Assembly (NCBI GenBank): GCA_965140445.1
Contig: OZ223236.1
Coordinates: forward strand, 3,650,498 to 3,714,497
Origin: Candidatus Ozemobacteraceae bacterium
GTDB lineage: Bacteria > Muiribacteriota > Ozemobacteria > Ozemobacterales > Ozemobacteraceae
Direction of reading: 5' to 3'
Length of the DNA: 64,000 nt
Part shown: one piece after another, positions 1 through 64,000 of the stretch
Numbering within the stretch: the first letter of the stretch is position 1
How the letters are laid out: each line of letters begins with the position of its first letter
Translations under genes and position numbers: made by a program
Notes under the pieces: generated by a model
Told to the model about the DNA's origin: nothing
Seen by the model: only the letters and a program-made list of their open reading frames with translations
The model's database searches: none

Positions 1-428
1 TTCAAGTAGAAACAAGAGAGTATGCGATTGAAATCAGCCACGTTGTAGAAATTGTTGGGGTGCAAAAAATTACAGAGGTACCAGACTTTCCCAACTACGT
101 CTTGGGAGTTGTAAATCTTCGTGGCAGCATTATCCCGGTAATAGACGTGCGACTAAGGTTTGGTTTTCCGCAAAAGGATTATAATGATAGAACCTGCTTA
201 ATAGTCGCAAAAATCAATGATTCCCAAGTCGGATTAATTGTTGATTCTGTTCGAGAAGTCGTATCGATCCCACCGGAATCTGTATCGCCTCCCCCAGCTA
301 TCTCAAAAGACAGTGTTAGTAAATTTGTTAAAGGAATAGCAAGAATCGGGGAAGCTGTTGTGGTCATTTTGTCGTTAAATGAGCTACTCCAGCAGGAAGC
401 TATCGAACAGCTGTCAAAACTTGGCTAA
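1..428 (+). CDS. cheW: Chemotaxis coupling protein CheW, 5'-truncated at the window edge (reading frame continues from position 3)
   Basis: Translation from position 3 reads ...EYAIEISHVVEIVGVQKITEVPDFPNYVLGVVNLRGSIIPVIDVRLRFGF..., the typical CheW core. It lies directly upstream of an MCP gene. Confidence 0.8.
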   Translation, partial: QVETREYAIEISHVVEIVGVQKITEVPDFPNYVLGVVNLRGSIIPVIDVRLRFGFPQKDYNDRTCLIVAKINDSQVGLIVDSVREVVSIPPESVSPPPAISKDSVSKFVKGIARIGEAVVVILSLNELLQQEAIEQLSKLG

Positions 429-494
429 CCCCGCCCCTTATTAACTTCTATAAGATTAGAGTAACATGCATATTTTGCAGAAAGGGTTTGGAAT

Positions 495-2909
495 ATGGGT
501 CTATCAAAATTTTGGACAAACTTGTCACTTAAATACAAATTGCTTGTTTTGGGATGTATCGGAGTTCTTATTATGGGCGGAGCAAGTTTATGGCTCTCCC
601 ATTCAACCACCAAATCAATAGGGAATCAGGTTGAACAAGAAATCTTAGCAAAAGCGGAAGACGAAACCAAAAGAGTTGCTAAAGGCATCTATGACATGGT
701 TTTAACTCAAGATAAGGTTCTAAGAGCAAAACTAAAAGGCGATTTGCTTGCCGCACTGAAAATGTTGGAATTGAAGGGAAAAGCTTCCTTATCTTACGAA
801 AACGTTAAATGGAACGCTCAAAACCAGGTAACCAAATCCTATCAGGAAGTTGAAGTGCCAAAATTTCTTATAGGAAATGTGTGGACCGGAAAAATTACAG
901 ATCCCGGCACATATGCTCCGTTAGTAGATGATGTAAAAGAAACTTCTGGCATAGAATGCTCTATATTCCAAAAAATAAGCAAAAAAGGCGATATGCTTCG
1001 AATCGTATCCTCTACTGTTGGTGAAAATAATAAAAGAGGAATAGGCACGTTTGTTCCTGCTTATGGAAATGACGGTACACCAAATAAAGTAATTGCGGCA
1101 GTCATGAGTGGTGAATCTTACACAGGAAAAGCATTAGTAGGCTCAACATGGCTACTTACCAGCTATAGACCAATTAAAGACTCTTATGGTGAAGTAATTG
1201 GAATGCTTGGTGTTGGAACTCCAATGGGCTTTGACGGGGAGTTAAGAAAAAATATTCTAAATCTTGTTGTTGGAAAAACAGGATATGCTTATGTTTATGG
1301 ATCCAAGGGAGATCAATATTGTAAAACCCAGATTCACCCCAAAGTTGAAACTGGAACCGACATGTCCCAATCAAAAGACAGTGATGGAAACTTTATCATT
1401 CAGGATATCATTAAAGCTGCCCTTGAAACTAAAGATGGCTCCACTAAGATGGTTACTTATTTCTGGAAGAATGAAGGGGAGTTAGTTGCCAGAAAGAAAT
1501 TTGCTGCAGTAACCTATTACGAACCATGGGATTGGGTTATTGGCATCGGAACATACCACGATGAATTTCTTGATTCTCTTTCAAAGGTTCAAAAATCATT
1601 TAAAGATTCAGAGGAATATCAGCTAGGAGTTACAATTGGCGTATTAGCGCTTGTTTGTATTCTTGCATGGTTGATTGCAATGGGAATAGCTAATCCAATT
1701 AATCGAGGTGTAGAATTCTTAACCGCAGTTGCAGTTGAAGGTGACACATCAATAAATCTTAATCAGTCTGAATTGGAAAGATCCGATGAAATTGGGAAAC
1801 TAAATAATGGGATTAGTACGCTAATAATCCAACAACAGGAACAGGCAAAATTGTCTTCGCTATTGGCAGCAGGCAATTGGAATCAAAAAGTTCATATCAG
1901 ATCACCTAAGGATGATCTTGGAAAAGCTTTACAGCTCATGGTGGAACAAGTTAATGAAGCCCTTTCTGGGGTTAGAGCTGCTGCAGAAGAAGTTGATTCA
2001 GGTTCAACGCAAATCTCAGATGCAAGTCAGTCTCTTTCACAGGGAGCAACAGAATCTGCAGCTTCACTTGAAGAAATCAGCAGTTCGATGACAGAAATTG
2101 GCAGTCAGACAAAGGCAAACGCTGAAAATGCAACACAAGCCAATGTCCTTGCCACCCAAACCAGAACCTCTGCCGAATCAGGAAATCAGAAAATGGGTGA
2201 AATGATGCATGCCATGGAAGAAATCCAGGATTCAAGCAAGCAAATTGCTAAAATCATCAAAGTTATTGATGACATTGCATTCCAAACGAATCTTCTCGCC
2301 CTGAATGCAGCAGTTGAGGCCGCCAGAGCAGGTCGTCATGGTAAGGGATTTGCTGTTGTTGCTGATGAAGTAAGAAATCTTGCTGGAAGAAGTGCTAAAG
2401 CGGCAAAAGAAACCTCAGAAATGATTGAAAACTCTATTACTAAGGTTGATGCAGGAACTTCAATTGCCCAGGTAACAGAAAAAGCTCTTCAGGAAATTGT
2501 GCAGAGCTCTATCAAAGTTGCTGACCTTGTAGGAGATATTGCTGCTGCAAGTAATGAGCAGGCTCAGGGAATCCTTCAAATTGGACAGGGGCTTGAGCAA
2601 ATCGACAAAGTTACTCAGCAAAACACCGCCAATGCAGAAGAAACCGCTGCAGCTGCTGAAGAACTTTCTGGACAGGCTAGAGAACTCAGTGGACTTCTCG
2701 TAAAATTTAAACTTATAGAAGACTCTAATACAGTGAGAAGTGCAGCATACCAATCCCCTCCTCCAGCTCCAGTAAGCAAACCAAGAAATAATGAAATCTC
2801 CGAAAATAGAAGACATCAGACCATTACCTCGGCTGGTTCATCAAAAGCAAAAATGCTAAAACCTTCAGATGTAATAAATCTGGATGACGATGACTTCGGA
2901 CGATATTAA
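495..2909 (+). CDS. Methyl-accepting chemotaxis protein with a double-Cache (dCache_1) periplasmic sensor, TM, HAMP and MCP signalling domain
   Basis: N-terminal TM, then a Cache-like region ([11 protein letters not shown]...HP). A second TM and HAMP follow. The methylation/signalling region has the conserved hairpin ([41 protein letters not shown]). The C-terminal tail ends LDDDDFGRY. Confidence 0.85.
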
Positions 2910-2928
2910 GCTTTAGTTTTCAAAAAAA

Positions 2929-2961
2929 GCTCTGGGAGTATTTCCCAGAGCTTTTTTATTT
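2929..2961 (+). terminator. Rho-independent terminator after the MCP gene
   Basis: agctctggga-gtatt-tcccagagct stem-loop followed by TTTTTTATTT. Confidence 0.6.
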
Positions 2962-3016
2962 GTGAAATTAATAAAAAACTAAGTAAACTGAAAAAAACAA
3001 ATATAAGGGAGCAATA

Positions 3017-3580
3017 ATGAAAGTTAACCACGTTGCATTACTCGTAAAAAGTATTGAAGATTCAATAAAAAAATTGCCTGAAGAATTAGATTTTGGACCA
3101 ATCGAAACCTTTGCAGATGAAGGCACAAAAGAAATTTACATTAAGTCAAAAACATCGTCCCAATCTTCTCTGCTTTTACTTCAGGCTATAGGTGAAGGAC
3201 CATACATGAGAGCATTAAAAAAAAGAGGGCCTGGTCTTCATCATATCTGTATTTCAACAACTTCAATTAAATCAGCAACAAGTAAATTTGTTTCTTCATC
3301 ATTGCTAATCCACCCAATATCAATAAAAACCTGGGATCAAGGTACCCTTTGGTTTTGTAGACCAGGTTTACCATTTTTGATTGAAGCAATTGAGGATTCT
3401 AACAATGATGAAATAAATAAGCCATTTGTTGAAAAAATTCATTTAAAATTGAGTGAGGAACACGCAAACTCATTTTCAAAACTATCTCCAGATTTTTTAC
3501 ATCAATCCGCAAAGAATTCAATTTCTTTAAGGTTAAAAAATGGGCTTTTTACAATCGAAATTGAGGATCTGGTCAGATAA
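3017..3580 (+). CDS. Hypothetical protein, possibly VOC/glyoxalase-like fold
   Basis: ORF with an AGGGAG RBS just upstream. N-terminal MKVNHVALLVKSIEDSI resembles a glyoxalase/VOC beta-alpha-beta-beta-beta start. Weak. Confidence 0.4.
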   Translation: MKVNHVALLVKSIEDSIKKLPEELDFGPIETFADEGTKEIYIKSKTSSQSSLLLLQAIGEGPYMRALKKRGPGLHHICISTTSIKSATSKFVSSSLLIHPISIKTWDQGTLWFCRPGLPFLIEAIEDSNNDEINKPFVEKIHLKLSEEHANSFSKLSPDFLHQSAKNSISLRLKNGLFTIEIEDLVR

Positions 3581-3761
3581 TTTTTTTTAAACTGACTCTT
3601 TCAGATCAATGCACGTTAATCTTTATCTTTCTTTCTCAGGAAACAGCAATTGTATATTGCTACTGAAAGACCGTATTTAATAGAAGTTAGCAAGATTAAC
3701 CGGAACAAAAACCGAGCTTAACTTTAATAATAAAATAACATCAGTTTTTTTCCAGCTATCG

Positions 3762-3790
3762 TTGCTCAAATGGAGTTTTGTAGGTATAAT
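3762..3790 (+). promoter_or_regulatory. Sigma-70-like promoter TTGCTC-N17-TATAAT upstream of the 5'-nucleotidase gene
   Basis: -35 TTGCTC at 3762-3767 and -10 TATAAT at 3785-3790 with a 17-nt spacer. An AAGGA RBS lies upstream of the TTG start at 3821. Confidence 0.45.
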
Positions 3791-3820
3791 TACCAATAAA
3801 CTTAACCAAGGAAACTGGAA

Positions 3821-5446
3821 TTGAAACTCTTAAAAGCACCTGTAGTTTTATTTGTAGTAGCGCTATTCTTTTTTACAGCATCTTCAACTTTCGCCCTTCA
3901 AAATGGTGAAACCGTTGATTTTACAATAATCCACACCTCTGATGTCCACGCACATATTCTTCCTTTTGATTGTGCATCAGGAACAGCAATGGGTGGCTAT
4001 GCACGAATAAAAACCTATAAAGAGGCCCTGGAACAAGAAGGTAAAACAGTTGTTCCACTTTGCTCTGGTGATATTTTCCAGGGAACTTTTTTCTATCGCT
4101 TTTACGGCGGAATTCCAGACATAGAATTTCTCAACAAAATTGACTTTAAAGCAATGACTCTTGGAAATCATGAATTTGATGGAGGGCAAAAAGCGCTCTC
4201 TGAAGCGTTGGGCTATGCAAAATTCCCGGTTCTTTCTGCTAACCTAAAATTTTCCAGAATCCCAGAACTTGCAGCAAAAGTAAAGCCATATACTCTTGTA
4301 GATGTAGCAACCAAACAGGGAACTGTAAAAGTTGGAATTCTTGGCCTAACTGTTGAAAACTTGAAAGAAAATGTTCCAGCAGTTTTTGTAAAAGACATAC
4401 AAGTCGAATCAGCAATAGACACCACGGCCCAGTATCTACCTGAAATGAAAGCTGCAGGTGCCGAAATAATTTTAATACTCTCTCACCTGGGATGGGATAA
4501 AGAAGTACAATTACTTGAAGCCTTTCCTGAAATTGATGGAGTTCTAGGTGGACATACTCACCTTGCAATTGATCCCCCAATTATCGTAGAAGGCCCAAAG
4601 GGACACCGTTTTATCTCGCAGCCTGGCGAATGGGGATCACATGTAACAAGATATGACATATCCTTTACCAAACATTTTGACAAAACCCATCTTACCGTTA
4701 AATCAGCTGGATTAGTGCCAATGACTTCAAACCTCCCACAGGATGAAGAAATTTCAAAAGAAGCAAATGGGCTCTGGGAACAAATTATGGAAAAGGTTAA
4801 TGTTCCTCTCAGCAAAACACTGTCATTTCTTGATGGAGAAAGGTCTAACATCAGAACCAGAGAAACCAATCTTGGCAACCTGATTACCGATTTCCTTATG
4901 GACGTTGTTCCGGCTGATATGGCAGTAATGAATGGCGGTGGAATTAGAAGCTCTATTGCTACTGGAACTATTACCATTGGTGACTGCTTAAATGTTTTAC
5001 CTTTTGATAATTACCTGGTTAAATTGACACTTACAGGCGCTTCAATTAAGAAAATTTTCAATCAGTTAGCTGAAAAAATCGCAACCTCACCAGGCTTTGG
5101 TGGGTTCCTGCAGGTTTCAAAAGGCTTAACCGTCCATTATTCTGCCGGTTCAACGGAAGTCAAATTTATGGGCAAATCTATAGAGGACGAAAAGCTTTAT
5201 ACATTAACCACCAATGATTTTCTCTCATGGGGTGGAAATGGAATCCCTGCGTTTACTGAAGCAGTGGCTTCTGAATCAACAGGAATCCTTGCAGCCGATG
5301 GGTTTATGACTTTCTTAAAGCGTAACAAAGAAATTGATTATTCTGTTGAAGGAAGAATCACCTCCGATCTTAAAATACCAGCCTACAAAAAGCCTGGATC
5401 AATTTTAAAATCGATTCCTAGACCAACAACACCTAAAGGACTGTAA
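3821..5446 (+). CDS. Secreted bifunctional metallophosphatase/5'-nucleotidase (UshA-like)
   Basis: Signal peptide. Metallophosphatase motifs HTSDVHAHI and GNHEFD are present, with a C-terminal 5'-nucleotidase substrate-binding region. Confidence 0.8.
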   Translation: MKLLKAPVVLFVVALFFFTASSTFALQNGETVDFTIIHTSDVHAHILPFDCASGTAMGGYARIKTYKEALEQEGKTVVPLCSGDIFQGTFFYRFYGGIPDIEFLNKIDFKAMTLGNHEFDGGQKALSEALGYAKFPVLSANLKFSRIPELAAKVKPYTLVDVATKQGTVKVGILGLTVENLKENVPAVFVKDIQVESAIDTTAQYLPEMKAAGAEIILILSHLGWDKEVQLLEAFPEIDGVLGGHTHLAIDPPIIVEGPKGHRFISQPGEWGSHVTRYDISFTKHFDKTHLTVKSAGLVPMTSNLPQDEEISKEANGLWEQIMEKVNVPLSKTLSFLDGERSNIRTRETNLGNLITDFLMDVVPADMAVMNGGGIRSSIATGTITIGDCLNVLPFDNYLVKLTLTGASIKKIFNQLAEKIATSPGFGGFLQVSKGLTVHYSAGSTEVKFMGKSIEDEKLYTLTTNDFLSWGGNGIPAFTEAVASESTGILAADGFMTFLKRNKEIDYSVEGRITSDLKIPAYKKPGSILKSIPRPTTPKGL

Positions 5447-5449
5447 GAA

Positions 5450-6547
5450 TTGATGAAAATCAAAGCTGTAATAAAAACAAGCATTTTACTTTTTCTGCTT
5501 ACAGCTTCTGTTTTGCCTTCTTCCTTTGCCAATCAAGAGGAGCCCTATACTCCTGCAGTAGAACAATTGAGATCATACTCAAAGTTCTCCAATGTCCATA
5601 TGATGGAGAATTCTCCTGATCTTGAAATTTCTATTAATGAATTTATTTCTGCACTTTCTCTTTCTATAACTGAAATTGATCAAAAGAATAATGGAATTGG
5701 ATTGGTAGAGAGTGTTAATGAGCAATTGCCCGAAAGCAATTCAATTGAGCAAGCCACTGAGATATCAATTTCAAACTTTCAGGAAGTATGGACTAAAGAA
5801 TCTACCGCCAGTGAAGCTTCTCTACAAAGTTTAAAATTAAAAGCATTTGTTCAGTTTGGAATTTCGTCACTAAAGAATAAAAATGTTGATCAAACTTCTT
5901 TTGCCCCTTTCTATACACATGTAAAAGATGCGTTGATTATAAACAAACAGAGAAAACACATTTATTCGGATTTATCTAATGGAAAAACCAAATTTTTATC
6001 TGGAAAGCTCCTGGTCTTTGAAAATTCCTTAATTCCAGTAGCTAAACTTTTTGATGCATGGGCAAGAAAGCTCAGAAGAAAAGGCTATCCAGTTTTAGAA
6101 TCTGACTTTGTAAGCATGTCCCTTATATCAAAAGCTGAAACAAAAGTAATTGGAATTTCTCCGCTGAAGAAAGCCACAAAAGCCAGAATAAAAGAACTAT
6201 CAAATTCTTATCTAAAAGAAGCTCTAACTCTAGCAAATCAAAATAGATTTTTAGAGCTTTCAGAGCTTTCTCGAACTTTTATAAGTAATATAGATTTAAT
6301 CCAAAAAAAAGAGAACCTGCTTTTTCCTTTGACAATACACCTTGCCGAATCAGTTGGACTTGCCGCAAAAAATGCTCATAACTTATGCAATCAATACAAA
6401 GGGAAAACGAACAGATTCTACTCATCCTTCATTAGAGCCCAGTTAATCGGACTTATTCCTTTTGGCTCATTAGATTTTGAAGCCAATCAATTTCACACAC
6501 AGGAAATCGGAATTTTAGTTAATGACTTACCTGTAATTTCGTTTTAA
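5450..6547 (+). CDS. Hypothetical secreted protein
   Basis: Signal peptide (MMKIKAVIKTSILLFLLTASVLPSSFA). No recognised domain. Translationally coupled to the preceding gene. Confidence 0.5.
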   Translation: MMKIKAVIKTSILLFLLTASVLPSSFANQEEPYTPAVEQLRSYSKFSNVHMMENSPDLEISINEFISALSLSITEIDQKNNGIGLVESVNEQLPESNSIEQATEISISNFQEVWTKESTASEASLQSLKLKAFVQFGISSLKNKNVDQTSFAPFYTHVKDALIINKQRKHIYSDLSNGKTKFLSGKLLVFENSLIPVAKLFDAWARKLRRKGYPVLESDFVSMSLISKAETKVIGISPLKKATKARIKELSNSYLKEALTLANQNRFLELSELSRTFISNIDLIQKKENLLFPLTIHLAESVGLAAKNAHNLCNQYKGKTNRFYSSFIRAQLIGLIPFGSLDFEANQFHTQEIGILVNDLPVISF

Positions 6548-6878
6548 GGCTGGAGTTCATTCTTACCTTTCTACAAAGCAAACTTGATACTACTGGAATT
6601 GTTAGAATAAAAAATATTTGGGGTATCGTTCTATTCAAAACATACGGGCCTCTAAATTCTCAATTTCAAAAGAAGTTCACTTTAACTCAAGATTAAAGTA
6701 AAATTTTGATATTGAAAGAATTTAAAAGTGACTTTTGTTGTTAATTCTAAACGGCTGGTAAAGTTTTTGAAAAGGTGCAACACTCATATTGCAAAAGAAG
6801 ATAAGAAATCTTTAATGAAAATGACTACGAAACCAGAAAAATGATTTGCTAGTTAAACTTTAGCAGAAAGGTAAAATT

Positions 6879-8270
6879 ATGATCTTTCCCTGGATTTATT
6901 TTTTAAAAAAAGAAGACCAGTTGATGATTGAAAGCTTTACTGACAAATGGACTGTCAATGGTCCTGGGACTGTCCTCGTTAAGCCATTTCAGAGCGCTAA
7001 GGTCAGAAAGGGTATAAGCCTTTCACCTATTGAATACGCTTTAATAAAAAATAAACTCTCAGGAGGATTAAAGATAAAAACTGGTCCATGCCTGATTCAC
7101 CTTGAGGCATACGAAGAAATTAAAAAGCTTAGTGAAGTTCTTGTTCTTCGCCATAATGAATACGTTAAAATTATTAACAAAAAAACCGGGAAAATCTTTG
7201 TAGAGACTGGTCCAAAGGAACTAATTCCAGGACCTAATGATGAGCTTTTATGTGCCCCAACCCCCGGGGTTAATATTGATGAGCACACAGCTGTTTTAGT
7301 AAGAAACACTTCCAATGGCTCTTTGAGATTAGTTACTGAAAATAAAGTATTTTTCCCTGGTGCAGATGAAGAGATAGAGGAAGTAAGAAGAAGAATTCTT
7401 CTTGAAAATCATGAGTCTGTAATAATTAAATCAAAAGATGGTAGCTACAAAATTGTCAATGGCGGAAAAAACGACTCCTCTTTTTTCCTTAATCCATATG
7501 AAAAACTTGTGACCCTCCACTGGTCATCTGGGATTCATAAAGATAGCAGAAACCTGAAAATAACGCATATAGATTCCAGACCAAAATTTATGTGGTATGA
7601 ATTTGGTGTTAGAACAAAAGATAATGTTGAATTAACGCTTGGAGTAACCTTTTTCTGGCAAATAACTGACATTGATAAAATGTTAAAAACGACTGATGAT
7701 GCTCCTGGAGACATCTGCTCTCATGCCAGAAGCATGATTATTCAATCAGTTTCCAAATCTTCTCTTGAAGAATTTTTAGATAGCTTTAACGACATCATAA
7801 AAGATTCAATTATCAACGCTGATGACCCTTTCTATGTCAATCGCGGAGTAGATATACATTCTGTTGAAGTCAGATCTGTAACCTGTAAAGAGCTTAGTAC
7901 TCAACAAATATTGCAGGAAATTATTCAAGAAACTACAGATCGTTTAAATAGATTGCAAAAGCAAGCCAGTGAAAATGAAGTTTCGTTAAACCGGGTTAAG
8001 GGAAATATTGAGATTGAAAAACAAAAGGGTGAGCTATTAAAAATACAAAGAGAAAATGCAGCTAAAGAAGCCGCCATTGCAGGAGAAAGTGAAGCATTGA
8101 AGGTTAAAGAATTCTTCACGACACTTGCTCAAACGGTTTCAGAAGAAGAAAAGCTAGAAATTTTCAGAACCCTGAAAAAAGTTGAATACATTGAAAAGCT
8201 GGGAAACAGCAAAGCGAATATGTTTTTTACACCAGCAGACATCGACCTGCGAATTGAAGCCAAAAGCTAA
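6879..8270 (+). CDS. SPFH/band-7 domain protein with N-terminal MVP-like beta repeats and a C-terminal coiled coil (vault-shoulder-like architecture)
   Basis: Repeats contain GPGTVLVKP and GPKELIPGPNDELL. The SPFH-like core is FGVRTKDNVELTLGVTFFWQITDIDKML. A long heptad-rich C-terminal helix follows. Confidence 0.55.
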   Translation: MIFPWIYFLKKEDQLMIESFTDKWTVNGPGTVLVKPFQSAKVRKGISLSPIEYALIKNKLSGGLKIKTGPCLIHLEAYEEIKKLSEVLVLRHNEYVKIINKKTGKIFVETGPKELIPGPNDELLCAPTPGVNIDEHTAVLVRNTSNGSLRLVTENKVFFPGADEEIEEVRRRILLENHESVIIKSKDGSYKIVNGGKNDSSFFLNPYEKLVTLHWSSGIHKDSRNLKITHIDSRPKFMWYEFGVRTKDNVELTLGVTFFWQITDIDKMLKTTDDAPGDICSHARSMIIQSVSKSSLEEFLDSFNDIIKDSIINADDPFYVNRGVDIHSVEVRSVTCKELSTQQILQEIIQETTDRLNRLQKQASENEVSLNRVKGNIEIEKQKGELLKIQRENAAKEAAIAGESEALKVKEFFTTLAQTVSEEEKLEIFRTLKKVEYIEKLGNSKANMFFTPADIDLRIEAKS

Positions 8271-8287
8271 CAGAATAAAATAAATAA

Positions 8288-8326
8288 AAAAGGGTTGAAG
8301 CCAAAACGCTTCAACCCTTTTTTTAA
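8288..8326. terminator. Bidirectional rho-independent terminator between convergent genes
   Basis: agggttgaag-ccaaaacg-cttcaaccct hairpin flanked by A-run and T-run. Confidence 0.6.
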
Positions 8327-8335
8327 CCGGCTTAT

Positions 8336-9910
8336 CTAGCCAATGTCTTTCAAAAAGTTTTCAAGCAATTTTCTTTTCTTACTTTCATCAGAACTGCTTC
8401 GCATAAAATCAGCCAACTTAAGCATAACTTCTGCATAAAGATTGTGAGAATCGACTTTTACAGGTTGTCTTAAAGGTGCTGCTTCTGGGGCAACTTCTTT
8501 GATCTTACCTTCAATAAGATCAAAGGTTTCACCTAATCCCGGTGCAACGGCTTCAAATTTAAACTGTTCTTTGATTATTCTAACTAATTCAGCAGCAGAT
8601 TCCTGCTCACCATGTGTAACAAAAACCTGTCCATTGACCTTTTTAATATTTGAAAGCCAGTCAAGTAATCCAGCCTGATCTGCATGTCCTGAATAACCAT
8701 GAATCTGTTGTATTTCTGCTTCAACACTAACTTCTTCACCATGAATTCTTACTGTTTTCTTGCCTTCAGTGATCATTCTACCTAAGGTTCCAAAAGCTTG
8801 ATAGCCAACAAATAGAACTGTATTTTCAGGTTTCCATAGATTGTGTTTTAAATGATGCTTAATTCTTCCCGCATCACACATTCCACTTGCAGAAAGAATT
8901 GCAATCCCTTTTTTCCCGTTCAGTGCCATTGACTCTTCTGGTGATTGGGTGAAAATAAAGTCAGGATGGTCAAACAAGCTTCCCTGAGAATTTAGAATTG
9001 CTGTAGCGTCTTCATCATAGTAACTTTTATACTTTACAAAAACCTTTGTAATGTTAGTTGCAAGTGGTGAATCAACTACAACTTTAATTCCAGGAATCTC
9101 TCCCCTGCCCTTCAGTATCAAAATATCATGCATTAGATCCTGAGTGCGCTCTAGTGCAAAAGCAGGAATAATTAAGTTCCCGCCCTTTTTAATAGTAGAA
9201 TTGAAAACTTCAGCTAACTTTTTCAGGCGATCTTCCTTGCTGGTAACTTCACGTTTTCTGTCACCATAAGTTGATTCTACCAAGAGGAAGTCTGTTTCTG
9301 AAAAATATTCAGGGTCCTTGACTATTGGATGATCTTTTTCACCCAAATCCCCTGAAAATACTATCTTTTTAGTTTTTCCATCTTCAGTGATTGAAACTTC
9401 GATAAAGGAGGAACCAAGTACATGCCCGGCGTTCCAATAAACAACTTTGCAACCATCAATTGGAGAAAATTCTGTCCCGCGTTTCAAAGGCTTTAGCAAC
9501 GCAATAGCATTTTCAGCGTCTTCTGCGCCATAAATAGGCTCAACTTCAGGTAGACCTTTTCTCTCGTTTCTTCGATTTTTTTGAAGAACTTCAAACTCTT
9601 GAATATGTGCAGAATCTGGTAATAAAAATTTCAAAAGATCAACAGTTGGCTCTGAAGCATAAATATTGCCTTTAAAACCATGTTTTACTAATTTTGGCAA
9701 TAAACCAGTATGATCTATATGGGCATGAGTTACCAAAACAAAATCAATACTTGTGGGATCAAAAGTAAAATCTTTATAGTTGTTTTCTTTTAAGGCTTTT
9801 CCGCCCTGAAACATTCCGCAATCAACAAGAAACTTATATTTATTTGTTTCAACCAGATAGTTGGAGCCAGTTACGCATCCGCCAGCAGCTCCGTTAAAAG
9901 TAATTTTCAT
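8336..9910 (-). CDS. MBL-fold metallo-hydrolase of the beta-CASP RNA-metabolising family (RNase J/CPSF-like)
   Basis: HAHIDHTG motif. Size (524 aa) and layout of the beta-lactamase + beta-CASP + RNA-specificity C-terminal domain fit this family. Confidence 0.75.
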   Translation of the reverse strand: MKITFNGAAGGCVTGSNYLVETNKYKFLVDCGMFQGGKALKENNYKDFTFDPTSIDFVLVTHAHIDHTGLLPKLVKHGFKGNIYASEPTVDLLKFLLPDSAHIQEFEVLQKNRRNERKGLPEVEPIYGAEDAENAIALLKPLKRGTEFSPIDGCKVVYWNAGHVLGSSFIEVSITEDGKTKKIVFSGDLGEKDHPIVKDPEYFSETDFLLVESTYGDRKREVTSKEDRLKKLAEVFNSTIKKGGNLIIPAFALERTQDLMHDILILKGRGEIPGIKVVVDSPLATNITKVFVKYKSYYDEDATAILNSQGSLFDHPDFIFTQSPEESMALNGKKGIAILSASGMCDAGRIKHHLKHNLWKPENTVLFVGYQAFGTLGRMITEGKKTVRIHGEEVSVEAEIQQIHGYSGHADQAGLLDWLSNIKKVNGQVFVTHGEQESAAELVRIIKEQFKFEAVAPGLGETFDLIEGKIKEVAPEAAPLRQPVKVDSHNLYAEVMLKLADFMRSSSDESKKRKLLENFLKDIG

Positions 9911-9930
9911 TGCATACCTCGCCTTGCTGT

Positions 9931-10362
9931 TTATGATGTTATTTTAACAGTTTTATTAATGGGTAGCTTCTTCTTTTTTGCATAAAGCAATAACTTATCT
10001 TGCCTGATGGTGTGCTCAGTGAAAAATTCGCCTTCCCGATCAGTTGTATAAACTACTTTTATAAGCTTTCCCCAGGCATTGCTTTCAGTTGTAACACTGG
10101 TAACTTTACCGCCATCCGGAGCTTCAAAAGTTCTTGGTAGAAGGCTAATCAAGCCATACTGTCCTGGCGCAATCAGGTATACATGTGCTTGAAGTTTAGG
10201 GGGTAATTTTTTGTATTCATCCGGAAAAAGCGGCAAATACGTGGCAACCGTGCCAAAATCCCCAGGATCAATTAGCGCAGCATATGGCCTGCAAAACCTA
10301 GTCAGGCCCAGTGTGTTTTTTATCTCATCTACAATTTCGCTTGGAACAATTTTAACTGCCAT
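9931..10362 (-). CDS. Hypothetical protein
   Basis: ORF of 143 aa in an operon-like arrangement. No recognised motif. Confidence 0.45.
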   Translation of the reverse strand: MAVKIVPSEIVDEIKNTLGLTRFCRPYAALIDPGDFGTVATYLPLFPDEYKKLPPKLQAHVYLIAPGQYGLISLLPRTFEAPDGGKVTSVTTESNAWGKLIKVVYTTDREGEFFTEHTIRQDKLLLYAKKKKLPINKTVKITS

Positions 10363-10472
10363 GGGCGCTATTCTATTAGTTAATCCTTTTCAATTCAAGT
10401 TTTTTATGGTTTAGCACGAACTACTTTTAAAACAGATAGAATTTTCTTCAGCTTTATAAAAAAAATCCTTGT

Positions 10473-11597
10473 TTAATACTTGTCGTGATACCTTTTTACA
10501 CGGTGATTTATCTGACAGGTGACTTCGTAAGTTATGGTTTTAAGTTTTTCTGCCCATTCATAGGCCGTGATTTCCTCTTTTCCTGACTTTCCGATTAAAA
10601 CCACTTCATCACCAACTTTAATATCCGTTTCCTGTCCAAGGTTGCACATGCTTTGATCCATGCACACCCTACCCACCACAGGATAAGATTTACCATTAAT
10701 CAAAACGCGTCCCATATTGGAAAAAAGACGATTAAAACCATCAGCATACCCGGCAGGAAAAGTTGCTATCCAGCTATCTTCTGGGGCAACCCAGGTTCTT
10801 CCATAGCCAATAGATGTTCCCTTAGAAACCTTTTTCAAAAAAGAAACTTTTGTTTTAAAACTTAAACCGGGTTCCAATACTATGGTTTGCGGTGTCTCTT
10901 CAGATGGATAAAATCCATAAATCATGATACCTGGTCTAACCATATCCAACCAGGATTCTGGATGAGCAAGAACACCTCCAGAGTTTGCGGCGTGAACCAA
11001 AGGTATCTTGACTCCAATTTCTTTTTGAATCTCTTCTACTCTTTTTTTAAATTTTTCGAGCTGTCTCTGCGTAAAGGCTTTATTTCCGTCGTCACTGACG
11101 GGAAGATGGGTCATAATGCCCCCAAGCAACAAATGGCTGCCTTCTTTAGCTATCTCTTTAGCAATTTCAATAGAGTCTTCTGGAGAAGCTCCAACTCTAC
11201 CCATACCTGTTTCAAGCTTTAAATGAACTTCAACTTTTTTACCTAGCTTTTCAGCAACCTTATTTAGTTCTTTTACATTTTCCAACTCACAGACAGCTAA
11301 AGCCAAATCATTATTTATAGCCTCTTCCATTTCTTCTAAAAAAACAGGACTAAATTTTAAAATTGGCAAGCGAATCCCAGCTTCTCGAAGCTCAATTCCT
11401 TCAGGGACTGTGGCAACTCCCAACCAGTCAACTCCTATATCTTCAGCCATTTTGGAAACTTGAATTGCCCCATGTCCATAGGCATTAGCCTTAACCGCAA
11501 TCAGTATTTTTCTGTCTTTTCCAATGGCCTTTTTGATACCAAGAATATTATTTTTAATATTTTGTAGATGAACCTGAGCATGAGTTTGATAAAGCAT
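10473..11597 (-). CDS. alr: Alanine racemase
   Basis: PLP-lysine motif AVKANAYGHG and C-terminal VCMDQ motif. 374 aa. Confidence 0.8.
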   Translation of the reverse strand: MLYQTHAQVHLQNIKNNILGIKKAIGKDRKILIAVKANAYGHGAIQVSKMAEDIGVDWLGVATVPEGIELREAGIRLPILKFSPVFLEEMEEAINNDLALAVCELENVKELNKVAEKLGKKVEVHLKLETGMGRVGASPEDSIEIAKEIAKEGSHLLLGGIMTHLPVSDDGNKAFTQRQLEKFKKRVEEIQKEIGVKIPLVHAANSGGVLAHPESWLDMVRPGIMIYGFYPSEETPQTIVLEPGLSFKTKVSFLKKVSKGTSIGYGRTWVAPEDSWIATFPAGYADGFNRLFSNMGRVLINGKSYPVVGRVCMDQSMCNLGQETDIKVGDEVVLIGKSGKEEITAYEWAEKLKTITYEVTCQINHRVKRYHDKY

Positions 11598-11599
11598 TT

Positions 11600-12724
11600 T
11601 TATTCGTCCTCAACAACCACTTTCTGAACATAAGGTGAAGTGCTTAAAGCCAATAAAGCACCGTAACCGGGATAAAAAGAAATCTCATCTCCAACTTTAA
11701 TATCACGCTTACAATCTTCAACATCTAAAATCAAATGATCACTTGAGCCGCCAAGCACCTCAATACCTTCCTCAACAGGTTCAATGCCATCTACAACAAC
11801 ATCTTGCCGACCAATATTACAAATTACACGTTTTCTTTTGCCTCGATCTACGAATTCCTGGCTTCCACCAAACGCGTCTTGCCCACGATCACCAATCGGC
11901 ATGGATGGCTTAACTTCAGCCTCAATTACTTCAGCGACAGCTATTACTGTATCCTGACGAGTTCCTTCCCATGGGGATCGATCAATTACATTTCTTCCAA
12001 GAATAATTGCCTCACCAATGCGATAAAGATTTACTTCCCCTGGAAGCTTACCTTCTGACATTAATGGCAACCCGGAGCTGTTTCCTCCACAGATTATAGG
12101 CAATTCCAGTCCTGTTTTTTCCCGGCAAATCTTTGTAGTTTCTACCAATAGACTCATGTTTTCTTCAGAAGGCATAACTCCACCATAACAGGCGAGATTG
12201 CATCCAATTCCAACAATTTCTATTCCATTATATTTTGAAGCATTTTTTAAAAGTTCTACAGCCTTATCAGGCCATATACCTTCTCGCAAGTCTCCAACAT
12301 CTATCATAAGGATGACTTTGTGCTTTCTATTTTGTAAATCTGCTGCTTTAGCAAGAGCTTCAATGGTCTTAAGACTTGAATTAAGGCTATAATCAGCGTA
12401 GCGCACAACATTTTCTGCATCAGAAATTGCTGGAAGACGCAAAAGCAAAAATGGGCCTTTAAAACCAGCTTCCCGCAAACGAATAATATTCTCTATTCTT
12501 GAATCCGCAAGTAAATCAGCCCCTCCATCTACCATCGCTTTTGCGACAGCAGGATGAGCAGCAGTTACCTTTGTGACACATGCCAATTGAACACCATTGC
12601 TACGGCATTGGTCGGCAACGGCTTGAGTATTAGTTTTTATTCTTTCTGGATATATCTCTAGTCTTGGTGTCCTGTTAGACAACCTTACATTTTTTTTATA
12701 GTCTATCATTCCTGTTCTATCCAA
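11600..12724 (-). CDS. orr: Alanine-racemase-fold PLP enzyme, likely ornithine racemase
   Basis: Fold-type III racemase pattern (VTKV lysine region). Sits next to oraSE and the reactivase-like gene, as in the Clostridium sticklandii ornithine cluster. Confidence 0.6.
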   Translation of the reverse strand: MDRTGMIDYKKNVRLSNRTPRLEIYPERIKTNTQAVADQCRSNGVQLACVTKVTAAHPAVAKAMVDGGADLLADSRIENIIRLREAGFKGPFLLLRLPAISDAENVVRYADYSLNSSLKTIEALAKAADLQNRKHKVILMIDVGDLREGIWPDKAVELLKNASKYNGIEIVGIGCNLACYGGVMPSEENMSLLVETTKICREKTGLELPIICGGNSSGLPLMSEGKLPGEVNLYRIGEAIILGRNVIDRSPWEGTRQDTVIAVAEVIEAEVKPSMPIGDRGQDAFGGSQEFVDRGKRKRVICNIGRQDVVVDGIEPVEEGIEVLGGSSDHLILDVEDCKRDIKVGDEISFYPGYGALLALSTSPYVQKVVVEDE

Positions 12725-14040
12725 CTTTTAAAAGTGTTTTTAACCAGCTCCGGGTATTCTATAGAAATTGTTCCATAAGCAGAAAACAAATAGTTTGAGT
12801 CTAGAAGCACACGTGACTCTGGTCGAGGTAAAAGATACTTACCAGGGCCGGTGCAGACTGAGGATAAAATTTCAAGCCCACCTTTGACTCTTGTCAGAGC
12901 GCCACCGGTTCCAATAATCCACTTAATTGCAGATAAATCCTTACCTTTTACAACCTGCTTTTTACCAGATGGAGTAAATAAATCAGCCAATGTTCCGGCA
13001 TGTCTTCTAATTCCAAATTCAACAGCTTTTGAGCAAAGCCATCTTGTCATTTCTATCTCATTTTCAGAGGAAGGCATCGCTTTAACTTCTTGCTCACGAC
13101 TTGTATGATCGCTATCGTTTGCCATTTCCAAAATATTTGCTGCATTCACATATACACCAAGATCGCCTTCTACTGTCCTTTTGGCTCTTGGTTCAGGCTC
13201 AATTAGCTTATCGGAATATTCTGGACTTCCATCTGACACAGAGTGAACATCTGTAGTTGCTCCACCAACATCTATTACAAGAGCATCTCCACCAACTTCA
13301 GAAAAAATTTCTGTTGCTCTTAAAACTGCTGCTGGGGTCGGAATAATTTGCTTGTCAGTTAAACCTCTAAGCCGTTCCATACCTGGAGCATGGATAATGT
13401 TTTGAGAGAATAACTCCTGCATCTTTTCTCTTAGAGGCTCGACATTTAAGACATCCACATCTGGAAAGACATTTGGAGCAATCATCAGTTCAATTCCTGA
13501 TTTACTGAAGATTTTAGTCACGGCTCTTTTTAATGCTGAGTTTCCACAGTAGACAACGGGCACTCCTAAATCCATGCACGCTAGCTTAATCGCATTTTCA
13601 AGAATAACCTCTTTTGCGCCATATTCTACCCCACCCGAAAGCAGGATCATGTTTGGGTTAATCTCCTCAATTTCTTCCAGATCAAAAGCGGACAATTCTC
13701 CGGCGGTGACCATTTTTATGATTGCACCAGCTCCAAGGCTGGCTTCTCTTGCGGCTCTGGCAGTCATATTATAGGTAAGACCATGAACAGTAACCCTTAG
13801 CCCCCCTGCCGCAGAGCTATTGGCAAACACTTCAACATTGTCAGTATTGAGACCGCTTGTCTTTTCAAGGTCTTCAATTGCGGCTGCAACCCCAATGCCA
13901 ACATTGCCCTCAGCGACAGTAGTAGGAGAGAATCCCTGCGCTACGTGCTTTAAAGTATTTTGTGGAGTTTTTACAAATCCGTTTGCTTTGGTAATTGTAC
14001 TCCCGACTTCAAGAGTGAGAATATCTATTGCTTTATTCAT
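12706..14040 (-). CDS. GlmL/MutL-family protein (putative aminomutase reactivase/chaperone)
   Basis: ASKHA-like ATPase pattern (LTLEVGSTITKANGF..., DVGGATTDVHS) typical of glutamate-mutase-associated GlmL. The same position is conserved in ornithine aminomutase clusters. Confidence 0.6.
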   Translation of the reverse strand: MNKAIDILTLEVGSTITKANGFVKTPQNTLKHVAQGFSPTTVAEGNVGIGVAAAIEDLEKTSGLNTDNVEVFANSSAAGGLRVTVHGLTYNMTARAAREASLGAGAIIKMVTAGELSAFDLEEIEEINPNMILLSGGVEYGAKEVILENAIKLACMDLGVPVVYCGNSALKRAVTKIFSKSGIELMIAPNVFPDVDVLNVEPLREKMQELFSQNIIHAPGMERLRGLTDKQIIPTPAAVLRATEIFSEVGGDALVIDVGGATTDVHSVSDGSPEYSDKLIEPEPRAKRTVEGDLGVYVNAANILEMANDSDHTSREQEVKAMPSSENEIEMTRWLCSKAVEFGIRRHAGTLADLFTPSGKKQVVKGKDLSAIKWIIGTGGALTRVKGGLEILSSVCTGPGKYLLPRPESRVLLDSNYLFSAYGTISIEYPELVKNTFKSWIEQE

Positions 14041-14085
14041 ATTTTTTGGGCATTTTTCAAATCAAAAAACGCTATAAATCAATTA

Positions 14086-14640
14086 TCAGCCAGTGATAAC
14101 CTTGCTAACACCATGTGTCATCCAAAGTCTACTTGCAAAATATACATTTCTTGGACCGCGTTTTTCATCATTGATCTTTTTGATAATTTTGAGGTCTAAT
14201 GCATTAATAGTCTTTATTGATTTAACATTCTGTGGATGAGTACAAACAAGAATTCTATTTGAAGGAATTAACCTGAATGCCTCTTCAAGCTCTCTTTTAC
14301 CAACTTCAAGTGCATAGCCTTTTCCCCATGCTTCCTGGCAAAGAGCAAAAGCAATTTCATACTCATTATCGCCAATTCCAGCAAAATCGCAATGGATAAT
14401 TCCGCCGTAACCAATGGGTTTGCCTGTAGCTCTATCACAAAGAGTGCCAAGCCCTATCATTTCATCTTCTTTTGCGAAGTATTTTTCAATAAACGCTCTG
14501 CTCTCTTCTTCGTTAAGAGCTTTGCCAGTGAGTAAATACTCCATAACTTCTTTTTTGCCAAGAATTTCATTGTACATGAAATCAAAATCCTCAGCTTTGT
14601 AACTTCTAAGTAATAATCTTTCTGTTTCAAGTTTTCGCAT
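14086..14640 (-). CDS. GNAT family N-acetyltransferase (RimJ/RimL-like)
   Basis: ERLLLRSYK start region and GNAT core. The ORF track extends to 14655, but a hairpin overlaps that. The ATG giving MRKLETERLLL is the more likely start. Confidence 0.6.
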   Translation of the reverse strand: MRKLETERLLLRSYKAEDFDFMYNEILGKKEVMEYLLTGKALNEEESRAFIEKYFAKEDEMIGLGTLCDRATGKPIGYGGIIHCDFAGIGDNEYEIAFALCQEAWGKGYALEVGKRELEEAFRLIPSNRILVCTHPQNVKSIKTINALDLKIIKKINDEKRGPRNVYFASRLWMTHGVSKVITG

Positions 14641-14642
14641 AA

Positions 14643-14675
14643 AAGAAAGGAGCATCAGGGCAAAGCCCTGATGCC
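14643..14675 (-). terminator. GC-rich hairpin plus T-tract between oraE and the GNAT gene (putative intrinsic terminator/attenuator)
   Basis: On the minus strand catcagggc-ttt-gccctgatg is followed by CTCCTTTCTTTT. Confidence 0.4.
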
Positions 14676-14698
14676 TTAACCTCCATCAAAATTTCATT

Positions 14699-16900
14699 CT
14701 AGATACTTCCACGCTGTTTCAGTATTTTTACAATAGAATCCACAACCTGGATACCTTTTGTTCCGCGGCCAAAGCCGTCATCCATGCCACATTCCTTGGC
14801 GATTTCTCTTGTAACCTGAGTTCCTCCAGAAATTAGAATAATTTTATCTCTTATTCCTTTTTCTTTGCAAAGTTCATCAAGTTTTCGCATGTTATCTCTG
14901 TGAACATCATTGTGGGAAATAATAGTGCTAATTAAAATAGCTTGAGAGCCAGTTTCAATCGCAGCGTCAACCATTTTTCCTATCGGAGCTGAAGTTCCCA
15001 TGTAATGGTATTTAACTCCGTATTTTTCGATTCCACCGTGTTTAATATCAAGAATTTCGCGCATTCCTACAGAATGTTCGTCTTCTCCAACTGTACCGGC
15101 AACGACTTTTAATCCAATTTTCTTAATCCCGGCGCGAATTTCTTCCTCTGGGAGGATTATCTCTTTTGGCGGTATTTTTAGAGTGCTTTTATCAATAGCA
15201 AAATCAACTTTTCCCTTAACTTCAAGGAAAGTTCCTTCTGACGGATGCATTACCTGGGCATTAATAACTTCTGGGTCACGAAGTCCCATCTTTTTGGCAA
15301 CTTCAAGAGCCGCAACCTTTGCAACTTCAATTTCTTCCGGAAGAAACAGCTGAATAAGAATATTACCGTCGCCAGCCCATTCAGTTTCAGGTTTTATCAT
15401 TCCACCAGTTCTGAAATCTCTGGTTTTTTCCAAACGAAGGTTGCAATTGTCAGTATCGTCTATCTCATCAATGTAATCTATTTTTTCAGGGTTACAAATT
15501 GTACATCCGCCAATTGGATCACAAGGTTTTTTATACAGCTCAACGGCTTTGTTCTTGCCAAAAGTGCTACAAACAGGTGCTAAATAGTCATCTTCGCGCT
15601 CTATTATCGAATCTGCTCCCACGCCGCCCTTTCCATCGCGTGCAATTCCATCGCCGCTTCTTTCAGGATAACTGGCAGAATCAACAAAGAAACCTTTTTC
15701 TACTGCAGCAAAATAGCCACCAACTTCAAGGATTTCTTCCAGGAAGCAGATTGATTTTTCCTTGATATCGCGAACCATTTCACCTAAGGGGCCTTCTCTA
15801 TCAAGCTTTACAAGTTGCTTAATTCCATCGAGGGCTACGAAGGTCTGCTTTGCAGTCTCAATCCCTCTGATGTTATTGTAATGCCAGGGCACATTGCGTC
15901 CTTCGTCAGGAGTAATTGTACTCTGAATATCAGCCTTTGTAAGAGCAGAAATCAAAGTGTCAATCACATGAGTTCTGGTTGCTTCTTCAATATCAGCTTC
16001 AATGTATCTGGTATTTTGCTGAGCTCTAAACTTAAACTCATCAAAAATATCTCTTAATGCTACCGCATAAGGCAAGTCATACCAAAGTTTAGGGGAAGGA
16101 GGAGCACATGGAGGAACTGTCGACAATCCGATATGATCTTTTGGCATTCCACAGCCTACAGAGAAAGCGGAGTTCAAGCCATGCTGAACTAATAGCTCAG
16201 GCATAACTGACCAGCCCTCTTTTGCTGTAGCATTAGCATTATGAGCTCCATCGATCTGGAATATCTCAGCATCAGCCATAACCTTTTTTGCGCTAGCTGC
16301 ATCAACGAAAGATCTATACATGTTTACATTTCTGTATAAAACATTGTATTGAGGGTCCTGATGTGCGCCATTCACGCCTTCTTCAGCAAAAAGAACAGCA
16401 ACTTCCGGGCCTGCAACTCCTGATACGTATGAGTGAAAGTTAATAGGTCTTCCTACTTCTTCTTCTATAAGGTCACAGGCTTTCCTTGAAGCTCTAATCT
16501 GTTTGCGGGTAATTGGAACCCCTCCAACCCCTTCAGGAGTCCCTTCCAGGAGACCGTCAATGTGACTCTGGCCTGTGGTTCTAATAACCATAATATGGTC
16601 TGCGCCATGCCAGGCAGCCATTCGCATTCTGCGAATGTCATCTTCAAAGCGACCAGATGCGATTTCTGTAGTAATAACTGGTTTAGGCTGAGGATCAATA
16701 TTATCAAAATATTTTGCGGCCGGAAGAGGAACCGAATTTTTGAGTGGTTCAGCCATGTCTTTGTAATGAAATTTATGGGCTTTATATCCACCGGGAACTT
16801 CTTTACGCCATGTCCAGCCTTTTCTAGGTGGATGATACTTATCAAGGTCGTTAAGAATTTCTTCTATATTAATCTTCTTTTTAGGATCTAATTTTTGCAT
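14699..16900 (-). CDS. oraE: D-ornithine 4,5-aminomutase subunit E (PLP and B12-binding)
   Basis: 733 aa. C-terminal B12-binding DxHxxG motif (GEDEHSVG). Adjacent to a ~116-aa oraS-like gene. Confidence 0.8.
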   Translation of the reverse strand: MQKLDPKKKINIEEILNDLDKYHPPRKGWTWRKEVPGGYKAHKFHYKDMAEPLKNSVPLPAAKYFDNIDPQPKPVITTEIASGRFEDDIRRMRMAAWHGADHIMVIRTTGQSHIDGLLEGTPEGVGGVPITRKQIRASRKACDLIEEEVGRPINFHSYVSGVAGPEVAVLFAEEGVNGAHQDPQYNVLYRNVNMYRSFVDAASAKKVMADAEIFQIDGAHNANATAKEGWSVMPELLVQHGLNSAFSVGCGMPKDHIGLSTVPPCAPPSPKLWYDLPYAVALRDIFDEFKFRAQQNTRYIEADIEEATRTHVIDTLISALTKADIQSTITPDEGRNVPWHYNNIRGIETAKQTFVALDGIKQLVKLDREGPLGEMVRDIKEKSICFLEEILEVGGYFAAVEKGFFVDSASYPERSGDGIARDGKGGVGADSIIEREDDYLAPVCSTFGKNKAVELYKKPCDPIGGCTICNPEKIDYIDEIDDTDNCNLRLEKTRDFRTGGMIKPETEWAGDGNILIQLFLPEEIEVAKVAALEVAKKMGLRDPEVINAQVMHPSEGTFLEVKGKVDFAIDKSTLKIPPKEIILPEEEIRAGIKKIGLKVVAGTVGEDEHSVGMREILDIKHGGIEKYGVKYHYMGTSAPIGKMVDAAIETGSQAILISTIISHNDVHRDNMRKLDELCKEKGIRDKIILISGGTQVTREIAKECGMDDGFGRGTKGIQVVDSIVKILKQRGSI

Positions 16901-16921
16901 ACTTTTTTCCTCCGGCGGCCA

Positions 16922-17272
16922 TTAAAAAAGGCCATCCAAAACGGCTGCATCCTGATTTATTTTTGCAGCAGCAGCTCGAATATCAATGCCTTCTTTTTCA
17001 GAAAGCTTTAGCAAAACATGGCCAGCGCCTTTTCCAAGGAGCCCAGCTTCATTAATTTTACTAACTACGCCCTGAGAGGTAACTGAATCAACTCCCATGC
17101 GCAAAAGCACAGATCTTTCGATTGAAGGTGAAGTATACTTCTTTCCATAATCTACCATTGGCTCAACAACTTTGTTACAAAGTTCCCAAAAGCGAGCCTT
17201 AAGCTGTTCATCAGTCAGCTTATGCAATTCCTGGCGACGAGCTTCAAATTTCTTTATTCTGTCTTCACTCAT
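16922..17272 (-). CDS. oraS: D-ornithine 4,5-aminomutase subunit S
   Basis: 116 aa, immediately upstream of oraE. Size and position match OraS. Confidence 0.7.
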   Translation of the reverse strand: MSEDRIKKFEARRQELHKLTDEQLKARFWELCNKVVEPMVDYGKKYTSPSIERSVLLRMGVDSVTSQGVVSKINEAGLLGKGAGHVLLKLSEKEGIDIRAAAAKINQDAAVLDGLF

Positions 17273-17380
17273 ACCATTTTCCTTTCCTTGAACGTGAAAT
17301 TCATAATCGAAAATTTACCGCTTTTAGAAGGATTTTGCTACTTTTTTCTTTAAGTCAAACCACAAGAGTTGGACTATCCC

Positions 17381-20095
17381 TTACCCATTCCTGCTATTAA
17401 CTGTAGAATTTTTTGCACCATCCTTGTTCTCATCCTTAAAGTTTAAAAGGTTTTCAAACCCAGCTTTATCAGTAACATGAGGCAAAACAAGCTCCAGATT
17501 AGACTTTTCCAACTTAATTAGATTAGCCAGAGATTGATCCATAGTCTGCATAAACTCTTTTGATGAAGTTTGCATAACCGAAGGAATCTGTTCAGCCTTT
17601 GCTTCTTTAATTAGATTCTTCACTGCATGATTACAGATTAAAAGTTCATATGCAAGAGCTCTGCCCTTTCTATCAGATCTCGGGATAAGTTTCTGGGAAA
17701 CAATTGCTCTCAAGACTCCCGCTAGTTCAAGCCTTACCTGCTCCTGAAAGTCTGCGGGAAAAGCTCCAATAATTCGATTTATACTTTCCCCAGCACTAAT
17801 TGTGTGCAGTGTTGAAAAAACCAGATGTCCTGTTTCAGCTGCAGTCAAAGCCAATTTGATTGTTTCTGGATCACGCATTTCACCAACGAGAATAATATCT
17901 GGATCTTCTCTCAAAGCGGATTTAAGGGCTTGAGCAAATGAATGGGTATGTGTTCCCAGTTCTCGTTGATTAATACTACAACGCTTATGTAAATGGACAA
18001 ATTCAATCGGATCTTCAATAGTAAGTATGTGTTCAAATCTTTTTCGGTTAATTTCATCAACCATTGACGCCATAGTTGTTGATTTGCCAGAACCGGTTGG
18101 ACCAGTTACAAGAACCAGCCCCTGACGATTATCGCAGATTTTCTCAAAAACACTTCTTGGAAGTCCCAATTCTTCAAAACTAGGTATGTTTGATGGAATC
18201 AAGCGAAAAATTCCACTTAATCCATGCCTTTGCTTGAATATATTTGCTCTGAAGCGCCCCACGTGCTTTACTTCGTGAGAAAGATCGACTTCCCACTCTT
18301 TTTCAAACTTTTTTCTCTGCTCTTCATTTAAAAGAGTAGAAAATAATTGTCCAGCCTTCTCTTGATCTACTGAAGGAAGATTTGTCCTTATTAACTCTCC
18401 GTGAATTCTAAACATTGGAGGCAAACCTACGTTCAAATGTAAATCGGACCCCTTCATTTCTTTAAGCTGGGACAAAAGGTCATCAATAGACCTATATTCA
18501 GATAAAGGCACTATGGGACGGTCTTCAAAAACAATATTTTCTGGATCAAAAGAAGCTAAATCTACTTTTTCATTGGAAAGAATCTTCACAATTTGATCAG
18601 ATCTCAGCTGATGCAAAAAGGAAACAAACTTCTCAATTTCAACTTCAGATAAGGTTACAAGCATCTGGAGGACACTCGAAAACGCTTTAAATCCTAAGTT
18701 TTTAAGCGTTTTTTCACTCCAAAATGACAGGTTCTTTTCTTTAGAAAACAGTTGAATTAATAATGGTTTCACAACTTTTTCAGGAGTCATGCTGCTTAAA
18801 CCACTTAAAATTGCATTTCTAACAGATAATGCACCGTCGTTAAAGTTCAAAATAAGCATATCCACAACATACTCAAGATCAAGCTTACAAAGAGCTTTTG
18901 CAGCCCAAACTCTAACATTTGGATCAAGATGCTTATCAACAAGATTCATTAAAGATCTTGCTGCCAATGGGTCTCTTCCCTCACCAAGCGCTTTACATGC
19001 CCAGTGAACCTTATCAAGATTTTTACTGTTTAGTGCTCTAATTAACTCTTCTCTGGCCCTTGGTAAGAGATGAGAAAGTGTATGACAAGCCAGATGTCGG
19101 ATAACCCAGACAGGGTCAGTAAGAGCTTCTACAAGAATTCTAATTCCTTCTTGATCTGGATTTTGCCCTAATGCTTTTAAAGCATAATATCTTTCATCTG
19201 GAACATCGCTTGTCAACATTTTCTTAAAAAACTTTGTGCTCTTTTCTCCAAGAATTTTACCAATGATGACAATCAATTCATCCTTCAATTCTGGCCCTTT
19301 GGTTTTCATCAGGGCAAGAGCTTCTTTTAGAGTCTCTTCACCTCTTCTGGCTAAAACATAAGAAGCCTGATATCTCATTAAAGGCGAGCTTTCAAACATT
19401 CCTGCAAATAAAAGCCCTAATCCCTTTTCACCGGGCAAGTATTCAAGTGCGGCCATTGCATATAATCTTACGGTTGGATCTTTGGACAACAATAGCTTTC
19501 GAATCTGCTTAAAAGCTTTATCACCACTAATATCTATAAGTAATTTAAGGGCCCAATATTTTTCGTGCAAATTACCCTTTGCAAAAACCTTCCTTATTGC
19601 AACTACCAACTGCTCGCCATGTGGAACCAGTACGCGATTCAAATGTCTTCTTAAAGCGAAGCTTGGGTTGACCATCTGGCGAATTAAAAAATCAAGCGAC
19701 TCAATTCCTTCCAGTTTCAAAATAAGATCAACTGAACGAATTTTAACGTCATCCTTCTCAGGCTTATTCAATATTTCTTTTAATATGCTGACTTCAAGAT
19801 GTCCGGTGTCTCCAAGAATGTAGAAAACCCTATCCCTTGCAGGGTATTCAGCATGGTTTAAAACAGCCTTTAAAGGTTCAACAACCTTTTCAATATTCCT
19901 TGCCAGTATTGCTGAAGACAATTCTTGAATCTCATCATCAGGAATAACAAGGCATTTATAAATTAGAAATAACAAGAATTGGTCATTTGAAATATCCGAA
20001 GCTTGCTTTAATAGTTCTCTTACATCAACTTTAAGCCCATTTTCTACTGCCAGCTTTAACTTGGCAAACTTTTGCCCTGGGGTTAATATTCCCAT
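17381..20095 (-). CDS. Fusion protein: N-terminal HEAT/PBS-lyase-like repeat region (~520 aa) + C-terminal PilT-type type IV pilus retraction ATPase
   Basis: The C-terminal 350 aa carry Walker A GPTGSGKSTT, the Asp box, the His box and PilT motifs. The N-terminal half is repetitive alpha-helical HEAT-like units. Confidence 0.8.
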   Translation of the reverse strand: MGILTPGQKFAKLKLAVENGLKVDVRELLKQASDISNDQFLLFLIYKCLVIPDDEIQELSSAILARNIEKVVEPLKAVLNHAEYPARDRVFYILGDTGHLEVSILKEILNKPEKDDVKIRSVDLILKLEGIESLDFLIRQMVNPSFALRRHLNRVLVPHGEQLVVAIRKVFAKGNLHEKYWALKLLIDISGDKAFKQIRKLLLSKDPTVRLYAMAALEYLPGEKGLGLLFAGMFESSPLMRYQASYVLARRGEETLKEALALMKTKGPELKDELIVIIGKILGEKSTKFFKKMLTSDVPDERYYALKALGQNPDQEGIRILVEALTDPVWVIRHLACHTLSHLLPRAREELIRALNSKNLDKVHWACKALGEGRDPLAARSLMNLVDKHLDPNVRVWAAKALCKLDLEYVVDMLILNFNDGALSVRNAILSGLSSMTPEKVVKPLLIQLFSKEKNLSFWSEKTLKNLGFKAFSSVLQMLVTLSEVEIEKFVSFLHQLRSDQIVKILSNEKVDLASFDPENIVFEDRPIVPLSEYRSIDDLLSQLKEMKGSDLHLNVGLPPMFRIHGELIRTNLPSVDQEKAGQLFSTLLNEEQRKKFEKEWEVDLSHEVKHVGRFRANIFKQRHGLSGIFRLIPSNIPSFEELGLPRSVFEKICDNRQGLVLVTGPTGSGKSTTMASMVDEINRKRFEHILTIEDPIEFVHLHKRCSINQRELGTHTHSFAQALKSALREDPDIILVGEMRDPETIKLALTAAETGHLVFSTLHTISAGESINRIIGAFPADFQEQVRLELAGVLRAIVSQKLIPRSDRKGRALAYELLICNHAVKNLIKEAKAEQIPSVMQTSSKEFMQTMDQSLANLIKLEKSNLELVLPHVTDKAGFENLLNFKDENKDGAKNSTVNSRNG

Positions 20096-20189
20096 AATTT
20101 GTCCCTCAACCCATTTATTTTTTTAACCCAATAATTCTGAATTCAACGGTGCCAGATTAACAATTGGCAAACGTCGGTAAATCTATTTC

Positions 20190-20588
20190 TCATCTATCGA
20201 TAGTAATATTAATTGAACAGGTTTCATCAAACTTAAATATCTCAGCAAAAACTTTCTCAGAAAGTTGAATAGCCAATTTTTTTTCAAATCCAATTTCCAG
20301 ATTAATACTCTCAGGAAAGTTTTCAATTTGATCGCCCAAATCCACCCCAAATTGTCGAAAGATAAAAAGGGCATTGGTCCTTTCATCTGCGCTCAGATTC
20401 ATAGTTGGTAAATCAAAATACAATCCGCTTTCTTCATCAAAAGCAAATTGAACAAATTTTTCAGTCTCTGGCTCTTCAAAAATTACAAACCAGCCATCAC
20501 CAGAATTTCCACAAACTAAATCAATCGCAGAAGAAATACGATCTATCATTTTTTCCACCTGTTTACATTTAGATTTAAAACAATTCAA
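20190..20588 (-). CDS. Hypothetical protein
   Basis: 132-aa ORF with no recognised domain. Confidence 0.4.
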   Translation of the reverse strand: MNCFKSKCKQVEKMIDRISSAIDLVCGNSGDGWFVIFEEPETEKFVQFAFDEESGLYFDLPTMNLSADERTNALFIFRQFGVDLGDQIENFPESINLEIGFEKKLAIQLSEKVFAEIFKFDETCSINITIDR

Positions 20589-20743
20589 AATGAATGTTAA
20601 ATGAAGATTGTTTTAGATACAAACTTTCAAAAACATTTTTTACCCAATTTTCAAAGGAGGTATTATTTTTCCGATTTTTGGGGTACAATAGACAAAACAT
20701 ATTTTTCTACTGGTTGTAGGAATTCTTACGAGGTGGACATTAC

Positions 20744-22270
20744 ATGGAAAACAAGTTGTCAGCCAAAACCTTGCTGAACTCTGTTGATATAGGCATCGTA
20801 ATAATAGATAGCAATGGTGAGATAGAGGAATTAAATTCATATTTGTCAAATATTGCCACTAAAAATGGGTGCACCAAGTTAACCGGAAACTATTTTGATT
20901 TTCTGAAAAACGCCTTGAATATTACCTTAAAAAATTCAGAAGAACTGAAAAGTAAGATTGAAAAGATATTTAACGGTTCTGCTAGTAACTTTGAAATTAC
21001 GTTAGAAAGCAACTTAAAAGAGCCAATTGGCTCCTGGCTTATAAAAGCAAGAACAGATGAGCCTCAGCCAATAAAAAGATTGGTTGTGACCCATGGTAAT
21101 ATTTCCAGATTAAAGCATCTGGAGGCAGAATTAAGAAAAATCACCAAAATGGAAACAGCGAGTCTGTTAACAGGTGGAGTTGCTGCAGAATTTAACAACT
21201 GCCTTCAAGTAATAGTTGGAAAAGCGGAATTATTGACAGAGGAACTTCCATTTAGAGATCCAACTTTTTTTATGGCAGCCGATATCTGTGCTGCTTCCAT
21301 GAAAGCCGCTCAATTAAATAGAAAGCTCTTAGCATTAAGCAAAATTCAAGTATTACGTCCTGTTCCAATAAACCTAAATAGCTTTCTTGAATCTTTGAAA
21401 GATAAAATTCAAAAGATTGTACCAGCAAATGTAAACTGCGATTTTGATCTTGCAGAAGACCTGGATTATGTTTTCGCTGACTTACCTCAAATGGAGCAAT
21501 CAATACTAAATATTGTTCAAAACTCTATTGAAGCTATGCCTGATGGTGGAAAGCTAACCTTTAAAACAACCAATAACCGAAATGATTCTAGAAAATGCTC
21601 CTGTAAAGAACTTGAAGACGATTCCAGAGATTGGTGTATGTTGGAAATCCATGACACCGGAAAAGGAATGGATATTGTTACCGCCTCAAGATCGTTTGAA
21701 CCATTTTTTACCACGAAAGAAGTTGGAGATGGATTAGGTTTGGGCCTGAGTTATGTTTATGGTGTTGCACTGCAAAGTGGCGGCCATATTTGCATAAATT
21801 CGGAAGAAAACAAATGGACCAGGGTAAGAATTTGTCTACCTGCACTGGTAGACGTGGTCAACGAAAATGAACTTACAGGTACATCAAACTCAGAAATCAG
21901 TACTGGTAAAAAGATCTTTGTTGTTGAGGATAACCACACAGTAAGAAGAATGATCACAACCTTCCTTGTTACCGCTGGTCATCAAGTTCAAGCTGCCCAC
22001 AGCGCCGAGCATGCATTAGAGATTCTTGAAAAAACTGAAATAGAATTCGATCTGATTTTAACAGATGTAATCATGCATGGAATGACAGGAAAAGATCTTG
22101 CTGATCGTTTGAAAGAGATTAAACCTGAACTTCCAGTCCTGTTTATGTCGGGATATTCTGATGCCATTATGGTTAAACAAGGATCAAATGTTTCAGAAAT
22201 ACATTTCATAGAAAAACCATTTAAGAAAACAGAACTTCTCGATAAGGTAGATGGAATTTTAAAAGGATAA
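20744..22270 (+). CDS. PAS/HisKA-like/HATPase/REC hybrid sensor kinase-like protein. The H-box lacks the conserved His.
   Basis: HATPase motifs (IHDTGKGMD, GLGLGLS). REC with DLILTDVIMHGMTGKD. The H-box reads GGVAAEFNN where the other kinase in this window reads GGVAHDLNN. Confidence 0.8.
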   Translation: MENKLSAKTLLNSVDIGIVIIDSNGEIEELNSYLSNIATKNGCTKLTGNYFDFLKNALNITLKNSEELKSKIEKIFNGSASNFEITLESNLKEPIGSWLIKARTDEPQPIKRLVVTHGNISRLKHLEAELRKITKMETASLLTGGVAAEFNNCLQVIVGKAELLTEELPFRDPTFFMAADICAASMKAAQLNRKLLALSKIQVLRPVPINLNSFLESLKDKIQKIVPANVNCDFDLAEDLDYVFADLPQMEQSILNIVQNSIEAMPDGGKLTFKTTNNRNDSRKCSCKELEDDSRDWCMLEIHDTGKGMDIVTASRSFEPFFTTKEVGDGLGLGLSYVYGVALQSGGHICINSEENKWTRVRICLPALVDVVNENELTGTSNSEISTGKKIFVVEDNHTVRRMITTFLVTAGHQVQAAHSAEHALEILEKTEIEFDLILTDVIMHGMTGKDLADRLKEIKPELPVLFMSGYSDAIMVKQGSNVSEIHFIEKPFKKTELLDKVDGILKG

Positions 22271-22283
22271 AATAATAACAAAA

Positions 22284-22327
22284 AGCCCGAAGAATGAGCT
22301 TTCATATCATTCTTCGGGCTTTTTTAT
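22284..22327. terminator. Bidirectional terminator between convergent genes
   Basis: agcccgaagaatga...tcattcttcgggct hairpin followed by TTTTTT. Confidence 0.6.
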
Positions 22328-23191
22328 TTAATCAAAATCCCCATCATCATCTTCATGCGGATAATTCTTTTCCGCACACTCGGGACAAATCCCGTGACTA
22401 AATTTTGCCATAGAATGTTCCGAGATATAGTTTTCAACTCGATCCCAATAGCCTTTGTCATCCCTAATCTTTTTGCAGTGTGAGCAAATAGGAATAATAC
22501 CCTTAAGAGTTTTAATCTCCTCCATAGTATTCCTAAGCTCTTTAATTAAGTTTTCCTTTTCGGCATTAGATTCCTCTAATTCTTTAACAACCTTTTCCAC
22601 GGCTTTTGTTGAATTATTTAAGCCTTCCTGGACCATTCCCCTTGATTTCTCCATTACAAAGGAAAAAAGAAAAATAATCAAATAGGCTGAAACACTTCTA
22701 ACTCTTACATTAAAATCATATTTTGCAACAAAACTAAAATGCTTATCAAAAAAGAAAACTGTAAGCATGACCAGCAATAAACACCAGGCAATTCTGCTCC
22801 CATTTTTTTCTCCCAGAAGGAAAACCGAAATTATTGGAAAAGTGAAGGACCAAACATAACCAGAATTAGAAGATCCCCCAGAAATAAGCAAAAAACAATA
22901 CAATAAAAAGCCTACAGAAACACCCATTATAGAAAATAGCCTATAGTTTTTTGTTTTTCTAAGCAAAATCAAAAATAATAACAAAACGATTGAACAGGAA
23001 AAATCTACAAAAGCCAATTGATAATTTCCCTGATAGCTAGCAATGGGTGCCAGAATCAGAAGAGTAGCCATGGAAAATAAAAGGGTTAAATTCAACATCA
23101 GAGTCCGTCTCAAAGCTTCTATTTCATGCTTCTTTGACAAACCTGAAGAAATAAAATCCCAGAACCATTCTTTTAAAGTTTTCAGAGACAT
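22328..23191 (-). CDS. Membrane sensor (multi-TM N-terminus) - coiled coil - C-terminal Cys4 zinc-ribbon-like module (paralog A)
   Basis: Five or six predicted TM helices. C-terminus LKGIIPICSHCKKIRDDKGYWDRVENYISEHSMAKFSHGICPECAEKNYPHEDDDGDFD. Confidence 0.75.
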   Translation of the reverse strand: MSLKTLKEWFWDFISSGLSKKHEIEALRRTLMLNLTLLFSMATLLILAPIASYQGNYQLAFVDFSCSIVLLLFLILLRKTKNYRLFSIMGVSVGFLLYCFLLISGGSSNSGYVWSFTFPIISVFLLGEKNGSRIAWCLLLVMLTVFFFDKHFSFVAKYDFNVRVRSVSAYLIIFLFSFVMEKSRGMVQEGLNNSTKAVEKVVKELEESNAEKENLIKELRNTMEEIKTLKGIIPICSHCKKIRDDKGYWDRVENYISEHSMAKFSHGICPECAEKNYPHEDDDGDFD

Positions 23192-23224
23192 AGCGTTTTC
23201 TGGTATCTTTTCTCTTGATTAATT

Positions 23225-24079
23225 TTAATCATCATCAAAGTCCTCTTCAGAGTATAGCTCTTTAATGCAGTCTGGACAAATACCATGACTAAATTGTGCC
23301 TCAGTATGGTCGGTAATAAAATTCTCGACTCTATCCCAGAAGCCCTCATCGTTTCTTATTTTTTTACAGCACGAGCACATTGGTAAAATTCCTTGTAAGG
23401 TGCTGACCTCATTCATTAATTCCTTTAACTCATGAATGAGATTTTCCTTAACTGCTTGAGCTTTTTCAAGTTCTGTAACAGACTTTTCCATTTCGACTTT
23501 AGACTTATTCAAGTTCTTTTGAATAGAATCTCTCAATTCTTCCATCACAGCAGCAAAAAGAAAGATTAAAAAATATGCCGACAATGCTCTAATTGCAATG
23601 TTGAAATCATAACTCTCCAAATAAGGAATTTCATTTCCCGCGAAAAAAACAATACCAACAAAACTAAACAAAACAAGACTAAAAAAAGCGCCACGCTGGT
23701 TGCCAAGCAAAAAAATAGAAATCAAAGGGTAAGTAAAAATCCAAACATGTGAAGCTCCACCAACACCACCTGTACCTGATAAATAAGCAAAAAAGACACC
23801 CGTTAGCGCTACTGCAAAGGTCGAACAGAATACATAATTGTGAGTTTTCTTATGATAAAAAAATAGAAAAAGTAAAATACCTAAAGTAATTGAATCAGCA
23901 ACTACAACTCTGTAGCTACCCTGAAAGTATGATAAAAGACCTAAAACAAAAATAAAAAAGCCGCCAAGAAAAACCAGAATATTAAACATAAAGACACGTC
24001 TAAGTTCTTCAATGTTATTTTTATCCTTAAGGCCTCCCGAAAAGAGATACCAAATTATTTTTTTTGATTCATTCTTCAT
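23225..24079 (-). CDS. Membrane sensor - coiled coil - Cys4 module (paralog B, tandem duplicate of A)
   Basis: Same architecture. C-terminus LQGILPMCSCCKKIRNDEGFWDRVENFITDHTEAQFSHGICPDCIKELYSEEDFDDD. Confidence 0.75.
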   Translation of the reverse strand: MKNESKKIIWYLFSGGLKDKNNIEELRRVFMFNILVFLGGFFIFVLGLLSYFQGSYRVVVADSITLGILLFLFFYHKKTHNYVFCSTFAVALTGVFFAYLSGTGGVGGASHVWIFTYPLISIFLLGNQRGAFFSLVLFSFVGIVFFAGNEIPYLESYDFNIAIRALSAYFLIFLFAAVMEELRDSIQKNLNKSKVEMEKSVTELEKAQAVKENLIHELKELMNEVSTLQGILPMCSCCKKIRNDEGFWDRVENFITDHTEAQFSHGICPDCIKELYSEEDFDDD

Positions 24080-24190
24080 AAAAACTCATATCAACAAAAG
24101 TTAAAGTTTGTCGTAATACTATTATAAAGAGAGAAATTGCGCAAAGATAAGGACTCTCATACATTTATCCCTCCAAAATAAACAAAAATC

Positions 24191-24640
24191 TCAACTATTT
24201 TTTTCTAATTCCGCCTTAAGTTTTTGTAAAGGGGTTTCACCAACTGTCTTCCCCAGAATAGTAATAATTTTAATGATTATCCATCCCCAAAATGGGATAT
24301 CACCTAGATAGGCAATACTCTCTGTAACTTTTGTTCCGAAAATCCCTTCTGAAAAGCTGTATTCAACTATCATCTCTATCTTTGCCTTACTTTCTTCATC
24401 AGGCTCTTTTACAAATAGTCTGGCTTTTATAAATTTTGGTCTGTGACAGTCTTCAAGATATCCATCAAAATCCTTTTTCTTGTTTTTAAAACATATGCTA
24501 CCAAGAATTCTATTATTCTCGTATACAATTGTTTCAATTTTATCGTTAATCTTTGGCCAGTTTTCTGGATCAGAAAGATAATCAAAAGCTTTTTCAGGCA
24601 ATTCTTTTAAATATATACTCTCTCTGAGTTTTAATATCAT
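24191..24640 (-). CDS. Hypothetical protein
   Basis: 149-aa ORF with no confident domain. Confidence 0.45.
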   Translation of the reverse strand: MILKLRESIYLKELPEKAFDYLSDPENWPKINDKIETIVYENNRILGSICFKNKKKDFDGYLEDCHRPKFIKARLFVKEPDEESKAKIEMIVEYSFSEGIFGTKVTESIAYLGDIPFWGWIIIKIITILGKTVGETPLQKLKAELEKNS

Positions 24641-24643
24641 TAA

Positions 24644-25195
24644 TCAGACTTTTGCAGGGTGAATTTTCATAATGGTAACATTACAATCATGGTAAACTCT
24701 CTCCTCGATAGTTTCCCATCCTAAAGAAGTGTAAAATTTTTCCTTATCCGGAGTAAAAAGATAAAGAGTTTCTACACCTATGCCCTCAGCATATTTCACC
24801 ACTTTATTTACAAGCTTAGCCCCAGTTCCTTGTCGCCTTTTATCTTTATCAACAAAAACGCTTGCCAGCCATGGAGTAAGATCAGGTCGATCATCCATGT
24901 CACTTACCACAATTGCTGCAGAGCCCAAAATCTCTTCATCTTTAACTGCCACAAAAGTTTTAGGAATTTTTTCTCCAGCAAGGTGATCTTGCATATTTTT
25001 CATGCGCTTTTCCAGCGTCTTTCCTGGATTTAAAAACCCCCATTGATCATGGTGCCATTTCGCAAGCAAAGGTAAGGCTTCTGGGATGTTTCCCATATCA
25101 AGGATTTTTTCCAAAACTATTTCTCCATTTTTAATATAAAAAAAGTATACCAGTGAGATTTGCTCAAGCAAAATTCTTTTCAATTGAAAAGTCAT
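24644..25195 (-). CDS. GNAT family N-acetyltransferase
   Basis: GNAT acetyl-CoA binding pattern (RRQGTGAKLVNKVVKYAE). Confidence 0.65.
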   Translation of the reverse strand: MTFQLKRILLEQISLVYFFYIKNGEIVLEKILDMGNIPEALPLLAKWHHDQWGFLNPGKTLEKRMKNMQDHLAGEKIPKTFVAVKDEEILGSAAIVVSDMDDRPDLTPWLASVFVDKDKRRQGTGAKLVNKVVKYAEGIGVETLYLFTPDKEKFYTSLGWETIEERVYHDCNVTIMKIHPAKV

Positions 25196-25288
25196 AATTC
25201 ATCAAACTTTTTGATCATTAATTTGTTTTTTAATGAATTTTTTTCAAATTATGTTATCATCCTTCAAAACAAATAAAAAGGCTTAGCG

Positions 25289-26215
25289 ATGGCTTTAAGA
25301 AGAGATTTTCAGACAATTCTGGAAGAAATAAACGAAGAAATTTCATCTTTTAAAAATTCAGGAGAAGTTGCGAATTATATTCCTGAGTTGGCAAAAATTC
25401 CAAAAGAAAAGTTTGGATTTTCAGTCTGTACAATAGACGGTCAGTATTATTCAATCGGTGAGTCCGAAGAACCATTTTCTATACAAAGTATTTCCAAAGT
25501 CTTTTCCCTAACGCTCGCCATGATGCTTGAGGGTGACGAACTATGGAAACGCACAGGGCGAGAACCCTCGGGAACCGCTTTTAATTCACTTGTTCAGCTG
25601 GAATATGAGCATGGTATTCCCAGAAATCCTTTCATCAATGCAGGGGCATTAGTAATAACAGATGTTTTAATTTCCCACCTTATCGACCCAAAAATTGAGA
25701 TACTGGATTTTTTAAGACATATAACCACAAACCAAAACATTAGCTTTGACCAAAAAGTTGCAAAATCAGAAGCATCGGTCGGTTTTAGAAATAAAGCTAT
25801 GGGTTATTTTATGAAAAGCTTTGGTAATATTAAAAACAATGTTGAGGAAGTTCTTGATAATTACTTTGCACACTGCTCCATTTCAATGAGCTGCAAAGAT
25901 CTTGCCAAAGCGGGACTCTTCCTCGCAAACAGAGGAATAAACCCGTTAACGGGGGAAATAGTTTTGGATTCAAGAAGAACCAAATATGTAAATTCCTTAA
26001 TGTTAACTTGTGGAACATATGATGCGGTTGGGCAATTTGCCTATCAGGTTGGGCTCCCGGCAAAAAGCGGTGTTGGAGGGGGCATAATGGCAGTCATGCC
26101 AGGAGAATTTTCCATTTGTGTCTGGTCACCTGGTTTGGATAATAATGGCAATTCACTTGCAGGGATAAAAGCCCTGGATCTTTTCACCACCAAAACAGGA
26201 ATTTCCATTTTTTAA
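25289..26215 (+). CDS. glsA: Glutaminase
   Basis: Glutaminase signature SISKVFSL with serine-dependent beta-lactamase-like fold. 308 aa. Confidence 0.85.
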   Translation: MALRRDFQTILEEINEEISSFKNSGEVANYIPELAKIPKEKFGFSVCTIDGQYYSIGESEEPFSIQSISKVFSLTLAMMLEGDELWKRTGREPSGTAFNSLVQLEYEHGIPRNPFINAGALVITDVLISHLIDPKIEILDFLRHITTNQNISFDQKVAKSEASVGFRNKAMGYFMKSFGNIKNNVEEVLDNYFAHCSISMSCKDLAKAGLFLANRGINPLTGEIVLDSRRTKYVNSLMLTCGTYDAVGQFAYQVGLPAKSGVGGGIMAVMPGEFSICVWSPGLDNNGNSLAGIKALDLFTTKTGISIF

Positions 26216-26231
26216 TTTTTTCTCATAAGCA

Positions 26232-27284
26232 TTGCGTGAAATCAAAATCATAAATACAATTAAAGTCTGGAGAAAAGATTTGTTTAAGTATTTAAAAATT
26301 AAGTTTGTATTTATTATCGCACTGTTAGCGTCCTTGTCCCCCCTATATGCGGGCAAAATTTCCACGGACGAAATTAAACGACTTCAGAATGTAAACGAAA
26401 CACTTATCAACCATATTTCAATAATGGAAGAAGAGTTTGAAGCCTCACCTTCGTTAAATAAATACAAAAAAGAATATTTGTCAGCAATCCCGACTGATTC
26501 CATACTACCAGTTGCAAATACGGTTATGGCTAAAACTATTGCTGGCGCGCCGTTTGTGTTTCTTGGAGACGAACATACGACCCCTCAATCTCAAAGAAAT
26601 ACTATTTCTGTTTTGCAAATGATGAAAAAGAACCCTGCCCCTTTAACCCTGGTTATTGAGTGGATTGATATAAGTTACCAAAAAGAGATAAACAACTTTC
26701 TACAGGGAAAAATAAAAATTTCTGATTTAAGAAAATGCATATCTTTTGATAAATACTGGGGATTTTCATGGGCTAATTATTCAAAAATATTGGGTGCAGC
26801 TAAAAAATTGAAAACCCCCATTCTTTTAACTGAAAGATTGAAAAACAGCCATTCCTTATCTGATAGAGACACTTTTATTGTAAAAAAGATTTTAGAACAC
26901 AGAGAAAGTAATCCCAAAATGCGATATCTGGTTGTTTATGGCGATTACCATATTCTAGGAAAACTTCATCTGTCTGAAAAAGCTGCGAAAGCAGGTTTGA
27001 AGCCTCAATTGCTTCTTCTGGGTGGTGCTTCAAAGGTTTATTGGAAGCTTTTAAACAAAATCCAGGATCCCGACAAAACTTCCTTCGCAAAATTGTCCAG
27101 AGGGATTTTTTACATAAGGAATGGAACACCCTTAGAGAGAAATTTATCTTACCGCAACTACCTGCTTAAAATTCTTGGTTACAGTAAAGACGATTTTGAC
27201 ATTTGGGTGGACAAAAGAGACATTTTACCAATTTCTGTTTCAACTAACCGATTTGACTCATTACATTCTACACCAGCCAGATAA
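26232..27284 (+). CDS. Secreted ChaN/Tiki-like family protein (putative)
   Basis: Signal peptide. GDEHTTPQSQ resembles the GxxH motif of the ChaN/Tiki superfamily. Low certainty. Confidence 0.45.
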   Translation: MREIKIINTIKVWRKDLFKYLKIKFVFIIALLASLSPLYAGKISTDEIKRLQNVNETLINHISIMEEEFEASPSLNKYKKEYLSAIPTDSILPVANTVMAKTIAGAPFVFLGDEHTTPQSQRNTISVLQMMKKNPAPLTLVIEWIDISYQKEINNFLQGKIKISDLRKCISFDKYWGFSWANYSKILGAAKKLKTPILLTERLKNSHSLSDRDTFIVKKILEHRESNPKMRYLVVYGDYHILGKLHLSEKAAKAGLKPQLLLLGGASKVYWKLLNKIQDPDKTSFAKLSRGIFYIRNGTPLERNLSYRNYLLKILGYSKDDFDIWVDKRDILPISVSTNRFDSLHSTPAR

Positions 27285-27486
27285 GCTTCCTAAGCTTTTA
27301 TAGAATTATTTTCAATGAACCTTTCCTTAGCTTTTCTAATGATTTTCTTACCCATTAGTTAAGTAACTCTTGCATAAAACCAACTCCTATTCGTATTAGT
27401 TAATGATACATAAAAGTTTATTCATTTAATTTGACGCAAATGACACTCCTCAGGTATCATTTTAAAAAAATTAAGGAGTTTTATTC

Positions 27487-28326
27487 ATGCGAAATCTATT
27501 TGTTTTTTTTACATTGTGTATTATTTTGATTAGCTTTACAGGCTGTAACTCATTGTGGGACTTTGATGACGATGATAGCACTTCTGCAATTGTTTCGACT
27601 AAAGCACCAGCAAACGCAAACTCATTAAACAATGTAACCCTGAGCATAAACCCTACGATAAGCTTTTCAGGAAACTCGTTTACATATGTTAATAACGTAT
27701 CCGATCATTCTTCATTCCCAACAACAGGTGGCGTTACGCTAACAGGTTCCTTTACCTACACGCCAGATGCTACTAATACCAGTTCCGCAAGCCTTTTTCT
27801 TGATTTTTCAGGAACAACTGAAGATATATTGCTAGTTTTGTCTAATTTTAACGGCACAGGCTCATCAATCACCTCTTTTACAGCCGCTTATAAAACTTAC
27901 AATTTTCAGGTCACAGTAACGGGGGGAACCTTGGTCCCAGCACCTTCTACAAACACGACCACCAATACAGGCACAACAACTTCAGGAACAACTGCAACAA
28001 TTCCAGAAAGCATTAAAGGAAAAAACCTGACTTTAACCCTGGATACACTATCAAATACAGCTCCTGCTTCTTTCCCTTATAAAAAAGGTGACACAGAACA
28101 ATTTACTTTCAGTTCAAGCAGCATGCTATTTGTAGGAAAAACATCTCCCCAAAATGAGTTGGGTTTGCCATCTACCTACACTGGGAGCTCTGAATATATT
28201 TGGTATGATAAAACTAATTCTTACTATGTCGCCCTATCAACCAAAAGTGATGGATCATTTAATGAAATAAACATTTATAGTAAACCGATTGGTGGAATTT
28301 TCTACGGTCAGTTTGTTCAAAAATAA
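27487..28326 (+). CDS. Ser/Thr-rich lipoprotein, hypothetical
   Basis: Lipobox LISFTGC. A low-complexity T/S-rich beta-like region follows. Confidence 0.5.
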   Translation: MRNLFVFFTLCIILISFTGCNSLWDFDDDDSTSAIVSTKAPANANSLNNVTLSINPTISFSGNSFTYVNNVSDHSSFPTTGGVTLTGSFTYTPDATNTSSASLFLDFSGTTEDILLVLSNFNGTGSSITSFTAAYKTYNFQVTVTGGTLVPAPSTNTTTNTGTTTSGTTATIPESIKGKNLTLTLDTLSNTAPASFPYKKGDTEQFTFSSSSMLFVGKTSPQNELGLPSTYTGSSEYIWYDKTNSYYVALSTKSDGSFNEINIYSKPIGGIFYGQFVQK

Positions 28327-28329
28327 AAA

Positions 28330-28366
28330 AAATGGGCGATTCATCTTATTGAATCGCCCATTTTCT
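28330..28366. terminator. Bidirectional terminator between convergent genes
   Basis: tgggcgattca-tctt-attgaatcgccca hairpin flanked by A- and T-runs. Confidence 0.55.
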
Positions 28367-28374
28367 TTAATAAA

Positions 28375-29376
28375 CTAATCGTTGTCTTCCCAGTCCAGTT
28401 CTGGATAAAGCTCCTTTGCGCAATCGGGGCAAATTCCATGACTTATTTCTGCATCAGTATTATCGTAGATGTAAACTTCTAATTTACTCCAGTATCCTTT
28501 ATCGTTTCTAATTTTGTGACACTTACAACATAGAGGAAGCAGGCCGGAAAGAGTTTTAATTTTGGAATTTGCAAGCTGAAGATTTTTAATTAATTCCTCT
28601 CTTTCAATTGCATATCGTCTTTTTTCGGTTACATCAGCGTGCGTACCACACATCCTTGATGGTTTTCCCTGCTCATCATAGGAAACGACCTTTGCCCTGT
28701 CCAATATCCATTTTATAGATGAATCCTTGCAAATCATTCTATATTCAAGCTCATGGATTGGCTTCTTTCCATCCAGGTGGTCTTTAATGGAATTCCATGC
28801 TTTTGCCCTATCCTCTGGATGCACAAAATCTTCCCACTGTTTTACCGTAAACTGTATTTCTTCAAATGTATATCCTAGGATTTTAGCCCACATCTCATTT
28901 CGTTGGACTTCTCCAGTTTTCAAATTCCAGTCCCAAAAGCCAAGTTCACTAGCATCCAATACTAATCTAGTTCTTTCTTCACTATCCAGAACTTTTCTTT
29001 CGGCAATAATTCGAGGGGTAATATCAACAAAACTAACGCTGAACTGACCTTTTTTAGGAGAAAATGCGTTAACATGGAAGTGTTTATTTAGTTCCTGAGA
29101 AAAATTTTCAAACTGAATAGGTTCCCCTGTTAGGGCAACTTTTCCATATTTTTGGATCCAACTGTGCTCTGTACCAGGCATCAAATCAAGAATAGTACGA
29201 CCGATAATATCTTCCGCCTTCATACCAGTCAACTTTTCAAAAGCAGGATTAACTAGTAAGAACCTATAGTCAACGGGATTTCCTTGGTCATCACAAATAA
29301 TTTCATGATGCGCAAAACCAAACACCGCCTCCGCAAACAACAGGGCGGCTAATCCAGTGTCAACTTTAGAATCCAC
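28375..29376 (-). CDS. Cytoplasmic 2xPAS sensor - coiled coil - Cys4 module (paralog C)
   Basis: Two PAS folds. C-terminus LSGLLPLCCKCHKIRNDKGYWSKLEVYIYDNTDAEISHGICPDCAKELYPELDWEDND. Confidence 0.8.
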   Translation of the reverse strand: MDSKVDTGLAALLFAEAVFGFAHHEIICDDQGNPVDYRFLLVNPAFEKLTGMKAEDIIGRTILDLMPGTEHSWIQKYGKVALTGEPIQFENFSQELNKHFHVNAFSPKKGQFSVSFVDITPRIIAERKVLDSEERTRLVLDASELGFWDWNLKTGEVQRNEMWAKILGYTFEEIQFTVKQWEDFVHPEDRAKAWNSIKDHLDGKKPIHELEYRMICKDSSIKWILDRAKVVSYDEQGKPSRMCGTHADVTEKRRYAIEREELIKNLQLANSKIKTLSGLLPLCCKCHKIRNDKGYWSKLEVYIYDNTDAEISHGICPDCAKELYPELDWEDND

Positions 29377-29411
29377 AATAAACCTCGTTAATCTTTTCTT
29401 TCCAAAAGAAT

Positions 29412-29843
29412 TTAGCTTAAAAAGCTAACATATCCTTTATCTGTACCTTTGATATGATTAATTAACCAATCTTTTAGGAAGTTCATAATTTCAATGCTTA
29501 ATCCAATTTTTCCGGAATCAAAAGATTTTTTAAAATCAGAGATTCTTGCTTCAAATTCTTTATGCTTTGCTTTATGAGCAATTACTTCTGAATAAGAGGT
29601 TCTTTCAAACATTGATTCCTCTTTTCTAAAGTGATTTTGTGTGTAGGAAATCAATTCTTTCAGGATTTTTCCTTGAATATCATTTCCTTTACCTTCTTTA
29701 AGCGCATCAAAAAGCTCATTTATCATTGATACCAGCTTTTGATGTTGAGTATCTAGCTCTGCGTTTCCAACACTATAAGAATTATTCCAGTTTAACAAAG
29801 CCATTAAAATCACCTCGATTAAAAATACTGCAACTCTGTACAA
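29412..29843 (-). CDS. Hemerythrin-like metal-binding protein (bacteriohemerythrin)
   Basis: WNNSYSVG...LDTQHQKL...H-x-EE..F...H pattern typical of hemerythrin His/Glu ligands. 143 aa. Confidence 0.75.
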   Translation of the reverse strand: MYRVAVFLIEVILMALLNWNNSYSVGNAELDTQHQKLVSMINELFDALKEGKGNDIQGKILKELISYTQNHFRKEESMFERTSYSEVIAHKAKHKEFEARISDFKKSFDSGKIGLSIEIMNFLKDWLINHIKGTDKGYVSFLS

Positions 29844-29904
29844 TTTTAATTAAACAGGGGTTAAAATGCAATTAGTTAAAAAGCCCGAATAAGCACTTAT
29901 ATTC

Positions 29905-30873
29905 TTAAATTATCAGGTCTTTTTCTGCTTGTGATTGATTAAAGGCGGAAAAAGCCGGGTCATAAAGCATAAGCTTTTTACTTCTTACGCCTTGCTGTAA
30001 ATCGTGCCCCTCATCATTCCAGCCAACAAAAATTTTACAATCACCACCAACTTCCTTCATTCTGCGAATTATCAGTATTAAAGCTTTTACTGCGTCTTCC
30101 ATAAAAGCCCTTGGATGATCAGGGAAAGCAAATGTACCTTTTTCACTTGGGTAATAAGGATGGAAATTAAAATCAACAGTGACATGATGTTTTTTCATTA
30201 GCTCCAGCCCATAATTTATTGTAGCTACAGAATCCGCAACAGCTTCTTTTCCAGAGATTCCAGGCGGCTGAAATAAAACATTTATATCTACCGATGTTTT
30301 TGGCAAAAATTCTTCCAGAACACCAAAAACATTATCCACCTGGTCTCGGGTAATTTTTTTATTCAAATTAACTAATCGAACCGTATCATCTTGGCTTTCA
30401 AGACCTATAGTAATGGCAAAGGTTTGATCATCTCTTAATTTTTGAATAAAAGGATTAATTCTTTGCCTTGTTATAAATTGTTCTCGAGAATCAAAGCTGA
30501 TTCTTCTAATTGATGGTTGGGAACTTACAAAATCTAAAATACCATCAATAGTTCTGGTTGAGAACTCAACTTCATTCATAGTTGAACCATAATTATAAAT
30601 TACCAAATGGTTAATTTTTCCCCAAACATCTGCATAATATTGCTTAAAAAATTCCAGTCTTTTTAAATTCATTTCTGAAGTAAATTGCAATCCTTCTCCC
30701 TCACCAATATCGCAATGATTGCATTGAACTGCGTGAAATGGGCATTTTCCACCTACAGCTTCATTTCCAAAAACAATAGCAAGCCTTAATCCACGTGGTC
30801 CTGTAACGGGGTTAAAAAGAGAGCCTTCAGGAGGTTTAATATAATCTTCCATTTTAAAATTCACTTTTCCCAT
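29905..30873 (-). CDS. Hypothetical protein with a CPFHAVQCNHC (C-x6-C-x2-C) cluster, possibly a radical-SAM-like/TIM-barrel enzyme
   Basis: A Cys cluster near the N-terminus but not the canonical Cx3Cx2C. Translationally adjacent to the carbamoyltransferase gene. Confidence 0.5.
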   Translation of the reverse strand: MGKVNFKMEDYIKPPEGSLFNPVTGPRGLRLAIVFGNEAVGGKCPFHAVQCNHCDIGEGEGLQFTSEMNLKRLEFFKQYYADVWGKINHLVIYNYGSTMNEVEFSTRTIDGILDFVSSQPSIRRISFDSREQFITRQRINPFIQKLRDDQTFAITIGLESQDDTVRLVNLNKKITRDQVDNVFGVLEEFLPKTSVDINVLFQPPGISGKEAVADSVATINYGLELMKKHHVTVDFNFHPYYPSEKGTFAFPDHPRAFMEDAVKALILIIRRMKEVGGDCKIFVGWNDEGHDLQQGVRSKKLMLYDPAFSAFNQSQAEKDLII

Positions 30874-30875
30874 TT

Positions 30876-32582
30876 CTATTTTCTGACTACAAAGTTTTCT
30901 ATAAACAAAATGTCTATTCCAGTTTTTAAAAAGGTGTTAATTGCATCCTCTGGACTCATAACAATTGGTTCAGAATCATTAAAAGAAGTGTTTAAAACCA
31001 TTGGAACACCTGTTAACTCATAAAAACTTGAAATGAGCTTATGATAAAGAGGATTGGTCTTATTTGAAACGGTTTGTATTCTGCTTGTATTATCAACATG
31101 CACTACAGCTGGAATTTGTGAAGCTTTTTCTTTTTTGCATGGGTAAGCCAAAAGCATGAAATCAGAAGATTGAGAATCCCCAAAAACCTCAAACCATTCG
31201 TTCACATTTTCGGACAGAACACTTGGAGCAAACGGACGAAACTCTTCTCTATGCTTGATTTTTTTATTCAAAATTTCACGCATATCCTTGCGGCGAGGGT
31301 CTGCGAGTAAAGATCTATTTCCCAGAGCTCTGGGCCCCATTTCCATCTGCCCCTGAAACCACCCAACGATTTTTCCTTCGCTTATGGCTTTTGCAGCTGA
31401 CTCAGCAGGCATATTTATTTTTTCATATCTTAACCCAGCTCTTTCAATTACATCGACAATTCTATCTTCATCATAGCTAGGTCCATGATAGGCATGAATC
31501 TGCTCAAATTTCCTTTCGCCTCCCTCAAGAACGCACCAGACGTAAAGAGCTGCACCCAGAGCTGTTCCAGCGTCATTAGCAGCAGGCTGAATAAAAACTT
31601 TCCTGAAACCGGAATCTCTTTGAATTAATGCATTAGCAACGCAATTTAACGCTGTTCCTCCTGCCATGCAAAGATTTTTAGAAGTTGACATTTCCAATAA
31701 TCCTTTACAAAGAGCCAGCAAAGCTTTTTCAGTAAATCTTTGAAGACCTGCAGCAATATCCATGTGCCTTTCCAACAATTCTTCACCTGGCATTCTTGAG
31801 GGACCAAAGATCTTTTCAAGTGCGGTATAATCTTCATAGCGAAAAGATAGATTTTTTGAATCTAATTCAAACTTTCCGGTAGAATCAAAGGTAATAATTT
31901 TTGAAAATTCGTTTGCAAACTTTTCTGGATTTCCATAGCTGCTTAAACCCATAAGCTTACAAGCATCATGTTCTGAGAAACCAAGAAACTTGCAAAACTT
32001 TTCCCAGAGGAATCCCAGGCTATGTGGGTAAGGAATGCTGAAAAGTTCAGTAATGTTGTTCTTAATTCCTTTAAAAGCTGAGACTGTATTTATCTCTCCA
32101 ATACCGTCTACAATCAAAATTGTTGATTCTTCAAATTCTGAGCAAAAAAATGCGCTTGCTGCATGGCTCATGTGGTGGTCAACCCAACGAAATTTATTGC
32201 TAATATCTTCTTTGGCAAGCTTGCTAAGCACATCAGGAACAGACAATAAAAGTTCATGAAACCTGTTTTCTCCTGATTTACTTCCCCATAGACTATCCAC
32301 GACTCGTAAATCTTTACCAATATTTTGAAGTCGTCCATTTTGGGAAAAGGAATATGCAAAAAAATCAATGTCAGAAAAGCTAATTCCAGCTAACTCGAGA
32401 CATTTTTTTATTGCCAATTCAGGAAGTTGATGAGGGTTATTTACTGAAGACTTTTTTCCTCTTTTAACTCGGTTAAGTCTTTCTTCTTCAATAAAACAAA
32501 CAAGTTCGCCGTTTTTTAATAATGCAGCAGAAGATTCATGATATGCGCTATTTATTCCTAGTATGTACATTGGATTACTCAA
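30876..32582 (-). CDS. Carbamoyltransferase of the NodU/CmcH/TobZ family
   Basis: N-terminal Kae1/ASKHA-like MYILGINSAYHESSAALLKNGELV with HxxH-type metal site, and a C-terminal YrdC-like region. 568 aa. Confidence 0.8.
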   Translation of the reverse strand: MSNPMYILGINSAYHESSAALLKNGELVCFIEEERLNRVKRGKKSSVNNPHQLPELAIKKCLELAGISFSDIDFFAYSFSQNGRLQNIGKDLRVVDSLWGSKSGENRFHELLLSVPDVLSKLAKEDISNKFRWVDHHMSHAASAFFCSEFEESTILIVDGIGEINTVSAFKGIKNNITELFSIPYPHSLGFLWEKFCKFLGFSEHDACKLMGLSSYGNPEKFANEFSKIITFDSTGKFELDSKNLSFRYEDYTALEKIFGPSRMPGEELLERHMDIAAGLQRFTEKALLALCKGLLEMSTSKNLCMAGGTALNCVANALIQRDSGFRKVFIQPAANDAGTALGAALYVWCVLEGGERKFEQIHAYHGPSYDEDRIVDVIERAGLRYEKINMPAESAAKAISEGKIVGWFQGQMEMGPRALGNRSLLADPRRKDMREILNKKIKHREEFRPFAPSVLSENVNEWFEVFGDSQSSDFMLLAYPCKKEKASQIPAVVHVDNTSRIQTVSNKTNPLYHKLISSFYELTGVPMVLNTSFNDSEPIVMSPEDAINTFLKTGIDILFIENFVVRK

Positions 32583-32656
32583 TTTCCGTTTTTCAAAAGT
32601 TGGAAAATATTACCATATACAGTAGATTCTCACAATAAAAGGCTTTTTTGTAAATT

Positions 32657-33991
32657 TTACTCAAAATCCTTTTTAATCTTTTCAAAGCATTCTGGGCAAA
32701 TTCCATGAGAAAATTTGGCTTCAGAGTGTTTTGAAATATACTCCTCCATTTGGCTCCAGGCACCAGCATCGTTTCTGATTTTTTTACAATAAGAACAGAT
32801 GGGTAATATTCCCTGGAGCTTTTTTATCTGCTCAAAAGCCTCGCCAAGCTGAATAATTAAACCTTCTCTGCACTTTTCATTTTCTTTAATATCTGTTATG
32901 TCTGTGGCAATTTCTAAACGAACGACTCTGCCGTCTATCCATTTTATTGCCTTATCTCTACAAGCATACCATCGCTCGGTTAAAGGATTTAATAATTCCC
33001 ACTCAATAACACCATTTACTTCCCCATCATTACCTATCAATCTATCATTGGTGCAAAATTCACATGGCTTTCCACTCGTAACTCCTTGAAAATACTCATA
33101 GCATTTTCTTTTGCCTGGTTCACCAAAAGTTTTTTTGCAAAACTCATTAACTGCAATTAGCTCATAAGTTTCCATATCAGAAACATAAACAGGCATATCT
33201 ATTGAATCAATAATAATTTGATAAGCTTTTCTATCAGAATTTAAACTATCCTGAAATTGCTCATTTTGACTAATTTTACTCCCAATCCACCCTATCAACA
33301 GCATTATTAAAACAATCCCTAACACCCATACAGAAACCATTGAATCATAAAGATGGCGGACCATTTCTTTCTCATTGTTTAAAAGCTTATCAAGGGACAA
33401 TTTAATACCAACTCCACCAACCAGACTTCCAATTTTAAAGCTTTTATCTGTATGGCATCTTAAGCAATTAGCATCTGCAATAAGAGGTTTCATTGAGCAA
33501 AAGACCGTGTCGTTTCTATCACCAAAGTTAAAAAGGTATTCCTTTTCAGGATTTTCTTTCAGAATTCTAAGAGCTTCCAATTCCCAACCTATAGCTTTAT
33601 TTATTGGGTTTAAAGGGTTTAATCCAACAATTCTCCCTTTTATGCCATACATTTCGGAGTAATGTTCCATTGTCTGTTTTAAAACCTGAGCGGGACTCAT
33701 AAGAGTTAAATTCACTCCATTTTCATTGAAAATATCCCGATCTGGCAAATGAGATAGATGGGGGTTAGGCTCTCCTATTTCACTGATCTTAACGTAAACT
33801 CCTCCATGCCGGTTAACCCATGATCTGAATGCCCAATCCTTATTAGTAATAGTTTTAGCCATGTTTTTAGCCAATTCCAGCGTATGCTCGTGATAATTTT
33901 CTGCGGTAAAGTGAGCAACTAAAATCACTGAAGATATCCAAAAAACCACCACAAAAAAAGCAGCAAGCAAAAATCTATAATTTTTGGGCAT
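32657..33991 (-). CDS. TM - periplasmic DUF3365/Tll0287-like heme-c (CxxCH) sensor - TM - Cys-rich PAS-like domain - coiled coil - Cys4 module (paralog D)
   Basis: CLRCH heme-c motif at the end of the periplasmic domain. C-terminus LQGILPICSYCKKIRNDAGAWSQMEEYISKHSEAKFSHGICPECFEKIKKDFE. Confidence 0.8.
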   Translation of the reverse strand: MPKNYRFLLAAFFVVVFWISSVILVAHFTAENYHEHTLELAKNMAKTITNKDWAFRSWVNRHGGVYVKISEIGEPNPHLSHLPDRDIFNENGVNLTLMSPAQVLKQTMEHYSEMYGIKGRIVGLNPLNPINKAIGWELEALRILKENPEKEYLFNFGDRNDTVFCSMKPLIADANCLRCHTDKSFKIGSLVGGVGIKLSLDKLLNNEKEMVRHLYDSMVSVWVLGIVLIMLLIGWIGSKISQNEQFQDSLNSDRKAYQIIIDSIDMPVYVSDMETYELIAVNEFCKKTFGEPGKRKCYEYFQGVTSGKPCEFCTNDRLIGNDGEVNGVIEWELLNPLTERWYACRDKAIKWIDGRVVRLEIATDITDIKENEKCREGLIIQLGEAFEQIKKLQGILPICSYCKKIRNDAGAWSQMEEYISKHSEAKFSHGICPECFEKIKKDFE

Positions 33992-34070
33992 AAAAGATCT
34001 CTCATTTTTTTCTAATTTATTTTATTTTATCGCTTTTATGTAAAAGCTTCAATTCAAGAAATTTAAAGTA

Positions 34071-35471
34071 CTAAAATCCCTTCATTTCATCTAAGGAAAG
34101 CTCTTCATGCCGTTCAACCTTTATGTATGCTAACTTGATCAATTCTATTAATTGATCTCTATTTAAAAATTTGTTCAGGCTTACATCAGGTATGTTAGCG
34201 TAAATTGAAAGACGTTTTTCTGCCCTTTCTTCTGCAGATTCAAATTCGTCTAACGCCTTATTGGCTCCATCTACATCATTGTAAACAGTGGATATACACA
34301 TCTCATGATTAAGATTTTTTGCCAATTCCGTTCCTGGGTATGCGGAAACAGGAAAGAAACCAGCCTCATGCATGCCAAGCTTCGCGCACTCCACAGCAAA
34401 ATTAATGGTTTTACGCATTTCTTCAATCGTTTCATCGGGAAATCCAAGCATAAAAAAACATTTAGTCAGAATTCCGTTTTCTGCTAAAGCTTTTACGCTT
34501 CGTTTAACCTTATCAAGATTCAGGTGTTTCCTGATTTTGCTTTGCCTTTCCTGCACTCCTGTCTCTACGCCCAGAGCAACATAGTGACATCCAGTCTCTG
34601 CCAGCCTCTTAACATCATTTAATTCAAGGTGATCAGCTCGACCAATACAGCAATACAAGCGATTTAAATCAGTAATCTGATCAAAGAATTCATTTAACCA
34701 TTTTTTATCAGAGAAAAAAGAATCATCCATAAAACCGAAGTTAGAATTTGAGAATAATTCCTTATAGTGATTTAATTCTTTAATAAGCCTTTCAACACTA
34801 ACTCTGCGCATTTTGCCAGGCCAGAGAACAGGTGTTGCGCAAAAAGTACATTTAAAAGTACATCCCCTTGAGGTACTCAAGAACAGCCATCTTGGCATGC
34901 CAAGCTTTTCCTGGAATGAAAGATATTTTTCAATATCAACCAATGAGAAATCAAGAAAAGGAAGTTCATCAAGGTTTTCCAAGTGATCCCTGGCAGGATT
35001 TTCTATGACCCTGCCTTCTTCTTTGAAAGCCAGGCCTGGAATTAACTTTAGATTTTTAAACTCACTTTTTAAAAGCTCTTCTAAAGTAAGTTCTCCTTCT
35101 CCGATTACTCCAAAGTCCAATGAATCCTGTATAAGTAAATCATTGCTGGAGGTTGTCATCATTGGACCTCCACCTATAGTAAAAATACTGGAGTCCGTTT
35201 CTTTTACTTTTTGCAGAAATTCAATGGCGGTTTTAAAAGTTCCCTGATAAAACGGAACTCCAACTGCTTTTGGGCAATAAGCAAACACCTTTGCTATAGT
35301 TTCATTTAATCCAATATTTTCACTGACAACATCTATGATACTGACTTTTAAGCCTCTGGTGTTCAAATACGAAGCAAGATAAAGCAGATTCAAAGGCGGT
35401 TTTAAATCCATTCTTCCTTTTTCATGCCAATTTAAAGGCGGATTTACTAAAACTAGATCAGCAAAAGACAT
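34071..35471 (-). CDS. B12-binding domain-containing radical SAM protein
   Basis: N-terminal B12-binding-like Rossmann region. Radical SAM CTFKCTFC (Cx3Cx2C). Confidence 0.8.
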   Translation of the reverse strand: MSFADLVLVNPPLNWHEKGRMDLKPPLNLLYLASYLNTRGLKVSIIDVVSENIGLNETIAKVFAYCPKAVGVPFYQGTFKTAIEFLQKVKETDSSIFTIGGGPMMTTSSNDLLIQDSLDFGVIGEGELTLEELLKSEFKNLKLIPGLAFKEEGRVIENPARDHLENLDELPFLDFSLVDIEKYLSFQEKLGMPRWLFLSTSRGCTFKCTFCATPVLWPGKMRRVSVERLIKELNHYKELFSNSNFGFMDDSFFSDKKWLNEFFDQITDLNRLYCCIGRADHLELNDVKRLAETGCHYVALGVETGVQERQSKIRKHLNLDKVKRSVKALAENGILTKCFFMLGFPDETIEEMRKTINFAVECAKLGMHEAGFFPVSAYPGTELAKNLNHEMCISTVYNDVDGANKALDEFESAEERAEKRLSIYANIPDVSLNKFLNRDQLIELIKLAYIKVERHEELSLDEMKGF

Positions 35472-35603
35472 TTAGACTTGATTCTCCAAAAGGAAAGTTC
35501 TTAATAATGATTATTGTAAGGATAGTTGCATAATTGAGCAAGGCACTTACCCTTTTGTGACGACAAAACCTATGTTAAACCAACTCAAGGTCAATTCTAT
35601 TCT

Positions 35604-37298
35604 TTATCTCAGAACCTTTTTTAATGTCTGGTCTATAGATTTTGAATATTCTATAGCGCCCAGTTTAGTCCTGATACCAGCTTGCCGTAGTTTTAGTTTT
35701 ACAGAAGGTCTCGTATTATAAAAAATCAAACGAATTTTTCTGCCGGCAAGTTCTTCCACAATCGTTTCTAAAGCTACAATTGCAGTCATATCTATCATTG
35801 AGACGCTATTCATATCAAGAACAATAGCCTTCACTTTCCTGGAGTTATTTACAATGCTTTGTAAAGCTCTTTGAGCTGATCCAAAGAATAATGGGCCATT
35901 TATTTCATAAGAAATAATATCATCAGGGAAATCCAATACTTCTCGATTTTCTTTTTTTCCAAGTCGTACGATGTCGGCACCGGAGAGGGCAATAATCCTG
36001 CGAATAAATAAAAACGCTGCGAGCCCCATTCCAACGGCAACAGCAATAACCATATCAAAAACCACAGTTAATAAAAAGCAGGTTAACAACGTAATAATAT
36101 CTTCTCTTGGAGCAATCCGCGCTATACGAATAAAGTGCTTTGTTTCACTCATATTCCATGCAACCTGAATCAACAAAGCAGACATTGCCGCCATAGGAAT
36201 GTACGCAAGAAAGGGGGCAAAAAATAGTATTGCACCAACAATGAATAAAGAATGAAATACCGAAGAAAGCGGTGAAATGCCACCAGCTCTTATATTCGCT
36301 GCTGTTCTGGCAATCGCTGCAGTGGCAGGTATTCCTCCAAAAAAGGGAACAATAATGTTTCCAATTCCCTGTCCAATAAGCTCATCATTTGGGTTGTGAT
36401 TTTTCCCTGATACCCCATCAGCAACAACAGCACAAAGCAAAGATTCAATTGCACCAAGAGCAGCAATTGTTAATGCTGGTCCCATCAGGTCACTTATCAA
36501 AGCAAAACTTAATCCGATTGGATTCCCATCAGCCCCCGGTTGAGTCCATGGCAAAACAAAAGAAGGCAAAAAAGGAGGAATTCCAGCTCCAGAGAACTCT
36601 CCCAAAGAATATTGAAAACGAGTTCCAATTGTTTCTATCGAAAAGTTACCAGTAAATTTTCCAAGAGCGTATGCAATTAATGATGAAAAAGTTAGTGCAA
36701 TAAGTTGCCCTGGAATCCGACTCTTAACTTTTCGCCAATAAACCAGGATTACCAATGTGACTATGCCAATAAAGGTTGCTGACCAATTCAGATTAGGTAA
36801 ATCTTTAAAAATTTCAAACAGCTTACCAATAAAATGGTGAGATTTATGCTGTGTCGTTAAACCCAGAAAATCCTTTAATTGCAAACCGCCGATAACAGTA
36901 GCAATACCAGCTGTAAAGCCAATAGTAACAGGATAAGGAACTAATCTGATCCAATTTCCCATTTTCGTTAATCCCATAAAAATGAGAAAAATACCAGCAA
37001 GCAAAGTGCTTAGAAATAATCCTCCAATACCATATTTACTCACAATAGGAATTAGCACCACAACGAATGCTGCCGTTGGTCCTGAGATATTGACTTCTGA
37101 TCCCCCCGAAAGCGCAATTACAATCCCAGCAATTATTGCAGTGTACAAACCATGCTGTGGCGGGACATCACATGCAATCGCTAAAGCCATGGATAAAGGC
37201 AGCGCTATAATCCCTATGGTCAAGCCAGCGAGAAAATCAGACCATAGTTTTTGGGAATCTTTTATTGAAGAAATAACACTTGGAAAAGCAGAAAACAT
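35604..37298 (-). CDS. SulP family anion transporter with C-terminal STAS domain
   Basis: About 11 TM helices with SulP conserved segments. C-terminal STAS domain. 564 aa. Confidence 0.85.
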   Translation of the reverse strand: MFSAFPSVISSIKDSQKLWSDFLAGLTIGIIALPLSMALAIACDVPPQHGLYTAIIAGIVIALSGGSEVNISGPTAAFVVVLIPIVSKYGIGGLFLSTLLAGIFLIFMGLTKMGNWIRLVPYPVTIGFTAGIATVIGGLQLKDFLGLTTQHKSHHFIGKLFEIFKDLPNLNWSATFIGIVTLVILVYWRKVKSRIPGQLIALTFSSLIAYALGKFTGNFSIETIGTRFQYSLGEFSGAGIPPFLPSFVLPWTQPGADGNPIGLSFALISDLMGPALTIAALGAIESLLCAVVADGVSGKNHNPNDELIGQGIGNIIVPFFGGIPATAAIARTAANIRAGGISPLSSVFHSLFIVGAILFFAPFLAYIPMAAMSALLIQVAWNMSETKHFIRIARIAPREDIITLLTCFLLTVVFDMVIAVAVGMGLAAFLFIRRIIALSGADIVRLGKKENREVLDFPDDIISYEINGPLFFGSAQRALQSIVNNSRKVKAIVLDMNSVSMIDMTAIVALETIVEELAGRKIRLIFYNTRPSVKLKLRQAGIRTKLGAIEYSKSIDQTLKKVLR

Positions 37299-37454
37299 AG
37301 CAAATCTCTAATCATCAAAATTTTAAAGAATGTTTAAAACAAATAAGAGATTTGCGCAACATGGCTTAAAAACACCAATTTATGTTTTTAGGTGATTTTG
37401 AGCATTAAAATGGAAAAAAACGAAAGTTCCGCATAGAAGCAAAAAACTCAATTT

Positions 37455-38870
37455 CTATTCTGGCTTAATTTTATCTTTTCTTAAAAGCTCATCAGCATGT
37501 TCAGGGTAAAATTTTTCTACACATTCAGGACAGATACTATGGGAGAAATTCAAATCAGTATTTTTCCCAAAAAAGCTTTCTATTTTTTCCCAATAACCGG
37601 TATCGGTTCTAACATTTTTGCAATGAGAACAGATTGGAAGCATTTCTTTTAGGGTTTCAACTTTTTCCGCCAACTTTGCATTGGCTTCCTGCAAATCTGC
37701 TTTATAGCTTTCGATTTTATCCATATAGCCATTAAAAGACCTTGCAAGCTCTCCAACCTCATCTTCTGAGCTGACAGATAAACGTAATGAAAAATCGTCT
37801 TTTTCACATTGAGCTATCTTTTGAATTTTTTCTGTTAAAGGCTTGGTAATAGAATAACTAACAGCAGTGGAAACAGGAATCAGAATTATCATTGTTAAAA
37901 CAATTAGTCCCAGGAAAACTAATTCAAACAACACTAATGGATGATACAATTCATCAAGATAGCATGATGAGGCAATTATCCACCCTAATTCAGGTATATC
38001 TTCGAATATAACCAACTTCTCTCTTACAGCCGGTTCACCAGGATTTTGCCATGGGTAGATTATTTTTCCAGATTTTCTTTCAGTCATTTCCCTGATAAAA
38101 TATCTTCCGGAAGAATCTTTAGAACCTGAAATGTTTTGACCTTCTAGAATAGGATGAACCAGGCAGTTTCCTGAATAATCAATCAAATAAGAGTAACCAG
38201 TATTTCTAAATTTTAGACCTAGAATTCCCTCCCGAAAATCCTCAACATCAATAATCTCTTTAAAATCTTCAACATAAAAAGAAGCTGAAATAATCCAATC
38301 CCAAGGCTCAAAATAAAGCATATAGAGGGCTTTTTTCCTTTTTTCAACCTCTCCTGGATTTTTCCACTCGTACATTAAAAACCCATTCTTCTCAAGAGTT
38401 TGTCTTTTAACAAAAGCAAAATTAGAAACATCTTGATCTACAAGCTCTTCATGTGGATGCATGCGTAAAAAGCCTTTACTATCAAGGCAATAAACATATC
38501 CATTTTTACCTATCACCTGAGTCTTGAGAATTTTATCTGCAGCTTTTCTCGCTTCTTCTTCTGTAATTTTTCCTTCTAATACCTGCTTATGCAAATCTGA
38601 AACGACTTGTAAACTAGAATTGGCAATAGATTTCAAATGATTTCTGATTGAAGACAAAATTGAGGTTTTTACTAATCTCTGCATGAGCTTTGTAGAAATT
38701 GAAAGCTCAGTCTCTACATTTTGTTCAATCTGATTTTTTAAAAGAAAATAGGTAACTGAGCTGAAAATTATTAGTATAGCTGAAAATGCAATAAAATTAG
38801 CAATTACAAGCTTTGTACGGATTTTTTGCTTATTAAAAAAACCTGACAATTCATAATCCCCTTCATACAA
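37455..38870 (-). CDS. TM - dCache_1 - TM - HAMP - coiled coil - Cys4 module (paralog E). MCP-like architecture with the MCP domain replaced.
   Basis: Cache region GYVYCLDSKG...HP. HAMP at ITKPLTEKIQKIAQ...VGELARSFNGYM. C-terminus LKEMLPICSHCKNVRTDTGYWEKIESFFGKNTDLNFSHSICPECVEKFYPEH. Confidence 0.8.
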   Translation of the reverse strand: MYEGDYELSGFFNKQKIRTKLVIANFIAFSAILIIFSSVTYFLLKNQIEQNVETELSISTKLMQRLVKTSILSSIRNHLKSIANSSLQVVSDLHKQVLEGKITEEEARKAADKILKTQVIGKNGYVYCLDSKGFLRMHPHEELVDQDVSNFAFVKRQTLEKNGFLMYEWKNPGEVEKRKKALYMLYFEPWDWIISASFYVEDFKEIIDVEDFREGILGLKFRNTGYSYLIDYSGNCLVHPILEGQNISGSKDSSGRYFIREMTERKSGKIIYPWQNPGEPAVREKLVIFEDIPELGWIIASSCYLDELYHPLVLFELVFLGLIVLTMIILIPVSTAVSYSITKPLTEKIQKIAQCEKDDFSLRLSVSSEDEVGELARSFNGYMDKIESYKADLQEANAKLAEKVETLKEMLPICSHCKNVRTDTGYWEKIESFFGKNTDLNFSHSICPECVEKFYPEHADELLRKDKIKPE

Positions 38871-38978
38871 ACATTATCTAATATATAAGATACCATTTCA
38901 ATGAATCAAACCCAATAAAAAAAGAGATCTGATTTTCAAATCAATTTAATGAAAACCAAATCTCTTTTCAATTATTTT

Positions 38979-40592
38979 TTAAATTCCAGAAATAGAATAT
39001 ACAAGGCCGCTACCACCAATAAAAGCAAGCGCTCCAATCGCCTTTTCTGGCATTCGCCCTTCAAGTTCCATGGCTTTACCAAAAAGTCCAAACACTAGCG
39101 GATGAACAAGAAATGGCATAGCAAAAATGAAAGGAATCATACTTGATGCTTGATTACCAAACATACCGCCTTGAACTGCGGCGAAGAGTCCAAAATGAGA
39201 GATAGCTGCAGATTTGGCCATAGAGGCATATCCAAGATCCATTCCACCAATGTGCAATAAAAAGAATCCACCAAAAATTGCCGTAAGTTGCCATCCAAAA
39301 GAGAATTGCATGAGCCCTTTAACTTCTTTGCCTTCATCACCATTTGCGGATCTAAGAGTTTTAATAGACCAAAAAACCAGACACAAACCTATTAATGAAA
39401 TGGTTATAGCTGCCGGAACGAGGAGAGCCCCTTGCTTAACACTCATAGCAAGTATGGTAAAAACAAATACATGGCCGAAAAAGGGAATATTAATCATAAT
39501 TGGAGCTCTGGCGGCAGCTTCAGATCCAAGATCCCCAGCAGTACATGCCCCCGTTAAACCAGCATGAGATAAAGCTCCAGCCATACCAGGAGCAAGGTTT
39601 CTGATTTGATTGCTATTCGCAGCAAAAATTAAAACTGCCAATCCACCAAACATCCAAAAAATCTGGCCGAAAAAGCCATATGCCATCACAGAAGTCATTC
39701 CTTCAAGTTTAAATGCCTCGACAATTCTTGACCCGCCAATCATAAAGTTTGCTGCCAATACCACGGGAATTCCAGCAAACAAAAGAGCTCTGCCTGTTGG
39801 TCCAAGTTGCCAGTTTGAAAAAAACATTCCAATAGTGGAGGAAATAATCATTGCAAAAAAGATCTGTGGCAATGAAATATAAGACTTTGCAAAAACAGCT
39901 ATTTTAAAACTCAGTGTCAAAACGGCTACAATAAAGATGATCTCCAGCAAGCCTTTTCTGATATAGGCAGATTTATTTTTTATTGTTGCCCGATGATCAA
40001 TAAAAATTATTGATCCAACAATTCCAATATAAGCTATTAGAGGATAAAGTTTGGCAAGAGTATCCTCAGGACTAGCCCCAACTATCATCTTTATGATTCC
40101 TTCAATTCCTAGAAGAATGAACATAGATCTAACCAGAAAAACAAGTTGAGTTCTTTTGGTACCAAGAATTACCTCTTCTTGTGATGGAATAACAATATCT
40201 TCTATTTCTTCAAGATGCTGTCCTGCAATAATTTTTCGTAATTCCTGGCCCCCGACAAAAAATGAAGCTATCAAGGCAATGATGGTTACTTTACTAATTA
40301 AGCCAATTAAAGGAAACTCCTTAAGACCGGGGGTACCAACACCACTTGAAACAAGAGCATACCCCATTCCAAGACCGAAAATAACTATAATCAGTATTGG
40401 AGAGTATCTTGTTCCTGCAACAACAGTTCTAGAAATTAAAACCATTGGTAAGATTAAAAAAAGAGTCAACCAAAACTGGTTTAAGAACTGCAACTTTGCA
40501 ATTTGTTCAATCAAATGTTCCATAATAATTTCCTCAACTAATTTTTTACTTTTGCTCTGCAACATTTTAATTAAAACAAAAAGCTTTTGCAA
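38979..40592 (-). CDS. Polytopic membrane protein, putative permease of unknown family
   Basis: About 12-14 hydrophobic helices with Gly-rich segments. No specific family recognised. Confidence 0.5.
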   Translation of the reverse strand: MQKLFVLIKMLQSKSKKLVEEIIMEHLIEQIAKLQFLNQFWLTLFLILPMVLISRTVVAGTRYSPILIIVIFGLGMGYALVSSGVGTPGLKEFPLIGLISKVTIIALIASFFVGGQELRKIIAGQHLEEIEDIVIPSQEEVILGTKRTQLVFLVRSMFILLGIEGIIKMIVGASPEDTLAKLYPLIAYIGIVGSIIFIDHRATIKNKSAYIRKGLLEIIFIVAVLTLSFKIAVFAKSYISLPQIFFAMIISSTIGMFFSNWQLGPTGRALLFAGIPVVLAANFMIGGSRIVEAFKLEGMTSVMAYGFFGQIFWMFGGLAVLIFAANSNQIRNLAPGMAGALSHAGLTGACTAGDLGSEAAARAPIMINIPFFGHVFVFTILAMSVKQGALLVPAAITISLIGLCLVFWSIKTLRSANGDEGKEVKGLMQFSFGWQLTAIFGGFFLLHIGGMDLGYASMAKSAAISHFGLFAAVQGGMFGNQASSMIPFIFAMPFLVHPLVFGLFGKAMELEGRMPEKAIGALAFIGGSGLVYSISGI

Positions 40593-40879
40593 GCTAATTC
40601 CGAATTAAAAGCAAAATTTGGCCATTTCCTCTGATTTTCTAATTATCCCGTACAAAACAACTAAAAATATAATAAGACATAAAACATCTTTACTTCTTCA
40701 GTTAATTTCTAGTCTAGAGGCTATAAAAGACTTATTTTAGATTTTTTAGTAAACTACGTTTTAGTAAATCAATTGTGGTTATGAGCAAGATATTTTTTTG
40801 CAGTTGCAAATTTTTCTGAGATTTTTTAAGGATTGTGATAATATCAATTTCTCAAAACACATACTGGAGGATGTTATTT

Positions 40880-41785
40880 ATGATTAGAAAGGTTGACCTT
40901 GGCGTATCGACTGGTCACGGTGTTTTCGGAAACCCTGCTCCTCTTGGTCTTTTTGGCCTTGCAATAGCATGTGCTTCTTTGACCCCAATAGCGTTTGGCT
41001 ATGGAGTTTCTTCTACAGGCATAAATTCTGCTGCATTTGTAACTGCAGCAATTTTTTCCCTCCTTTTTGGGGGGTTCTGCCAACTTTTAACCGGACTTAT
41101 GGATTTTGCAAACAAAAACACTTACGGTGGAACAATTTTTACGGCTTTTGCTTTTAACTGGATTATTACTGCCATTTCCTTTGCAGGAATAGGTCTTGGC
41201 TACATGATCGATCACACCATCCTCCTCGCCACCGAAATAGTAATGTTCGTAGTTTTCATTTTTCTAACCTATGGATTTGGTTTTTTCAGCAAACTTTTGT
41301 TCTTTTTCCTTCTAGATATCGATTTATTATATGTTTGCAAAATTATTCGTGCCTTCACCCACACTAAAGCACTTGAAATTCCAATAGCCCTGTTCACAGT
41401 TTTACTTGGGATTATAGGCCTTTGGCTTGCTTTAGCAGGTCTTATGAATCCAATTACCGGCAAACAAATGTTTCCTGTCGGAGGCCCAATGTTTACTGGC
41501 CCCAAAAAACAAGGTTTCAATTGGAAAGTTAGAAGAGCTATTTTTGATGTGTTATATGAATCCTGGAAAGAAAGAGGGTTTGCAATGATATCTATGGAAA
41601 CCCTTTCTGAAGAAGTAAAGTCCAGAACCAATGAAGACAAAATTCTTCCTGAAATTTGTTACCTGGGGGAATATGGAGCTTTAAAAACGAAGGAAAATGA
41701 TCTTGAAAAACCAACAGCCGTAAGATTAACTTCCGAAGGTATAGATCTATATGAACAGCTAATTTTCAGGAAGTATGATTTCTAA
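40880..41785 (+). CDS. Acetate/succinate uptake transporter family (GPR1/FUN34/YaaH-SatP) protein with a ~100-aa cytoplasmic C-terminal extension
   Basis: Family signature NPAPLGLFGLA. GGAGG RBS 9 nt upstream of the ATG at 40880. The ORF track start at 40835 lacks an RBS. Confidence 0.7.
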   Translation: MIRKVDLGVSTGHGVFGNPAPLGLFGLAIACASLTPIAFGYGVSSTGINSAAFVTAAIFSLLFGGFCQLLTGLMDFANKNTYGGTIFTAFAFNWIITAISFAGIGLGYMIDHTILLATEIVMFVVFIFLTYGFGFFSKLLFFFLLDIDLLYVCKIIRAFTHTKALEIPIALFTVLLGIIGLWLALAGLMNPITGKQMFPVGGPMFTGPKKQGFNWKVRRAIFDVLYESWKERGFAMISMETLSEEVKSRTNEDKILPEICYLGEYGALKTKENDLEKPTAVRLTSEGIDLYEQLIFRKYDF

Positions 41786-41791
41786 ATTTCT

Positions 41792-41824
41792 AAAAGGGGC
41801 AGCCAATTGGCTGCCTTTTTTTTC
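41792..41824 (+). terminator. Rho-independent terminator
   Basis: ggcagcc-aatt-ggctgcc hairpin followed by TTTTTTTT. Confidence 0.55.
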
Positions 41825-41829
41825 ATCTA

Positions 41830-41858
41830 TTGACAAGCTTAGTATTTTTAAGTATTCT
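41830..41858 (+). promoter_or_regulatory. Possible sigma-70 promoter TTGACA-N17-TATTCT
   Basis: Consensus -35 TTGACA and a weak -10 with a 17-nt spacer, about 225 nt upstream of rsgA. Confidence 0.3.
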
Positions 41859-42084
41859 CAAATAAGTATGAATAGTGGTTGCCTTCCAGCTCCACGACTT
41901 TTTAATCATGGGAGGTAAATTGATGATTGCCAGGAATAATAAAAACTGACTTTTTAACTTTAAAGCCAGATCATCTGCTATTCTAAAATTTTAATTTTTC
42001 CAATTAACTTTTGAATGCATTTTGGCGCGCAGATTTCTGGCATTCTGGAGACTACTCCCATTGCATTTGAAAGGAATTTCATAA

Positions 42085-43155
42085 TTGAATCTAATTAATT
42101 ACGGCTACAATGACTATTTTGAAAAATATCGAAAAGAAAACAGCTGGAACCAGAAAGAAATTGGAAGAATTATCTCCGAAAGTCGAGAATTTTATCTGAT
42201 TTGGACTCATGGAAAGGTTGTAACTGGTGAATTATCCGGGAAACTGAGATTTTGCGCTGAATGTCGCGAAGATCTTCCCGCTGTTGGAGATTGGGTAAAC
42301 CTTGCTCTGCTAGATAATGACCAATCAATTATCAGAGATATTTATCCTCGAAAGACTACCTTAACAAGAGCAGCCATTGGCAGCTCAGGCAACCGACAGA
42401 TAATTGCAGCAAATATAGATAAAGCCTTTATTGTTATGACGGCAAACAGAGACTTTAATCTCAACCGTCTGGACCGTTATTTATCAATAGTGCTCGAAAA
42501 CAAAATTTCTCCAATAATACTTTTAAATAAAGTTGATTTGATTTCATCAGAAGATCTGGAACAACTTAAGTCTGACATAATAAATAGAAATAAAAGTCTC
42601 ACAGTAGTCTGTACCAGTGCTGTCTCGGGTGAAGGTTTGATTACTCTGAAAGAGCAACTTAATGCTAGTGATACGTTTTGTTTCATAGGCTCTTCTGGTG
42701 TTGGCAAATCGTCTTTAATAAATGCTCTTCACGGAGAAGTTCTACTTGAAACCGGTGACCTTGGCCAGAAAAATGACAGAGGGAAGCACACAACAACAAA
42801 AAGAGAGTTAGTAAGACTATCTTCTGGTGGGCTTTTACTAGATACTCCAGGAATGCGAGAAGTCGGAATAGCCGATTCCTCCTCCGGAGTTTCTGAACTT
42901 TTCAGTCAAATTGAAGAATTAACTGAAAATTGTCGTTTTAAAGATTGCTCACACAGGACAGAGCCAGGCTGTGCAGTTATTGCTGCGATTGATCAAGGAA
43001 GAATCAGTGCAGAGCAATTCAAAAGCTATTCGAAACTTCAAAGAGAAGCTAAGAGATTTGAAGCAACAGTTGCGGAAAGAAAAAAGCAAAGTAGAGATTT
43101 CGGAAAAATGGCAAAAAACGTTCTAAAATTCAAAAAGCAACTTAAGAACACCTAA
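42085..43155 (+). CDS. rsgA: Ribosome small-subunit-dependent GTPase A (circularly permuted GTPase)
   Basis: Permuted G motifs (NKVDL...GSSGVGKSSLINAL...DTPGMREVG) and a C-terminal zinc-finger Cys/His cluster. Confidence 0.8.
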   Translation: MNLINYGYNDYFEKYRKENSWNQKEIGRIISESREFYLIWTHGKVVTGELSGKLRFCAECREDLPAVGDWVNLALLDNDQSIIRDIYPRKTTLTRAAIGSSGNRQIIAANIDKAFIVMTANRDFNLNRLDRYLSIVLENKISPIILLNKVDLISSEDLEQLKSDIINRNKSLTVVCTSAVSGEGLITLKEQLNASDTFCFIGSSGVGKSSLINALHGEVLLETGDLGQKNDRGKHTTTKRELVRLSSGGLLLDTPGMREVGIADSSSGVSELFSQIEELTENCRFKDCSHRTEPGCAVIAAIDQGRISAEQFKSYSKLQREAKRFEATVAERKKQSRDFGKMAKNVLKFKKQLKNT

Positions 43156-43208
43156 AAAACAAGGGCCCTTGATAATCAAATGTCGAGGGCTCTTGTACCT
43201 TTCAATCT

Positions 43209-44003
43209 TTAGATTTTTAGATAACCTCGGGATTTCAGATACTCAAAGCTTTTCTCCACATTTACAATATCTCCAACCTCAAGAACAATTAATGGATGTT
43301 CAGATAATTGGCTGGTAAAATTTACCATTTTTTTCCAATCAATGTTTCCTTCCCCCAAGGCCAACTCAAGATCTCTGTCGCCATCATTATCATTCCAATG
43401 CATGTACACAATGTCTTCTTTCATAGTATCAAACCATCGCGAAGCATCCAAAGAAGAGAATACATTCATGTGCCCAAGATCTAAACAGGATTTAACATGT
43501 TCAGAATTTGACTTTTTTATAATATCCTTTAATAAATCAGGACTATCTTCCCACATGTTTTCAAGACAGATACAGATTTCTGGATATTCTTTAGAAACGG
43601 CACTCCAAAAGTCTGCCTGATCCTCAACTGCTTTTTTAAAATAACTCTGATTACGTATCAACATATTTATGCTGCAATGGAAAACAATATGTGAACAACC
43701 TAAATTCAAAGCCATTTCGATTCCTTCTCGAATCCTATCCTGGGAAAGCTTGGCAATTTTCTTATCGGGGCTATGTAAAACTAAATCAATGAATGGTCCA
43801 TGAAAGGTTTTATAACCACTAAAATTTCTTAGTTCCTGCTGAAAAGCACTCATCTGCTCCTTTCGTTGCTCTTTTGAGTCAATCACAGAAGGCATAGCAA
43901 AGGACACAAGTTCAAAGCCACATCCATATTTTCCTGCCAGTTCATAAAATGAGTGTCTCTGACTCCAATATGGTTGTATCAAAATTTTTGAGGGATTAAT
44001 CAT
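43209..44003 (-). CDS. Sugar phosphate isomerase/epimerase (xylose-isomerase-like TIM barrel)
   Basis: 264 aa. AP-endonuclease-2/TIM-barrel pattern (ICLENM..., HxD/E metal ligands). Confidence 0.6.
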   Translation of the reverse strand: MINPSKILIQPYWSQRHSFYELAGKYGCGFELVSFAMPSVIDSKEQRKEQMSAFQQELRNFSGYKTFHGPFIDLVLHSPDKKIAKLSQDRIREGIEMALNLGCSHIVFHCSINMLIRNQSYFKKAVEDQADFWSAVSKEYPEICICLENMWEDSPDLLKDIIKKSNSEHVKSCLDLGHMNVFSSLDASRWFDTMKEDIVYMHWNDNDGDRDLELALGEGNIDWKKMVNFTSQLSEHPLIVLEVGDIVNVEKSFEYLKSRGYLKI

Positions 44004-44071
44004 TTAACAATACCTTTCATTTTAAACTTTTTGATAAGAAGTAAAAAATAACGAATTCTGCTTTTCTGGGA

Positions 44072-44704
44072 CTATCCTTCTATTTCTAAATCACCGAACT
44101 CATTTTTCAAGCAATCAGAGCAGATTCCATGCGAAAAAACAGTTTCAGAATTCATTGTAATGTATTCTTCTAATGTAAACCAAGTGCCATCTACATTTTG
44201 AATTTTCCGACAATATGAACAAATAGACAACAATTCAGATAAATATTTAATTTTTTTCTTAGCTTCTTTCAGGTTTTTATTTGTTCTAATTAATTCTTTA
44301 GTCGTTTTTGCCAATTCATTATTTAAAACTGAAATCTGTCGGATAATACTATCAGTACGTTCCGTTTCAGGTATTCCAATCAGCAACCAATCTTTTTCCA
44401 TTTTAAAAATTTCACAATATAAAGGTATGGATAATGGATTTACAAAGTCTAAACTGATTTTCTTTTCTTCAGGAAACTGACTTATAAGTTCCTTTAGTTT
44501 ATTAACAGTTGCTGAAGTCAAAATAGTTGAGATACTATCACCTGGCTTAATATTACTTCCAGAAGTCTTTTTAAGATTTAAACTACTGGAATTAAGAATA
44601 TAATCTTCACTAAAAGAAAAAAAAGCAATTTTACTTGTGGAACTAACGTATTCAAGCACATAAGAAAAAATGGCTCCCTCATTTAATGTCACAATAAAAA
44701 CCAC
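44072..44704 (-). CDS. Small cytoplasmic protein: unknown N-terminal domain - coiled coil - Cys4 module (paralog F)
   Basis: C-terminus LSELLSICSYCRKIQNVDGTWFTLEEYITMNSETVFSHGICSDCLKNEFGDLEIEG. Overlaps the upstream B12-binding protein gene by 16 nt. Confidence 0.75.
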   Translation of the reverse strand: MVFIVTLNEGAIFSYVLEYVSSTSKIAFFSFSEDYILNSSSLNLKKTSGSNIKPGDSISTILTSATVNKLKELISQFPEEKKISLDFVNPLSIPLYCEIFKMEKDWLLIGIPETERTDSIIRQISVLNNELAKTTKELIRTNKNLKEAKKKIKYLSELLSICSYCRKIQNVDGTWFTLEEYITMNSETVFSHGICSDCLKNEFGDLEIEG

Positions 44705-45804
44705 TCTCTTGCTAGTTTTTTTGCTTCTATGACATCATTTGCAAAACCATTTGCCCCAATTCTCTCCCATAGCTTGGGATTCTCATTAAAGCTTCGTCCC
44801 CCAACCATTATTTTAGTGTCTTTTAAAGCCTCTTGATTCTTTATTTGAAAAATCATCTGCTGCACCACTGTTAGATTAAAAGGCATCGTCACAGAAACAG
44901 CCAGAATGTTTGGTTTAAATTCGTAAGATAAGTTTAAAACGTCTTGAACAGGAGTATTTGCACCAAGGTATCTAACTGTCCATCCATCGTATTCCAAAAT
45001 ATCAGCAATCATCCACGCCCCTAACTCATGAAATTCGTTAGAACATGCGGTTACAATTGCCCTCTTATTGTTTGGACATGATTTAAAATCAAGTTGAGCT
45101 AACCAGGCCATAACTCTATTAACAATTGCTGAAGTAAGATGCTCCTGAGCGACCGAGATTTCGCCTCGCTCCCAGAGACAGCCTATCTCGTACATTGCCT
45201 GTTGCAAAACATGGATATAAAATTCTTCCAAGTCAGCAATTGAATGAACACTTCCTTTTGCCAGGTTTAGACTTCCTAAGTGGTCTGCCTTTAGCAAAAA
45301 CCGCATAAGTTCATTTTTGCAACTGCTCCATCTTCCATTTGTGCATGAGCTTTGGATTAAAGGACTTCTTGCTAGATCCACAAAGTCTTCATGATGAGCA
45401 ATCATCCAATTGTAAACATCGAGAATCTCATCTTTAAGTTCTATAGGAAACAATTGCTCTACAGCCACTTTCCAAGCTTTTAACTCAATAGGAAAATACT
45501 CAAAGGAAAACCCATGGTTGGAGTATGTTTTATAAACCCATAATACAGTGCGACTCAACAATTCAAAATTATTAAGCGAAAAAACCGATGTCATAAAAGC
45601 AGCATGGTTTTTGTGGTTATCCAGCATTTTTTGCAAATGATTAGAGCCGATGAGAGAAATCACATTTTTGTTTTGCGACAAATTGCAATCTACTGATTCA
45701 ATTAGCTTTGGACAAAGTATCTCATACTCTTCGGCAGCCTTTTGGGAAACTTTTCTTATTGAGCGAGTGGTTTCTATCAAGCTTTCAATAGACAACATGG
45801 CCAT
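44689..45804 (-). CDS. Cobalamin-binding protein (helical N-terminus + B12-binding_2 four-helix bundle + B12-binding Rossmann domain). No DNA-binding or catalytic domain.
   Basis: DxHxxG-type motif SNEFHELG followed by the Rossmann-like pattern LGANTPVQDV...ILAVSV. Confidence 0.7.
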   Translation of the reverse strand: MAMLSIESLIETTRSIRKVSQKAAEEYEILCPKLIESVDCNLSQNKNVISLIGSNHLQKMLDNHKNHAAFMTSVFSLNNFELLSRTVLWVYKTYSNHGFSFEYFPIELKAWKVAVEQLFPIELKDEILDVYNWMIAHHEDFVDLARSPLIQSSCTNGRWSSCKNELMRFLLKADHLGSLNLAKGSVHSIADLEEFYIHVLQQAMYEIGCLWERGEISVAQEHLTSAIVNRVMAWLAQLDFKSCPNNKRAIVTACSNEFHELGAWMIADILEYDGWTVRYLGANTPVQDVLNLSYEFKPNILAVSVTMPFNLTVVQQMIFQIKNQEALKDTKIMVGGRSFNENPKLWERIGANGFANDVIEAKKLAREWFLL

Positions 45805-45884
45805 GCTTACTCCTCTCGGGCAATTATCTATTAAGACTTTTCTATTTATTCATTTTATGATATCAGGAATCAAAATTTATGAAA

Positions 45885-45921
45885 ACAAAAAAACGGCACA
45901 AATAATTGTGCCGTTTTTTTG
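45885..45921. terminator. Terminator hairpin downstream of ortB
   Basis: cggcacaa-ataatt-gtgccg flanked by A7 and T7. Confidence 0.55.
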
Positions 45922-45933
45922 TTTTCAGGTTGT

Positions 45934-47331
45934 TTAACCCAGAATACCATTTAGCCATTCTAACGGCATCTTGATATCTTCGGCAATAAACTTTCGATCA
46001 GCTTCTGACCATTGATCAATCGGCACATTTTTCAATGCATTTTTCACATAAGATCTGCGCAACTTTTCCATTTCTTGTCTCTGACCTTTAACCTGGGAAA
46101 GTTTTTCTGGAATAACAATACTTTTTCCATTTATTCCTTCCGTAGGGTTTCCTCGACGAACTTCAATCCCCATTTTTCTTGCAAAAGCAAGCTGGGCATT
46201 GTGGTGTTTTCCTGCGCCAGTGTATTCAGTCTCCTGAACGACAATAATTTGATCTCGATCCATTTCTCTAGCCAGCGCCACCGCTCCCGTAACACTAGTG
46301 TTTCCGGCTGGCCCGCGTTCTATTCCCTCTAGCTTTGCAAGCAATTCAGTTATGTAAAAAACTTCACCCTGATTAACTAGAATGTAATCATCCATGTATC
46401 TCAGACTTCTTGCGGCATTTCGTGGAACGTCTACTCTATCCGGCCAGGTGGCAAATGGAACGCCAAAACCTGTGTGCCCAGTGGTAAAAGATTTTTTGTT
46501 AAAATCTTTGTCTGAAGCCATATGAAGACCACTCAAGTCAACGGAGCAAGCCACAATCTTAGAGTTTGCTCCAGATTGAATTAACCCCCTCGCAGTACCT
46601 GTCAGGTTTCCCCCACCGGCATGAGTAACAACAACTGCATCAGGATCTTTTCCATACCTGGCTCGAACCTGACAAGCAATCTCCGCCCCAAGAGTTTCAA
46701 CACCTTTTATTCCAAAGGGTGTATAGAGTGAAGCATTGAAAAAACCCGTTTCTTCCAGAGTTAATAATAAACAATAAAAAAGTTCGGGCCCGACAGACAG
46801 TTTTATAACCTCTGCCCCAAATGCTTCGCACTTTCTACCCTTCTCGACGATTTCAGGTTGCCCAATTCCCATTGAATCAAAAACTTCTTGAAGAATAATG
46901 CATTTCAATTTTCTTTGAGCCGCCTGGGAGGCAACCGCTGCCCCATAGTTTCCAGAAGTGGCAGCTATGACTCCAGAGTATCCTTTTTCTTTCGCTACAA
47001 AAGCTGATATGGAGGCTCGCCTGGCTTTAAAGCTTCCAGAGGCATTTGCAGCTTCATCTTTTAAAAGGATTGTTGCACCTTTTCCTTCAGGACAACCAGC
47101 TCTAACTGCTTCAGTTAAATTGGTTAACTCAAACAAAGGAGTACTGCCAACTTTGGTTTCAGCCTGAATTTTAGCAATGTCTTCAAGCTTAAAACCAGCA
47201 TCATTCATCATTCTTTCGTAATCGAATGCCAGTGCTCCAAGCGTATAATCATCGTAATCAATCCCCATTGAGGACTTCATTATTTCATTTTTCCGAGCCA
47301 TTACAGCCTGATAGGAAGTATCTCTTTTCAT
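45934..47331 (-). CDS. ortB: 2-amino-4-ketopentanoate thiolase beta subunit (PLP-dependent, Trp-synthase-beta fold)
   Basis: PLP fold-type II lysine region ASGSFKARRA. About 465 aa. Follows small ortA and ord. Confidence 0.7.
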   Translation of the reverse strand: MKRDTSYQAVMARKNEIMKSSMGIDYDDYTLGALAFDYERMMNDAGFKLEDIAKIQAETKVGSTPLFELTNLTEAVRAGCPEGKGATILLKDEAANASGSFKARRASISAFVAKEKGYSGVIAATSGNYGAAVASQAAQRKLKCIILQEVFDSMGIGQPEIVEKGRKCEAFGAEVIKLSVGPELFYCLLLTLEETGFFNASLYTPFGIKGVETLGAEIACQVRARYGKDPDAVVVTHAGGGNLTGTARGLIQSGANSKIVACSVDLSGLHMASDKDFNKKSFTTGHTGFGVPFATWPDRVDVPRNAARSLRYMDDYILVNQGEVFYITELLAKLEGIERGPAGNTSVTGAVALAREMDRDQIIVVQETEYTGAGKHHNAQLAFARKMGIEVRRGNPTEGINGKSIVIPEKLSQVKGQRQEMEKLRRSYVKNALKNVPIDQWSEADRKFIAEDIKMPLEWLNGILG

Positions 47332-47615
47332 ACTTGTCCTCCCAAACCAATATTTAAAAGCTCTTCAACTGTTTCACCAAAATCATGGCGATAACATGGC
47401 GAAATAATTTTTAATTCACCCTCAACGGTTCTTCCAATTAGGGTTTTTATAGCTACAATATCTCCAATTTTTGAGTCTGACTGCAAAAAGCCAGACATTT
47501 TCATTATGTATGGGGTGCACCTGGTATCTTCTGGAACTTGCGGAGCCCTCTGATCTGGTGTCAAAATAATTTTCTCAATTTCGACCCAAGTGCCAGCTTT
47601 CACACTTTCAGACAT
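47328..47615 (-). CDS. ortA: 2-amino-4-ketopentanoate thiolase alpha subunit
   Basis: 95-aa ORF overlapping ortB by 4 nt, located between ord and ortB as in known ornithine clusters. Confidence 0.6.
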   Translation of the reverse strand: MSESVKAGTWVEIEKIILTPDQRAPQVPEDTRCTPYIMKMSGFLQSDSKIGDIVAIKTLIGRTVEGELKIISPCYRHDFGETVEELLNIGLGGQV

Positions 47616-47616
47616 C

Positions 47617-48657
47617 TTAGAAGCCTCTTTCGTATGCCGATTTTCCCATAAGACATGCAGGAATAGGAAGATCTGACATCCTCTTTAAACCAGGTGAAGC
47701 TTTTAAAACTATTGGAATCATATTTACAGCCGCTGCCATAGTGCCTTTACCGCCAGGGATTTCAGGGCTAATGCTCATATTTATTTCTGGATCACCAATA
47801 ATTTTTATATAGTCACCAGTTTCAACATTTTCTGTTCCTGGATGAATTTGCTGTGGATGAATCAATTTAATAACCTCTTCACCTTTTCTATAGCCAATTC
47901 CAATGTGTCTACAGCCAGCAACCATACCAGGCTTAACTTTTACAACTGGCGTTTCTCTTTCAGTGTTTGAAATAATAGGCTCACGAGTTTCTTCAATATT
48001 ATCAACTTCTAATCCAATTGCATCTGAAATCATTTTTATTGATTCAGGGAAGCCAATATGCCCAACGATTGAACCATCTTTTAAACCTGCTTCAAACTCC
48101 TCAGGTGTAGATCCTACGCCCTGTGTTTCCATAACCGTTTTTCCAAAAGGAGAAAGGTCATTGATTCTGCTAGCTTCAATTCTCTTTACATTTAAACATG
48201 CACCAGAAAGATTAATAATAAGCTGATCAAGGACAAAACCAGGATTAACACCAGTTCCAAGAAGTGTTACACCATTTTTTACAGCAAGCTCATTAAGTTG
48301 TCTTGCTAATTCAGGCTCTTGCGCTTGCGGGCATGCCATTTCCTCTGCAATAGTAATTACATTAATTCCTTTTTCCAAAACAGTCTTCAGACTGTCAAAA
48401 ACATTTTTAGTAAAAGAGTGAATAGCGTGAAGACAAACATCTACTTTATCTTTATCAAGAATTTCATCAGGGGAGGCATAAATCTTTACGCCAACATTTT
48501 TCCCTAAATTAAGAACTTCACCGACGTCTTTTCCAACGATTTCCTCACGTCTTTCAATAACACCAACAACTTCAATTCCTTCTTTTTCAAGCATGAGTTT
48601 TACCATGCCGCTTCCCATTGCTCCGAAGCCCCATTGAACGACTCTGATTGGTTTCAT
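47617..48657 (-). CDS. ord: 2,4-diaminopentanoate dehydrogenase (DapB-like NAD(P) oxidoreductase)
   Basis: N-terminal Rossmann VVQWGFGAMG. About 346 aa. Synteny with ortAB. Confidence 0.7.
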   Translation of the reverse strand: MKPIRVVQWGFGAMGSGMVKLMLEKEGIEVVGVIERREEIVGKDVGEVLNLGKNVGVKIYASPDEILDKDKVDVCLHAIHSFTKNVFDSLKTVLEKGINVITIAEEMACPQAQEPELARQLNELAVKNGVTLLGTGVNPGFVLDQLIINLSGACLNVKRIEASRINDLSPFGKTVMETQGVGSTPEEFEAGLKDGSIVGHIGFPESIKMISDAIGLEVDNIEETREPIISNTERETPVVKVKPGMVAGCRHIGIGYRKGEEVIKLIHPQQIHPGTENVETGDYIKIIGDPEINMSISPEIPGGKGTMAAAVNMIPIVLKASPGLKRMSDLPIPACLMGKSAYERGF

Positions 48658-48753
48658 AATATCTTCCTTTCCTGATTATTCCTGTGTAATTTTAATACTT
48701 GTTTATAAAACGATGGTAATTATAGCACCATGGCCTTAAAGAGCAAGATTTAT

Positions 48754-49281
48754 TTACCTTTTTTTATCAAGGCAAGGTTCTTTGATAAAGCTACTTTCAG
48801 AAGCATTTTTTTGCATGCTTTGGGAAGAAGTGCTTTCAATGACTTTTACTCCAGAATTTGAATACCAAATTCCTCCCTCGTCTCCTGAATAGGTATATTC
48901 TAGAACCTGAATCTTCATTCCGATCTTAAGAAAGCCATCGTTTTTTTTATGATTGATAAAAATTTTCAAATGATTCAAAGATACCATTTCGTCAACATTT
49001 GAAGCTGGCTTCTCTTTTTTCAAGCTATTTAGATCATTAAATTCTTTAGAAAATTCCTGAGTTACATTTTTTAAAACGACCCAGTAACCGGCAGGAAAAG
49101 TTCTGTCTCCTCCCAAACTCCCACTCATTCCCCATTGGCCGGGCTCAGACCTTTCCTGAACCCAATTTAATGATTCAATTTCTCCAGTTATCTTCGACTG
49201 TTCAACAGGCTCTGTAGGAGCACAATATGCACTAATAGAAAAAATAAGAAAAAACAAGACAAAAGCGACCCTATTTTTCAT
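48754..49281 (-). CDS. Secreted hypothetical protein
   Basis: Signal peptide MKNRVAFVLFFLIFSISAYC. Confidence 0.45.
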   Translation of the reverse strand: MKNRVAFVLFFLIFSISAYCAPTEPVEQSKITGEIESLNWVQERSEPGQWGMSGSLGGDRTFPAGYWVVLKNVTQEFSKEFNDLNSLKKEKPASNVDEMVSLNHLKIFINHKKNDGFLKIGMKIQVLEYTYSGDEGGIWYSNSGVKVIESTSSQSMQKNASESSFIKEPCLDKKR

Positions 49282-49333
49282 AATGATTCCTTAAAAGTTT
49301 AAGTTTAGTGAAAAAGATTCTATAATCATTTAG

Positions 49334-49683
49334 ATGAAGGACTCCAGAAAAATTTTAATCCTAACTGTAATAGCATTATTTGCATTCCCTGAGCTTTTTT
49401 ACCTAATAAACTCTATTGCACTTTCAGCAAATCCAGGTTTGGAAAAACTAAGTCTTTCATTAAGATTTGGTGCATTTTCATTCATATTTGGATCAATTTA
49501 CTATTTAGTTTCTTTACTCTTTTTCTTTTTGTTCGCTTCTAAAGAAAAAACGAAAGCTGATGGAGTAATGGTTGCAGGTCGTTTATTTAAAATAGATGCC
49601 AGCATAAATAATCCATCAAATCATATTGCTGTAGGAACAATTTTGCTATTTGTATCAGTAATTTTTATAGTTGTCGGAGCCCG

Positions 49684-49687
<4 letters not shown>
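49334..49687 (+). CDS. Small membrane protein, hypothetical
   Basis: Three hydrophobic segments. No RBS assessed. Confidence 0.35.
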
Positions 49688-50784
<1,097 letters not shown>

Positions 50785-50908
50785 CTTATCTCCCCAAGTA
50801 TAAACTAACTAATTCTACCACCCTTTTTAATTTATAACCGCATATTTTCAAATTTCAGTTCAAAAATTTTTGCCATCTATGGCAACCAGTAAAGCAATTC
50901 AAGAACTT

Positions 50909-51184
50909 TTACCATTCTTTTTCTTTATCCTTTATAAAAATGAGAATCAAAACTGTTACAAGAAAGCACTGGATTAAAAACCAGGGCCAACTTGAAGTTT
51001 CTGGGGCCATCTCAAAAAAAACAACTAATGCCACAAATGGGAAAAATAGAAAGATTGAGAATACTTGTTCATGAATGAACTTCACTAATCTAATCTTTGA
51101 AAGCCTGGCCTTAAACAAGAGACCAACACATAAACATATGGTTAAAAATACTTCTTCCAAACTAACGCCCTCAATATTTTCCAA
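50909..51184 (-). CDS. Small membrane protein, hypothetical
   Basis: 91 aa with three hydrophobic helices. Overlaps the upstream gene end by 14 nt. Confidence 0.35.
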   Translation of the reverse strand: MENIEGVSLEEVFLTICLCVGLLFKARLSKIRLVKFIHEQVFSIFLFFPFVALVVFFEMAPETSSWPWFLIQCFLVTVLILIFIKDKEKEW

Positions 51185-52832
51185 GATTTAACTTAACAAT
51201 AGCTTTAAGCCTTTCGATGGAAAAAAACTTATCTTCAAATGCAGCCAGGCTAACAAGACGATACAATTCTGAATATTTACCATCATTAAACATGTTTTTG
51301 CCAGTTTGAATTGAATTTCTATATTCGACAGGAACTTTTCTTTTATAATGCCCTACTCTCCAGCCTTTTTTTGAAGAAATTGGAATTCTAGCCAAAAAAG
51401 GATCAGAAAGCCCCATTCGGTCTATAATTAGAGGTTTGGTTCCGGCCCAATATCCAAGCATTCCATTAAAATCGTTTTCTAAATACTTTACTCCTACAGA
51501 TGCAATCTGAGCCCCAATTTGTGACCACTCAAAATCAGGAAAAACCTTGTTTTTATCATTATAAAGATATGCATAAAGCGAACAAACATCAAAATAATAC
51601 CCTCTTTCGTCGGCAATTCCAGAATCCAGGTTAAAGTTTCTATGTTCTAGCCCTGTATTTAGTGGGGTAAAAGGAAAAGTGATAGAAAAAATCGTCAAGA
51701 AAATCAATAAACTGTTTAAACAAAAGTATTTACCGCAAACTTCGCCTGAAAAAAAACTTTTGTAAAAACAAACCAGTGCTATAGCTGCGGCTAAATAAGA
51801 GAATGAAAAAAATCTTCCCCGCATAAAATCACCGCCAACACTCAAAATATACAAAAAATTAAAAACTATCCCTACCGACAAAGCCTTTGAAAAAGCAGTA
51901 TTGGCCTTCCAAAGAAGAAAAATAGCGACAAATGGAATTAGAATAGTGATAGGATCAGCCCTAAAAGTAACAATAAAATATTGAAGGCCTTGATTTACAA
52001 GATCCATACGCGCAATTCCAGTATTCAACTTGGCATAAGCTGTATTGGGAAAAAGGGCACCGTAATACAAAAGAGAAAAACATGACCAGATAAAAGTAGG
52101 AAAAACCGCAACAATGATGGGTTTAATTATACTTTTTCCTGAACTTTTTCTAACAAAAAGCAGGGCTATTAATGGAAAAAAGAAAAGAGAAACCAAATCA
52201 AGCCTGCAAATTGGTAAAAGCGACCATAGGATAATGGCCTTCCAAAAGTCACCATTTGCTCCACCTTCATGGGCACGGGCATCATAGTTAATGGATTTCA
52301 AAATAAAAATTGAACTGATAAGGTAAACCAGGATATTTTCCAATCCCGATGAAGTATAGTCAAAGAATCCATTTGAGACAATAAGCAATAAACCTAGACT
52401 CAGAAAAGCTTTAGGCTTAAAACTATTGTACAAAACAACTAGCAGTATAGAGAATATGACCATTGAAAGAAAAAACTGACCAAAAAAAGCGTCGCTGGTA
52501 AAAAATCTTATAAAAACTAACAATGCAAACCACAGCGGACTTGTAAAGGATTGAACTCTTTGGCCTGAATTCCAGTTAGGACCATTTCCTGCGTGAAATT
52601 GTTCCACACTTCTGAAAATTATGTATGAATCATCGGATACCCAGGCATTTTTAAAAAAAACAAACGAAAGTAAAAGAATTATAAAGCCAACAAGAATGAA
52701 GCTTGTATTCGCATTAATTTTATTTTTTTCAATTTTAGTATTATCCATCAATCCCCCAGATCCTTTAAAAGGTATTGTAACAACTGAATTGAAAAAAACA
52801 AAGTCGAATATTCGGTTGAAATTACTGGACAA
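51171..52832 (-). CDS. Polytopic membrane protein, GT-C-like glycosyltransferase candidate
   Basis: About 12 TM helices with a cytoplasmic/periplasmic C-terminal domain. No definitive motif. Confidence 0.5.
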   Translation of the reverse strand: MSSNFNRIFDFVFFNSVVTIPFKGSGGLMDNTKIEKNKINANTSFILVGFIILLLSFVFFKNAWVSDDSYIIFRSVEQFHAGNGPNWNSGQRVQSFTSPLWFALLVFIRFFTSDAFFGQFFLSMVIFSILLVVLYNSFKPKAFLSLGLLLIVSNGFFDYTSSGLENILVYLISSIFILKSINYDARAHEGGANGDFWKAIILWSLLPICRLDLVSLFFFPLIALLFVRKSSGKSIIKPIIVAVFPTFIWSCFSLLYYGALFPNTAYAKLNTGIARMDLVNQGLQYFIVTFRADPITILIPFVAIFLLWKANTAFSKALSVGIVFNFLYILSVGGDFMRGRFFSFSYLAAAIALVCFYKSFFSGEVCGKYFCLNSLLIFLTIFSITFPFTPLNTGLEHRNFNLDSGIADERGYYFDVCSLYAYLYNDKNKVFPDFEWSQIGAQIASVGVKYLENDFNGMLGYWAGTKPLIIDRMGLSDPFLARIPISSKKGWRVGHYKRKVPVEYRNSIQTGKNMFNDGKYSELYRLVSLAAFEDKFFSIERLKAIVKLNLGKY

Positions 52833-53087
52833 GAAAACAAAAATATATGCTCTATTGTTTGCATATGATTTTTTTGTTAGACAGCCTAAATAAAAGACAA
52901 TATACTAATGGGTAGAAAGATAGAGAGAAACTCGTGAATTCAATCAAGTTAAAATGTCCCTATCAGTCAGAAACACAAAAATTCTGAGAGCATCAAATCA
53001 TAGTAATTTTTAATGCACATCGTTTCCTAAATTGGTTTTTAATGTTTCTTTGTTTGCAAAGACAATAATAAGGATTGTACAAGCCAG

Positions 53088-56000
53088 ATGGAAAATCAAA
53101 AAAAAAGAATACGGCAAAATCATTTTTTGATTCTATTATTCTCTACAATTATTTTTGCTATTTCTGCCTTGGTAAACATACATTTCGCAAAAATAGACGT
53201 TGAAAAAATAGCAATTGAGAGAGGAAGGCAGATTGTAATTGACCAAGCCCACCAGCTTGAAAGGGAGTTTTCGTCCCTCCAAAAATCCTTGCATCTGATT
53301 GCCGCTAATTTTTCCCGATATAGCAACTGGCCGAAGGCAAAACGTCGCGAGACTATTCTAGGATTATTAGAGGTAACTCTTGAAAAGCACGAAATGGCCA
53401 ATGGAATCTTCACCCAATGGGAACCGGGTTTCCCGGACAATCAAACGGCATCAAATGCATTTTTCAGCGATGAATCTGGCGGATTTATTCCATACTGCAT
53501 ACGACTTCCTGATGGAACTGCCTCTTTCACATATCTAACCGATCTGGATAGCCCAAAAGTTTTGGAAGCTTATAATTTTGCTCGACAAACTGGGCAGGAT
53601 TTTCTCATGCCCCCGTATTTTTACCTTATCGGAAAAGAACAGGTTGAGATGACAACAATCGTCACCCCTATACCGGGAGAAATTTTCAGACCTGGCGTTG
53701 TTGGAGCCGATATCTCTCTAAAATCAATCCTGAAAAAAGTTAGCAAACTAAGACTTTTCAAAACTGGTTATGGATATTTGTTATCAAATCAAGCAAAGTT
53801 AATTTCGCATCCAAACCATAGTTTAGTTGGAAAAACTTTGACCGAGGTAAACTCCAGCCTGACAAAAGAGCAGGATGCTGTTATTAAGGGGCAATCTTAT
53901 TATGGTGAGGGAACCTCTATAACAGATAAAGGCAAAAAAGTTTTAAGATTCTTTCAGCCGCTTAAACTTTCTGATACAGAAAACTTCCTTGTCTTAGGTG
54001 CTACCATTCCGATGTCAGAAATTTTAGAGGATATAAAGCCGGTCAAACTTTTCTCCTGGCTAACATTTTTCATTGCTCTGGTTATGGTCGCCGCGGCCTT
54101 TTATTTTGGGGTTTCTTCGACAAATAGCATAAAATCAGCTATTGCGGAAAGAATTGAGCTTGAACTTAGATTCAAAGCTATTTTTAACAGTTCTTTTCAA
54201 TTTATGGGAATTTTGAATCCAGATGGAATACTACTTGAAGCTAATGAAACATCGCTAAATGCAATTGGCGAAAAAAAATCAAACGTAATCGGAAAGCCTT
54301 TTTGGGAAACTCCCTGGTGGCCAAGGGACTCTAAAGCTAAAGAAATTCTAATAGATAGTATTCAAAGGGCTGCAAAAGGGGAAACAATCCGATTTGAAGC
54401 TGCTCACCAAACCAAAACATCAAAACAGCTACTGATGGATTTTTCTTTAAAACCAATATTCGATGAAAATGGAAAGGTTTCTTTAATTATTCCTGAAGGA
54501 CGTGATATAAGCGATTATAAGTCTGCCACAGCAGCTCTGGAAGAAAGCGAGAAAAAATATAGAAGTCTTTTTGAATCTTCCAAGGATGCCATTATGACCA
54601 TACATCCACCAAATTGGAACATTGAGACCGGAAATAAAGCTTTATTGGAAATGTTTGAAATTCCAAACAAAGAACTACTTAAACAACATTCGCCAGCCTC
54701 CCTATCGCCAGAAACTCAACCAGACGGAGCGCTTTCAGCAAATAAATGCCTAAAATACTTAAAGATTGCAAGCGAAACTGGAAGCTGTTTTTTTGAGTGG
54801 GAACACAAAAAATTGAATGGAGCTTGTTTTTCCTGCACAGTTCTTTTAACCAGGGTTGGAACAATAAAAAACCATTTCATTCAAGCCACGCTTCGTGACA
54901 TAAGTGAACAGCTTAAGTCTCAAAAGGAAAGAGAAGAACTTTTAGCGCAACTCAATAGAAAAGAAACCATGGAATCTCTTGGGCAGCTAGCTGGCGGGGT
55001 TGCTCATGACTTGAACAATATGCTTGGTGGAGTAATGGGAGCTACAGAGCTTCTTCAGCTTCACTTAAGTGATAACCCAAAAGCCCAGGAATACATTGAT
55101 ATGATTCTCAAATCCACAGAGCGTGGAGCAGAGCTGATTAAAAATCTACTCGCTTTTGCGAGAAAAGGTAAGTTGATATATTCTCCAGTAAATGTTCACC
55201 TTGCGATACAAGAAGCGGTAAGACTCTTGAACAGAACAATTGATAAGAGAATTAAAATTGAAATCGCTTTGGATTCAGCAAAAAGTATTGTTATTGGTGA
55301 TTTATCACAACTACAAAGCGCTATTTTAAACCTCGGCGTAAATTCAAGTCATGCAATGCCAGACGGGGGAGTTCTTGGATTCTCCACCAGAGAAGTTTTC
55401 CTCGACTCAATTTATTGCGAAGCCAACCCTTTTAAAATTGATCCAGGAAACTATATTGAGATAGAAATACGGGATACAGGCTCTGGGATTCCTCAAGAAA
55501 ATTTAAACAAAATTTTCGAGCCATTTTTCACTACTAAAGAGACAGAAAAAGGCACAGGCTTAGGGTTAGCTGCTGTTCATGGAATGATTGAACAACATAA
55601 GGGAGCCCTTAATGTTTACAGTGAAATAGGCAAAGGAACTGTTTTTCACCTAATGCTTCCTTTAACTGAAGACATGGAACTTTTTTCAAAACCAGAAGAT
55701 GAAGTTGTTATGGGTAAAGGATTGATACTTCTAATTGATGATGAAGAGATGATTAGAGCCACAGCTGCGATTATTTTAAAACGCCTTGGATATGACGTAA
55801 TGCTTGCGAGAGATGGAAAGAAGGGCCTGGAACTTTTTAAATTTAACAAAGAAAAAATAGATCTTGTAATTCTAGACATGGTAATGCCTGAAATGAATGG
55901 TATTACCTGCTTTGAGAAAATAAAGGAAATAGAACCAAAAGCCAAGGTAATAATGTCCTCTGGCTTTTCATCAGACGAAAATGTTGAAGCTTTGCTTGCA

Positions 56001-56561
56001 CAAGGCTTAAATGCCTTCATAAAAAAACCATACACAACAGGACGCTTAAGCAAATCAGTTGCCTCTGTATTGGGGGAAGATAGCACCAAAAAATCCTTAG
56101 AAAAACCAACTGGAAACGATTCGTTGGCTGAAGCCAGAGCTGAAAAGCTAAAGGTTGTTTCAAATAGTAAAAAGATTTTGGTAATGGATGATCAGGAAGT
56201 CATTCAAATGCTCTTAACCAATATGCTTTCTTTCTTTGGATACTCAGCAGAATGTGCTTCAGATGGTGAACAGGCTTTAAACATGTTTAAGCGAGAATCC
56301 ATGACTGATGAACCTTATGCAATGGTAATTACAGATTTAAAAGTATTAAAGGGTATGTCTGGCTATGAATTAGCAGAGAAATTGAGAAGTTTTGACCCAG
56401 ACGTAAAAATTATTGCCGCAAGTGGAGATGAAAATGATCCCATCATGACCGATCCTGTTCACCACGGGTTTGCGGGTAAATTGTCTAAACCATTCTACAC
56501 ACAGGCATTACAGGACGTTCTAAGAGCAAACCTCGGTTCTGATAGTTATTCAGAACCATAA
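53088..56561 (+). CDS. Multi-sensor hybrid histidine kinase (periplasmic Cache-like, PAS x2, HisKA, HATPase, REC x2)
   Basis: H-box GGVAHDLNNMLGGV. G-boxes DTGSGIP/GTGLGLA. Two receiver domains with conserved Asp (LVILDMVMPEMNG, VITDLKVLKGMSG). Confidence 0.85.
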   Translation: MENQKKRIRQNHFLILLFSTIIFAISALVNIHFAKIDVEKIAIERGRQIVIDQAHQLEREFSSLQKSLHLIAANFSRYSNWPKAKRRETILGLLEVTLEKHEMANGIFTQWEPGFPDNQTASNAFFSDESGGFIPYCIRLPDGTASFTYLTDLDSPKVLEAYNFARQTGQDFLMPPYFYLIGKEQVEMTTIVTPIPGEIFRPGVVGADISLKSILKKVSKLRLFKTGYGYLLSNQAKLISHPNHSLVGKTLTEVNSSLTKEQDAVIKGQSYYGEGTSITDKGKKVLRFFQPLKLSDTENFLVLGATIPMSEILEDIKPVKLFSWLTFFIALVMVAAAFYFGVSSTNSIKSAIAERIELELRFKAIFNSSFQFMGILNPDGILLEANETSLNAIGEKKSNVIGKPFWETPWWPRDSKAKEILIDSIQRAAKGETIRFEAAHQTKTSKQLLMDFSLKPIFDENGKVSLIIPEGRDISDYKSATAALEESEKKYRSLFESSKDAIMTIHPPNWNIETGNKALLEMFEIPNKELLKQHSPASLSPETQPDGALSANKCLKYLKIASETGSCFFEWEHKKLNGACFSCTVLLTRVGTIKNHFIQATLRDISEQLKSQKEREELLAQLNRKETMESLGQLAGGVAHDLNNMLGGVMGATELLQLHLSDNPKAQEYIDMILKSTERGAELIKNLLAFARKGKLIYSPVNVHLAIQEAVRLLNRTIDKRIKIEIALDSAKSIVIGDLSQLQSAILNLGVNSSHAMPDGGVLGFSTREVFLDSIYCEANPFKIDPGNYIEIEIRDTGSGIPQENLNKIFEPFFTTKETEKGTGLGLAAVHGMIEQHKGALNVYSEIGKGTVFHLMLPLTEDMELFSKPEDEVVMGKGLILLIDDEEMIRATAAIILKRLGYDVMLARDGKKGLELFKFNKEKIDLVILDMVMPEMNGITCFEKIKEIEPKAKVIMSSGFSSDENVEALLAQGLNAFIKKPYTTGRLSKSVASVLGEDSTKKSLEKPTGNDSLAEARAEKLKVVSNSKKILVMDDQEVIQMLLTNMLSFFGYSAECASDGEQALNMFKRESMTDEPYAMVITDLKVLKGMSGYELAEKLRSFDPDVKIIAASGDENDPIMTDPVHHGFAGKLSKPFYTQALQDVLRANLGSDSYSEP

Positions 56562-56663
56562 CCCCTTGTAAATTTCATAATTATAGCTGGTTTTACGGTT
56601 GCTTTAAGAGATTTAAATCTGATACTGTTAAGACTTATAAAATACAAACTAAACGGAAAAACG

Positions 56664-59108
56664 ATGATTAAGCAACCAGATCTCTTTACCAGAATCTTCA
56701 GGTCTGAAAAAGAAGTTGATTCCAAAAAAAGTAAAATTGAGAATAAACCAAACTTTAATCAATCTTTGCCTGAAAAGAATTTAAACAAAGGTAAGGCAAA
56801 TGAAAATCAGCGGCAATCTTTGCAAAATAGGATAAGCATCCCCTTAAGCGGTTCAAAGATTGAATCCTATGTGGGTTGTCCTAAAAAATTTGAATTTTCG
56901 TTTGTAAGAAAAGTAAAAAGAGATTACTCGATTTCCCACTATTTAGCATTTGATAACAGCTTACATAATAGCTTAAAAGCCTTTTATAAAACTCTTTCTG
57001 CAAATTCCAATGGAGAAAAGAGTTGGCTAATGGATTTATTGAGAAAGAATTGGGATCAGCGAGGTTACCAATCAGTTGAGCATGAACGAGAATATAGGCA
57101 AATAGCAAAATCCAGCCTTGAAAAATACTTTGATTCGCACTGTAAACAAGTTAAAAGTATTCTTGAAATAGACTACTTCTTTAAAACCCGGATTTGTGGG
57201 GCAGATTTTTCAGGAAAAATCGATCGGATAGACAAAAACACAGACGGAAGTTATGAACTGATTGACTATAAAAGCGGAAACTCACCAGCAAATGCAACGG
57301 AAGAACTCAGAAAAAGTTTATCGGTTAGATTGCTTTTTTTAGCAGCTGATCAGATATGGCCTGGCAAAGTGAAAAATATTTCTTTTATTTACCTCAAAGA
57401 AAACCTTACTGTTTCAATTACAAGGCAGATGATCGACTTTGAGAAAACAAGAAGAGAATTGCAGGAAATCTGTAAAGATATTAGCCGAAATCATTTTCCT
57501 GCTAAAAAATCCATGAATTGTTCTTTCTGTGATTTTAAAGGAATGTGCACTATTGGAAAGATTCCAGAAGTTAACCCGACAAGGCTAAAAACCTTTTTAA
57601 CCTGCCCATTAAAATATTCCATGTCCTATGTGGAAAAAGCTACCAAGCTCACAAAAAAAGAGTTTTCACCTGAATTCATTTTGGATCGACCAATGCATGA
57701 AACTATTAACAAGTTTCAAGAAATTAAAGGCTTTCATAATTCGGATAGAATTCACAATGATCTATTGCAAGACTTCTTAAAAAGATTACCAGCAGATATT
57801 CAACCAGACATCCGAGAATCACTAGAGAAAGATGGCTCAACCTGTATTGAAAACCTTTTAAAGCTTTGGAAGCAAAATCCTTCAAAAGTATCTGTTAACT
57901 ATGCCCTTGAAAACCTGGAAAGCGATTTTTTCTTTTCAACCGTAATTGACAGATTAGAGGAAACAGAAACCTCTGTTACCCTGATTGATTTTAAAACAGG
58001 TCAAAAAACTTTAACAACAAGCGAATTGCGTTATGACCCAGTTGTTTCTGCCATATCTCAGGCTGCTCTCAAAAAATGGCCCGGAAAAGATATTTCTTTT
58101 AAAATGATTTTTCTAAGGTCAGGAAGTTCAATAGAAATTCCCATTGAAAAAGAAATGGGAGAATATGGTGAATGCTTGATTCAAGAGCTGATTTCCTGCC
58201 AAAAAACTCAGTCATTTTGTGCCAGAAAAGGGTCTCTTTGCAGTTGGTGTGATTACTTTGATTCTTGCGCTGAATGGAAAGTTAAACCCTATGAAATAGC
58301 AGGAGAAACCCCAGATGAGTATTCTAAACGCTTGAGATTAAGTTACTCAAAAATGAGCCTGTTCCTAAATTGTCCAAGAGCTTATAAAAAGCTTTACATT
58401 GATAGAATTTCTCCTCGACCTCAACCCTTTTTCAGCTTTGGAACAGCGATTCATGAAACATTTGAAGAAGTGTATTCTCCAACTGCGAAGCGAAATTCAA
58501 TTTCATTAGACGAGCTTTTGCAAATCTACGATAGGGTGAGAAAAAAGCATAGAGCTGGCTATGAAACTCCGGAGATGGAAGAAAATTATCGATTAGATGG
58601 AGTTCGGCAATTAACCAATTACTATAATAATTTTATTTGTGGAAAAGCTTTTAAACCTGCATTTTCAATTGAAGACTACTTTGAACTGCCCTGTGGAAAA
58701 AATGCAGTGGTAACGGGGTTTATTGACAGAATAGATAAGCTGGAAGACGGCACTTTTGAAATAGTCGACTATAAAACTGAGCCAACAATGCGAACTCAAA
58801 AAGAAATCGACGAAGATAAGCAGCTTAGTATGTATTATTGGGCCTGCAGAGAAGCTTTTAATCTTGACATCAGCAAGTTATCGCTAATAATGCTGGATCA
58901 CAATGTGAAACTGGAAACATCAAGATCCCCCAGTATAGTCAAAGATCTAATTGAAACCATTGATGGCACAGCTTTACAAATGATAAATGAAAAAGATTTC
59001 TTACCCAAAATAAACAAATATTGCAAAAGTTGTGAACACATATCCGATTGCCCACTGCGAGATGAAATAGAACATGACAGCTCTCTAATTTCCATGCAGA
59101 AATACTAG
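56664..59108 (+). CDS. Protein with three tandem Cas4/AddB-type PD-(D/E)XK nuclease domains, each with a C-x(n)-C-x2-C-x5-C Fe-S-like cysteine set
   Basis: Domain starts GCPKKF, LTCPLKY and LNCPRAYKKLYI. Catalytic IDRID...ELIDYK, IDRLEE...LIDFK and IDRIDK...EIVDYK. Cys clusters NCSFCDFKGMC, CSWCDYFDSC and CKSCEHISDC. Confidence 0.75.
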   Translation: MIKQPDLFTRIFRSEKEVDSKKSKIENKPNFNQSLPEKNLNKGKANENQRQSLQNRISIPLSGSKIESYVGCPKKFEFSFVRKVKRDYSISHYLAFDNSLHNSLKAFYKTLSANSNGEKSWLMDLLRKNWDQRGYQSVEHEREYRQIAKSSLEKYFDSHCKQVKSILEIDYFFKTRICGADFSGKIDRIDKNTDGSYELIDYKSGNSPANATEELRKSLSVRLLFLAADQIWPGKVKNISFIYLKENLTVSITRQMIDFEKTRRELQEICKDISRNHFPAKKSMNCSFCDFKGMCTIGKIPEVNPTRLKTFLTCPLKYSMSYVEKATKLTKKEFSPEFILDRPMHETINKFQEIKGFHNSDRIHNDLLQDFLKRLPADIQPDIRESLEKDGSTCIENLLKLWKQNPSKVSVNYALENLESDFFFSTVIDRLEETETSVTLIDFKTGQKTLTTSELRYDPVVSAISQAALKKWPGKDISFKMIFLRSGSSIEIPIEKEMGEYGECLIQELISCQKTQSFCARKGSLCSWCDYFDSCAEWKVKPYEIAGETPDEYSKRLRLSYSKMSLFLNCPRAYKKLYIDRISPRPQPFFSFGTAIHETFEEVYSPTAKRNSISLDELLQIYDRVRKKHRAGYETPEMEENYRLDGVRQLTNYYNNFICGKAFKPAFSIEDYFELPCGKNAVVTGFIDRIDKLEDGTFEIVDYKTEPTMRTQKEIDEDKQLSMYYWACREAFNLDISKLSLIMLDHNVKLETSRSPSIVKDLIETIDGTALQMINEKDFLPKINKYCKSCEHISDCPLRDEIEHDSSLISMQKY

Positions 59109-59331
59109 TTTCAGCTACCTGTATGTCTTTTAATTCTGGCAAACCTTTGTATGAAGTTTAATTTGATTCGTAAAAATTAGAATTTACCCCCTGGATAACG
59201 CAAAAAGCCTTTTGTTTTAGAGTTTTGCTAAGTTTCTTAAAATTGTATCTATAGAGAAGTATGAAATGAATACTACTAAATTTTATTGAACTTACCGATA
59301 TAAATACAAATTATAGAAATTAGAGATACCT

Positions 59332-59919
59332 ATGCTCAAAAAACTTTGCGTAATCATAATAATGTTGACAGCTTTAATAAGCGTTGGATGCAGCAGTAAA
59401 TCAGGCGCTTTGCCAGAAGCAGTTTTCCCGGTTTCATACGTAACCCCTACAATTTCAGGACTACAGGCAACCTCCACCTCAATTTCGAAAGCAGCTGGTG
59501 GAATCATGACCATAACTTGCAACTGGACAAGTCCAGGAATTGTTTCTACAGCAACTGGCTATCTTGGATTTGTAAAAACCATATCTGACATGGACACCGA
59601 ACCCATTGGAAAAATTGGTTCGGGAACCGCCACTGTTACAGCTAGTCTTCTTTATCCATCCATTAGATTCCAAACAACAACAGACACAACTGTTGTTGCC
59701 ACGGATACTACCGCTTTTTATGAGCGCTTCAAGGAACCAATTCCAATTCCAACAAAAGTTGGAACAGATCAGCTTGAAGGCTTATGGTCAGTTGACATAC
59801 CTTTCGTAGCCGAGGATGTTAAAGATGCGCCTCTTGGAATTCACCAGATGATCTTTTATATGAAAATCAATGGTTTGAAAACCAACACTCTTTCTTTTGA
59901 AATGACTTTCGTTCCATAA
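59332..59919 (+). CDS. Lipoprotein, hypothetical
   Basis: Lipobox LISVGC. Thr-rich beta region. Confidence 0.5.
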   Translation: MLKKLCVIIIMLTALISVGCSSKSGALPEAVFPVSYVTPTISGLQATSTSISKAAGGIMTITCNWTSPGIVSTATGYLGFVKTISDMDTEPIGKIGSGTATVTASLLYPSIRFQTTTDTTVVATDTTAFYERFKEPIPIPTKVGTDQLEGLWSVDIPFVAEDVKDAPLGIHQMIFYMKINGLKTNTLSFEMTFVP

Positions 59920-60085
59920 ATTTCTAATTTGTTCTGAGATTTGTTTTTTACAAATTTAACTTTTTCAGAAATTTTCTATCTTATTCAAGAAACTATTTTT
60001 TTTAGTCTCTTTATTTATTCAAGCCACGAGCCCATTCTTACAAAAACATATTTTTTGTTTGTTATATTCTTAGAAAGCTTCTAGA

Positions 60086-62215
60086 ATGGTGCAACATCCA
60101 CAAAAAATGGAGAAAAAAATGACACAACAGGAAAAGGAATTTTTGAATATCAACCCATTGTCAGCAAGAGAAGGTTTGCCTGATTTTGCCGCAATCACAC
60201 CGGCCCATGTTATTCCAGCGATAGATGAAGCCCTTGCCTATGTAGAAGGCAAAGTAAAGGAAATTGAAAAAAACATTATACCAACCTGGGAAGGTCTACT
60301 CAAGCCGTTAGAGGACTTAGACATTTCCTTCGAATATACCTGGGGAGTAGTCTCTCATCTTTCATCAGTAAAAAACTCTGATGAAATGCGCAAAGCTTAT
60401 CAGGCTGTTCTTCCAAAAGTTGTACAAATAAGCCTCAGAATATCTCAGAGCAAGCCAATTTACAGGGGCTTGAAAGCAATCAAAGAAAGTCCAGACTTTG
60501 AGACTTTGAATGATGCAAAAAAACGAATTATCATTAAAAAGCTTAGAAGTGCTGAACATGCAGGCGTTGGACTAGAAGGTAAAGAAAAAGACAGATTCAA
60601 TGAAATTGCTAATCGAATGTCAAAACTAAGCACCGATTTTTCCAACAACGTTTTGGATGCCACCAAAGAATTTGAATTAATAATTACTGATAAAAAGGAC
60701 ACTGAAGGCTGGCCAGAAAATCTTAAGCAGTTAGCCTCTCAGCTATATTCTCAAAAGCATCCAGAAAACGCTGACAGCACTCCAGATAACGGTCCCTGGA
60801 GAATTACTCTGGATGGCCCTTGCTATGGCCCTTTTGTCCAGCATAGCCAAAACCGAGAACAAAGACAGGCCGTTTATCATGCTCAGGTAACTAAAGCAAC
60901 CAATGGAAAGTATGATAACAACCCTATCCTATTGGAAATGCTCAAGCTTAGAAAAGAAGAAGCCTCAATACTTGGTTATAAAACCTTTGCAGAACTAAGC
61001 CTGGATTCAAAAAGCGCACCAAGTGTTCAGGCTGTTTACAAAATGCTGGACGAATTGATTCCACCATCAAAGCCTGCAGCAATAAAAGATCTTGAGGATT
61101 TGCGAAAAATTGCTAAAGAATCGGGACAAACAGATGAACTTTGTCACTGGGACCTTGGTTTTTGGGCAGAACGACTGAGAGAAACAAAATTTGATTATAC
61201 AGACGAACAGTTACGACCATATTTTTCCTTAGATAGAGTTTTGGACGGCCTTTTTGGTCTTGCCAACAGACTGTTTGGAATTAAAATTGAAAAGTCTGAT
61301 AAAAAGGTTTCAAAATGGCATGAAGATATTCAGTATTTCTCAGTAAAAGAAGAAAGCGGCAAGGAAATAGCCTCATTTTTCCTGGATCCATATTCCAGGC
61401 CAGAGGAAAAACAAGGTGGAGCATGGATGAATGAATGCTTCGGAAGAAGAATAATCAACGGAAAAGTAAGAAATCCAGTAATTTATCTGGTATGCAACAG
61501 CACCCCTCCGGTTGATGGCAAGCCTTCATTAATGAGCTTTTATGAAGCCCAGACTCTTTTTCACGAATTTGGCCATGGACTTCAAGGAATGTTGTCAATT
61601 GTAGATGAAGCAGAGGCTTCAGGCGTAAATGGAGTGGAATGGGATTGCGTTGAACTTGCCAGCCAATTCATGGAAAATTGGTGCTACCACAAGAAAACTC
61701 TCTTAGGTATGGCTAAGCACTATGAAACTGGCGAAACTCTTCCTGAAGATTTATTTGAAAAGATTAAAGCTTCAAAGAACTTCCGCGCTGGAAGCACGAT
61801 GCTTCGCCAGGTAGAATTCAGTAAACTTGATATGTATCTTCACCACGAATACGATCCGAGCGGCGATGAAACGCCACTTCAAGTGTATAAGCGTTTGGCT
61901 TCAGAAATTGACGTATTCCCCATCTATGAGCATGCAAACTTCCTTTGTAGCTTTTCTCATATTTTTGCAGGGGGCTATTGTGCCGGATATTATAGTTATA
62001 AATGGGCAGAAGTTTTAAGCGCAGATGCATTTGCAGCTTTTGAAGAAGTTGGCCTTGATAATGAGGAAGAAGTAAAAAAAATGGGACGAAAATATCGTGA
62101 AACGATATTAGCACTTGGTGGAAGTAAAGATCCCAAAGAAGTATTCCGTTTGTTCCGCGGAAGAGATGCTAATACAAATGCTCTACTAAGACATTCAGGA
62201 CTCAAAACCAACTAG
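60086..62215 (+). CDS. M3 family metallopeptidase (oligopeptidase A / peptidyl-dipeptidase Dcp-like)
   Basis: Zinc motif HEFGHGLQ plus the downstream Glu. 700-aa class. Confidence 0.85.
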   Translation: MVQHPQKMEKKMTQQEKEFLNINPLSAREGLPDFAAITPAHVIPAIDEALAYVEGKVKEIEKNIIPTWEGLLKPLEDLDISFEYTWGVVSHLSSVKNSDEMRKAYQAVLPKVVQISLRISQSKPIYRGLKAIKESPDFETLNDAKKRIIIKKLRSAEHAGVGLEGKEKDRFNEIANRMSKLSTDFSNNVLDATKEFELIITDKKDTEGWPENLKQLASQLYSQKHPENADSTPDNGPWRITLDGPCYGPFVQHSQNREQRQAVYHAQVTKATNGKYDNNPILLEMLKLRKEEASILGYKTFAELSLDSKSAPSVQAVYKMLDELIPPSKPAAIKDLEDLRKIAKESGQTDELCHWDLGFWAERLRETKFDYTDEQLRPYFSLDRVLDGLFGLANRLFGIKIEKSDKKVSKWHEDIQYFSVKEESGKEIASFFLDPYSRPEEKQGGAWMNECFGRRIINGKVRNPVIYLVCNSTPPVDGKPSLMSFYEAQTLFHEFGHGLQGMLSIVDEAEASGVNGVEWDCVELASQFMENWCYHKKTLLGMAKHYETGETLPEDLFEKIKASKNFRAGSTMLRQVEFSKLDMYLHHEYDPSGDETPLQVYKRLASEIDVFPIYEHANFLCSFSHIFAGGYCAGYYSYKWAEVLSADAFAAFEEVGLDNEEEVKKMGRKYRETILALGGSKDPKEVFRLFRGRDANTNALLRHSGLKTN

Positions 62216-62301
62216 AAGCTTAAAGACTACAACTAAAGATAAAGCCCAAATTCTGGGCTTTTTCTTTTTTAGTCCATTTAAATTGCCGCTCCATTCTAAA
62301 T

Positions 62302-63129
62302 TTGTTATATTCTCTCAGTACTATTATGTTTTTCCCACTTCACGATCAGAATAATCCCCATGTAAAAATAGTTCCAATAGTAGGTTATATTATTATTGGG
62401 ATTTGCCTTTTGCTGCATGTTTATCAGGTTATTCTTGCACTTGATGACCCTTCCCAAAAAAGACTGGTACAATTTGTTTATCGTCATGCGTTAATTCCCA
62501 AAGCCTTTTTTGAGGGTGAACTGGAATATTCTATTGGAAACAGAAAAATAGATTTTTCGGAAAAAGAAACGGATGCCATAAAAAAAACCTGGCCCGAATT
62601 CAACCCCGAAAGATTTCGCCAAAAAAATGTGGTTAATAGTTCTGAACTATGGATCTGGCTAATGCCAGTAACCAATATTTTTCTTCATGGTTCCTGGCTC
62701 CACTTACTTGTAAATATATGGTTTTTTCTTATTTTTGCAGATAATGTTGAAGAGCGAATGGGAAAGCTTTTTTTCCTGTTTTTTTTCCTTTTTACAGGAG
62801 CATCAGCATCAATCGGACACGCACTTTTGAATCCTGATTCAGCAACCCCACTAGTTGGTGCTAGCGGCGCAGTGTCGGCAATTATGGGGGCTTACATTGT
62901 TATTTTTCCTGCAAATCGTATTACAACTTATTTTTGCCCGATATGGTTTTTTATAAGAAGAATAGATGTTCCAGCCTATATAGTATTAGGCATTTACCTT
63001 TTATCTAATTTACTTTCAATGGCGCAAACAAAAAGCTTCGGAGCAAGTGTTGCATTTGATTGCCATATTTTGGGTTTTTTGTCAGGAACAATAATCTCAT
63101 TAGCATTTAGGAATAAAGTCACCCAATAA
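62302..63129 (+). CDS. Rhomboid family intramembrane serine protease
   Basis: GASGAVSAIMGAY (GxSG) and a TM His (AFDCHILGFLSG). Confidence 0.75.
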   Translation: MLYSLSTIMFFPLHDQNNPHVKIVPIVGYIIIGICLLLHVYQVILALDDPSQKRLVQFVYRHALIPKAFFEGELEYSIGNRKIDFSEKETDAIKKTWPEFNPERFRQKNVVNSSELWIWLMPVTNIFLHGSWLHLLVNIWFFLIFADNVEERMGKLFFLFFFLFTGASASIGHALLNPDSATPLVGASGAVSAIMGAYIVIFPANRITTYFCPIWFFIRRIDVPAYIVLGIYLLSNLLSMAQTKSFGASVAFDCHILGFLSGTIISLAFRNKVTQ

Positions 63130-63130
63130 A

Positions 63131-63994
63131 CTAAATTCGGTGGTCACGAATCTTCATTAGAGTGTAAATTACCATGTTTAAATACACTAATGGGATTAGG
63201 CAGATCTGCGATATTGAAGCAAGCAAATTCATTGCATGCTCTCCTGAATTTCCAGGCAAGAGCGGTAAAAACATGCTAAATAATTCCATTGATGCCCCAG
63301 TCACCAAAAACATAATAAAAGTTGAGAAAGCAAAAAGCATTGCCATTTTTATCCTGTTCTGGCTATAAATTCTTTCTGCAATTAGAAAAGCATCTTGTCC
63401 AGGGATAAATATGCATAGGGGTTCAATTAATTGATATTTAAAATAATTAATTGAAAATATAAACCCGGCAACAATAACGCCCAGCAGCTTAAATATTGAT
63501 CCCAGAAACATATTATCGTCATACATTTCACCAGAACTTACAACGACACTTCCAAACAACACTCCCACAGCAGTCCAAAGTCCAAGAAAAATGTATTTCT
63601 TTACAGAGTTTTTTAAAACATAGGGAGTTTTACTGGCAACTCGCTCTGAAAATTCAGCTTCATTTATAGTACGGCCATGGATAAAGTCATCGACAAGTAG
63701 AGCCAGTAGGGTTTTCCATTCTGAGAATAATCCAAGACTGCCATAAATGAAAACTGGTGCAGCAAAAAGAGTGTAAAAACCTAACAGAGTCTTCCCTATG
63801 CGTTTAAAGAAGATAAAGAAAAAGCTAAAAATAAAGATATAGACCAGCCAAAAAATAGCTTTTTTGATCGTTTCAATGGAAAATTTCCAAACATGTTTTT
63901 GAAAAAGTCGCATGGTTACATCAAAAATTTCGCTAATAGGTGCATTTTCAGGAGGCAAAACAGAAAACTGTCCATCCGGAATATGAGCACACAT
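63131..63994 (-). CDS. Polytopic membrane protein, hypothetical (start uncertain, may extend past the window end)
   Basis: ORF with about 7 hydrophobic helices. The in-window ATG is 6 nt from the window edge. Confidence 0.4.
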   Translation of the reverse strand: MCAHIPDGQFSVLPPENAPISEIFDVTMRLFQKHVWKFSIETIKKAIFWLVYIFIFSFFFIFFKRIGKTLLGFYTLFAAPVFIYGSLGLFSEWKTLLALLVDDFIHGRTINEAEFSERVASKTPYVLKNSVKKYIFLGLWTAVGVLFGSVVVSSGEMYDDNMFLGSIFKLLGVIVAGFIFSINYFKYQLIEPLCIFIPGQDAFLIAERIYSQNRIKMAMLFAFSTFIMFLVTGASMELFSMFLPLLPGNSGEHAMNLLASISQICLIPLVYLNMVIYTLMKIRDHRI

Positions 63995-64000
63995 GCTCTG

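What the first reader, a model, noticed from the sequence alone, without database searches (positions are those of the whole stretch)
37455..38870. MCP-like architecture (dCache-TM-HAMP) in which the methyl-accepting signalling domain is replaced by the Cys4 module
Paralog E has the exact input half of a chemoreceptor or sensor kinase: TM1, a double-Cache ligand-binding domain with the GYVYCLDSKG...HP motif, TM2 and a HAMP domain. After an approximately 40-residue coiled coil it terminates in the Cys4 module. Compare the genuine dCache MCP at 495-2909 in this window. This swap of domains is the strongest argument that the Cys4 module is a bona fide signalling output. It also suggests extracellular small-molecule ligands (amino acids or amines, typical for dCache_1) feed into this pathway. 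A permease-like membrane protein is encoded immediately upstream (38979-40592).
Basis: seen in the sequence. Interest (0 to 1): 0.6.

Follow-up and report, generated by a model that had tools for sequence, protein, structure and literature searches.

The report
Cache-HAMP receptor with uncharacterised Cys4 output
This gene encodes a membrane receptor whose outer half looks like a sensor for small organic acids and whose inner half ends in a tiny, very widespread four-cysteine metal-binding domain of unknown function, instead of any known signalling enzyme, so it points to a signalling output that I could not find described.

Summary
ORF 37455-38870(-), probably starting at the TTG at 38849 (464 aa), encodes TM1, a periplasmic double Cache domain, TM2, HAMP, a short coiled coil and a C-terminal C-x2-C-x29-C-x2-C module.

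- The sensor is dCache_2, not dCache_1.
- Both Cache modules keep the carboxylate-binding Tyr/His/Tyr/Lys tetrad of sCache_2 sensors. A carboxylate is therefore likelier than an amino acid or amine.
- The coil is about 25 residues, not 40.
- The upstream membrane gene is separated from this gene by a strong terminator hairpin and is not conserved next to orthologues.

The Cys4 module matches no Pfam, NCBIfam or PDB entry. It is nevertheless very common: 24,603 clusters at 50% identity, in many phyla.
- It sits at the extreme C-terminus in almost every case.
- It follows REC, PAS, GAF, HAMP, MASE and 7TM sensor domains, with no recurrent known output domain in the same protein.
- Linker lengths are heptad-periodic: REC 25/32/39, PAS 21/28/35, HAMP 44/58/72.
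- Relatives with the same dCache_2-HAMP sensor end instead in histidine kinase, GGDEF or SpoIIE domains.

Best reading: this is a real metal-binding output module, rigidly coupled to the sensor. It probably signals by binding a shared partner rather than DNA. The target is unknown.

The parts
37455..38870 (-). ORF of the receptor ('paralog E'). The likely true start is the TTG at 38847-38849, giving 464 aa. The stop codon is 37455-37457.
38739..38810 (-). TM1 (residues about 21-44 in 471-aa numbering)
   Evidence: hydropathy
37944..38732 (-). Periplasmic dCache_2 domain (residues 47-309), made of two sCache_2-like modules. Each module carries a Tyr/His/Tyr/Lys tetrad: Y125/H138/Y167/K180 and Y226/H239/Y272/K285.
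   Evidence: Pfam; PDB alignment to 5G4Y; residue mapping; PMC5062169
37857..37940 (-). TM2 (residues about 311-338)
37710..37838 (-). HAMP domain (residues 345-387)
   Evidence: Pfam
37641..37709 (-). Short coiled-coil or signalling helix (residues 388-410). The heptad pattern runs directly into LPIC, and the helix is two heptads shorter than in orthologues.
37503..37640 (-). Cys4 module (residues 411-456), LPICSHCKNVRTDTGYWEKIESFFGKNTDLNFSHSICPECVEKFYPE. Cys are at 414, 417, 447 and 450.
37458..37502 (-). C-terminal tail (residues 457-471), predicted with low confidence
38915..38969 (-). 20-bp hairpin followed by a U-run, lying between the upstream membrane-protein gene and this gene. It looks like an intrinsic terminator.
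   Evidence: dG -22.8 kcal/mol, z -5.6, 0 of 200 shuffles fold as well
38873..38901 (-). Promoter-like TTGAAA-17-GATAAT (10 of 12 matches) just upstream of the start. This is weak evidence, because such sites occur at the chance rate in this AT-rich region.
22328..23191 (-). Paralog with MASE6 + coil + Cys4
23225..24079 (-). Paralog with MASE6 + coil + Cys4
28375..29376 (-). Paralog with PAS-PAS + coil + Cys4
32657..33991 (-). Paralog with Tll0287-like domain, TM, an unassigned cytoplasmic region, coil and Cys4
44072..44704 (-). Paralog with an unassigned N-terminal domain + coil + Cys4. Its start overlaps the end of a B12-binding-domain gene.

Best explanation
The gene encodes a dimeric transmembrane receptor.

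Input (inferred): the periplasmic dCache_2 domain, a duplicated sCache_2, binds a small ligand that carries a carboxylate group.

Coupling (shown by anatomy): the signal passes through TM2 and HAMP into a short parallel coiled coil. That coil runs in fixed heptad phase into a C-terminal module of about 45 residues with strict C-x2-C-x29-C-x2-C spacing. The four Cys most likely hold one Zn (or Fe) ion in a treble-clef or zinc-ribbon-like knot.

Output (inferred): the Cys4 module is the output element. Ligand-driven rotation or register change of the coiled coil re-orients the two modules of the dimer. This switches their binding to a cytoplasmic partner that is shared by all Cys4 proteins of the cell. 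The logic resembles many chemoreceptors converging on CheA/CheW, but without a kinase, cyclase or methyl-accepting domain.

The identity of the partner is unknown.
For: Architecture.

Orthologues: the same architecture is conserved at 44-45% identity in Desulfobacteraceae MAGs.

Domain swap: the same sensor plus HAMP is fused in relatives to HisKA/HisKA_3-HATPase, GGDEF or SpoIIE.

The module family:
- It is huge and conserved: 24,603 representatives at E<=1e-3 and 19,721 at E<=1e-10.
- The four Cys, P, R, W, S, H and I are invariant across 77 genomes.
- Cys spacing is identical in 156 of 157 modules, and the module sits 8-28 residues from the C-terminus in most.

Partner domains are all inputs or receivers. 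In 77 proteins from 77 genomes: REC 25, PAS 24, Tll0287-like 6, GAF 4, HisKA_7TM 4, HAMP 3, dCache_1 3, plus MASE3, 7TMR-DISM and Reg_prop. No known output domain appears among the 25 most frequent of the 47 families matched.

Linker lengths are heptad-periodic:
- REC end to first Cys: 25, 32 or 39.
- PAS DIT motif to first Cys: 35 in 68 of 76, otherwise 28 or 21.
- HAMP AS2 to first Cys: 44 in this protein, 58 in six orthologues, 72 in one other.

Structure: the AF2 model (pLDDT 83) shows a long helix, a CxxC knuckle, a beta-hairpin, and the second CPxC at the N-terminus of a helix.

Partner binding rather than DNA binding:
- 57% of the 77 proteins have predicted TM segments.
- Module net charge is -0.7 +/- 1.9, and the tails are acidic.
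- Surface polar residues are conserved across paralogs and phyla.

Carboxylate ligand: the distal module aligns to PscD-SD 5G4Y (E 1.6e-10). Y90/H103/Y143/K156 of PscD correspond to Y125/H138/Y167/K180 here and are repeated in the proximal module (PMC5062169).

Precedent: a Cache-HAMP receptor with no enzymatic output that signals through a bound partner (bioRxiv 10.64898/2026.05.25.727664).
Against: - No partner was identified. No gene family recurs next to Cys4 genes in 80 loci or next to orthologues.
- Metal binding and dimerisation are inferred, not shown. Model coordinates could not be inspected and no multimer prediction was possible.
- The trimmed model is only moderately confident (pLDDT 73). 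Fold searches gave nothing significant, so the fold assignment rests on secondary-structure order alone.
- The heptad statistics use sequences selected by similarity to the module, and many are related or are fragments. They count sequences, not independent events.
- The Tyr/His/Tyr/Lys tetrad is a family-wide feature of sCache_2, so it predicts a ligand class, not a ligand.
- This protein's module is a divergent member: 29-43% identity to the window paralogs, with Asn replacing the roughly 90% conserved His at alignment position 51.
Confidence: 0.5

Rival explanations
1. The Cys4 module is a nucleic-acid-binding zinc finger. These proteins would then be one-component (or REC-activated) transcription or RNA regulators, and this one would be membrane-tethered like ToxR or CadC.
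For: - Cys4 treble-clef and zinc-ribbon domains often bind nucleic acids (established knowledge).
- The hairpin carries conserved K-K-x-R, and a K-K pair follows the second knuckle in the consensus.
- REC-X and PAS-X proteins without another output are often DNA binders.
- The absence of a conserved partner gene nearby is what a transcription factor would show.
Against: - Module net charge is about -0.7 and the tail is acidic.
- 57% of the proteins are predicted to be membrane proteins. DNA-binding one-component regulators are overwhelmingly cytoplasmic (my knowledge of Ulrich, Koonin and Zhulin 2005).
- The surface is almost invariant between paralogs and phyla. This fits one common target better than many different operators.
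- In this protein the basic residues are partly lost (CKNVRTD, VEKF).
Confidence: 0.2
2. The module is not the output. It would be an extra input or structural cap: a redox- or metal-sensitive Zn/Fe(Cys)4 switch, or a dimer clamp. The real output would be made elsewhere, for example by HAMP, REC or PAS surfaces contacting a kinase, as in the Cache_heme-HAMP receptor.
For: - Zn(Cys)4 sites are known redox switches (Hsp33, RsrA; established knowledge).
- The spacing C-x2-C-x29-C-x2-C and the CPxC knuckle equal those of rubredoxin (and the rubredoxin sequence from my knowledge).
- There is an invariant His three residues before the third Cys.
- The family is enriched in anaerobic, redox-stratified lineages.
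- There is a precedent for HAMP itself being the docking site.
Against: - The module is always at the very C-terminus, after an in-phase coiled coil. That is the position and coupling typical of outputs.
- It fills exactly the slot taken by kinase, GGDEF or SpoIIE domains in relatives.
- There is no detectable homology to rubredoxin (hhalign probability 0.7%) or to ZAS or CZB models.
- REC-Cys4 proteins would lack any output other than REC.
Confidence: 0.17
3. The protein is a decayed or truncated histidine kinase or chemoreceptor, and the cysteine pattern has no function.
For: Its nearest sensor relatives are mostly full-length kinases about 270 residues longer.
Against: - The ORF is intact and ends in a module conserved in 24,603 clusters with invariant residues.
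- Six orthologues share the architecture.
- There are no HisKA, HATPase or MCPsignal remnants.
- The gene is followed by 156 bp of non-coding sequence and then an intact SulP gene.
Confidence: 0.02

Closest known systems
dCache_2 / sCache_2 transmembrane sensors (PscD, McpP, CtpM chemoreceptors; MctS-type kinases)
   Same: - TM-Cache-TM-HAMP input half.
- dCache_2 Pfam match.
- The distal module aligns to PscD-SD 5G4Y with the carboxylate tetrad kept.
- Best NCBIfam partial hits are CtpM and MctS.
   Different: - There is no MCPsignal, HisKA/HATPase, GGDEF or SpoIIE output. The cytoplasmic part ends in the Cys4 module.
- dCache_2 itself has no listed structure or ligand (PMC4822843, Table 1).
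Sensor histidine kinases, GGDEF cyclases and SpoIIE phosphatases with the same dCache_2-HAMP sensor (P0008-P0120)
   Same: 40-48% identity over sensor plus HAMP. The signalling helix leaves HAMP in the same way.
   Different: They continue with PAS and a catalytic output. This protein stops after about 25 residues of coil plus the Cys4 module.
Cache_heme-HAMP (CHH) receptor of Pseudomonas azotoformans (bioRxiv 10.64898/2026.05.25.727664)
   Same: A periplasmic Cache, TM and HAMP receptor with no intrinsic enzymatic output, which signals through a bound cytoplasmic protein.
   Different: - CHH ends at HAMP and is encoded next to its Ser/Thr kinase partner.
- This protein has an extra conserved Cys4 domain and no conserved neighbour.
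Treble-clef / zinc-ribbon Cys4 fingers (ClpX N-domain, DksA/TraR, the structural site of Fur, rubredoxin)
   Same: - Two CxxC knuckles, with a beta-hairpin after the first and the second at a helix N-terminus.
- The Cys spacing is identical to that of rubredoxin.
   Different: - No significant sequence or fold match to any of them.
- The module has its own invariant residues (G, W, S-H, I).
- It is obligatorily placed after a signalling coiled coil.
CZB (chemoreceptor zinc-binding) domain at the C-terminus of TlpD-type MCPs and in DgcZ
   Same: A small metal-binding domain attached to bacterial signalling proteins.
   Different: - CZB is a helical 3His/1Cys sensor domain that accompanies a catalytic or MCP output (my knowledge).
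- There is no Pfam CZB match here.
- The Cys4 module occurs without any other output.

Membership tests
Methyl-accepting chemotaxis protein | Cytoplasmic MCPsignal (PF00015) hairpin domain | tested here: not met
   There is no MCPsignal hit at E<=1. The window's real MCP scores 179 bits for this domain.
Sensor histidine kinase | HisKA/HisKA_3 dimerisation-phosphoacceptor domain plus HATPase_c | tested here: not met
   There are no such hits in the whole protein or in its C-terminal 82 residues at E<=10. The NCBIfam kinase hits cover only the sensor and HAMP parts.
dCache_1 (amino-acid/amine-type double Cache) | Score above the Pfam gathering threshold for PF02743 | tested here: not met
   31.4 bits against a cut-off of 45.
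dCache_2 | Score above the Pfam gathering threshold for PF08269 over the whole periplasmic region between two TM helices | tested here: met
   170.1 bits against 26.5, residues 47-309, profile positions 19-298 of 298. TM segments at 21-44 and 311-338.
sCache_2-type carboxylate sensors | Tyr/His/Tyr/Lys residues that hydrogen-bond the ligand carboxylate (PscD Y90, H103, Y143, K156) | tested here: met
   Alignment to 5G4Y. Y125/H138/Y167/K180 in the distal module and Y226/H239/Y272/K285 in the proximal module. Residue roles come from PMC5062169.
sCache_2-type carboxylate sensors | Measured binding of a carboxylate | not testable with these tools
   Needs a thermal shift assay or ITC on the periplasmic domain.
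HAMP | Pfam PF00672 above threshold, placed directly after TM2 | tested here: met
   28.6 bits against 25, residues 345-387. TM2 ends at about residue 338.
Cys4 zinc finger (treble clef / zinc ribbon) | Four invariant Cys in two CxxC knuckles at fixed spacing | tested here: met
   C-x2-C-x29-C-x2-C in 156 of 157 modules. The Cys are invariant in alignments of 120, 77 and 126 sequences.
Cys4 zinc finger (treble clef / zinc ribbon) | Significant structural similarity to a solved zinc finger | tested here: not met
Cys4 zinc finger (treble clef / zinc ribbon) | Bound metal ion | not testable with these tools
   Needs ICP-MS, a PAR assay or UV-vis spectroscopy.
Rubredoxin | Sequence or profile homology to rubredoxin | tested here: not met
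   hhalign probability 0.7%. No PF00301 hit. Only the Cys spacing coincides.
Signalling output domain (generic criteria) | C-terminal to varied sensor or receiver domains, sole non-input domain, and in-phase helical linker | tested here: met

The most novel reading that the evidence does not exclude
The Cys4 module could define a previously unrecognised and very widespread class of bacterial signal output. Sensors and response regulators of many kinds would converge, through a metal-held mini-domain on an in-phase coiled coil, on one still unidentified cellular hub (protein or machine). This would be a pathway parallel to phosphorelay, c-di-GMP and chemotaxis signalling in Thermodesulfobacteriota, spirochaetes, Cloacimonadota, Verrucomicrobiota and other phyla.
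Probability: 0.3. Interest if true: 0.85.

Novelty: new variant of a known kind. Interest (0 to 1): 0.62.

Why it matters
Modular receptors are well understood only when their output domain is a known enzyme or DNA binder. This output-position domain is found in tens of thousands of protein clusters across many phyla. Response regulators are its commonest carriers. It is absent from Pfam, NCBIfam and the PDB, and it did not appear in any of ten full-text literature searches.

If it is a true output, a sizeable share of signalling proteins in sulfate reducers, spirochaetes and many uncultured phyla feed a pathway whose target is unknown. This dCache_2-HAMP member is a useful entry point for three reasons:
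- Its input class is predictable (a carboxylate).
- Its relatives supply natural chimeras with kinase, cyclase and phosphatase outputs.
- Its linker is the shortest in its group.

Tried and rejected
Searches for a known identity of the C-terminal module:
- Pfam and NCBIfam on the whole protein and on four isolated modules at E<=10 gave only noise: Pcf11_C, zf-C4pol, DUF3039, ClpX zinc finger.
- PDB sequence and profile searches gave only coiled-coil-driven Rad50 hook hits and a fortuitous glutamate dehydrogenase hairpin.
- Foldseek against the PDB with the full and the trimmed AF2 models found nothing at E<1.
- Rubredoxin homology was rejected.
- A cryptic HisKA was rejected. There is no conserved His in the helix and no profile hit.

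Literature: ten full-text searches, including literal motif strings, found no description of the module. The S-helix paper does not mention it. The Galperin 2006 response-regulator classification was not held.

Search for a conserved neighbour or partner:
- Clustering ORFs from 80 loci found only other signalling proteins.
- A Pfam scan of 57 putative operon neighbours found HK in 7, REC in 8, and DUF362/Fer4 in 3-4 related Cloacimonadota-type loci.
- The contexts of orthologues are unrelated to each other.
- Of three 'stand-alone' small Cys4 proteins examined, one overlaps a REC gene and one directly follows a PAS fragment, so these two look like split genes. The third is a free-standing 92-aa gene between a VWA_CoxE gene and an AFOR gene.

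Organism identification failed:
- The window's proteins are singletons on one 5.2 Mb contig without names.
- Exact look-ups found no record.
- The window has no rRNA, tRNA or Rfam hit.
- There are no lineage-specific NCBIfam hits.
- The window's own genome was not among the 80 loci returned by the genome scan.
Full report
**Observation.** The ORF at 37455..38870 on the minus strand is real. The identical protein, starting seven codons later, is in public collections on a single 5.2 Mb contig (P0001, 464 aa). The later start is a TTG at 38849 preceded by AAGGGG and is the more likely one.
- Pfam assigns dCache_2 to residues 47-309 (E 7.9e-50) and HAMP to 345-387. dCache_1 stays below its gathering score, at 31.4 against 45 bits.
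- Hydropathy gives two membrane segments, about 21-44 and 311-338. The Cache domain is therefore periplasmic and HAMP is cytoplasmic.
- From HAMP, a helix of about 25 residues leads into LPICSHCKNVRTDTGYWEKIESFFGKNTDLNFSHSICPEC, with Cys at 414, 417, 447 and 450.
- No Pfam, NCBIfam or PDB family matches the last 80 residues, even at permissive thresholds.

**The sensor half.** dCache_2 is a small family thought to have arisen by duplication of sCache_2. In 2016 it had no solved structure listed and was known with kinase, MCP, cyclase and phosphatase outputs (PMC4822843).
- The closest solved relatives of the membrane-distal module are sCache_2 chemoreceptor domains: PscD-SD 5G4Y/5G4Z at E 1.6e-10, then 4K08, 2QHK and 4EXO.
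- PscD binds C2/C3 carboxylates through Tyr90, His103, Tyr143 and Lys156, sandwiched by Trp92 and Trp145 (PMC5062169).
- In the HMMER alignment these residues correspond to Y125, H138, Y167 and K180 (with Y127 and W169). The same set recurs in the proximal module: Y226, H239, Y272 and K285.
- The partial NCBIfam hits point the same way: the receptor CtpM and the kinase MctS.
- A ligand with a carboxylate group is therefore the best guess.
- The window's MCP (495-2909) is a Cache_3-Cache_2 protein. It shares only 27-33% identity with this receptor, over one Cache_2 module.

**Relatives.**
- The six closest full-length relatives (P0002-P0007, 44-45% identity, 468-530 aa; the one with a source name is from a Desulfobacteraceae MAG) have the same architecture, including the Cys4 end.
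- The next hundred relatives share 40-48% identity over the sensor and HAMP. They continue with PAS and HisKA or HisKA_3 plus HATPase, with GGDEF, or with SpoIIE.
- The Cys4 module thus occupies the slot that catalytic outputs occupy on the same sensor. The swap is relative to kinases, cyclases and phosphatases more than to MCPs.

**The Cys4 module as a family.**
- The window holds six copies between 22.3 and 44.3 kb. They sit behind MASE6 (twice), PAS-PAS, a Tll0287-like domain, dCache_2-HAMP, and an unassigned domain. They are only 29-43% identical to this protein's module, so they are old paralogs.
- A profile of the six, searched against 1.84 billion cluster representatives, finds 24,603 proteins at E<=1e-3 and 19,721 at E<=1e-10.
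- None of the 120 best hits in the 5.8-billion-protein collection carries a precomputed Pfam domain on the module. Most are named 'hypothetical protein'.
- A genome scan finds the module mostly in Thermodesulfobacteriota. It also occurs in Cloacimonadota, Verrucomicrobiota, Ignavibacteriota, Neomarinimicrobiota, Nitrospirota, Acidobacteriota, Gemmatimonadota, Hydrogenedentota, KSB1, Latescibacterota, Spirochaetaceae and Deferribacteres.
- The Cys spacing is C-x2-C-x29-C-x2-C in 156 of 157 modules. The module usually lies 8-28 residues from the C-terminus. A few proteins are tandem [membrane sensor-Cys4] x2 units.
- Invariant or nearly invariant residues include the four Cys, P, I, K, R, D, G, Y, W, E, S-H, I and P.

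**Evidence that it is an output.**
1. In 77 proteins from 77 genomes the accompanying domains are REC (25), PAS (24), Tll0287-like (6), GAF (4), HisKA_7TM (4), SBP_bac_3, HAMP and dCache_1 (3 each), and MASE3, Reg_prop/Y_Y_Y, 7TMR-DISM and VUPS (2 each). All are inputs or receivers, and no known output domain is among the 25 most frequent of the 47 families matched.
2. REC-Cys4 is the commonest form, which places the module downstream of histidine kinases. Kinase genes are among the operon neighbours, in 7 of 57.
3. Linker lengths are heptad-periodic:
   - REC end to first Cys: 25, 32 or 39.
   - PAS DIT motif to first Cys: 35 in 68 of 76 cases, otherwise 28 or 21.
   - HAMP AS2 to first Cys: 44 in this protein, 58 in its six orthologues, 72 in another protein, and one outlier at 47.
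4. The hydrophobic a/d pattern runs unbroken to LPIC.

This in-phase coupling is the kind expected for PAS-kinase and PAS-cyclase linkers (my knowledge). One caveat applies: these counts are of related sequences, not independent events.

**Structure.**
- AlphaFold2 with a 120-sequence alignment gives pLDDT 83. It shows a long helix, the first CxxC knuckle, a beta-hairpin (IRDDxGYW), a short helix, and the second CPxC at the N-terminus of a helix. That order of elements is treble-clef-like.
- A trimmed model is less confident (pLDDT 73).
- Foldseek against the PDB gives nothing significant for either model. The weak top hits are other zinc domains: PHD, RING and the Fur C-terminal domain.
- The Cys spacing equals that of rubredoxin, but profile comparison shows no homology.
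- Metal binding is therefore inferred, not shown.

**How the output might work.**
- No gene family recurs next to Cys4 genes. The orthologues of this receptor sit in unrelated contexts. Any target is therefore encoded elsewhere, as expected for a shared hub or for DNA.
- Against DNA binding:
  - 57% of the proteins are predicted to be membrane proteins.
  - The module is slightly acidic (-0.7 +/- 1.9) and is followed by an acidic tail.
  - Its polar surface is nearly invariant between paralogs and phyla.
- I therefore favour conformation-dependent binding of a common partner by the paired modules of the dimer, at a confidence of about 0.5.
- The rivals are nucleic-acid binding (0.2) and a redox/metal input or clamp role (0.17).
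- A Cache-HAMP receptor that signals through a bound kinase rather than its own enzyme gives a precedent for partner-based output (bioRxiv 10.64898/2026.05.25.727664).

**Local context.**
- The upstream ORF (38979-40592) belongs to a highly conserved family of about 513-aa membrane proteins with no Pfam model. Relatives at 62-74% identity occur in Bacillota, Riflebacteria and Spirochaetes. 'Permease-like' is plausible but untested.
- A 20-bp hairpin plus U-run (dG -22.8 kcal/mol, z -5.6) lies between that gene and the receptor. A promoter-like site follows it, but such sites occur at the chance rate here. The receptor gene is probably transcribed on its own.
- Downstream, after 156 bp containing only a weak hairpin and a U-run, lies a SulP-STAS transporter gene.
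- An AceTr (acetate transporter)-like gene is divergently placed at 40835-41785.
- Three transport-type genes around a predicted carboxylate sensor is suggestive. The arrangement is not conserved in orthologues.

**Novelty and verdict.** The receptor is a new variant of a known kind: a standard Cache-HAMP input joined to an output-position domain for which I found no family, structure or literature description. My literature view is limited to the held open-access library. Interest is 0.62. The finding is not a surprise in architecture, but it exposes a very large uncharacterised signalling domain and offers a tractable member in which to study it.

Noticed in passing
window 38979-40592 (-): A polytopic membrane protein (ORF 537 aa; homologues are about 513 aa) with no Pfam or NCBIfam match. 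It is nevertheless 62-74% identical to 'hypothetical proteins' in Clostridia/Bacillota, Riflebacteria, Desulfonatronospira and Spirochaetes. This is unusually high conservation across phyla for an unnamed family.
   Followed up: partly
window 44072-45804 (-): The smallest Cys4 paralog (210 aa, N-terminal domain unassigned) starts at 44704. This overlaps by 16 nt the end of a 371-aa protein with B12-binding and B12-binding_2 domains (44689-45804), which suggests translational coupling. Upstream lie a PLP enzyme gene and a 2,4-diaminopentanoate dehydrogenase gene, which are ornithine-fermentation-type genes.
   Followed up: no
window 40835-41785 (+): A GPR1/FUN34/YaaH (AceTr acetate-transporter-like) protein with a C-terminal cytoplasmic extension of about 100 residues. 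It is divergently placed, two genes away from the predicted carboxylate receptor.
   Followed up: partly
window 22328-24079 (-): Two adjacent MASE6-coil-Cys4 genes in tandem, next to a hybrid kinase/REC gene at 20744-22270. In other genomes, similar membrane-sensor-Cys4 units are fused head to tail in one polypeptide (P0124, P0125, P0130).
   Followed up: partly
L004, L006, L009, L028 (downstream of the Cys4 gene, gaps of 9-145 bp): In three Cloacimonadota loci (L004, L006, L028) and one from an unclassified MAG (L009), the Cys4 protein is followed on the same strand by another gene (357-449 aa). In the Pfam scan of all 57 operon neighbours, DUF362 matched 3 and 4Fe-4S ferredoxin domains matched 4, and I take these four downstream genes to be those hits, although the scan does not list per-member assignments. 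It is the only recurrent non-signalling neighbour seen, and it is restricted to one lineage.
   Followed up: no
L083 5001-9002 and window 35604-37455: A free-standing 92-aa coil-Cys4 protein in a metagenomic contig lies two genes upstream of a SulP-STAS transporter gene. In the window, the receptor gene is directly upstream of a SulP-STAS gene. With only two cases this is probably coincidence.
   Followed up: no
window 37299-37454 (-): The 156-bp spacer after the receptor's stop codon contains a weak hairpin followed by U7. The simple terminator scan did not call it. Whether the receptor gene and the SulP gene are co-transcribed remains open.
   Followed up: partly
whole window: The region is very rich in signalling genes. 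It holds an MCP (495-2909), a hybrid kinase (20744-22270), a dCache-PAS-HK-REC-REC protein (53088-56561) and six Cys4 proteins. There is no tRNA, rRNA or Rfam element in 64 kb. GC content is 34-41%.
   Followed up: partly

Follow-up and report, generated by a model that had tools for sequence, protein, structure and literature searches.

Two overlapping genes on the minus strand of a 64-kb stretch of DNA from a Candidatus Ozemobacteraceae bacterium (the window; 64,000 nucleotides) probably form a split sensor-effector cassette, in which a globin-B12 protein would signal to a small separate protein, F, with light as the most likely stimulus. Both open reading frames were found on this strand where the original prediction had placed them. 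The B12 protein had also been named as the input partner of F, an assignment that is supported by the conserved gene order, the overlap of stop and start codons, a domain specific to the partners and the co-inheritance of the two genes. The features of the pair are:

44689..45804, minus strand: sensor gene (open reading frame), 371 amino acids; globin fold plus a B12-binding_2 and a B12-binding domain
45355..45804, minus strand: globin-fold domain of the sensor, residues ~1-150 (AF2 and Foldseek); potentially a pocket for a second ligand, or a surface for docking
45100..45306, minus strand: B12-binding_2 four-helix bundle (PF02607), carrying G208-x-x-W211 and E221-H222
44752..45063, minus strand: B12-binding Rossmann domain (PF02310), with E257-x-H259-x-x-G262 and G281-x-x-x-P285
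44072..44704 (from GTG 44704) or 44072..44692 (from GTG 44692), minus strand: effector gene F (open reading frame and junction sequence)
44366..44665, minus strand: PAS-like partner domain of F, residues ~14-113 of the 210-residue form (partner HMM)
44240..44365, minus strand: signalling helix/coiled-coil linker of F (ISVLNNELAKTTKELIRTNKNLKEAKKKIKYL), from the partner alignment; consensus LNNELANxxRELxRKNxELExA
44105..44239, minus strand: C-terminal Cys4(+His) module of F, putative zinc-binding output (CSYC...W...E...SHGICSDC)

Conserved pairing of sensor and partner genes

Genomic co-occurrence, proposed earlier as a check, was assessed in 80 species loci that contain a member of the sensor family. 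The partner domain was present in 75 of these, and in 72 of the 77 assessable loci the PAS-like partner was encoded by the gene directly downstream of the sensor gene, on the same strand. This frequency of an F-type N-terminal domain directly downstream puts the pairing far beyond chance. Three of the five loci that had no partner domain were contig ends; the assessable loci without a partner were L008, L010 and L027. About 70 bacterial species besides this one have the pair, and two metagenome contigs retrieved via homologs of F carried the sensor gene directly upstream as well. A candidate start codon of the partner gene that overlaps the sensor gene's end was available in 60 of 73 pairs. 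No conserved third gene of the cassette was seen, only heterogeneous REC, PAS and kinase neighbours (in 29 loci).

The output domain of the partner varied (Cys4 in ∼35, GGDEF in ∼27, histidine kinase in ∼9, or SpoIIE), with the PAS-like domain and the helix constant. GGDEF outputs were matched by Pfam with E values of 1e-43 to 1e-50, and the kinase outputs were of the HisKA/HATPase type. In 59 of 64 cases, a sensor and its nearest relative had partners with the same type of output, versus 40% expected by chance. Overall, comparative genomics supports the partner-switch reading and F as a dedicated signalling partner of the sensor, with which it would interact physically.

Start site and N-terminal region of F

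Translation of F from the first GTG (44704) yields 210 residues and an overlap of 16 nt with the sensor gene, counted to its stop codon (44689-44691); from the second in-frame GTG (44692) the product has 206 residues and the overlap is 4 nt (GTGA). A public copy of F (P0121) is 206 residues long, which corresponds to a start at GTG 44692, and the spacing of a Shine-Dalgarno-like run (AAGAGAG) is better for this codon than for GTG 44704. We consider GTG 44692, and hence a 206-residue protein, the more likely form; the predicted overlap of 16 nt holds for the first GTG, but the probable value is 4 nt.

No Pfam or NCBIfam match was obtained for F, the N-terminus of which had earlier been described as a domain of unknown function. 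This region is probably a divergent PAS-like domain followed by a signalling helix, a combination specific to the partners of the sensor. An HMM of 71 partner proteins, with F left out, gave F a score of 72.6 bits (23.6 for the PAS-like part alone), and the window's remaining five Cys4 paralogs had no score. Weak Pfam PAS matches (PAS_9 or PAS_8, best E value 4e-5) were found for 13 of 30 homologous partner domains and not for F; GGDEF- and SpoIIE-type partners gave PAS matches below threshold. At several positions that are otherwise conserved, the PAS-like domain of F differs from the consensus of the family. The identical type of helix precedes the Cys4, GGDEF, HisKA and SpoIIE outputs of the partners.

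The cobalamin module of the sensor

A B12-binding_2 and a B12-binding domain had been predicted in the 371-residue protein, and searches with PF02607 and PF02310 gave both with scores above the gathering thresholds (residues 167-235, E value 8e-13, and residues 248-351, E value 3e-16, respectively). The Pfam scan yielded nothing beyond these two domains; as anticipated, no DNA-binding, catalytic or helix-turn-helix domain was detected. The adenosyl-pocket motif is of the CarH type, W-x9-EH (W211-x9-E221-H222); the definitions of W-x9/10-EH and of GxxW plus EH are from PMC10979010 and PMC11796333 (SignatureFinder signature). The DxHxxG-like sequence noted earlier, SNEFHELG, was located at residues 255-262, and H259, within E257-x-H259-x-x-G262, is the predicted lower axial histidine. 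In the alignment G208, W211, E221 and H222 are kept in 71 of 71 sensor relatives, as are E257, H259, G262 and G281; P285 is kept in 68 of 71. One of the four signature elements of light-responsive cobalamin-binding domains (PMC11796333) is missing from the sensor: GxxH, with a glycine three positions before the ligand histidine, is replaced by S-N-E-F-H. The consensus of the relatives at this site is P-N-E-[F/Y]-H (Pro or Ser first; N256 in 65 of 71). A glutamate, E212, occupies the position of CarH His132 beside the tryptophan, so the light-state chemistry may differ.

The best NCBIfam match of the sensor was the C-terminal module of CarH (76 bits versus a cut-off of 400, covering model positions 82-266 only). 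The closest solved sequences were the photocobilins 8j2x/8j2w (124 bits) and 8j2y (95 bits), followed by CtMerR (8jbs, 87 bits) and the unnamed predicted cobalamin-binding proteins 1y80 (70 bits) and 4jgi (68 bits); TtCarH (∼53 bits) and corrinoid methyl-transfer proteins (43-55 bits; MtmC 43) scored lower. An AF2 model of the full-length protein (mean pLDDT 93.8, pTM 0.88) has a secondary structure that fits both B12 domains, and the top Foldseek matches were the cobalamin-binding domains of CarH, CtMerR and photocobilin. The proposed likeness to the cofactor module of CarH/LitR agrees with the best NCBIfam match and with the retention of the Trp cap, the Glu-His pair and the lower-ligand histidine. 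The protein, which has 653 full-length relatives of ∼370 residues, likely works as a stand-alone sensor of cobalamin, similar in type to CarH and the photocobilins, and, as judged from its sequence, would bind the cofactor.

The N-terminal globin fold

The N-terminus of the sensor had been described as helical. In the AF2 model of residues 1-158 (pLDDT 93.6) it is, with high confidence, a globin fold, so that the protein is more than a bare B12 module. The top Foldseek matches of this segment in the PDB were all globins or phycobiliproteins (TM 0.56-0.65, with weak E values of 0.02-0.4), among them the sensor globins 8h17 and 4zvb, allophycocyanins and smURFP; the globin domains of photocobilins were not within the best 50 matches. 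With a globin fold at the N-terminus, the architecture of the sensor is globin-plus-B12, like that of photoglobin and photocobilin.

The profile of the domain retrieved 605 cluster representatives out of 1.84 billion, forming a compact clade, and no HMMER link from this clade to other globins was found among these representatives. A profile search of PDB sequences gave no match, and an hhalign comparison with one allophycocyanin sequence was not significant (probability 0.9%). Among the matches listed the domain was N-terminal, except in one protein of 529 residues. Near-invariant residues are N63, H64, H67, W89, Y91, Y94, Y103, F104, Y131, W133 and H138. The CXQD motif of photoglobin (PMC10151467) is absent, and the sensor has [V/M]-M-Y-D-N-H, where just 76% of the family members have an acidic residue at the Asp position. 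Clustering of the neighbours in the 80 loci revealed no recurrent heme oxygenase or bilin reductase near the pair; a bilin in the globin domain is thus without genomic support. The numerous invariant aromatic and histidine residues of the domain point to bilin binding indirectly at most.

Relation to known cobalamin-dependent systems

The photocobilins SasPcob and AbDPcob (8J2W, 8J2X, 8J2Y) are the best solved sequence matches; like the sensor they have a globin fold fused to a CarH-type B12 module, and they share its W-x-EH and ExH motifs. The globin domain is C-terminal in the solved photocobilins, whereas it is N-terminal in the sensor; both domain orders have been noted in the literature on photocobilins and photoglobin-B12 proteins (PMC10979010, PMC8717448). 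Stand-alone photocobilins are found beside signalling genes and have been proposed to act on effectors by protein-protein contacts (PMC10979010, PMC8717448). They alter diguanylate cyclase activity in trans in a light- and concentration-dependent manner; this regulation was shown with a non-cognate or truncated cyclase, and their function was called less clear (PMC10979010). No description of the PAS-like partner gene or the Cys4 output was found in these two papers.

CarH/LitR, the MerR-family AdoCbl repressors (TtCarH, 5C8D), have the same cobalamin module and key residues as the sensor. They carry a MerR helix-turn-helix and bind DNA themselves, whereas the sensor has no such domain, its output is a separate protein, and it has an added globin domain. 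In function, AerR/PpaA with CrtJ/PpsR (7TE2; PMC9144470) comes closest to a B12 partner switch: a stand-alone B12 protein that lacks an output domain binds and controls a separate PAS-containing protein. AerR is only weakly similar to the sensor (34.7 bits) and is without a globin domain; it acts on a DNA-binding repressor whose gene is not translationally coupled, in contrast to the Cys4, GGDEF and kinase partners of the sensor. The corrinoid proteins MtaC, MtbC, MtmC and MtgC share the two Pfam domains and have a B12 half of similar size, but the sensor differs from them by its photoreceptor-type motifs, the extra globin domain, a signalling partner and the absence of partner methyltransferases.

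Flanking genes and transcription

The genes ord, ortA and ortB lie directly upstream of the sensor gene on the same strand. The flanking features are:

45880..45927, minus strand: palindromic hairpin with a GC-rich core and a T-run, between ortB and the sensor gene (terminator scan)
45885-45857, minus strand: hexamers resembling a promoter (TTTTCA-17-TATCAT, with TG), upstream of the sensor ATG; consensus match only
45817-45810, minus strand: Shine-Dalgarno sequence GAGAGGAG, upstream of the sensor ATG; consensus match only
43209..44003, minus strand: xylose-isomerase-like TIM barrel (Pfam AP_endonuc_2, E value 4e-21); possible third gene of the unit

The hairpin has a stem of 20 pairs (1.9 such sites expected in shuffled sequences) and looks like an intrinsic terminator; it would set the sensor gene and F apart from ortB as their own transcription unit. 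Promoter-like sites numbered 12 in the region, versus 10.7 expected in shuffles. The product of 43209..44003 matched the NCBIfam model of CbiR, a cobamide-remodelling phosphodiesterase, with 50.8 bits (cut-off 105). This gene follows F after 68 nt without a terminator-like site; it was not beside the pair in other loci and is thus specific to the window. Other B12 users in the window are OraE (14699-16900, an AdoCbl enzyme), a MutL-like reactivase and a B12-binding radical SAM protein. Among the loci, the window is closest to L040, from a Candidatus Ozemobacter MAG; the two share the gene order ord-ortA-ortB-sensor-partner, and their Ord and OrtB proteins are 85-87% identical.

Alternative functions of the pair

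Many members of the sensor family come from MAGs of strict anaerobes, and some of the samples were groundwater or sediment, where light sensing has no obvious need; this counts against light as the stimulus. In principle, the identical cassette could relay a non-light signal to F in the dark, namely AdoCbl or corrinoid availability, or the redox state of cobalt, and B12-dependent metabolism or behaviour of the organism would be adjusted to the supply of cofactor. Besides the predominance of anaerobes in the family, this is favoured by the Candidatus Ozemobacter MAG as nearest relative, by the B12 users in the window, by the CbiR-like candidate directly after F, and by the finding that binding of AdoCbl alone lowers the cyclase activity of AbDPcob compared with the apo protein (PMC10979010). 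The invariant residues (W-x9-EH, ExH), however, define light-responsive domains, every one of the closest relatives with a solved structure is a photoreceptor, and the CbiR-like gene is not conserved beside the pair elsewhere, so we regard a purely dark signal as unlikely. No cobalamin riboswitch or other RNA was found in the 64-kb window, which says little either way; riboswitches are the classical means of B12-status control in bacteria.

Two further readings were considered. That it is an ordinary corrinoid methyl carrier of the MtaC/MtbC/MtgC type, incidentally adjacent to F, might be read from the JGI name of some relatives ("methanogenic corrinoid protein MtbC1") and from weak NCBIfam matches of 41-56 bits (MtgC 55.8, MtbC 46.8, pyl_corrinoid 40.8). 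These scores are far under the respective cut-offs of 370, 350 and 215 and also under the 76 bits for CarH, the W-x9-EH motif is typical of the cobalamin-binding domains of photoreceptors (PMC10979010), and what is conserved beside the sensor gene is a gene for a signalling protein. The original prediction had named a nearby cognate MtxA/MtxB as the finding that would speak for such a carrier; no MtaA/MtaB/MttB-type methyltransferase was found among the window's open reading frames of at least 150 residues, and none was recurrent in the 80 loci, which largely refutes the methyl-carrier identity and leaves it hardly credible. A role as dedicated regulator of the ornithine-degradation genes (ord-ortA-ortB and OraE), tying this pathway to the B12 supply, is suggested by the position of the pair directly behind ord-ortA-ortB, the same order in L040 and the B12 dependence of OraE. 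The terminator-like hairpin lies between ortB and the sensor gene, however, and in the 79 species loci other than L040, ord, ortA and ortB were absent from the surroundings of the pair; synteny between L040 and the window extends over the whole of 44.1-49.7 kb, so L040 is simply a relative, not independent evidence. Given the hairpin, and an arrangement that is conserved in L040 only, this role was rejected, and we consider it very improbable.

Proposed mechanism

In the cassette as we picture it, the globin-fold domain would pack on the four-helix bundle and the Rossmann domain, with AdoCbl as the likely cofactor, and F would be translated in step with the sensor gene. Illumination (near-UV to green) is the most likely stimulus; loss of the upper adenosyl ligand would change the conformation or oligomeric state of the sensor. 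The main alternative stimulus would be AdoCbl occupancy in the dark. The PAS-like domain of F may be where the sensor docks or where its signal is received, and the coiled-coil helix would relay the change to the Cys4(+His) module, which would then act on a target.

Through the cassette, a whole clade of sensors (∼600 sequence clusters) gains partners that are probably native and are coupled to it genetically. As some of these partners have easily assayed outputs (GGDEF, histidine kinase), a mechanism based on protein contacts can be tested directly. GGDEF-type pairs are present in Thermodesulfovibrio loci, and cultivable carriers are Pelovirga terrestris and species of Thermodesulfobacterium and Thermodesulfovibrio. 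That strict anaerobes, some of them from groundwater and sediment, have CarH-type sensors makes one ask whether light or corrinoid status is read. More tentatively, and with less confidence than for the cassette itself, the pair may represent a widespread, undescribed split one-component architecture, in which a distinct globin-B12 clade docks on a dedicated PAS-like receiver that evolution has joined to interchangeable outputs and Cys4 is a new zinc-binding output domain that acts directly on gene expression or another cellular machine. As part of that architecture the invariant H64, H67 and H138 could become the upper ligand of cobalt once photolysis has occurred, or hold a second tetrapyrrole; the sensing chemistry would then be unlike that of both CarH and the solved photocobilins.

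The Cys4(+His) output module

The Cys4 motif of F, at 44111-44221, reads C-x2-C-x27-H-G-x-C-x2-C. In an alignment of 27 modules C13, C16, W26, E30, H43, C46 and C49 were invariant, and the module is probably zinc-binding. It occurs in six open reading frames of the window, of which F, as had been predicted, is the shortest. No Pfam family, solved structure or relevant literature was found for it, no homolog was present among the PDB sequences, and the accession numbers of family members occurred in no paper found. The profile of the module matched more than 2000 database proteins; the 120 matches listed were short, carried no informative name and had no Pfam domain over the module. By its pairing with the sensor this very abundant module gains a defined input, and if the split architecture is correct it would rank with the principal signalling outputs in many anaerobes. 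The module is found after PAS, REC, Cache, MASE, hemerythrin and protoglobin sensors.

Gene pair

Both genes were found on the minus strand where the original prediction had placed them, encoding the sensor and its small Cys4-module partner F:

44689-45804, minus strand: sensor gene, 371 aa (ORF and Pfam)
44072 (stop) to 44704 (first GTG), minus strand: F gene, 210 aa from that GTG (ORF)

When the first GTG (44704) is taken as the start of F, the predicted 16-nt overlap and 210-residue product are reproduced. A further GTG in the same frame, at 44692, overlaps the TGA stop of the sensor gene as GTGA; starting there shortens the overlap to 4 nt and gives the 206-aa product listed in the public protein collection as P0121. 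This codon lies 11 nt downstream of an AAGAGAG run, which GTG 44704 directly abuts. The overlap itself is thus retained, but given the public start and this spacing its length is more likely 4 than 16 nt; the genes are coupled whichever GTG is used.

Domain composition of the sensor

A Pfam search of the sensor returned the two domains that had been assigned by eye, B12-binding_2 (residues 167-235, E 8e-13) and B12-binding (residues 248-351, E 3e-16, with the SNEFHELG string at 255-262), and no other. The N-terminal 150 residues had no Pfam match; modelled alone (pLDDT 93.6) they form seven to eight helices. The top Foldseek matches in the PDB were all globins (sensor globins, allophycocyanins and the biliverdin-binding smURFP), with TM scores of 0.56-0.65, yet weak E-values (0.02-0.4). 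The helical N-terminus described earlier can thus be refined to a globin fold, and these models depict the sensor as a predicted globin fused to a CarH-type B12 module.

This architecture is shared with the photoglobin-B12 proteins, predicted computationally in both domain orders (PMC8717448), and with the experimentally characterised photocobilins, which bind AdoCbl and biliverdin (PMC10979010). However, a profile of the sensor globin domain matched no PDB sequence, an hhalign comparison with one allophycocyanin sequence was not significant, and photocobilin globins were not within the top 50 structural (Foldseek) matches. Where photoglobins are reported to carry CXQD (PMC10151467), the domain has [V/M]-M-Y-D-N-H. 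HMMER retrieved only 605 proteins from 1.84 billion cluster representatives (470 below 1e-10); among the 150 matches listed, most are ~370 aa (shorter ones are presumably fragments) and the domain begins near the N-terminus, the sole exception being one 529-aa protein. The missing matches and motif and the small number of relatives mark the domain as a compact sequence clade of its own, and we do not class the sensor as a proven photoglobin or photocobilin. The near-invariant residues N63, H64, H67, W89, Y91, Y94, Y103, F104, Y131, W133 and H138 suggest a ligand pocket or a conserved interface.

The sensor family comprises 653 matches of ~370 aa, mainly from Desulfobacterota, but also from Spirochaetales, Nitrospirota, Syntrophomonadaceae, Synergistota and others; the best 120 share 40-49% identity with the query across 88-99% of its length (mostly at least 95%). 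The family profile scored highest with photocobilins.

Matches of the sensor-family profile to PDB sequences (bits)
Photocobilins 8J2X / 8J2W: 124
Photocobilin 8J2Y: 95
CtMerR cobalamin-binding domain 8JBS: 87
Predicted cobalamin-binding proteins 1Y80 / 4JGI (function unnamed): 70 / 68
Trimethylamine corrinoid protein 7XCN: 55
TtCarH: about 53
MtmC 3EZX: 43

The full-length AF2 model is confident (pLDDT 93.8, pTM 0.88), and its C-terminal two thirds superpose on the cobalamin-binding domains of CtMerR, CarH, LitR and photocobilin. Photoreceptor-type B12 domains are marked by an adenosyl-capping Trp, a Glu-His pair and a lower-ligand His in E/D-x-H (PMC10979010, PMC11796333). The sensor has all of them (G208-x-x-W211, E221-H222, E257-x-H259-x-x-G262), together with G281-x-x-x-P285, and G208, W211, E221, H222, E257, H259, G262 and G281 are kept in 71/71 aligned family members. 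One signature element, GxxH, is missing, with [P/S]-N-E-[F/Y]-H in its place, and where CarH has His132 beside the Trp, the sensor has Glu.

The best NCBIfam match was the CarH C-terminal light-sensing module (76 bits, far under its cut-off), but the sensor is neither CarH nor LitR, since it has no DNA-binding domain. The original prediction had also considered an ordinary corrinoid protein with methyltransferases nearby. The MtgC, MtbC and pyl_corrinoid models gave 41-56 bits, all far under their cut-offs, no corrinoid-dependent methyltransferase was found among window ORFs of at least 150 aa, and the neighbourhoods of the pair in 80 species loci share no methyltransferase, heme oxygenase or bilin reductase; what does recur there is confined to REC, PAS and kinase signalling proteins. 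A methyl-transfer role was therefore rejected, and we infer that the sensor acts in the manner of AerR or a stand-alone photocobilin.

Conservation of the pairing

Two metagenome contigs carry the full-length proteins closest to F (45% identical), each encoded directly downstream of a sensor homolog (44-50% identical) with a start/stop overlap. One genome per species was then scanned, yielding 80 loci with a sensor-family member, and the immediately downstream gene was taken from each. Nearly all have a partner domain there irrespective of the C-terminal output; by six-frame search it is present in 75/80 loci. Three of the five negatives break off at a contig end, the true exceptions to the pairing being L008, L010 and L027; at L082 the partner is divergently transcribed. 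The outputs are Cys4 (33, plus 2 truncated), GGDEF (about 27, Pfam E 1e-43 to 1e-50), HisKA/HATPase (about 9), SpoIIE (1) and MEDS-PAS-like-GGDEF (1). The last, from a Syntrophobacteraceae MAG (L030:7098-8828), carries its extra MEDS domain at the N-terminus (Pfam E 2e-25); MEDS is among the domains fused to light-responsive B12 domains (PMC11796333).

In 60/73 pairs the partner has a candidate start codon that overlaps the 3' end of the sensor gene (29 NTGA, 8 with a 1-nt overlap), and the closest sensor relative has the same partner output type in 59/64 cases (chance expectation 40%); the two genes are thus inherited together and diversify as a unit. Conserved order, coupling, co-inheritance and a partner-specific domain all favour the proposal that the B12 protein is the input partner of F.

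Partner domain and Cys4(+His) module

F was described as having an N-terminal domain of unknown function, and indeed it matches nothing in Pfam or NCBIfam. The region ahead of Cys4 in the partners (~150 residues) can now be divided into a PAS-like part and a conserved signalling helix (consensus LNNELANxxRELxRKNxELExA). An HMM of this region, built without F, gave 72.6 bits for F (23.6 for its PAS-like part alone), whereas none of the window's remaining five Cys4 proteins matched at all; this identifies F as the specific cognate of the sensor, more than another Cys4 paralog. Thirteen of 30 partner domains match PAS weakly (best E 4e-5), F itself not; the domain is likely PAS-like.

F ends in CSYC-x27-HGICSDC. 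A six-frame scan located this Cys4(+His) module at the C-terminus of six window ORFs, of which F is, as predicted, the shortest; the others are:

22328-23191, minus strand: Cys4(+His) protein
23225-24079, minus strand: Cys4(+His) protein
28375-29376, minus strand: Cys4(+His) protein
32657-33991, minus strand: Cys4(+His) protein
37455-38870, minus strand: Cys4(+His) protein

Their preceding domains are MASE6 (two adjacent genes), double PAS, Tll0287-like and dCache-HAMP. Its six copies in 64 kb rank the module among the organism's major signalling outputs. The module has more than 2000 relatives in the database, with no informative name among the matches listed, and no Pfam family, PDB homolog or literature description was found. 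In other partners GGDEF, kinase or phosphatase domains take its place behind the same helix, which speaks for an output domain. Four Cys and one His, invariant within 45 residues, suggest putative zinc binding; an Fe-S cluster may be the alternative. A B12-binding radical SAM protein (34071-35471, minus strand), a further cobalamin user, is encoded between the Cys4-module sensor at 32657-33991 and a SulP/STAS transporter (35604-37298).

Proposed mechanism

The anatomy of the pair and its conserved, modular and co-inherited arrangement are observed; each functional step that follows is one that we infer. The sensor would bind AdoCbl base-off/His-on via H259, with the adenosyl group beneath W211 and E221-H222. 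Light would cleave the Co-C bond, as in CarH and photocobilins, or cofactor occupancy would shift. The globin/B12 hub would then alter its shape or oligomeric state and hence the way it contacts F's PAS-like domain, and the signalling helix would relay this effect to a C-terminal pair of Cys4(+His) modules acting on some target. Precedents are the stand-alone photocobilins, which act in trans on a diguanylate cyclase (PMC10979010), and AerR, a stand-alone B12-binding protein that controls the PAS protein CrtJ (PMC9144470).

The stimulus is the main uncertainty of this model. A dark role, in which the sensor reads corrinoid status and not light, is a real alternative, because the family is carried by many strict anaerobes, and groundwater or sediment samples are named in some MAG record titles. 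Desulfamplus, the genus from which the closest relatives come, includes multicellular magnetotactic bacteria with reported responses to light, which would fit a photoreceptor.

The association of such sensors with signalling genes in general is already published; we found no description in the literature of a tightly coupled two-gene sensor-partner cassette, nor of a PAS-like receiver domain that is dedicated to it and takes interchangeable outputs. For a photoreceptor class in which no native target is established for the stand-alone members, the pair offers likely native partners; it is also a first way into Cys4, an output domain that is very common but unstudied.

Genomic context

The pair is flanked by the following features:

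43209-44003, minus strand: xylose-isomerase-like TIM barrel, next gene after F
45880-45927, both strands: 48-nt palindrome (TGAAAACAAAAAAACGGCACAA...TTGTGCCGTTTTTTTGTTTTCA) between ortB and the sensor gene, 20-pair hairpin with GC-rich core

The hairpin forms on both strands, is flanked by T-runs on both sides and looks like a bidirectional intrinsic terminator after ortB. Beyond it, toward the sensor gene, lie promoter-like hexamers and a good Shine-Dalgarno sequence, so that the pair is probably outside the ord-ortA-ortB operon. No terminator-like site separates F from the TIM-barrel gene, which may be co-transcribed. The best NCBIfam match of the latter is the cobamide-remodelling phosphodiesterase CbiR (50.8 bits, under the cut-off of 105); a corrinoid-remodelling enzyme adjoining a corrinoid-based sensor would be suggestive, but no such gene lies beside the pair at the other loci. 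No riboswitch or other Rfam RNA was found in the window.

The genes for oxidative ornithine degradation are split into two minus-strand clusters 30 kb apart, at 10473-16900 and 45934-48657 (ord-ortA-ortB). The first also has a GNAT gene, two racemase-type genes and:

12706-14040, minus strand: MutL-like reactivase
14699-16900, minus strand: oraE, B12-dependent D-ornithine 4,5-aminomutase

oraS was not among the listed window ORFs of at least 150 aa. Ornithine genes adjoin the pair at only one further locus of the 80, L040 (Candidatus Ozemobacter sp. MAG), which is no more than a relative, syntenic with the window over about 5.6 kb (44.1-49.7 kb) in the order small membrane protein, lipoprotein, ord, ortA, ortB, sensor, Cys4 partner. 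Between the window and L040, identity is 85-87% for the enzymes but only about 41-45% for the sensor and partner; either the signalling pair appears to evolve much faster than its metabolic neighbours, or it was replaced. A ChaN/Tiki-type 'haem-binding uptake' protein (26232-27284, plus strand; PF04187, E 1e-17), which may be relevant to tetrapyrrole supply, has a related gene (tblastx) after the pair in L040.

Follow-up and report, generated by a model that had tools for sequence, protein, structure and literature searches.

A Cas4/AddB-like protein with three tandem PDDEXK_1 units from a Candidatus Ozemobacteraceae bacterium, a trimmed-down member of a family of two- to five-unit arrays

The window (the whole 64,000-nucleotide stretch of DNA that was analysed) encodes an 814-aa protein that is a trimmed-down member of a widespread, generically annotated and unstudied family with two to five tandem units per chain. 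Its three units are not equivalent, and the full RecB-family motif set is found in the last of them only. On balance, we favor a cytoplasmic, helicase-independent DNA nuclease in which an array combines one canonical C-terminal site with two variant Fe-S modules. The last unit is probably the principal catalytic site, and the chances seem about even that the upstream units are mainly accessory. In the architecture and evolution of the protein as described below we have high confidence.

We define the tandem PDDEXK_1 array family here by its two to five units, its canonical last unit and its conserved C-terminal tail. The window protein has a last unit orthologous to the terminal unit of its relatives, with the full motif set, and the tail pattern D..L.SM.K[FY]. 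Five-unit relatives (pentamers) comprise about 30 Riflebacteria proteins, and two-unit relatives occur in CSSED10-310, the PVC-group, Elusimicrobia/Endomicrobia and other candidate phyla. A reading of the DNA made from its sequence alone had called the protein’s architecture very unusual; this was an overstatement, as arrays of two to five units are widespread. Our literature search turned up no account of Cas4-like domains in tandem arrays, nor of any connection between ComEC and a Cas4-like protein. Viral contigs yielded no tandem forms and only distant single-unit relatives.

Three nuclease-fold units in one chain

Searched with the whole protein, PF12705 (PDDEXK_1) matches three stretches (E 7.5e-76), and each unit scanned alone exceeds the gathering score of 22 bits along essentially the full profile: unit 1 with 98.8 bits (E 6.3e-28; profile 2-246 of 247), unit 2 with 62.2 bits (E 9.3e-17; 2-246 of 247) and unit 3 with 104.7 bits (E 9.9e-30; 1-247 of 247). 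The units are homologous to one another, with 24.8% identity between units 1 and 2 (E 1.5e-13), 24.8% between units 1 and 3 (E 2e-14) and 21.5% between units 2 and 3 (E 0.02). The Pfam scan returned no domain besides PF12705, helicase domains included. The single ORF with three tandem Cas4/AddB-like PD-(D/E)XK units and no helicase or other domain, as proposed in the sequence-only reading, is thus borne out.

Each unit carries one N-terminal Cys and a C-x2-C-x5-C triad: C72/C286/C289/C295 in unit 1, C314/C526/C529/C535 in unit 2 and C570/C787/C790/C796 in unit 3. In the family alignment these residues share their columns with the Cys of every unit, and they align with the cluster cysteines of solved relatives, in agreement with the 1+3 ligand set proposed earlier; the Cys triad of family unit 4 aligns to that of ACE1. 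The individual motifs also stand where they had been read: GCP, TCP and NCP at residues 71, 313 and 569; IDRI, IDRL and IDRI at 186, 428 and 687; LIDYK, LIDFK and IVDYK at 199, 440 and 700; and CSFCDFKGMC, CSWCDYFDSC and CKSCEHISDC at 286, 526 and 787. By this pattern the three units match the ‘iron-staple’ Fe-S nucleases of the AddB, Cas4 and Dna2 type, and we predict that each binds a cluster. The Cys sets of adjacent units are separated by 19 and 35 residues.

The units lie between two conserved ends. All Riflebacteria-type homologues, including the two-unit locus L038, share an N-terminal KP[DN]LF..[LI]FR pattern in which F8 is invariant and P5, L7, F12 and R13 are nearly so, and this shared peptide validates the start codon of the 814-aa ORF; in a comparison of homologues, neither the gut three-unit proteins nor the two-unit proteins of other phyla had it. 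The leader had been described as basic, of low complexity and about 70 aa long; its composition is as stated (13 K+R and 7 D+E in aa 1-58) but its length is about 55-58 aa, and residues 1-55 are disordered in the structure model (pLDDT <50). The C-terminal pattern, SLISMQKY in the window protein, is common to five-, four-, three- and two-unit relatives, other phyla included. The AF2 model of the protein has a pLDDT of 81, a pTM of 0.65 and confident junctions. A scan for promoters and terminators around the gene gave only background-level signals. The features are listed in Table 1.

Table 1. Features of the three-unit gene, with coordinates in the window and residue numbers in the 814-aa protein
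Feature	Position	Strand	Remarks
Whole gene, three PDDEXK_1 units	56664..59108	+	Intact ORF, 814 aa; stop codon 59106-59108
Conserved N-terminal peptide MIKQPDLFTRIFR, aa 1-13	56664..56702	+	Common to Riflebacteria-type homologues
Low-complexity basic tether, aa 14-58	56703..56837	+	pLDDT <50 up to aa 55; length and composition variable among homologues
Unit 1, aa 59-298, variant Cas4/AddB-like module, predicted Fe-S	56838..57557	+	PF12705; orthologue of pentamer unit 1
Unit 2, aa 299-541, variant Cas4/AddB-like module, predicted Fe-S	57558..58286	+	PF12705; chimera of pentamer unit-2 body and unit-4 tail
Unit-4-like tail of unit 2, aa ~513-541	58200..58286	+	Cys triad and EWKVKP linker; BLOSUM scores
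Linker before last unit, aa 542-556	58287..58331	+	PxExAGET...R.RLSYSKM kept in all Riflebacteria-type proteins
Unit 3, aa 557-797, canonical RecB-family/Cas4-like nuclease, predicted Fe-S	58332..59054	+	PF12705; orthologue of pentamer unit 5
Conserved C-terminal tail, aa 798-814, ...DSSLISMQKY	59055..59105	+	Tail pattern common to relatives

Catalytic motifs in the three units

Within the window protein, only unit 3 has the full RecB-family set of His, motif II Asp, D/ExK and QhXXY, in the form of H597, E601, D688, D702-x-K704 and Q720...Y724. Unit 1 keeps H101, D187 and D201-x-K203, and unit 2 keeps H345, D429 and D442-x-K444. In the alignment, neither has QhXXY: the Q and Y columns are occupied by S220 and L224 in unit 1 and by V460 and I464 in unit 2, and the family-invariant Glu (E601 in unit 3) is replaced by K105 and N349, respectively. 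The helices that start at residues 219, 459 and 719 in the AF2 model agree with the alignment register of QhXXY. The sequence-only reading had taken all three units to be apparently fully active, which does not fit a complete motif set in unit 3 only.

The same division runs through the family. We tallied the window together with 80 genome loci; the signature C-H-E-D-D-K-Q-Y-C-C-C is present in the last unit in 100% of proteins with one (n=12), two (n=37), three (n=5), four (n=2) or five units (n=21), save that the first-Cys column is gapped in two of the 12 proteins with a single unit. Upstream units in this set keep all four Cys wherever that column is aligned; they often lose catalytic residues, and those of three- to five-unit forms never keep E, Q and Y together. 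The N-units of two-unit proteins have been inactivated in lineage-specific ways, with the Cys kept: the PVC-group has NxK (12 of 12), Endomicrobia have K changed to M, A or V, and Dependentiae-like proteins have D changed to N and D changed to F. Among 29 pentamers, H, D and DxK hardly vary at all in units 1, 2 and 4, where only 13-31% of columns are invariant; by contrast, these residues drift in pentamer unit 3 and in many two-unit N-units. Such near-invariance argues that metal binding persists in units 1 and 2, which may be genuine active sites. The Gln and Tyr positions of QhXXY and the invariant-Glu position vary freely in orthologues of units 1 and 2.

These patterns bear directly on the possibility that each chain holds three independently active nucleases and acts as a multi-site shredder or processive resection enzyme, an idea that we regard as possible but doubtful. 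It would explain why H, D, DxK and four Cys are kept in all three units and held so constant in the orthologous pentamer units while other upstream units drift, and it is consistent with Leptospira Cas4 (LinCas4), in which the QhXXY Tyr is dispensable (PMC8610317). However, units 1 and 2 lack the QhXXY Gln and Tyr as well as the invariant Glu, at positions that are free to vary in their orthologues, and Q and Y mutants of two other Cas4 enzymes, Pcal_0546 and SSO1391, are nearly inactive (PMC4176176). In addition, upstream units have repeatedly lost catalytic residues in genes that were retained, and unit 2 is the fastest-evolving of the three, with 30% identity to its orthologues versus 64% for unit 3.

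In the reading that we prefer, one canonical site with two variant modules, the chain would be an array of three paralogous Cas4/AddB-type ‘iron-staple’ PD-(D/E)XK modules, and the C-terminal module (aa 557-797) would be the family’s invariant canonical metal-dependent nuclease. By analogy with ACE1, the AdnA/AddB nuclease domains, Cas4, Dna2 and EXO5, the substrate of unit 3 would be ssDNA that enters the site beside the Fe-S domain. Units 1 and 2 are divergent copies in which QhXXY has been lost while the predicted Fe-S ligands and the H/D/DxK residues for metal binding persist; their most likely task is to hold or steer the same DNA strand, and they may make secondary cuts of their own. There is a precedent for degenerate upstream units alongside one canonical unit in RecC, whose inactivated PD-(D/E)XK fold forms a hoop for single-stranded DNA beside the active RecB nuclease (PMC1185551). 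RecC differs in lacking the Fe-S cluster and in belonging to a helicase complex, whereas units 1 and 2 of the window protein keep H/D/DxK.

Relation to known nucleases and genomic setting

The fold neighbors found by Foldseek are ACE1 (E 3e-9), AdnA, AddAB, Dna2, RecE, Cas4 and EXO5. At the sequence level, a phmmer search of the 814-aa protein against PDB sequences gave nothing relevant, and a family profile gave weak matches only. Among PDB entries, ACE1 gives the best match both by sequence profile and by fold; it is an ssDNA endonuclease of the Cas4 family that stands alone and has an Fe4S4 cluster and a D-DxK site (PMC12094033). ACE1 is nonetheless a single domain of ~275 aa, restricted to cyanobacteria and encoded with pAgo, whereas the window protein has three units and no Argonaute, and the two are ~16-17% identical. 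With CRISPR-associated Cas4 (PF01930/TIGR00372), the protein shares the fold, the Cys pattern and, in unit 3, the RecB motifs, but it scores below the Cas4 cut-offs: TIGR00372 gives 57.8 bits versus 65, and PF01930 gives 22.4 versus 22.7 bits for unit 1 and no match for units 2 and 3. No cas genes were present among the window ORFs scanned, no CRISPR array was found nearby, and an Rfam search of the window gave nothing at the gathering threshold.

Several nuclease folds acting together around DNA are a theme shared with the toroidal PD-(D/E)XK exonucleases. Lambda exonuclease and RecE form toroids, and RecE and SSO0001 are fold neighbors of the window protein; Cas4 SSO0001 is a toroidal decamer (PMC4176176). 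Those enzymes are homo-oligomers of identical active subunits, whereas the units here differ from one another, vary in number from 2 to 5 and are joined in one covalent chain. We also considered a covalent pseudo-toroid, that is, a closed ring like that of lambda exonuclease, RecE or SSO0001; the variable unit number and the pTM of 0.38 for the model of a four-unit relative argue against it.

Each unit resembles the nuclease domains of AddB, AdnA and AdnB in being a full-length PF12705 match with 1+3 Cys flanking an H...D...DxK core, and the AdnA fold match (6ppu_A) has an rmsd of 3.7 A over 249 columns (Foldseek E 4e-8). It could be proposed on these grounds that the protein is an AddB-like subunit, the nuclease and end-binding partner of a separate AddA/UvrD-type helicase in double-strand-break resection, with the upstream Cas4-like units standing in for AddB’s inactivated helicase scaffold. 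Among single-unit sequences, the nearest relatives are nuclease domains at the C-termini of UvrD-helicase fusions, AdnA and AddAB are among the structural neighbors, NCBIfam AddB and AddA models match weakly, and the length is near that of Helicobacter pylori AddB (778 aa). We find this quite improbable, in that the AddB model TIGR02786 falls far below its cut-off (54.7 versus 486.5 bits) and aligns to the nuclease segment alone, NCBIfam AddA models likewise score far under theirs, and the protein contains no helicase-like fold and has three nuclease-fold units per chain where those enzymes have one nuclease per subunit. Moreover, addA and addB are normally adjacent, but no helicase gene lies beside this gene or anywhere in the window, and none recurs as a neighbor across ~80 loci.

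The window gene is flanked by genes for a histidine kinase, a small protein without a Pfam match and an M3 peptidase. It is syntenic with the five-unit Riflebacteria loci, in which a Sel1 gene, the nuclease, a ~195-aa gene, an M3 peptidase and a rhomboid follow one another; the shared flanking clusters are c27, c18, c15, c29 and c19 upstream and c2, c4 (M3 peptidase), c3 (rhomboid) and c6 downstream. Beside Riflebacteria-type genes we found no conserved partner, and the three- and five-unit genes have no conserved neighbor that is informative. About 40% of two-unit loci lie in ComEC/metallo-beta-lactamase operons, linking these distant relatives to ComEC DNA uptake. In the PVC-group, the conserved neighbors are TrkH/TrkA, TPR proteins and proteases, which are uninformative.

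This setting gives little chance to an anti-phage or anti-plasmid defense nuclease akin to a solo-Cas4 immune effector. Relatives of the solo-Cas4 and ACE1 types do act against invading DNA (PMC12094033, PMC5704561), and one two-unit Riflebacteria locus adjoins an SNF2 helicase and an Eco57I-type methyltransferase. However, the array gene occurs in single copy and its chromosomal synteny is conserved across Riflebacteria, the window included, and PADLOC matches are weak or generic only (Cas4-type models, and DruK and Argonaute-associated Cas4-like nuclease models at E 4e-4 and 1e-3), both of which weaken the idea; in addition, no defense genes were found in the 64 kb window, and tandem forms are missing from viral contigs. 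The absence of CRISPR and RM genes noted in the sequence-only reading holds for all ORFs scanned in the window.

Origin of the three-unit form and possible roles of the family

Relative to the pentamers, the window protein has the composition [1][2 body + unit-4 tail][5] and is the sole example of this form that we found. Unit 1 is 42-44% identical to pentamer position 1, and the orthologues of unit 3 are at position 5. Sliding-window scores along unit 2 favor position 2 up to ~aa 510 and position 4 from ~aa 515, with a BLOSUM score at residue 537 of 4.2 against position 4 and 1.1 against position 2, and the residues L525, C526, C529, C535, W538 and P542 are shared without exception by the unit-4 ends of pentamers. 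Most likely, the three-unit form goes back to a five-unit ancestor in which a deletion, in register, joined unit 2 to the tail of unit 4; the loss of two units in register accounts most simply for [1][2/4][5]. Other reduced forms exist, namely [1][3/4][5], [1][2][4][5] and [1/4][5]. A DNA-level repeat search of the gene gave short chance matches only, so the triplication is ancient. In the pentamers, conservation climbs toward the C-terminus, with mean pairwise identities that lie at 57-62% in units 1-3 and rise to 75% in unit 4 and 84% in unit 5. There is hardly any prospect that the protein is a decaying, non-functional deletion product of a five-unit gene, as might be thought from its loss of unit 4 (the second-best conserved pentamer unit) and its singleton status in the protein collection, given that the ORF is intact, the deletion is exactly in register, the chimeric region is well folded in the model (pLDDT 75-94, aa 440-560), all 12 Cys, the catalytic-core residues and both conserved termini are retained, and comparable reduced forms occur in other lineages.

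For the cellular role of the nuclease that we favor, the likeliest candidate, put forward tentatively, is housekeeping processing of DNA ends or ssDNA. A bolder proposal, which we consider speculative and unlikely, is a single-chain machine in which one to four Cas4-like hoops with [4Fe-4S] clusters thread a strand to one canonical cutter, with the footprint or the length of the products depending on how many hoops there are. In this proposal the machine would originally have dealt with ComEC-delivered ssDNA, to be broken down for nutrition or processed for recombination, and the closely spaced clusters might in addition form a redox relay.

Known iron-sulfur nucleases of the Cas4/AddB type have a single such domain, which stands alone or is joined to a helicase or to Cas1. 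The family described here is unstudied and repeats this domain two to five times per chain under a consistent rule: the last copy is always canonical, the cluster ligands are kept in every copy, and whole units are gained or lost cleanly in register. It offers a natural experiment in how the Fe-S ‘staple’ domain is used once catalysis is gone, and in how a nuclease works without a helicase. The ComEC-operon link of the two-unit relatives suggests a cytoplasmic enzyme for imported DNA, a step of natural transformation or DNA scavenging that is poorly defined in uncultured phyla.

Nuclease units and their active sites

The nuclease-array ORF is intact, and the motifs quoted in the sequence-only reading all lie where it had placed them. 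Its claim of three tandem PD-(D/E)XK domains is also upheld: PF12705 (PDDEXK_1) matches the whole protein in three stretches (E 7.5e-76), and segments scanned one by one each span the full 247-position profile (E 6.3e-28, 9.3e-17 and 9.9e-30 for units 1, 2 and 3). This confirms a three-unit array, beyond chance by far; a Pfam scan found no other domain. Unit 1 is ~25% identical to both unit 2 and unit 3 (E about 1e-13), units 2 and 3 are 21.5% identical (E 0.02), and no DNA-level repeat was found among the three. Against curated cut-offs, the protein qualifies neither as a bona fide Cas4 nor as an AddB.

Coordinates of features in the window, residues of the 814-aa window protein, and homologous loci (L numbers)
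Feature	Location	Strand	Remarks
Nuclease-array ORF	56664..59108	+	intact, 814 aa
N-terminal peptide with tether	56664-56837	+	
N-terminal Cys, units 1/2/3	C72, C314, C570		within GCP, TCP, NCP
IDRI/IDRL motifs, units 1/2/3	residues 186, 428, 687		
LIDYK, LIDFK, IVDYK, units 1/2/3	residues 199, 440, 700		
C-x2-C-x5-C triads	residues 286, 526, 787		
C-terminal tail, ...SLISMQKY	59055-59105	+	last 17 residues, after last cluster Cys
Hybrid sensor kinase, 1157 aa	53088-56561	+	Cache-like, PAS, HisKA/HATPase, two receiver domains by sequence reading
ORF, 553 aa	51171-52832	-	no Pfam match at E<=1e-5
ORF, 537 aa	38979-40592	-	no Pfam match at E<=1e-5
beta-CASP metallo-beta-lactamase, RNase J-like	8336-9910	-	Lactamase_B + Beta-Casp + RMMBL
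Two alanine-racemase-fold genes	10473-12724		
PF13941 'MutL' protein	12706-14040		
D-ornithine/lysine aminomutase-like B12 enzyme	14699-16900		
HEAT repeats + C-terminal type II/IV secretion ATPase (T2SSE) domain, 904 aa	17381-20095	-	
B12-binding protein	44689-45804		
PALP enzyme	45934-47331		
2,4-diaminopentanoate dehydrogenase	47617-48657		
CSSED10-310-type ComEC loci	L041-L043, L046, L048-L050, L057		
Elusimicrobia/Endomicrobia ComEC loci	L068-L075, L079		
Example ComEC operons	L074:2460-8799, L007:1178-10922		

We aligned all family units and read off eleven diagnostic columns. The last unit of every architecture reads C-H-E-D-D-K-Q-Y-C-C-C in 100% of sequences, with the first-Cys column gapped in 2 of the 12 single-unit proteins; in window unit 3 these residues are C570, H597, E601, D688, D702, K704, Q720, Y724, C787, C790 and C796. 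Upstream units retain all four Cys in every case in which the first-Cys column is aligned. In all three- to five-unit proteins the Glu and the Q...Y pair are missing from these upstream units, some of which lack catalytic residues as well; unit 3 of the five-unit Riflebacteria/Ozemobacteraceae homologues (pentamers, units counted from the N-terminus) is dead (His to Gln or Arg, Asp to Ile or Val). Inactivation of the N-terminal unit in two-unit proteins differs by lineage: DxK is NxK in 12 of 12 PVC-group proteins, Endomicrobia have Met, Ala or Val in place of the Lys, Dependentiae-like proteins lack both Asp and those of CSSED10-310 the His, and a few Elusimicrobia proteins have two fully canonical units.

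These columns bear on the proposal that all three window units are equal nucleases, apparently fully active. H, D and DxK are indeed present in all three, but Glu, Gln and Tyr are absent from unit 1 (C-H-K-D-D-K-S-L-C-C-C) and unit 2 (C-H-N-D-D-K-V-I-C-C-C). In the structural model the helix bearing Q720 and Y724 starts at equivalent positions in the three units (219, 459 and 719), which confirms the alignment register at the Q and Y columns. The Cas4 mutants Pcal_0546 Q149A and Y153A and SSO1391 Y212A are almost inactive (PMC4176176); in Leptospira Cas4 the Tyr is dispensable (PMC8610317). Pentamer units 1, 2 and 4 speak against units 1 and 2 being purely structural: in them C, H, D, D, K, C, C and C are essentially invariant, although invariant columns make up just 13-31% and the E/Q/Y columns vary freely. 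This argues that selection maintains the metal-binding core of units 1 and 2 in the Riflebacteria clade, and the upstream modules of the window protein may still cut. Conservation among pentamers climbs toward the C-terminus, from a mean pairwise identity of 57-62% in units 1-3 through 75% in unit 4 to 84% in unit 5.

Distribution and origin of the three-unit form

The suggested comparison of domain architecture in related genomes turned up relatives with two to five units. Metagenome bins of Candidatus Riflebacteria/Ozemobacteraceae contributed about 30 hits to a word-indexed protein search. These proteins, 1283-1323 aa long and 36-41% identical to the window protein over 93% of the query, each have five PDDEXK_1 units; their annotation goes no further than 'PD-(D/E)XK nuclease family protein', 'RecB family exonuclease' or hypothetical. 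An exhaustive search of 1.84 billion representatives brought in another group with three units (P0110, 769 aa), numerous two-unit proteins (550-610 aa) and more distant multi-unit forms. A species-representative genome scan (80 loci) gave 21 complete five-unit genes, all Riflebacteria/Ozemobacteraceae; three-unit genes in four gut or rumen bins (L008, L009, L010, L040); 37 two-unit genes in CSSED10-310, PVC-group bins, Aegiribacteria, Elusimicrobia/Endomicrobia, Dependentiae and one Riflebacteria bin; and 12 more distant one-unit genes in Elusimicrobiota, Actinobacteria and archaea. Viral contigs held no tandem forms, just distant single-unit relatives (22-31% identity), and we found no paper describing tandem Cas4-like arrays. 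Two distant relatives, P0135 (1118 aa) and P0136 (1138 aa, clustering with a protein labelled Hydrogenedentota), carry canonical PDDEXK_1 units at both ends around ~550 aa barely matched by the unit HMM, a different multi-unit architecture.

The window units are orthologous to pentamer units 1, 2 and 5 (44%, 30% and 64% identity). Sliding-window comparison with the pentamer units shows the middle unit to be a chimera: residues about 297-510 track unit 2, and residues about 515-541 (Cys triad and EWKVKP linker) track unit 4. A deletion that removed exactly two units in register fits this pattern. Apart from the window protein, a singleton when clustered at 90% identity, nothing sampled has the form [1][2/4][5] (unit-2 body with unit-4 tail). 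Gut three-unit proteins share with P0110 the arrangement [1][unit-3 body + unit-4 tail][5], in which the middle unit is dead; P0031 has a clean [1][2][4][5], and L038/P0034, the two-unit protein of Riflebacteria, has [1/4 chimera][5]. Because differing subsets of the same five orthologous units occur in one clade, these forms are explained most simply by independent reductions of a five-unit template.

Genomic settings

The window gene neighbourhood matches the flanks of Riflebacteria five-unit loci, both upstream (PALP, OrtA, DAP dehydrogenase, Sel1 protein) and downstream (a protein of about 195 aa, M3 oligopeptidase, rhomboid), and the locus is therefore orthologous. The hybrid sensor kinase gene separates the Sel1 and nuclease genes; since these two are direct neighbours in most Riflebacteria five-unit loci, both the kinase and the 553-aa ORF beside it seem to have been inserted into ancestral synteny. 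Elsewhere in the window lie an ornithine-fermentation cluster and genes for chemoreceptors, transporters and kinases. The ornithine (Stickland-type) genes lie in two blocks, 10473-16900 and 44689-48657. The HEAT-T2SSE combination is an unusual fusion, and the beta-CASP gene lies 47 kb from the nuclease gene, with nothing connecting the two.

No helicase, ComEC, CRISPR, RM or defence genes occur within the 64-kb window, which bears out the earlier remark that CRISPR and RM context is absent, and Riflebacteria nuclease-array genes stand alone. These observations speak against an AddB-like partner to an unlinked helicase, a reading to which fold matches to AddAB lend something, and against a defence effector. 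A decaying remnant sits poorly with the intact ORF and its canonical last unit.

Two-unit relatives have a different setting. In 16-18 of ~39 two-unit loci, from two unrelated lineages, the nuclease gene lies in a DNA-uptake operon. The CSSED10-310 order is thymidine phosphorylase-like, ComEC, ComEA-like, MBL-fold protein, nuclease and a weak DHH-family protein (in L007 also with DeoC); that of Elusimicrobia/Endomicrobia is ComEC (SNase + DUF4131 + Competence + MBL), nuclease and MBL-fold protein. The separate MBL-fold protein is about 340 aa. With MBL and nuclease genes ordered differently in each lineage, a functional link to ComEC gains weight, although it does not reach the window's clade. 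The operons suggest that two-unit relatives handle or break down imported DNA. The ComEC-linked nuclease gene of one Elusimicrobia bin (L075:5307-7077) falls into three ORFs of 91, 174 and 303 aa and is either a pseudogene or an assembly frameshift. The sole two-unit Riflebacteria gene (L005/L038, bin nDJH6bin19) is oriented divergently beside a 940-aa SNF2-family helicase with DUF3670, with an Eco57I-type N6-methyltransferase nearby; this setting is a single instance without recurrence.

Predicted structure and function

AlphaFold2 with the family alignment gave three well-predicted alpha/beta units (mean pLDDT 81, pTM 0.65, junctions 75-88) and disordered residues 1-55. Because this pTM exceeds what one or two rigid units could contribute (about 0.31 and about 0.61), a defined packing of the three units is predicted. 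A four-unit relative modelled with pTM 0.38 and weak junctions. Foldseek against the PDB returned single-domain matches only: ACE1 (9iab, 9iac; E 3e-9), AdnA nuclease domains (6ppu_A, rmsd 3.7 A), AddAB, Dna2, RecE, Cas4 SSO0001, Cas4 of Cas4-Cas1-Cas2 complexes, EXO5 and MGME1. In ACE1, which cuts ssDNA endonucleolytically, one N-terminal and three C-terminal Cys ligate an Fe4S4 cluster (PMC12094033).

Both termini look like docking or latch elements. Residues 1-13, MIKQPDLFTRIFR, fit a KP[DN]LF..[LI]FR peptide kept in all Riflebacteria-type proteins and absent from gut three-unit proteins and other phyla; next comes a low-complexity tether, basic or rich in proline, whose length varies. The C-terminal pattern D..L.SM.K[FY] is family-wide, far more widespread than the N-terminal peptide. 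It ends the protein in Riflebacteria forms; gut three-unit and other-phyla two-unit proteins have an acidic extension beyond it.

The interpretation with most support is an ssDNA nuclease that would work independently of a helicase, its single obligate and canonical site at the C-terminus and two variant Fe-S modules upstream. What the family as a whole would require of its upstream modules is the putative cluster, not catalysis, a pattern reminiscent of RecC, whose nuclease-like domain is inactivated and forms a hoop (PMC1185551).
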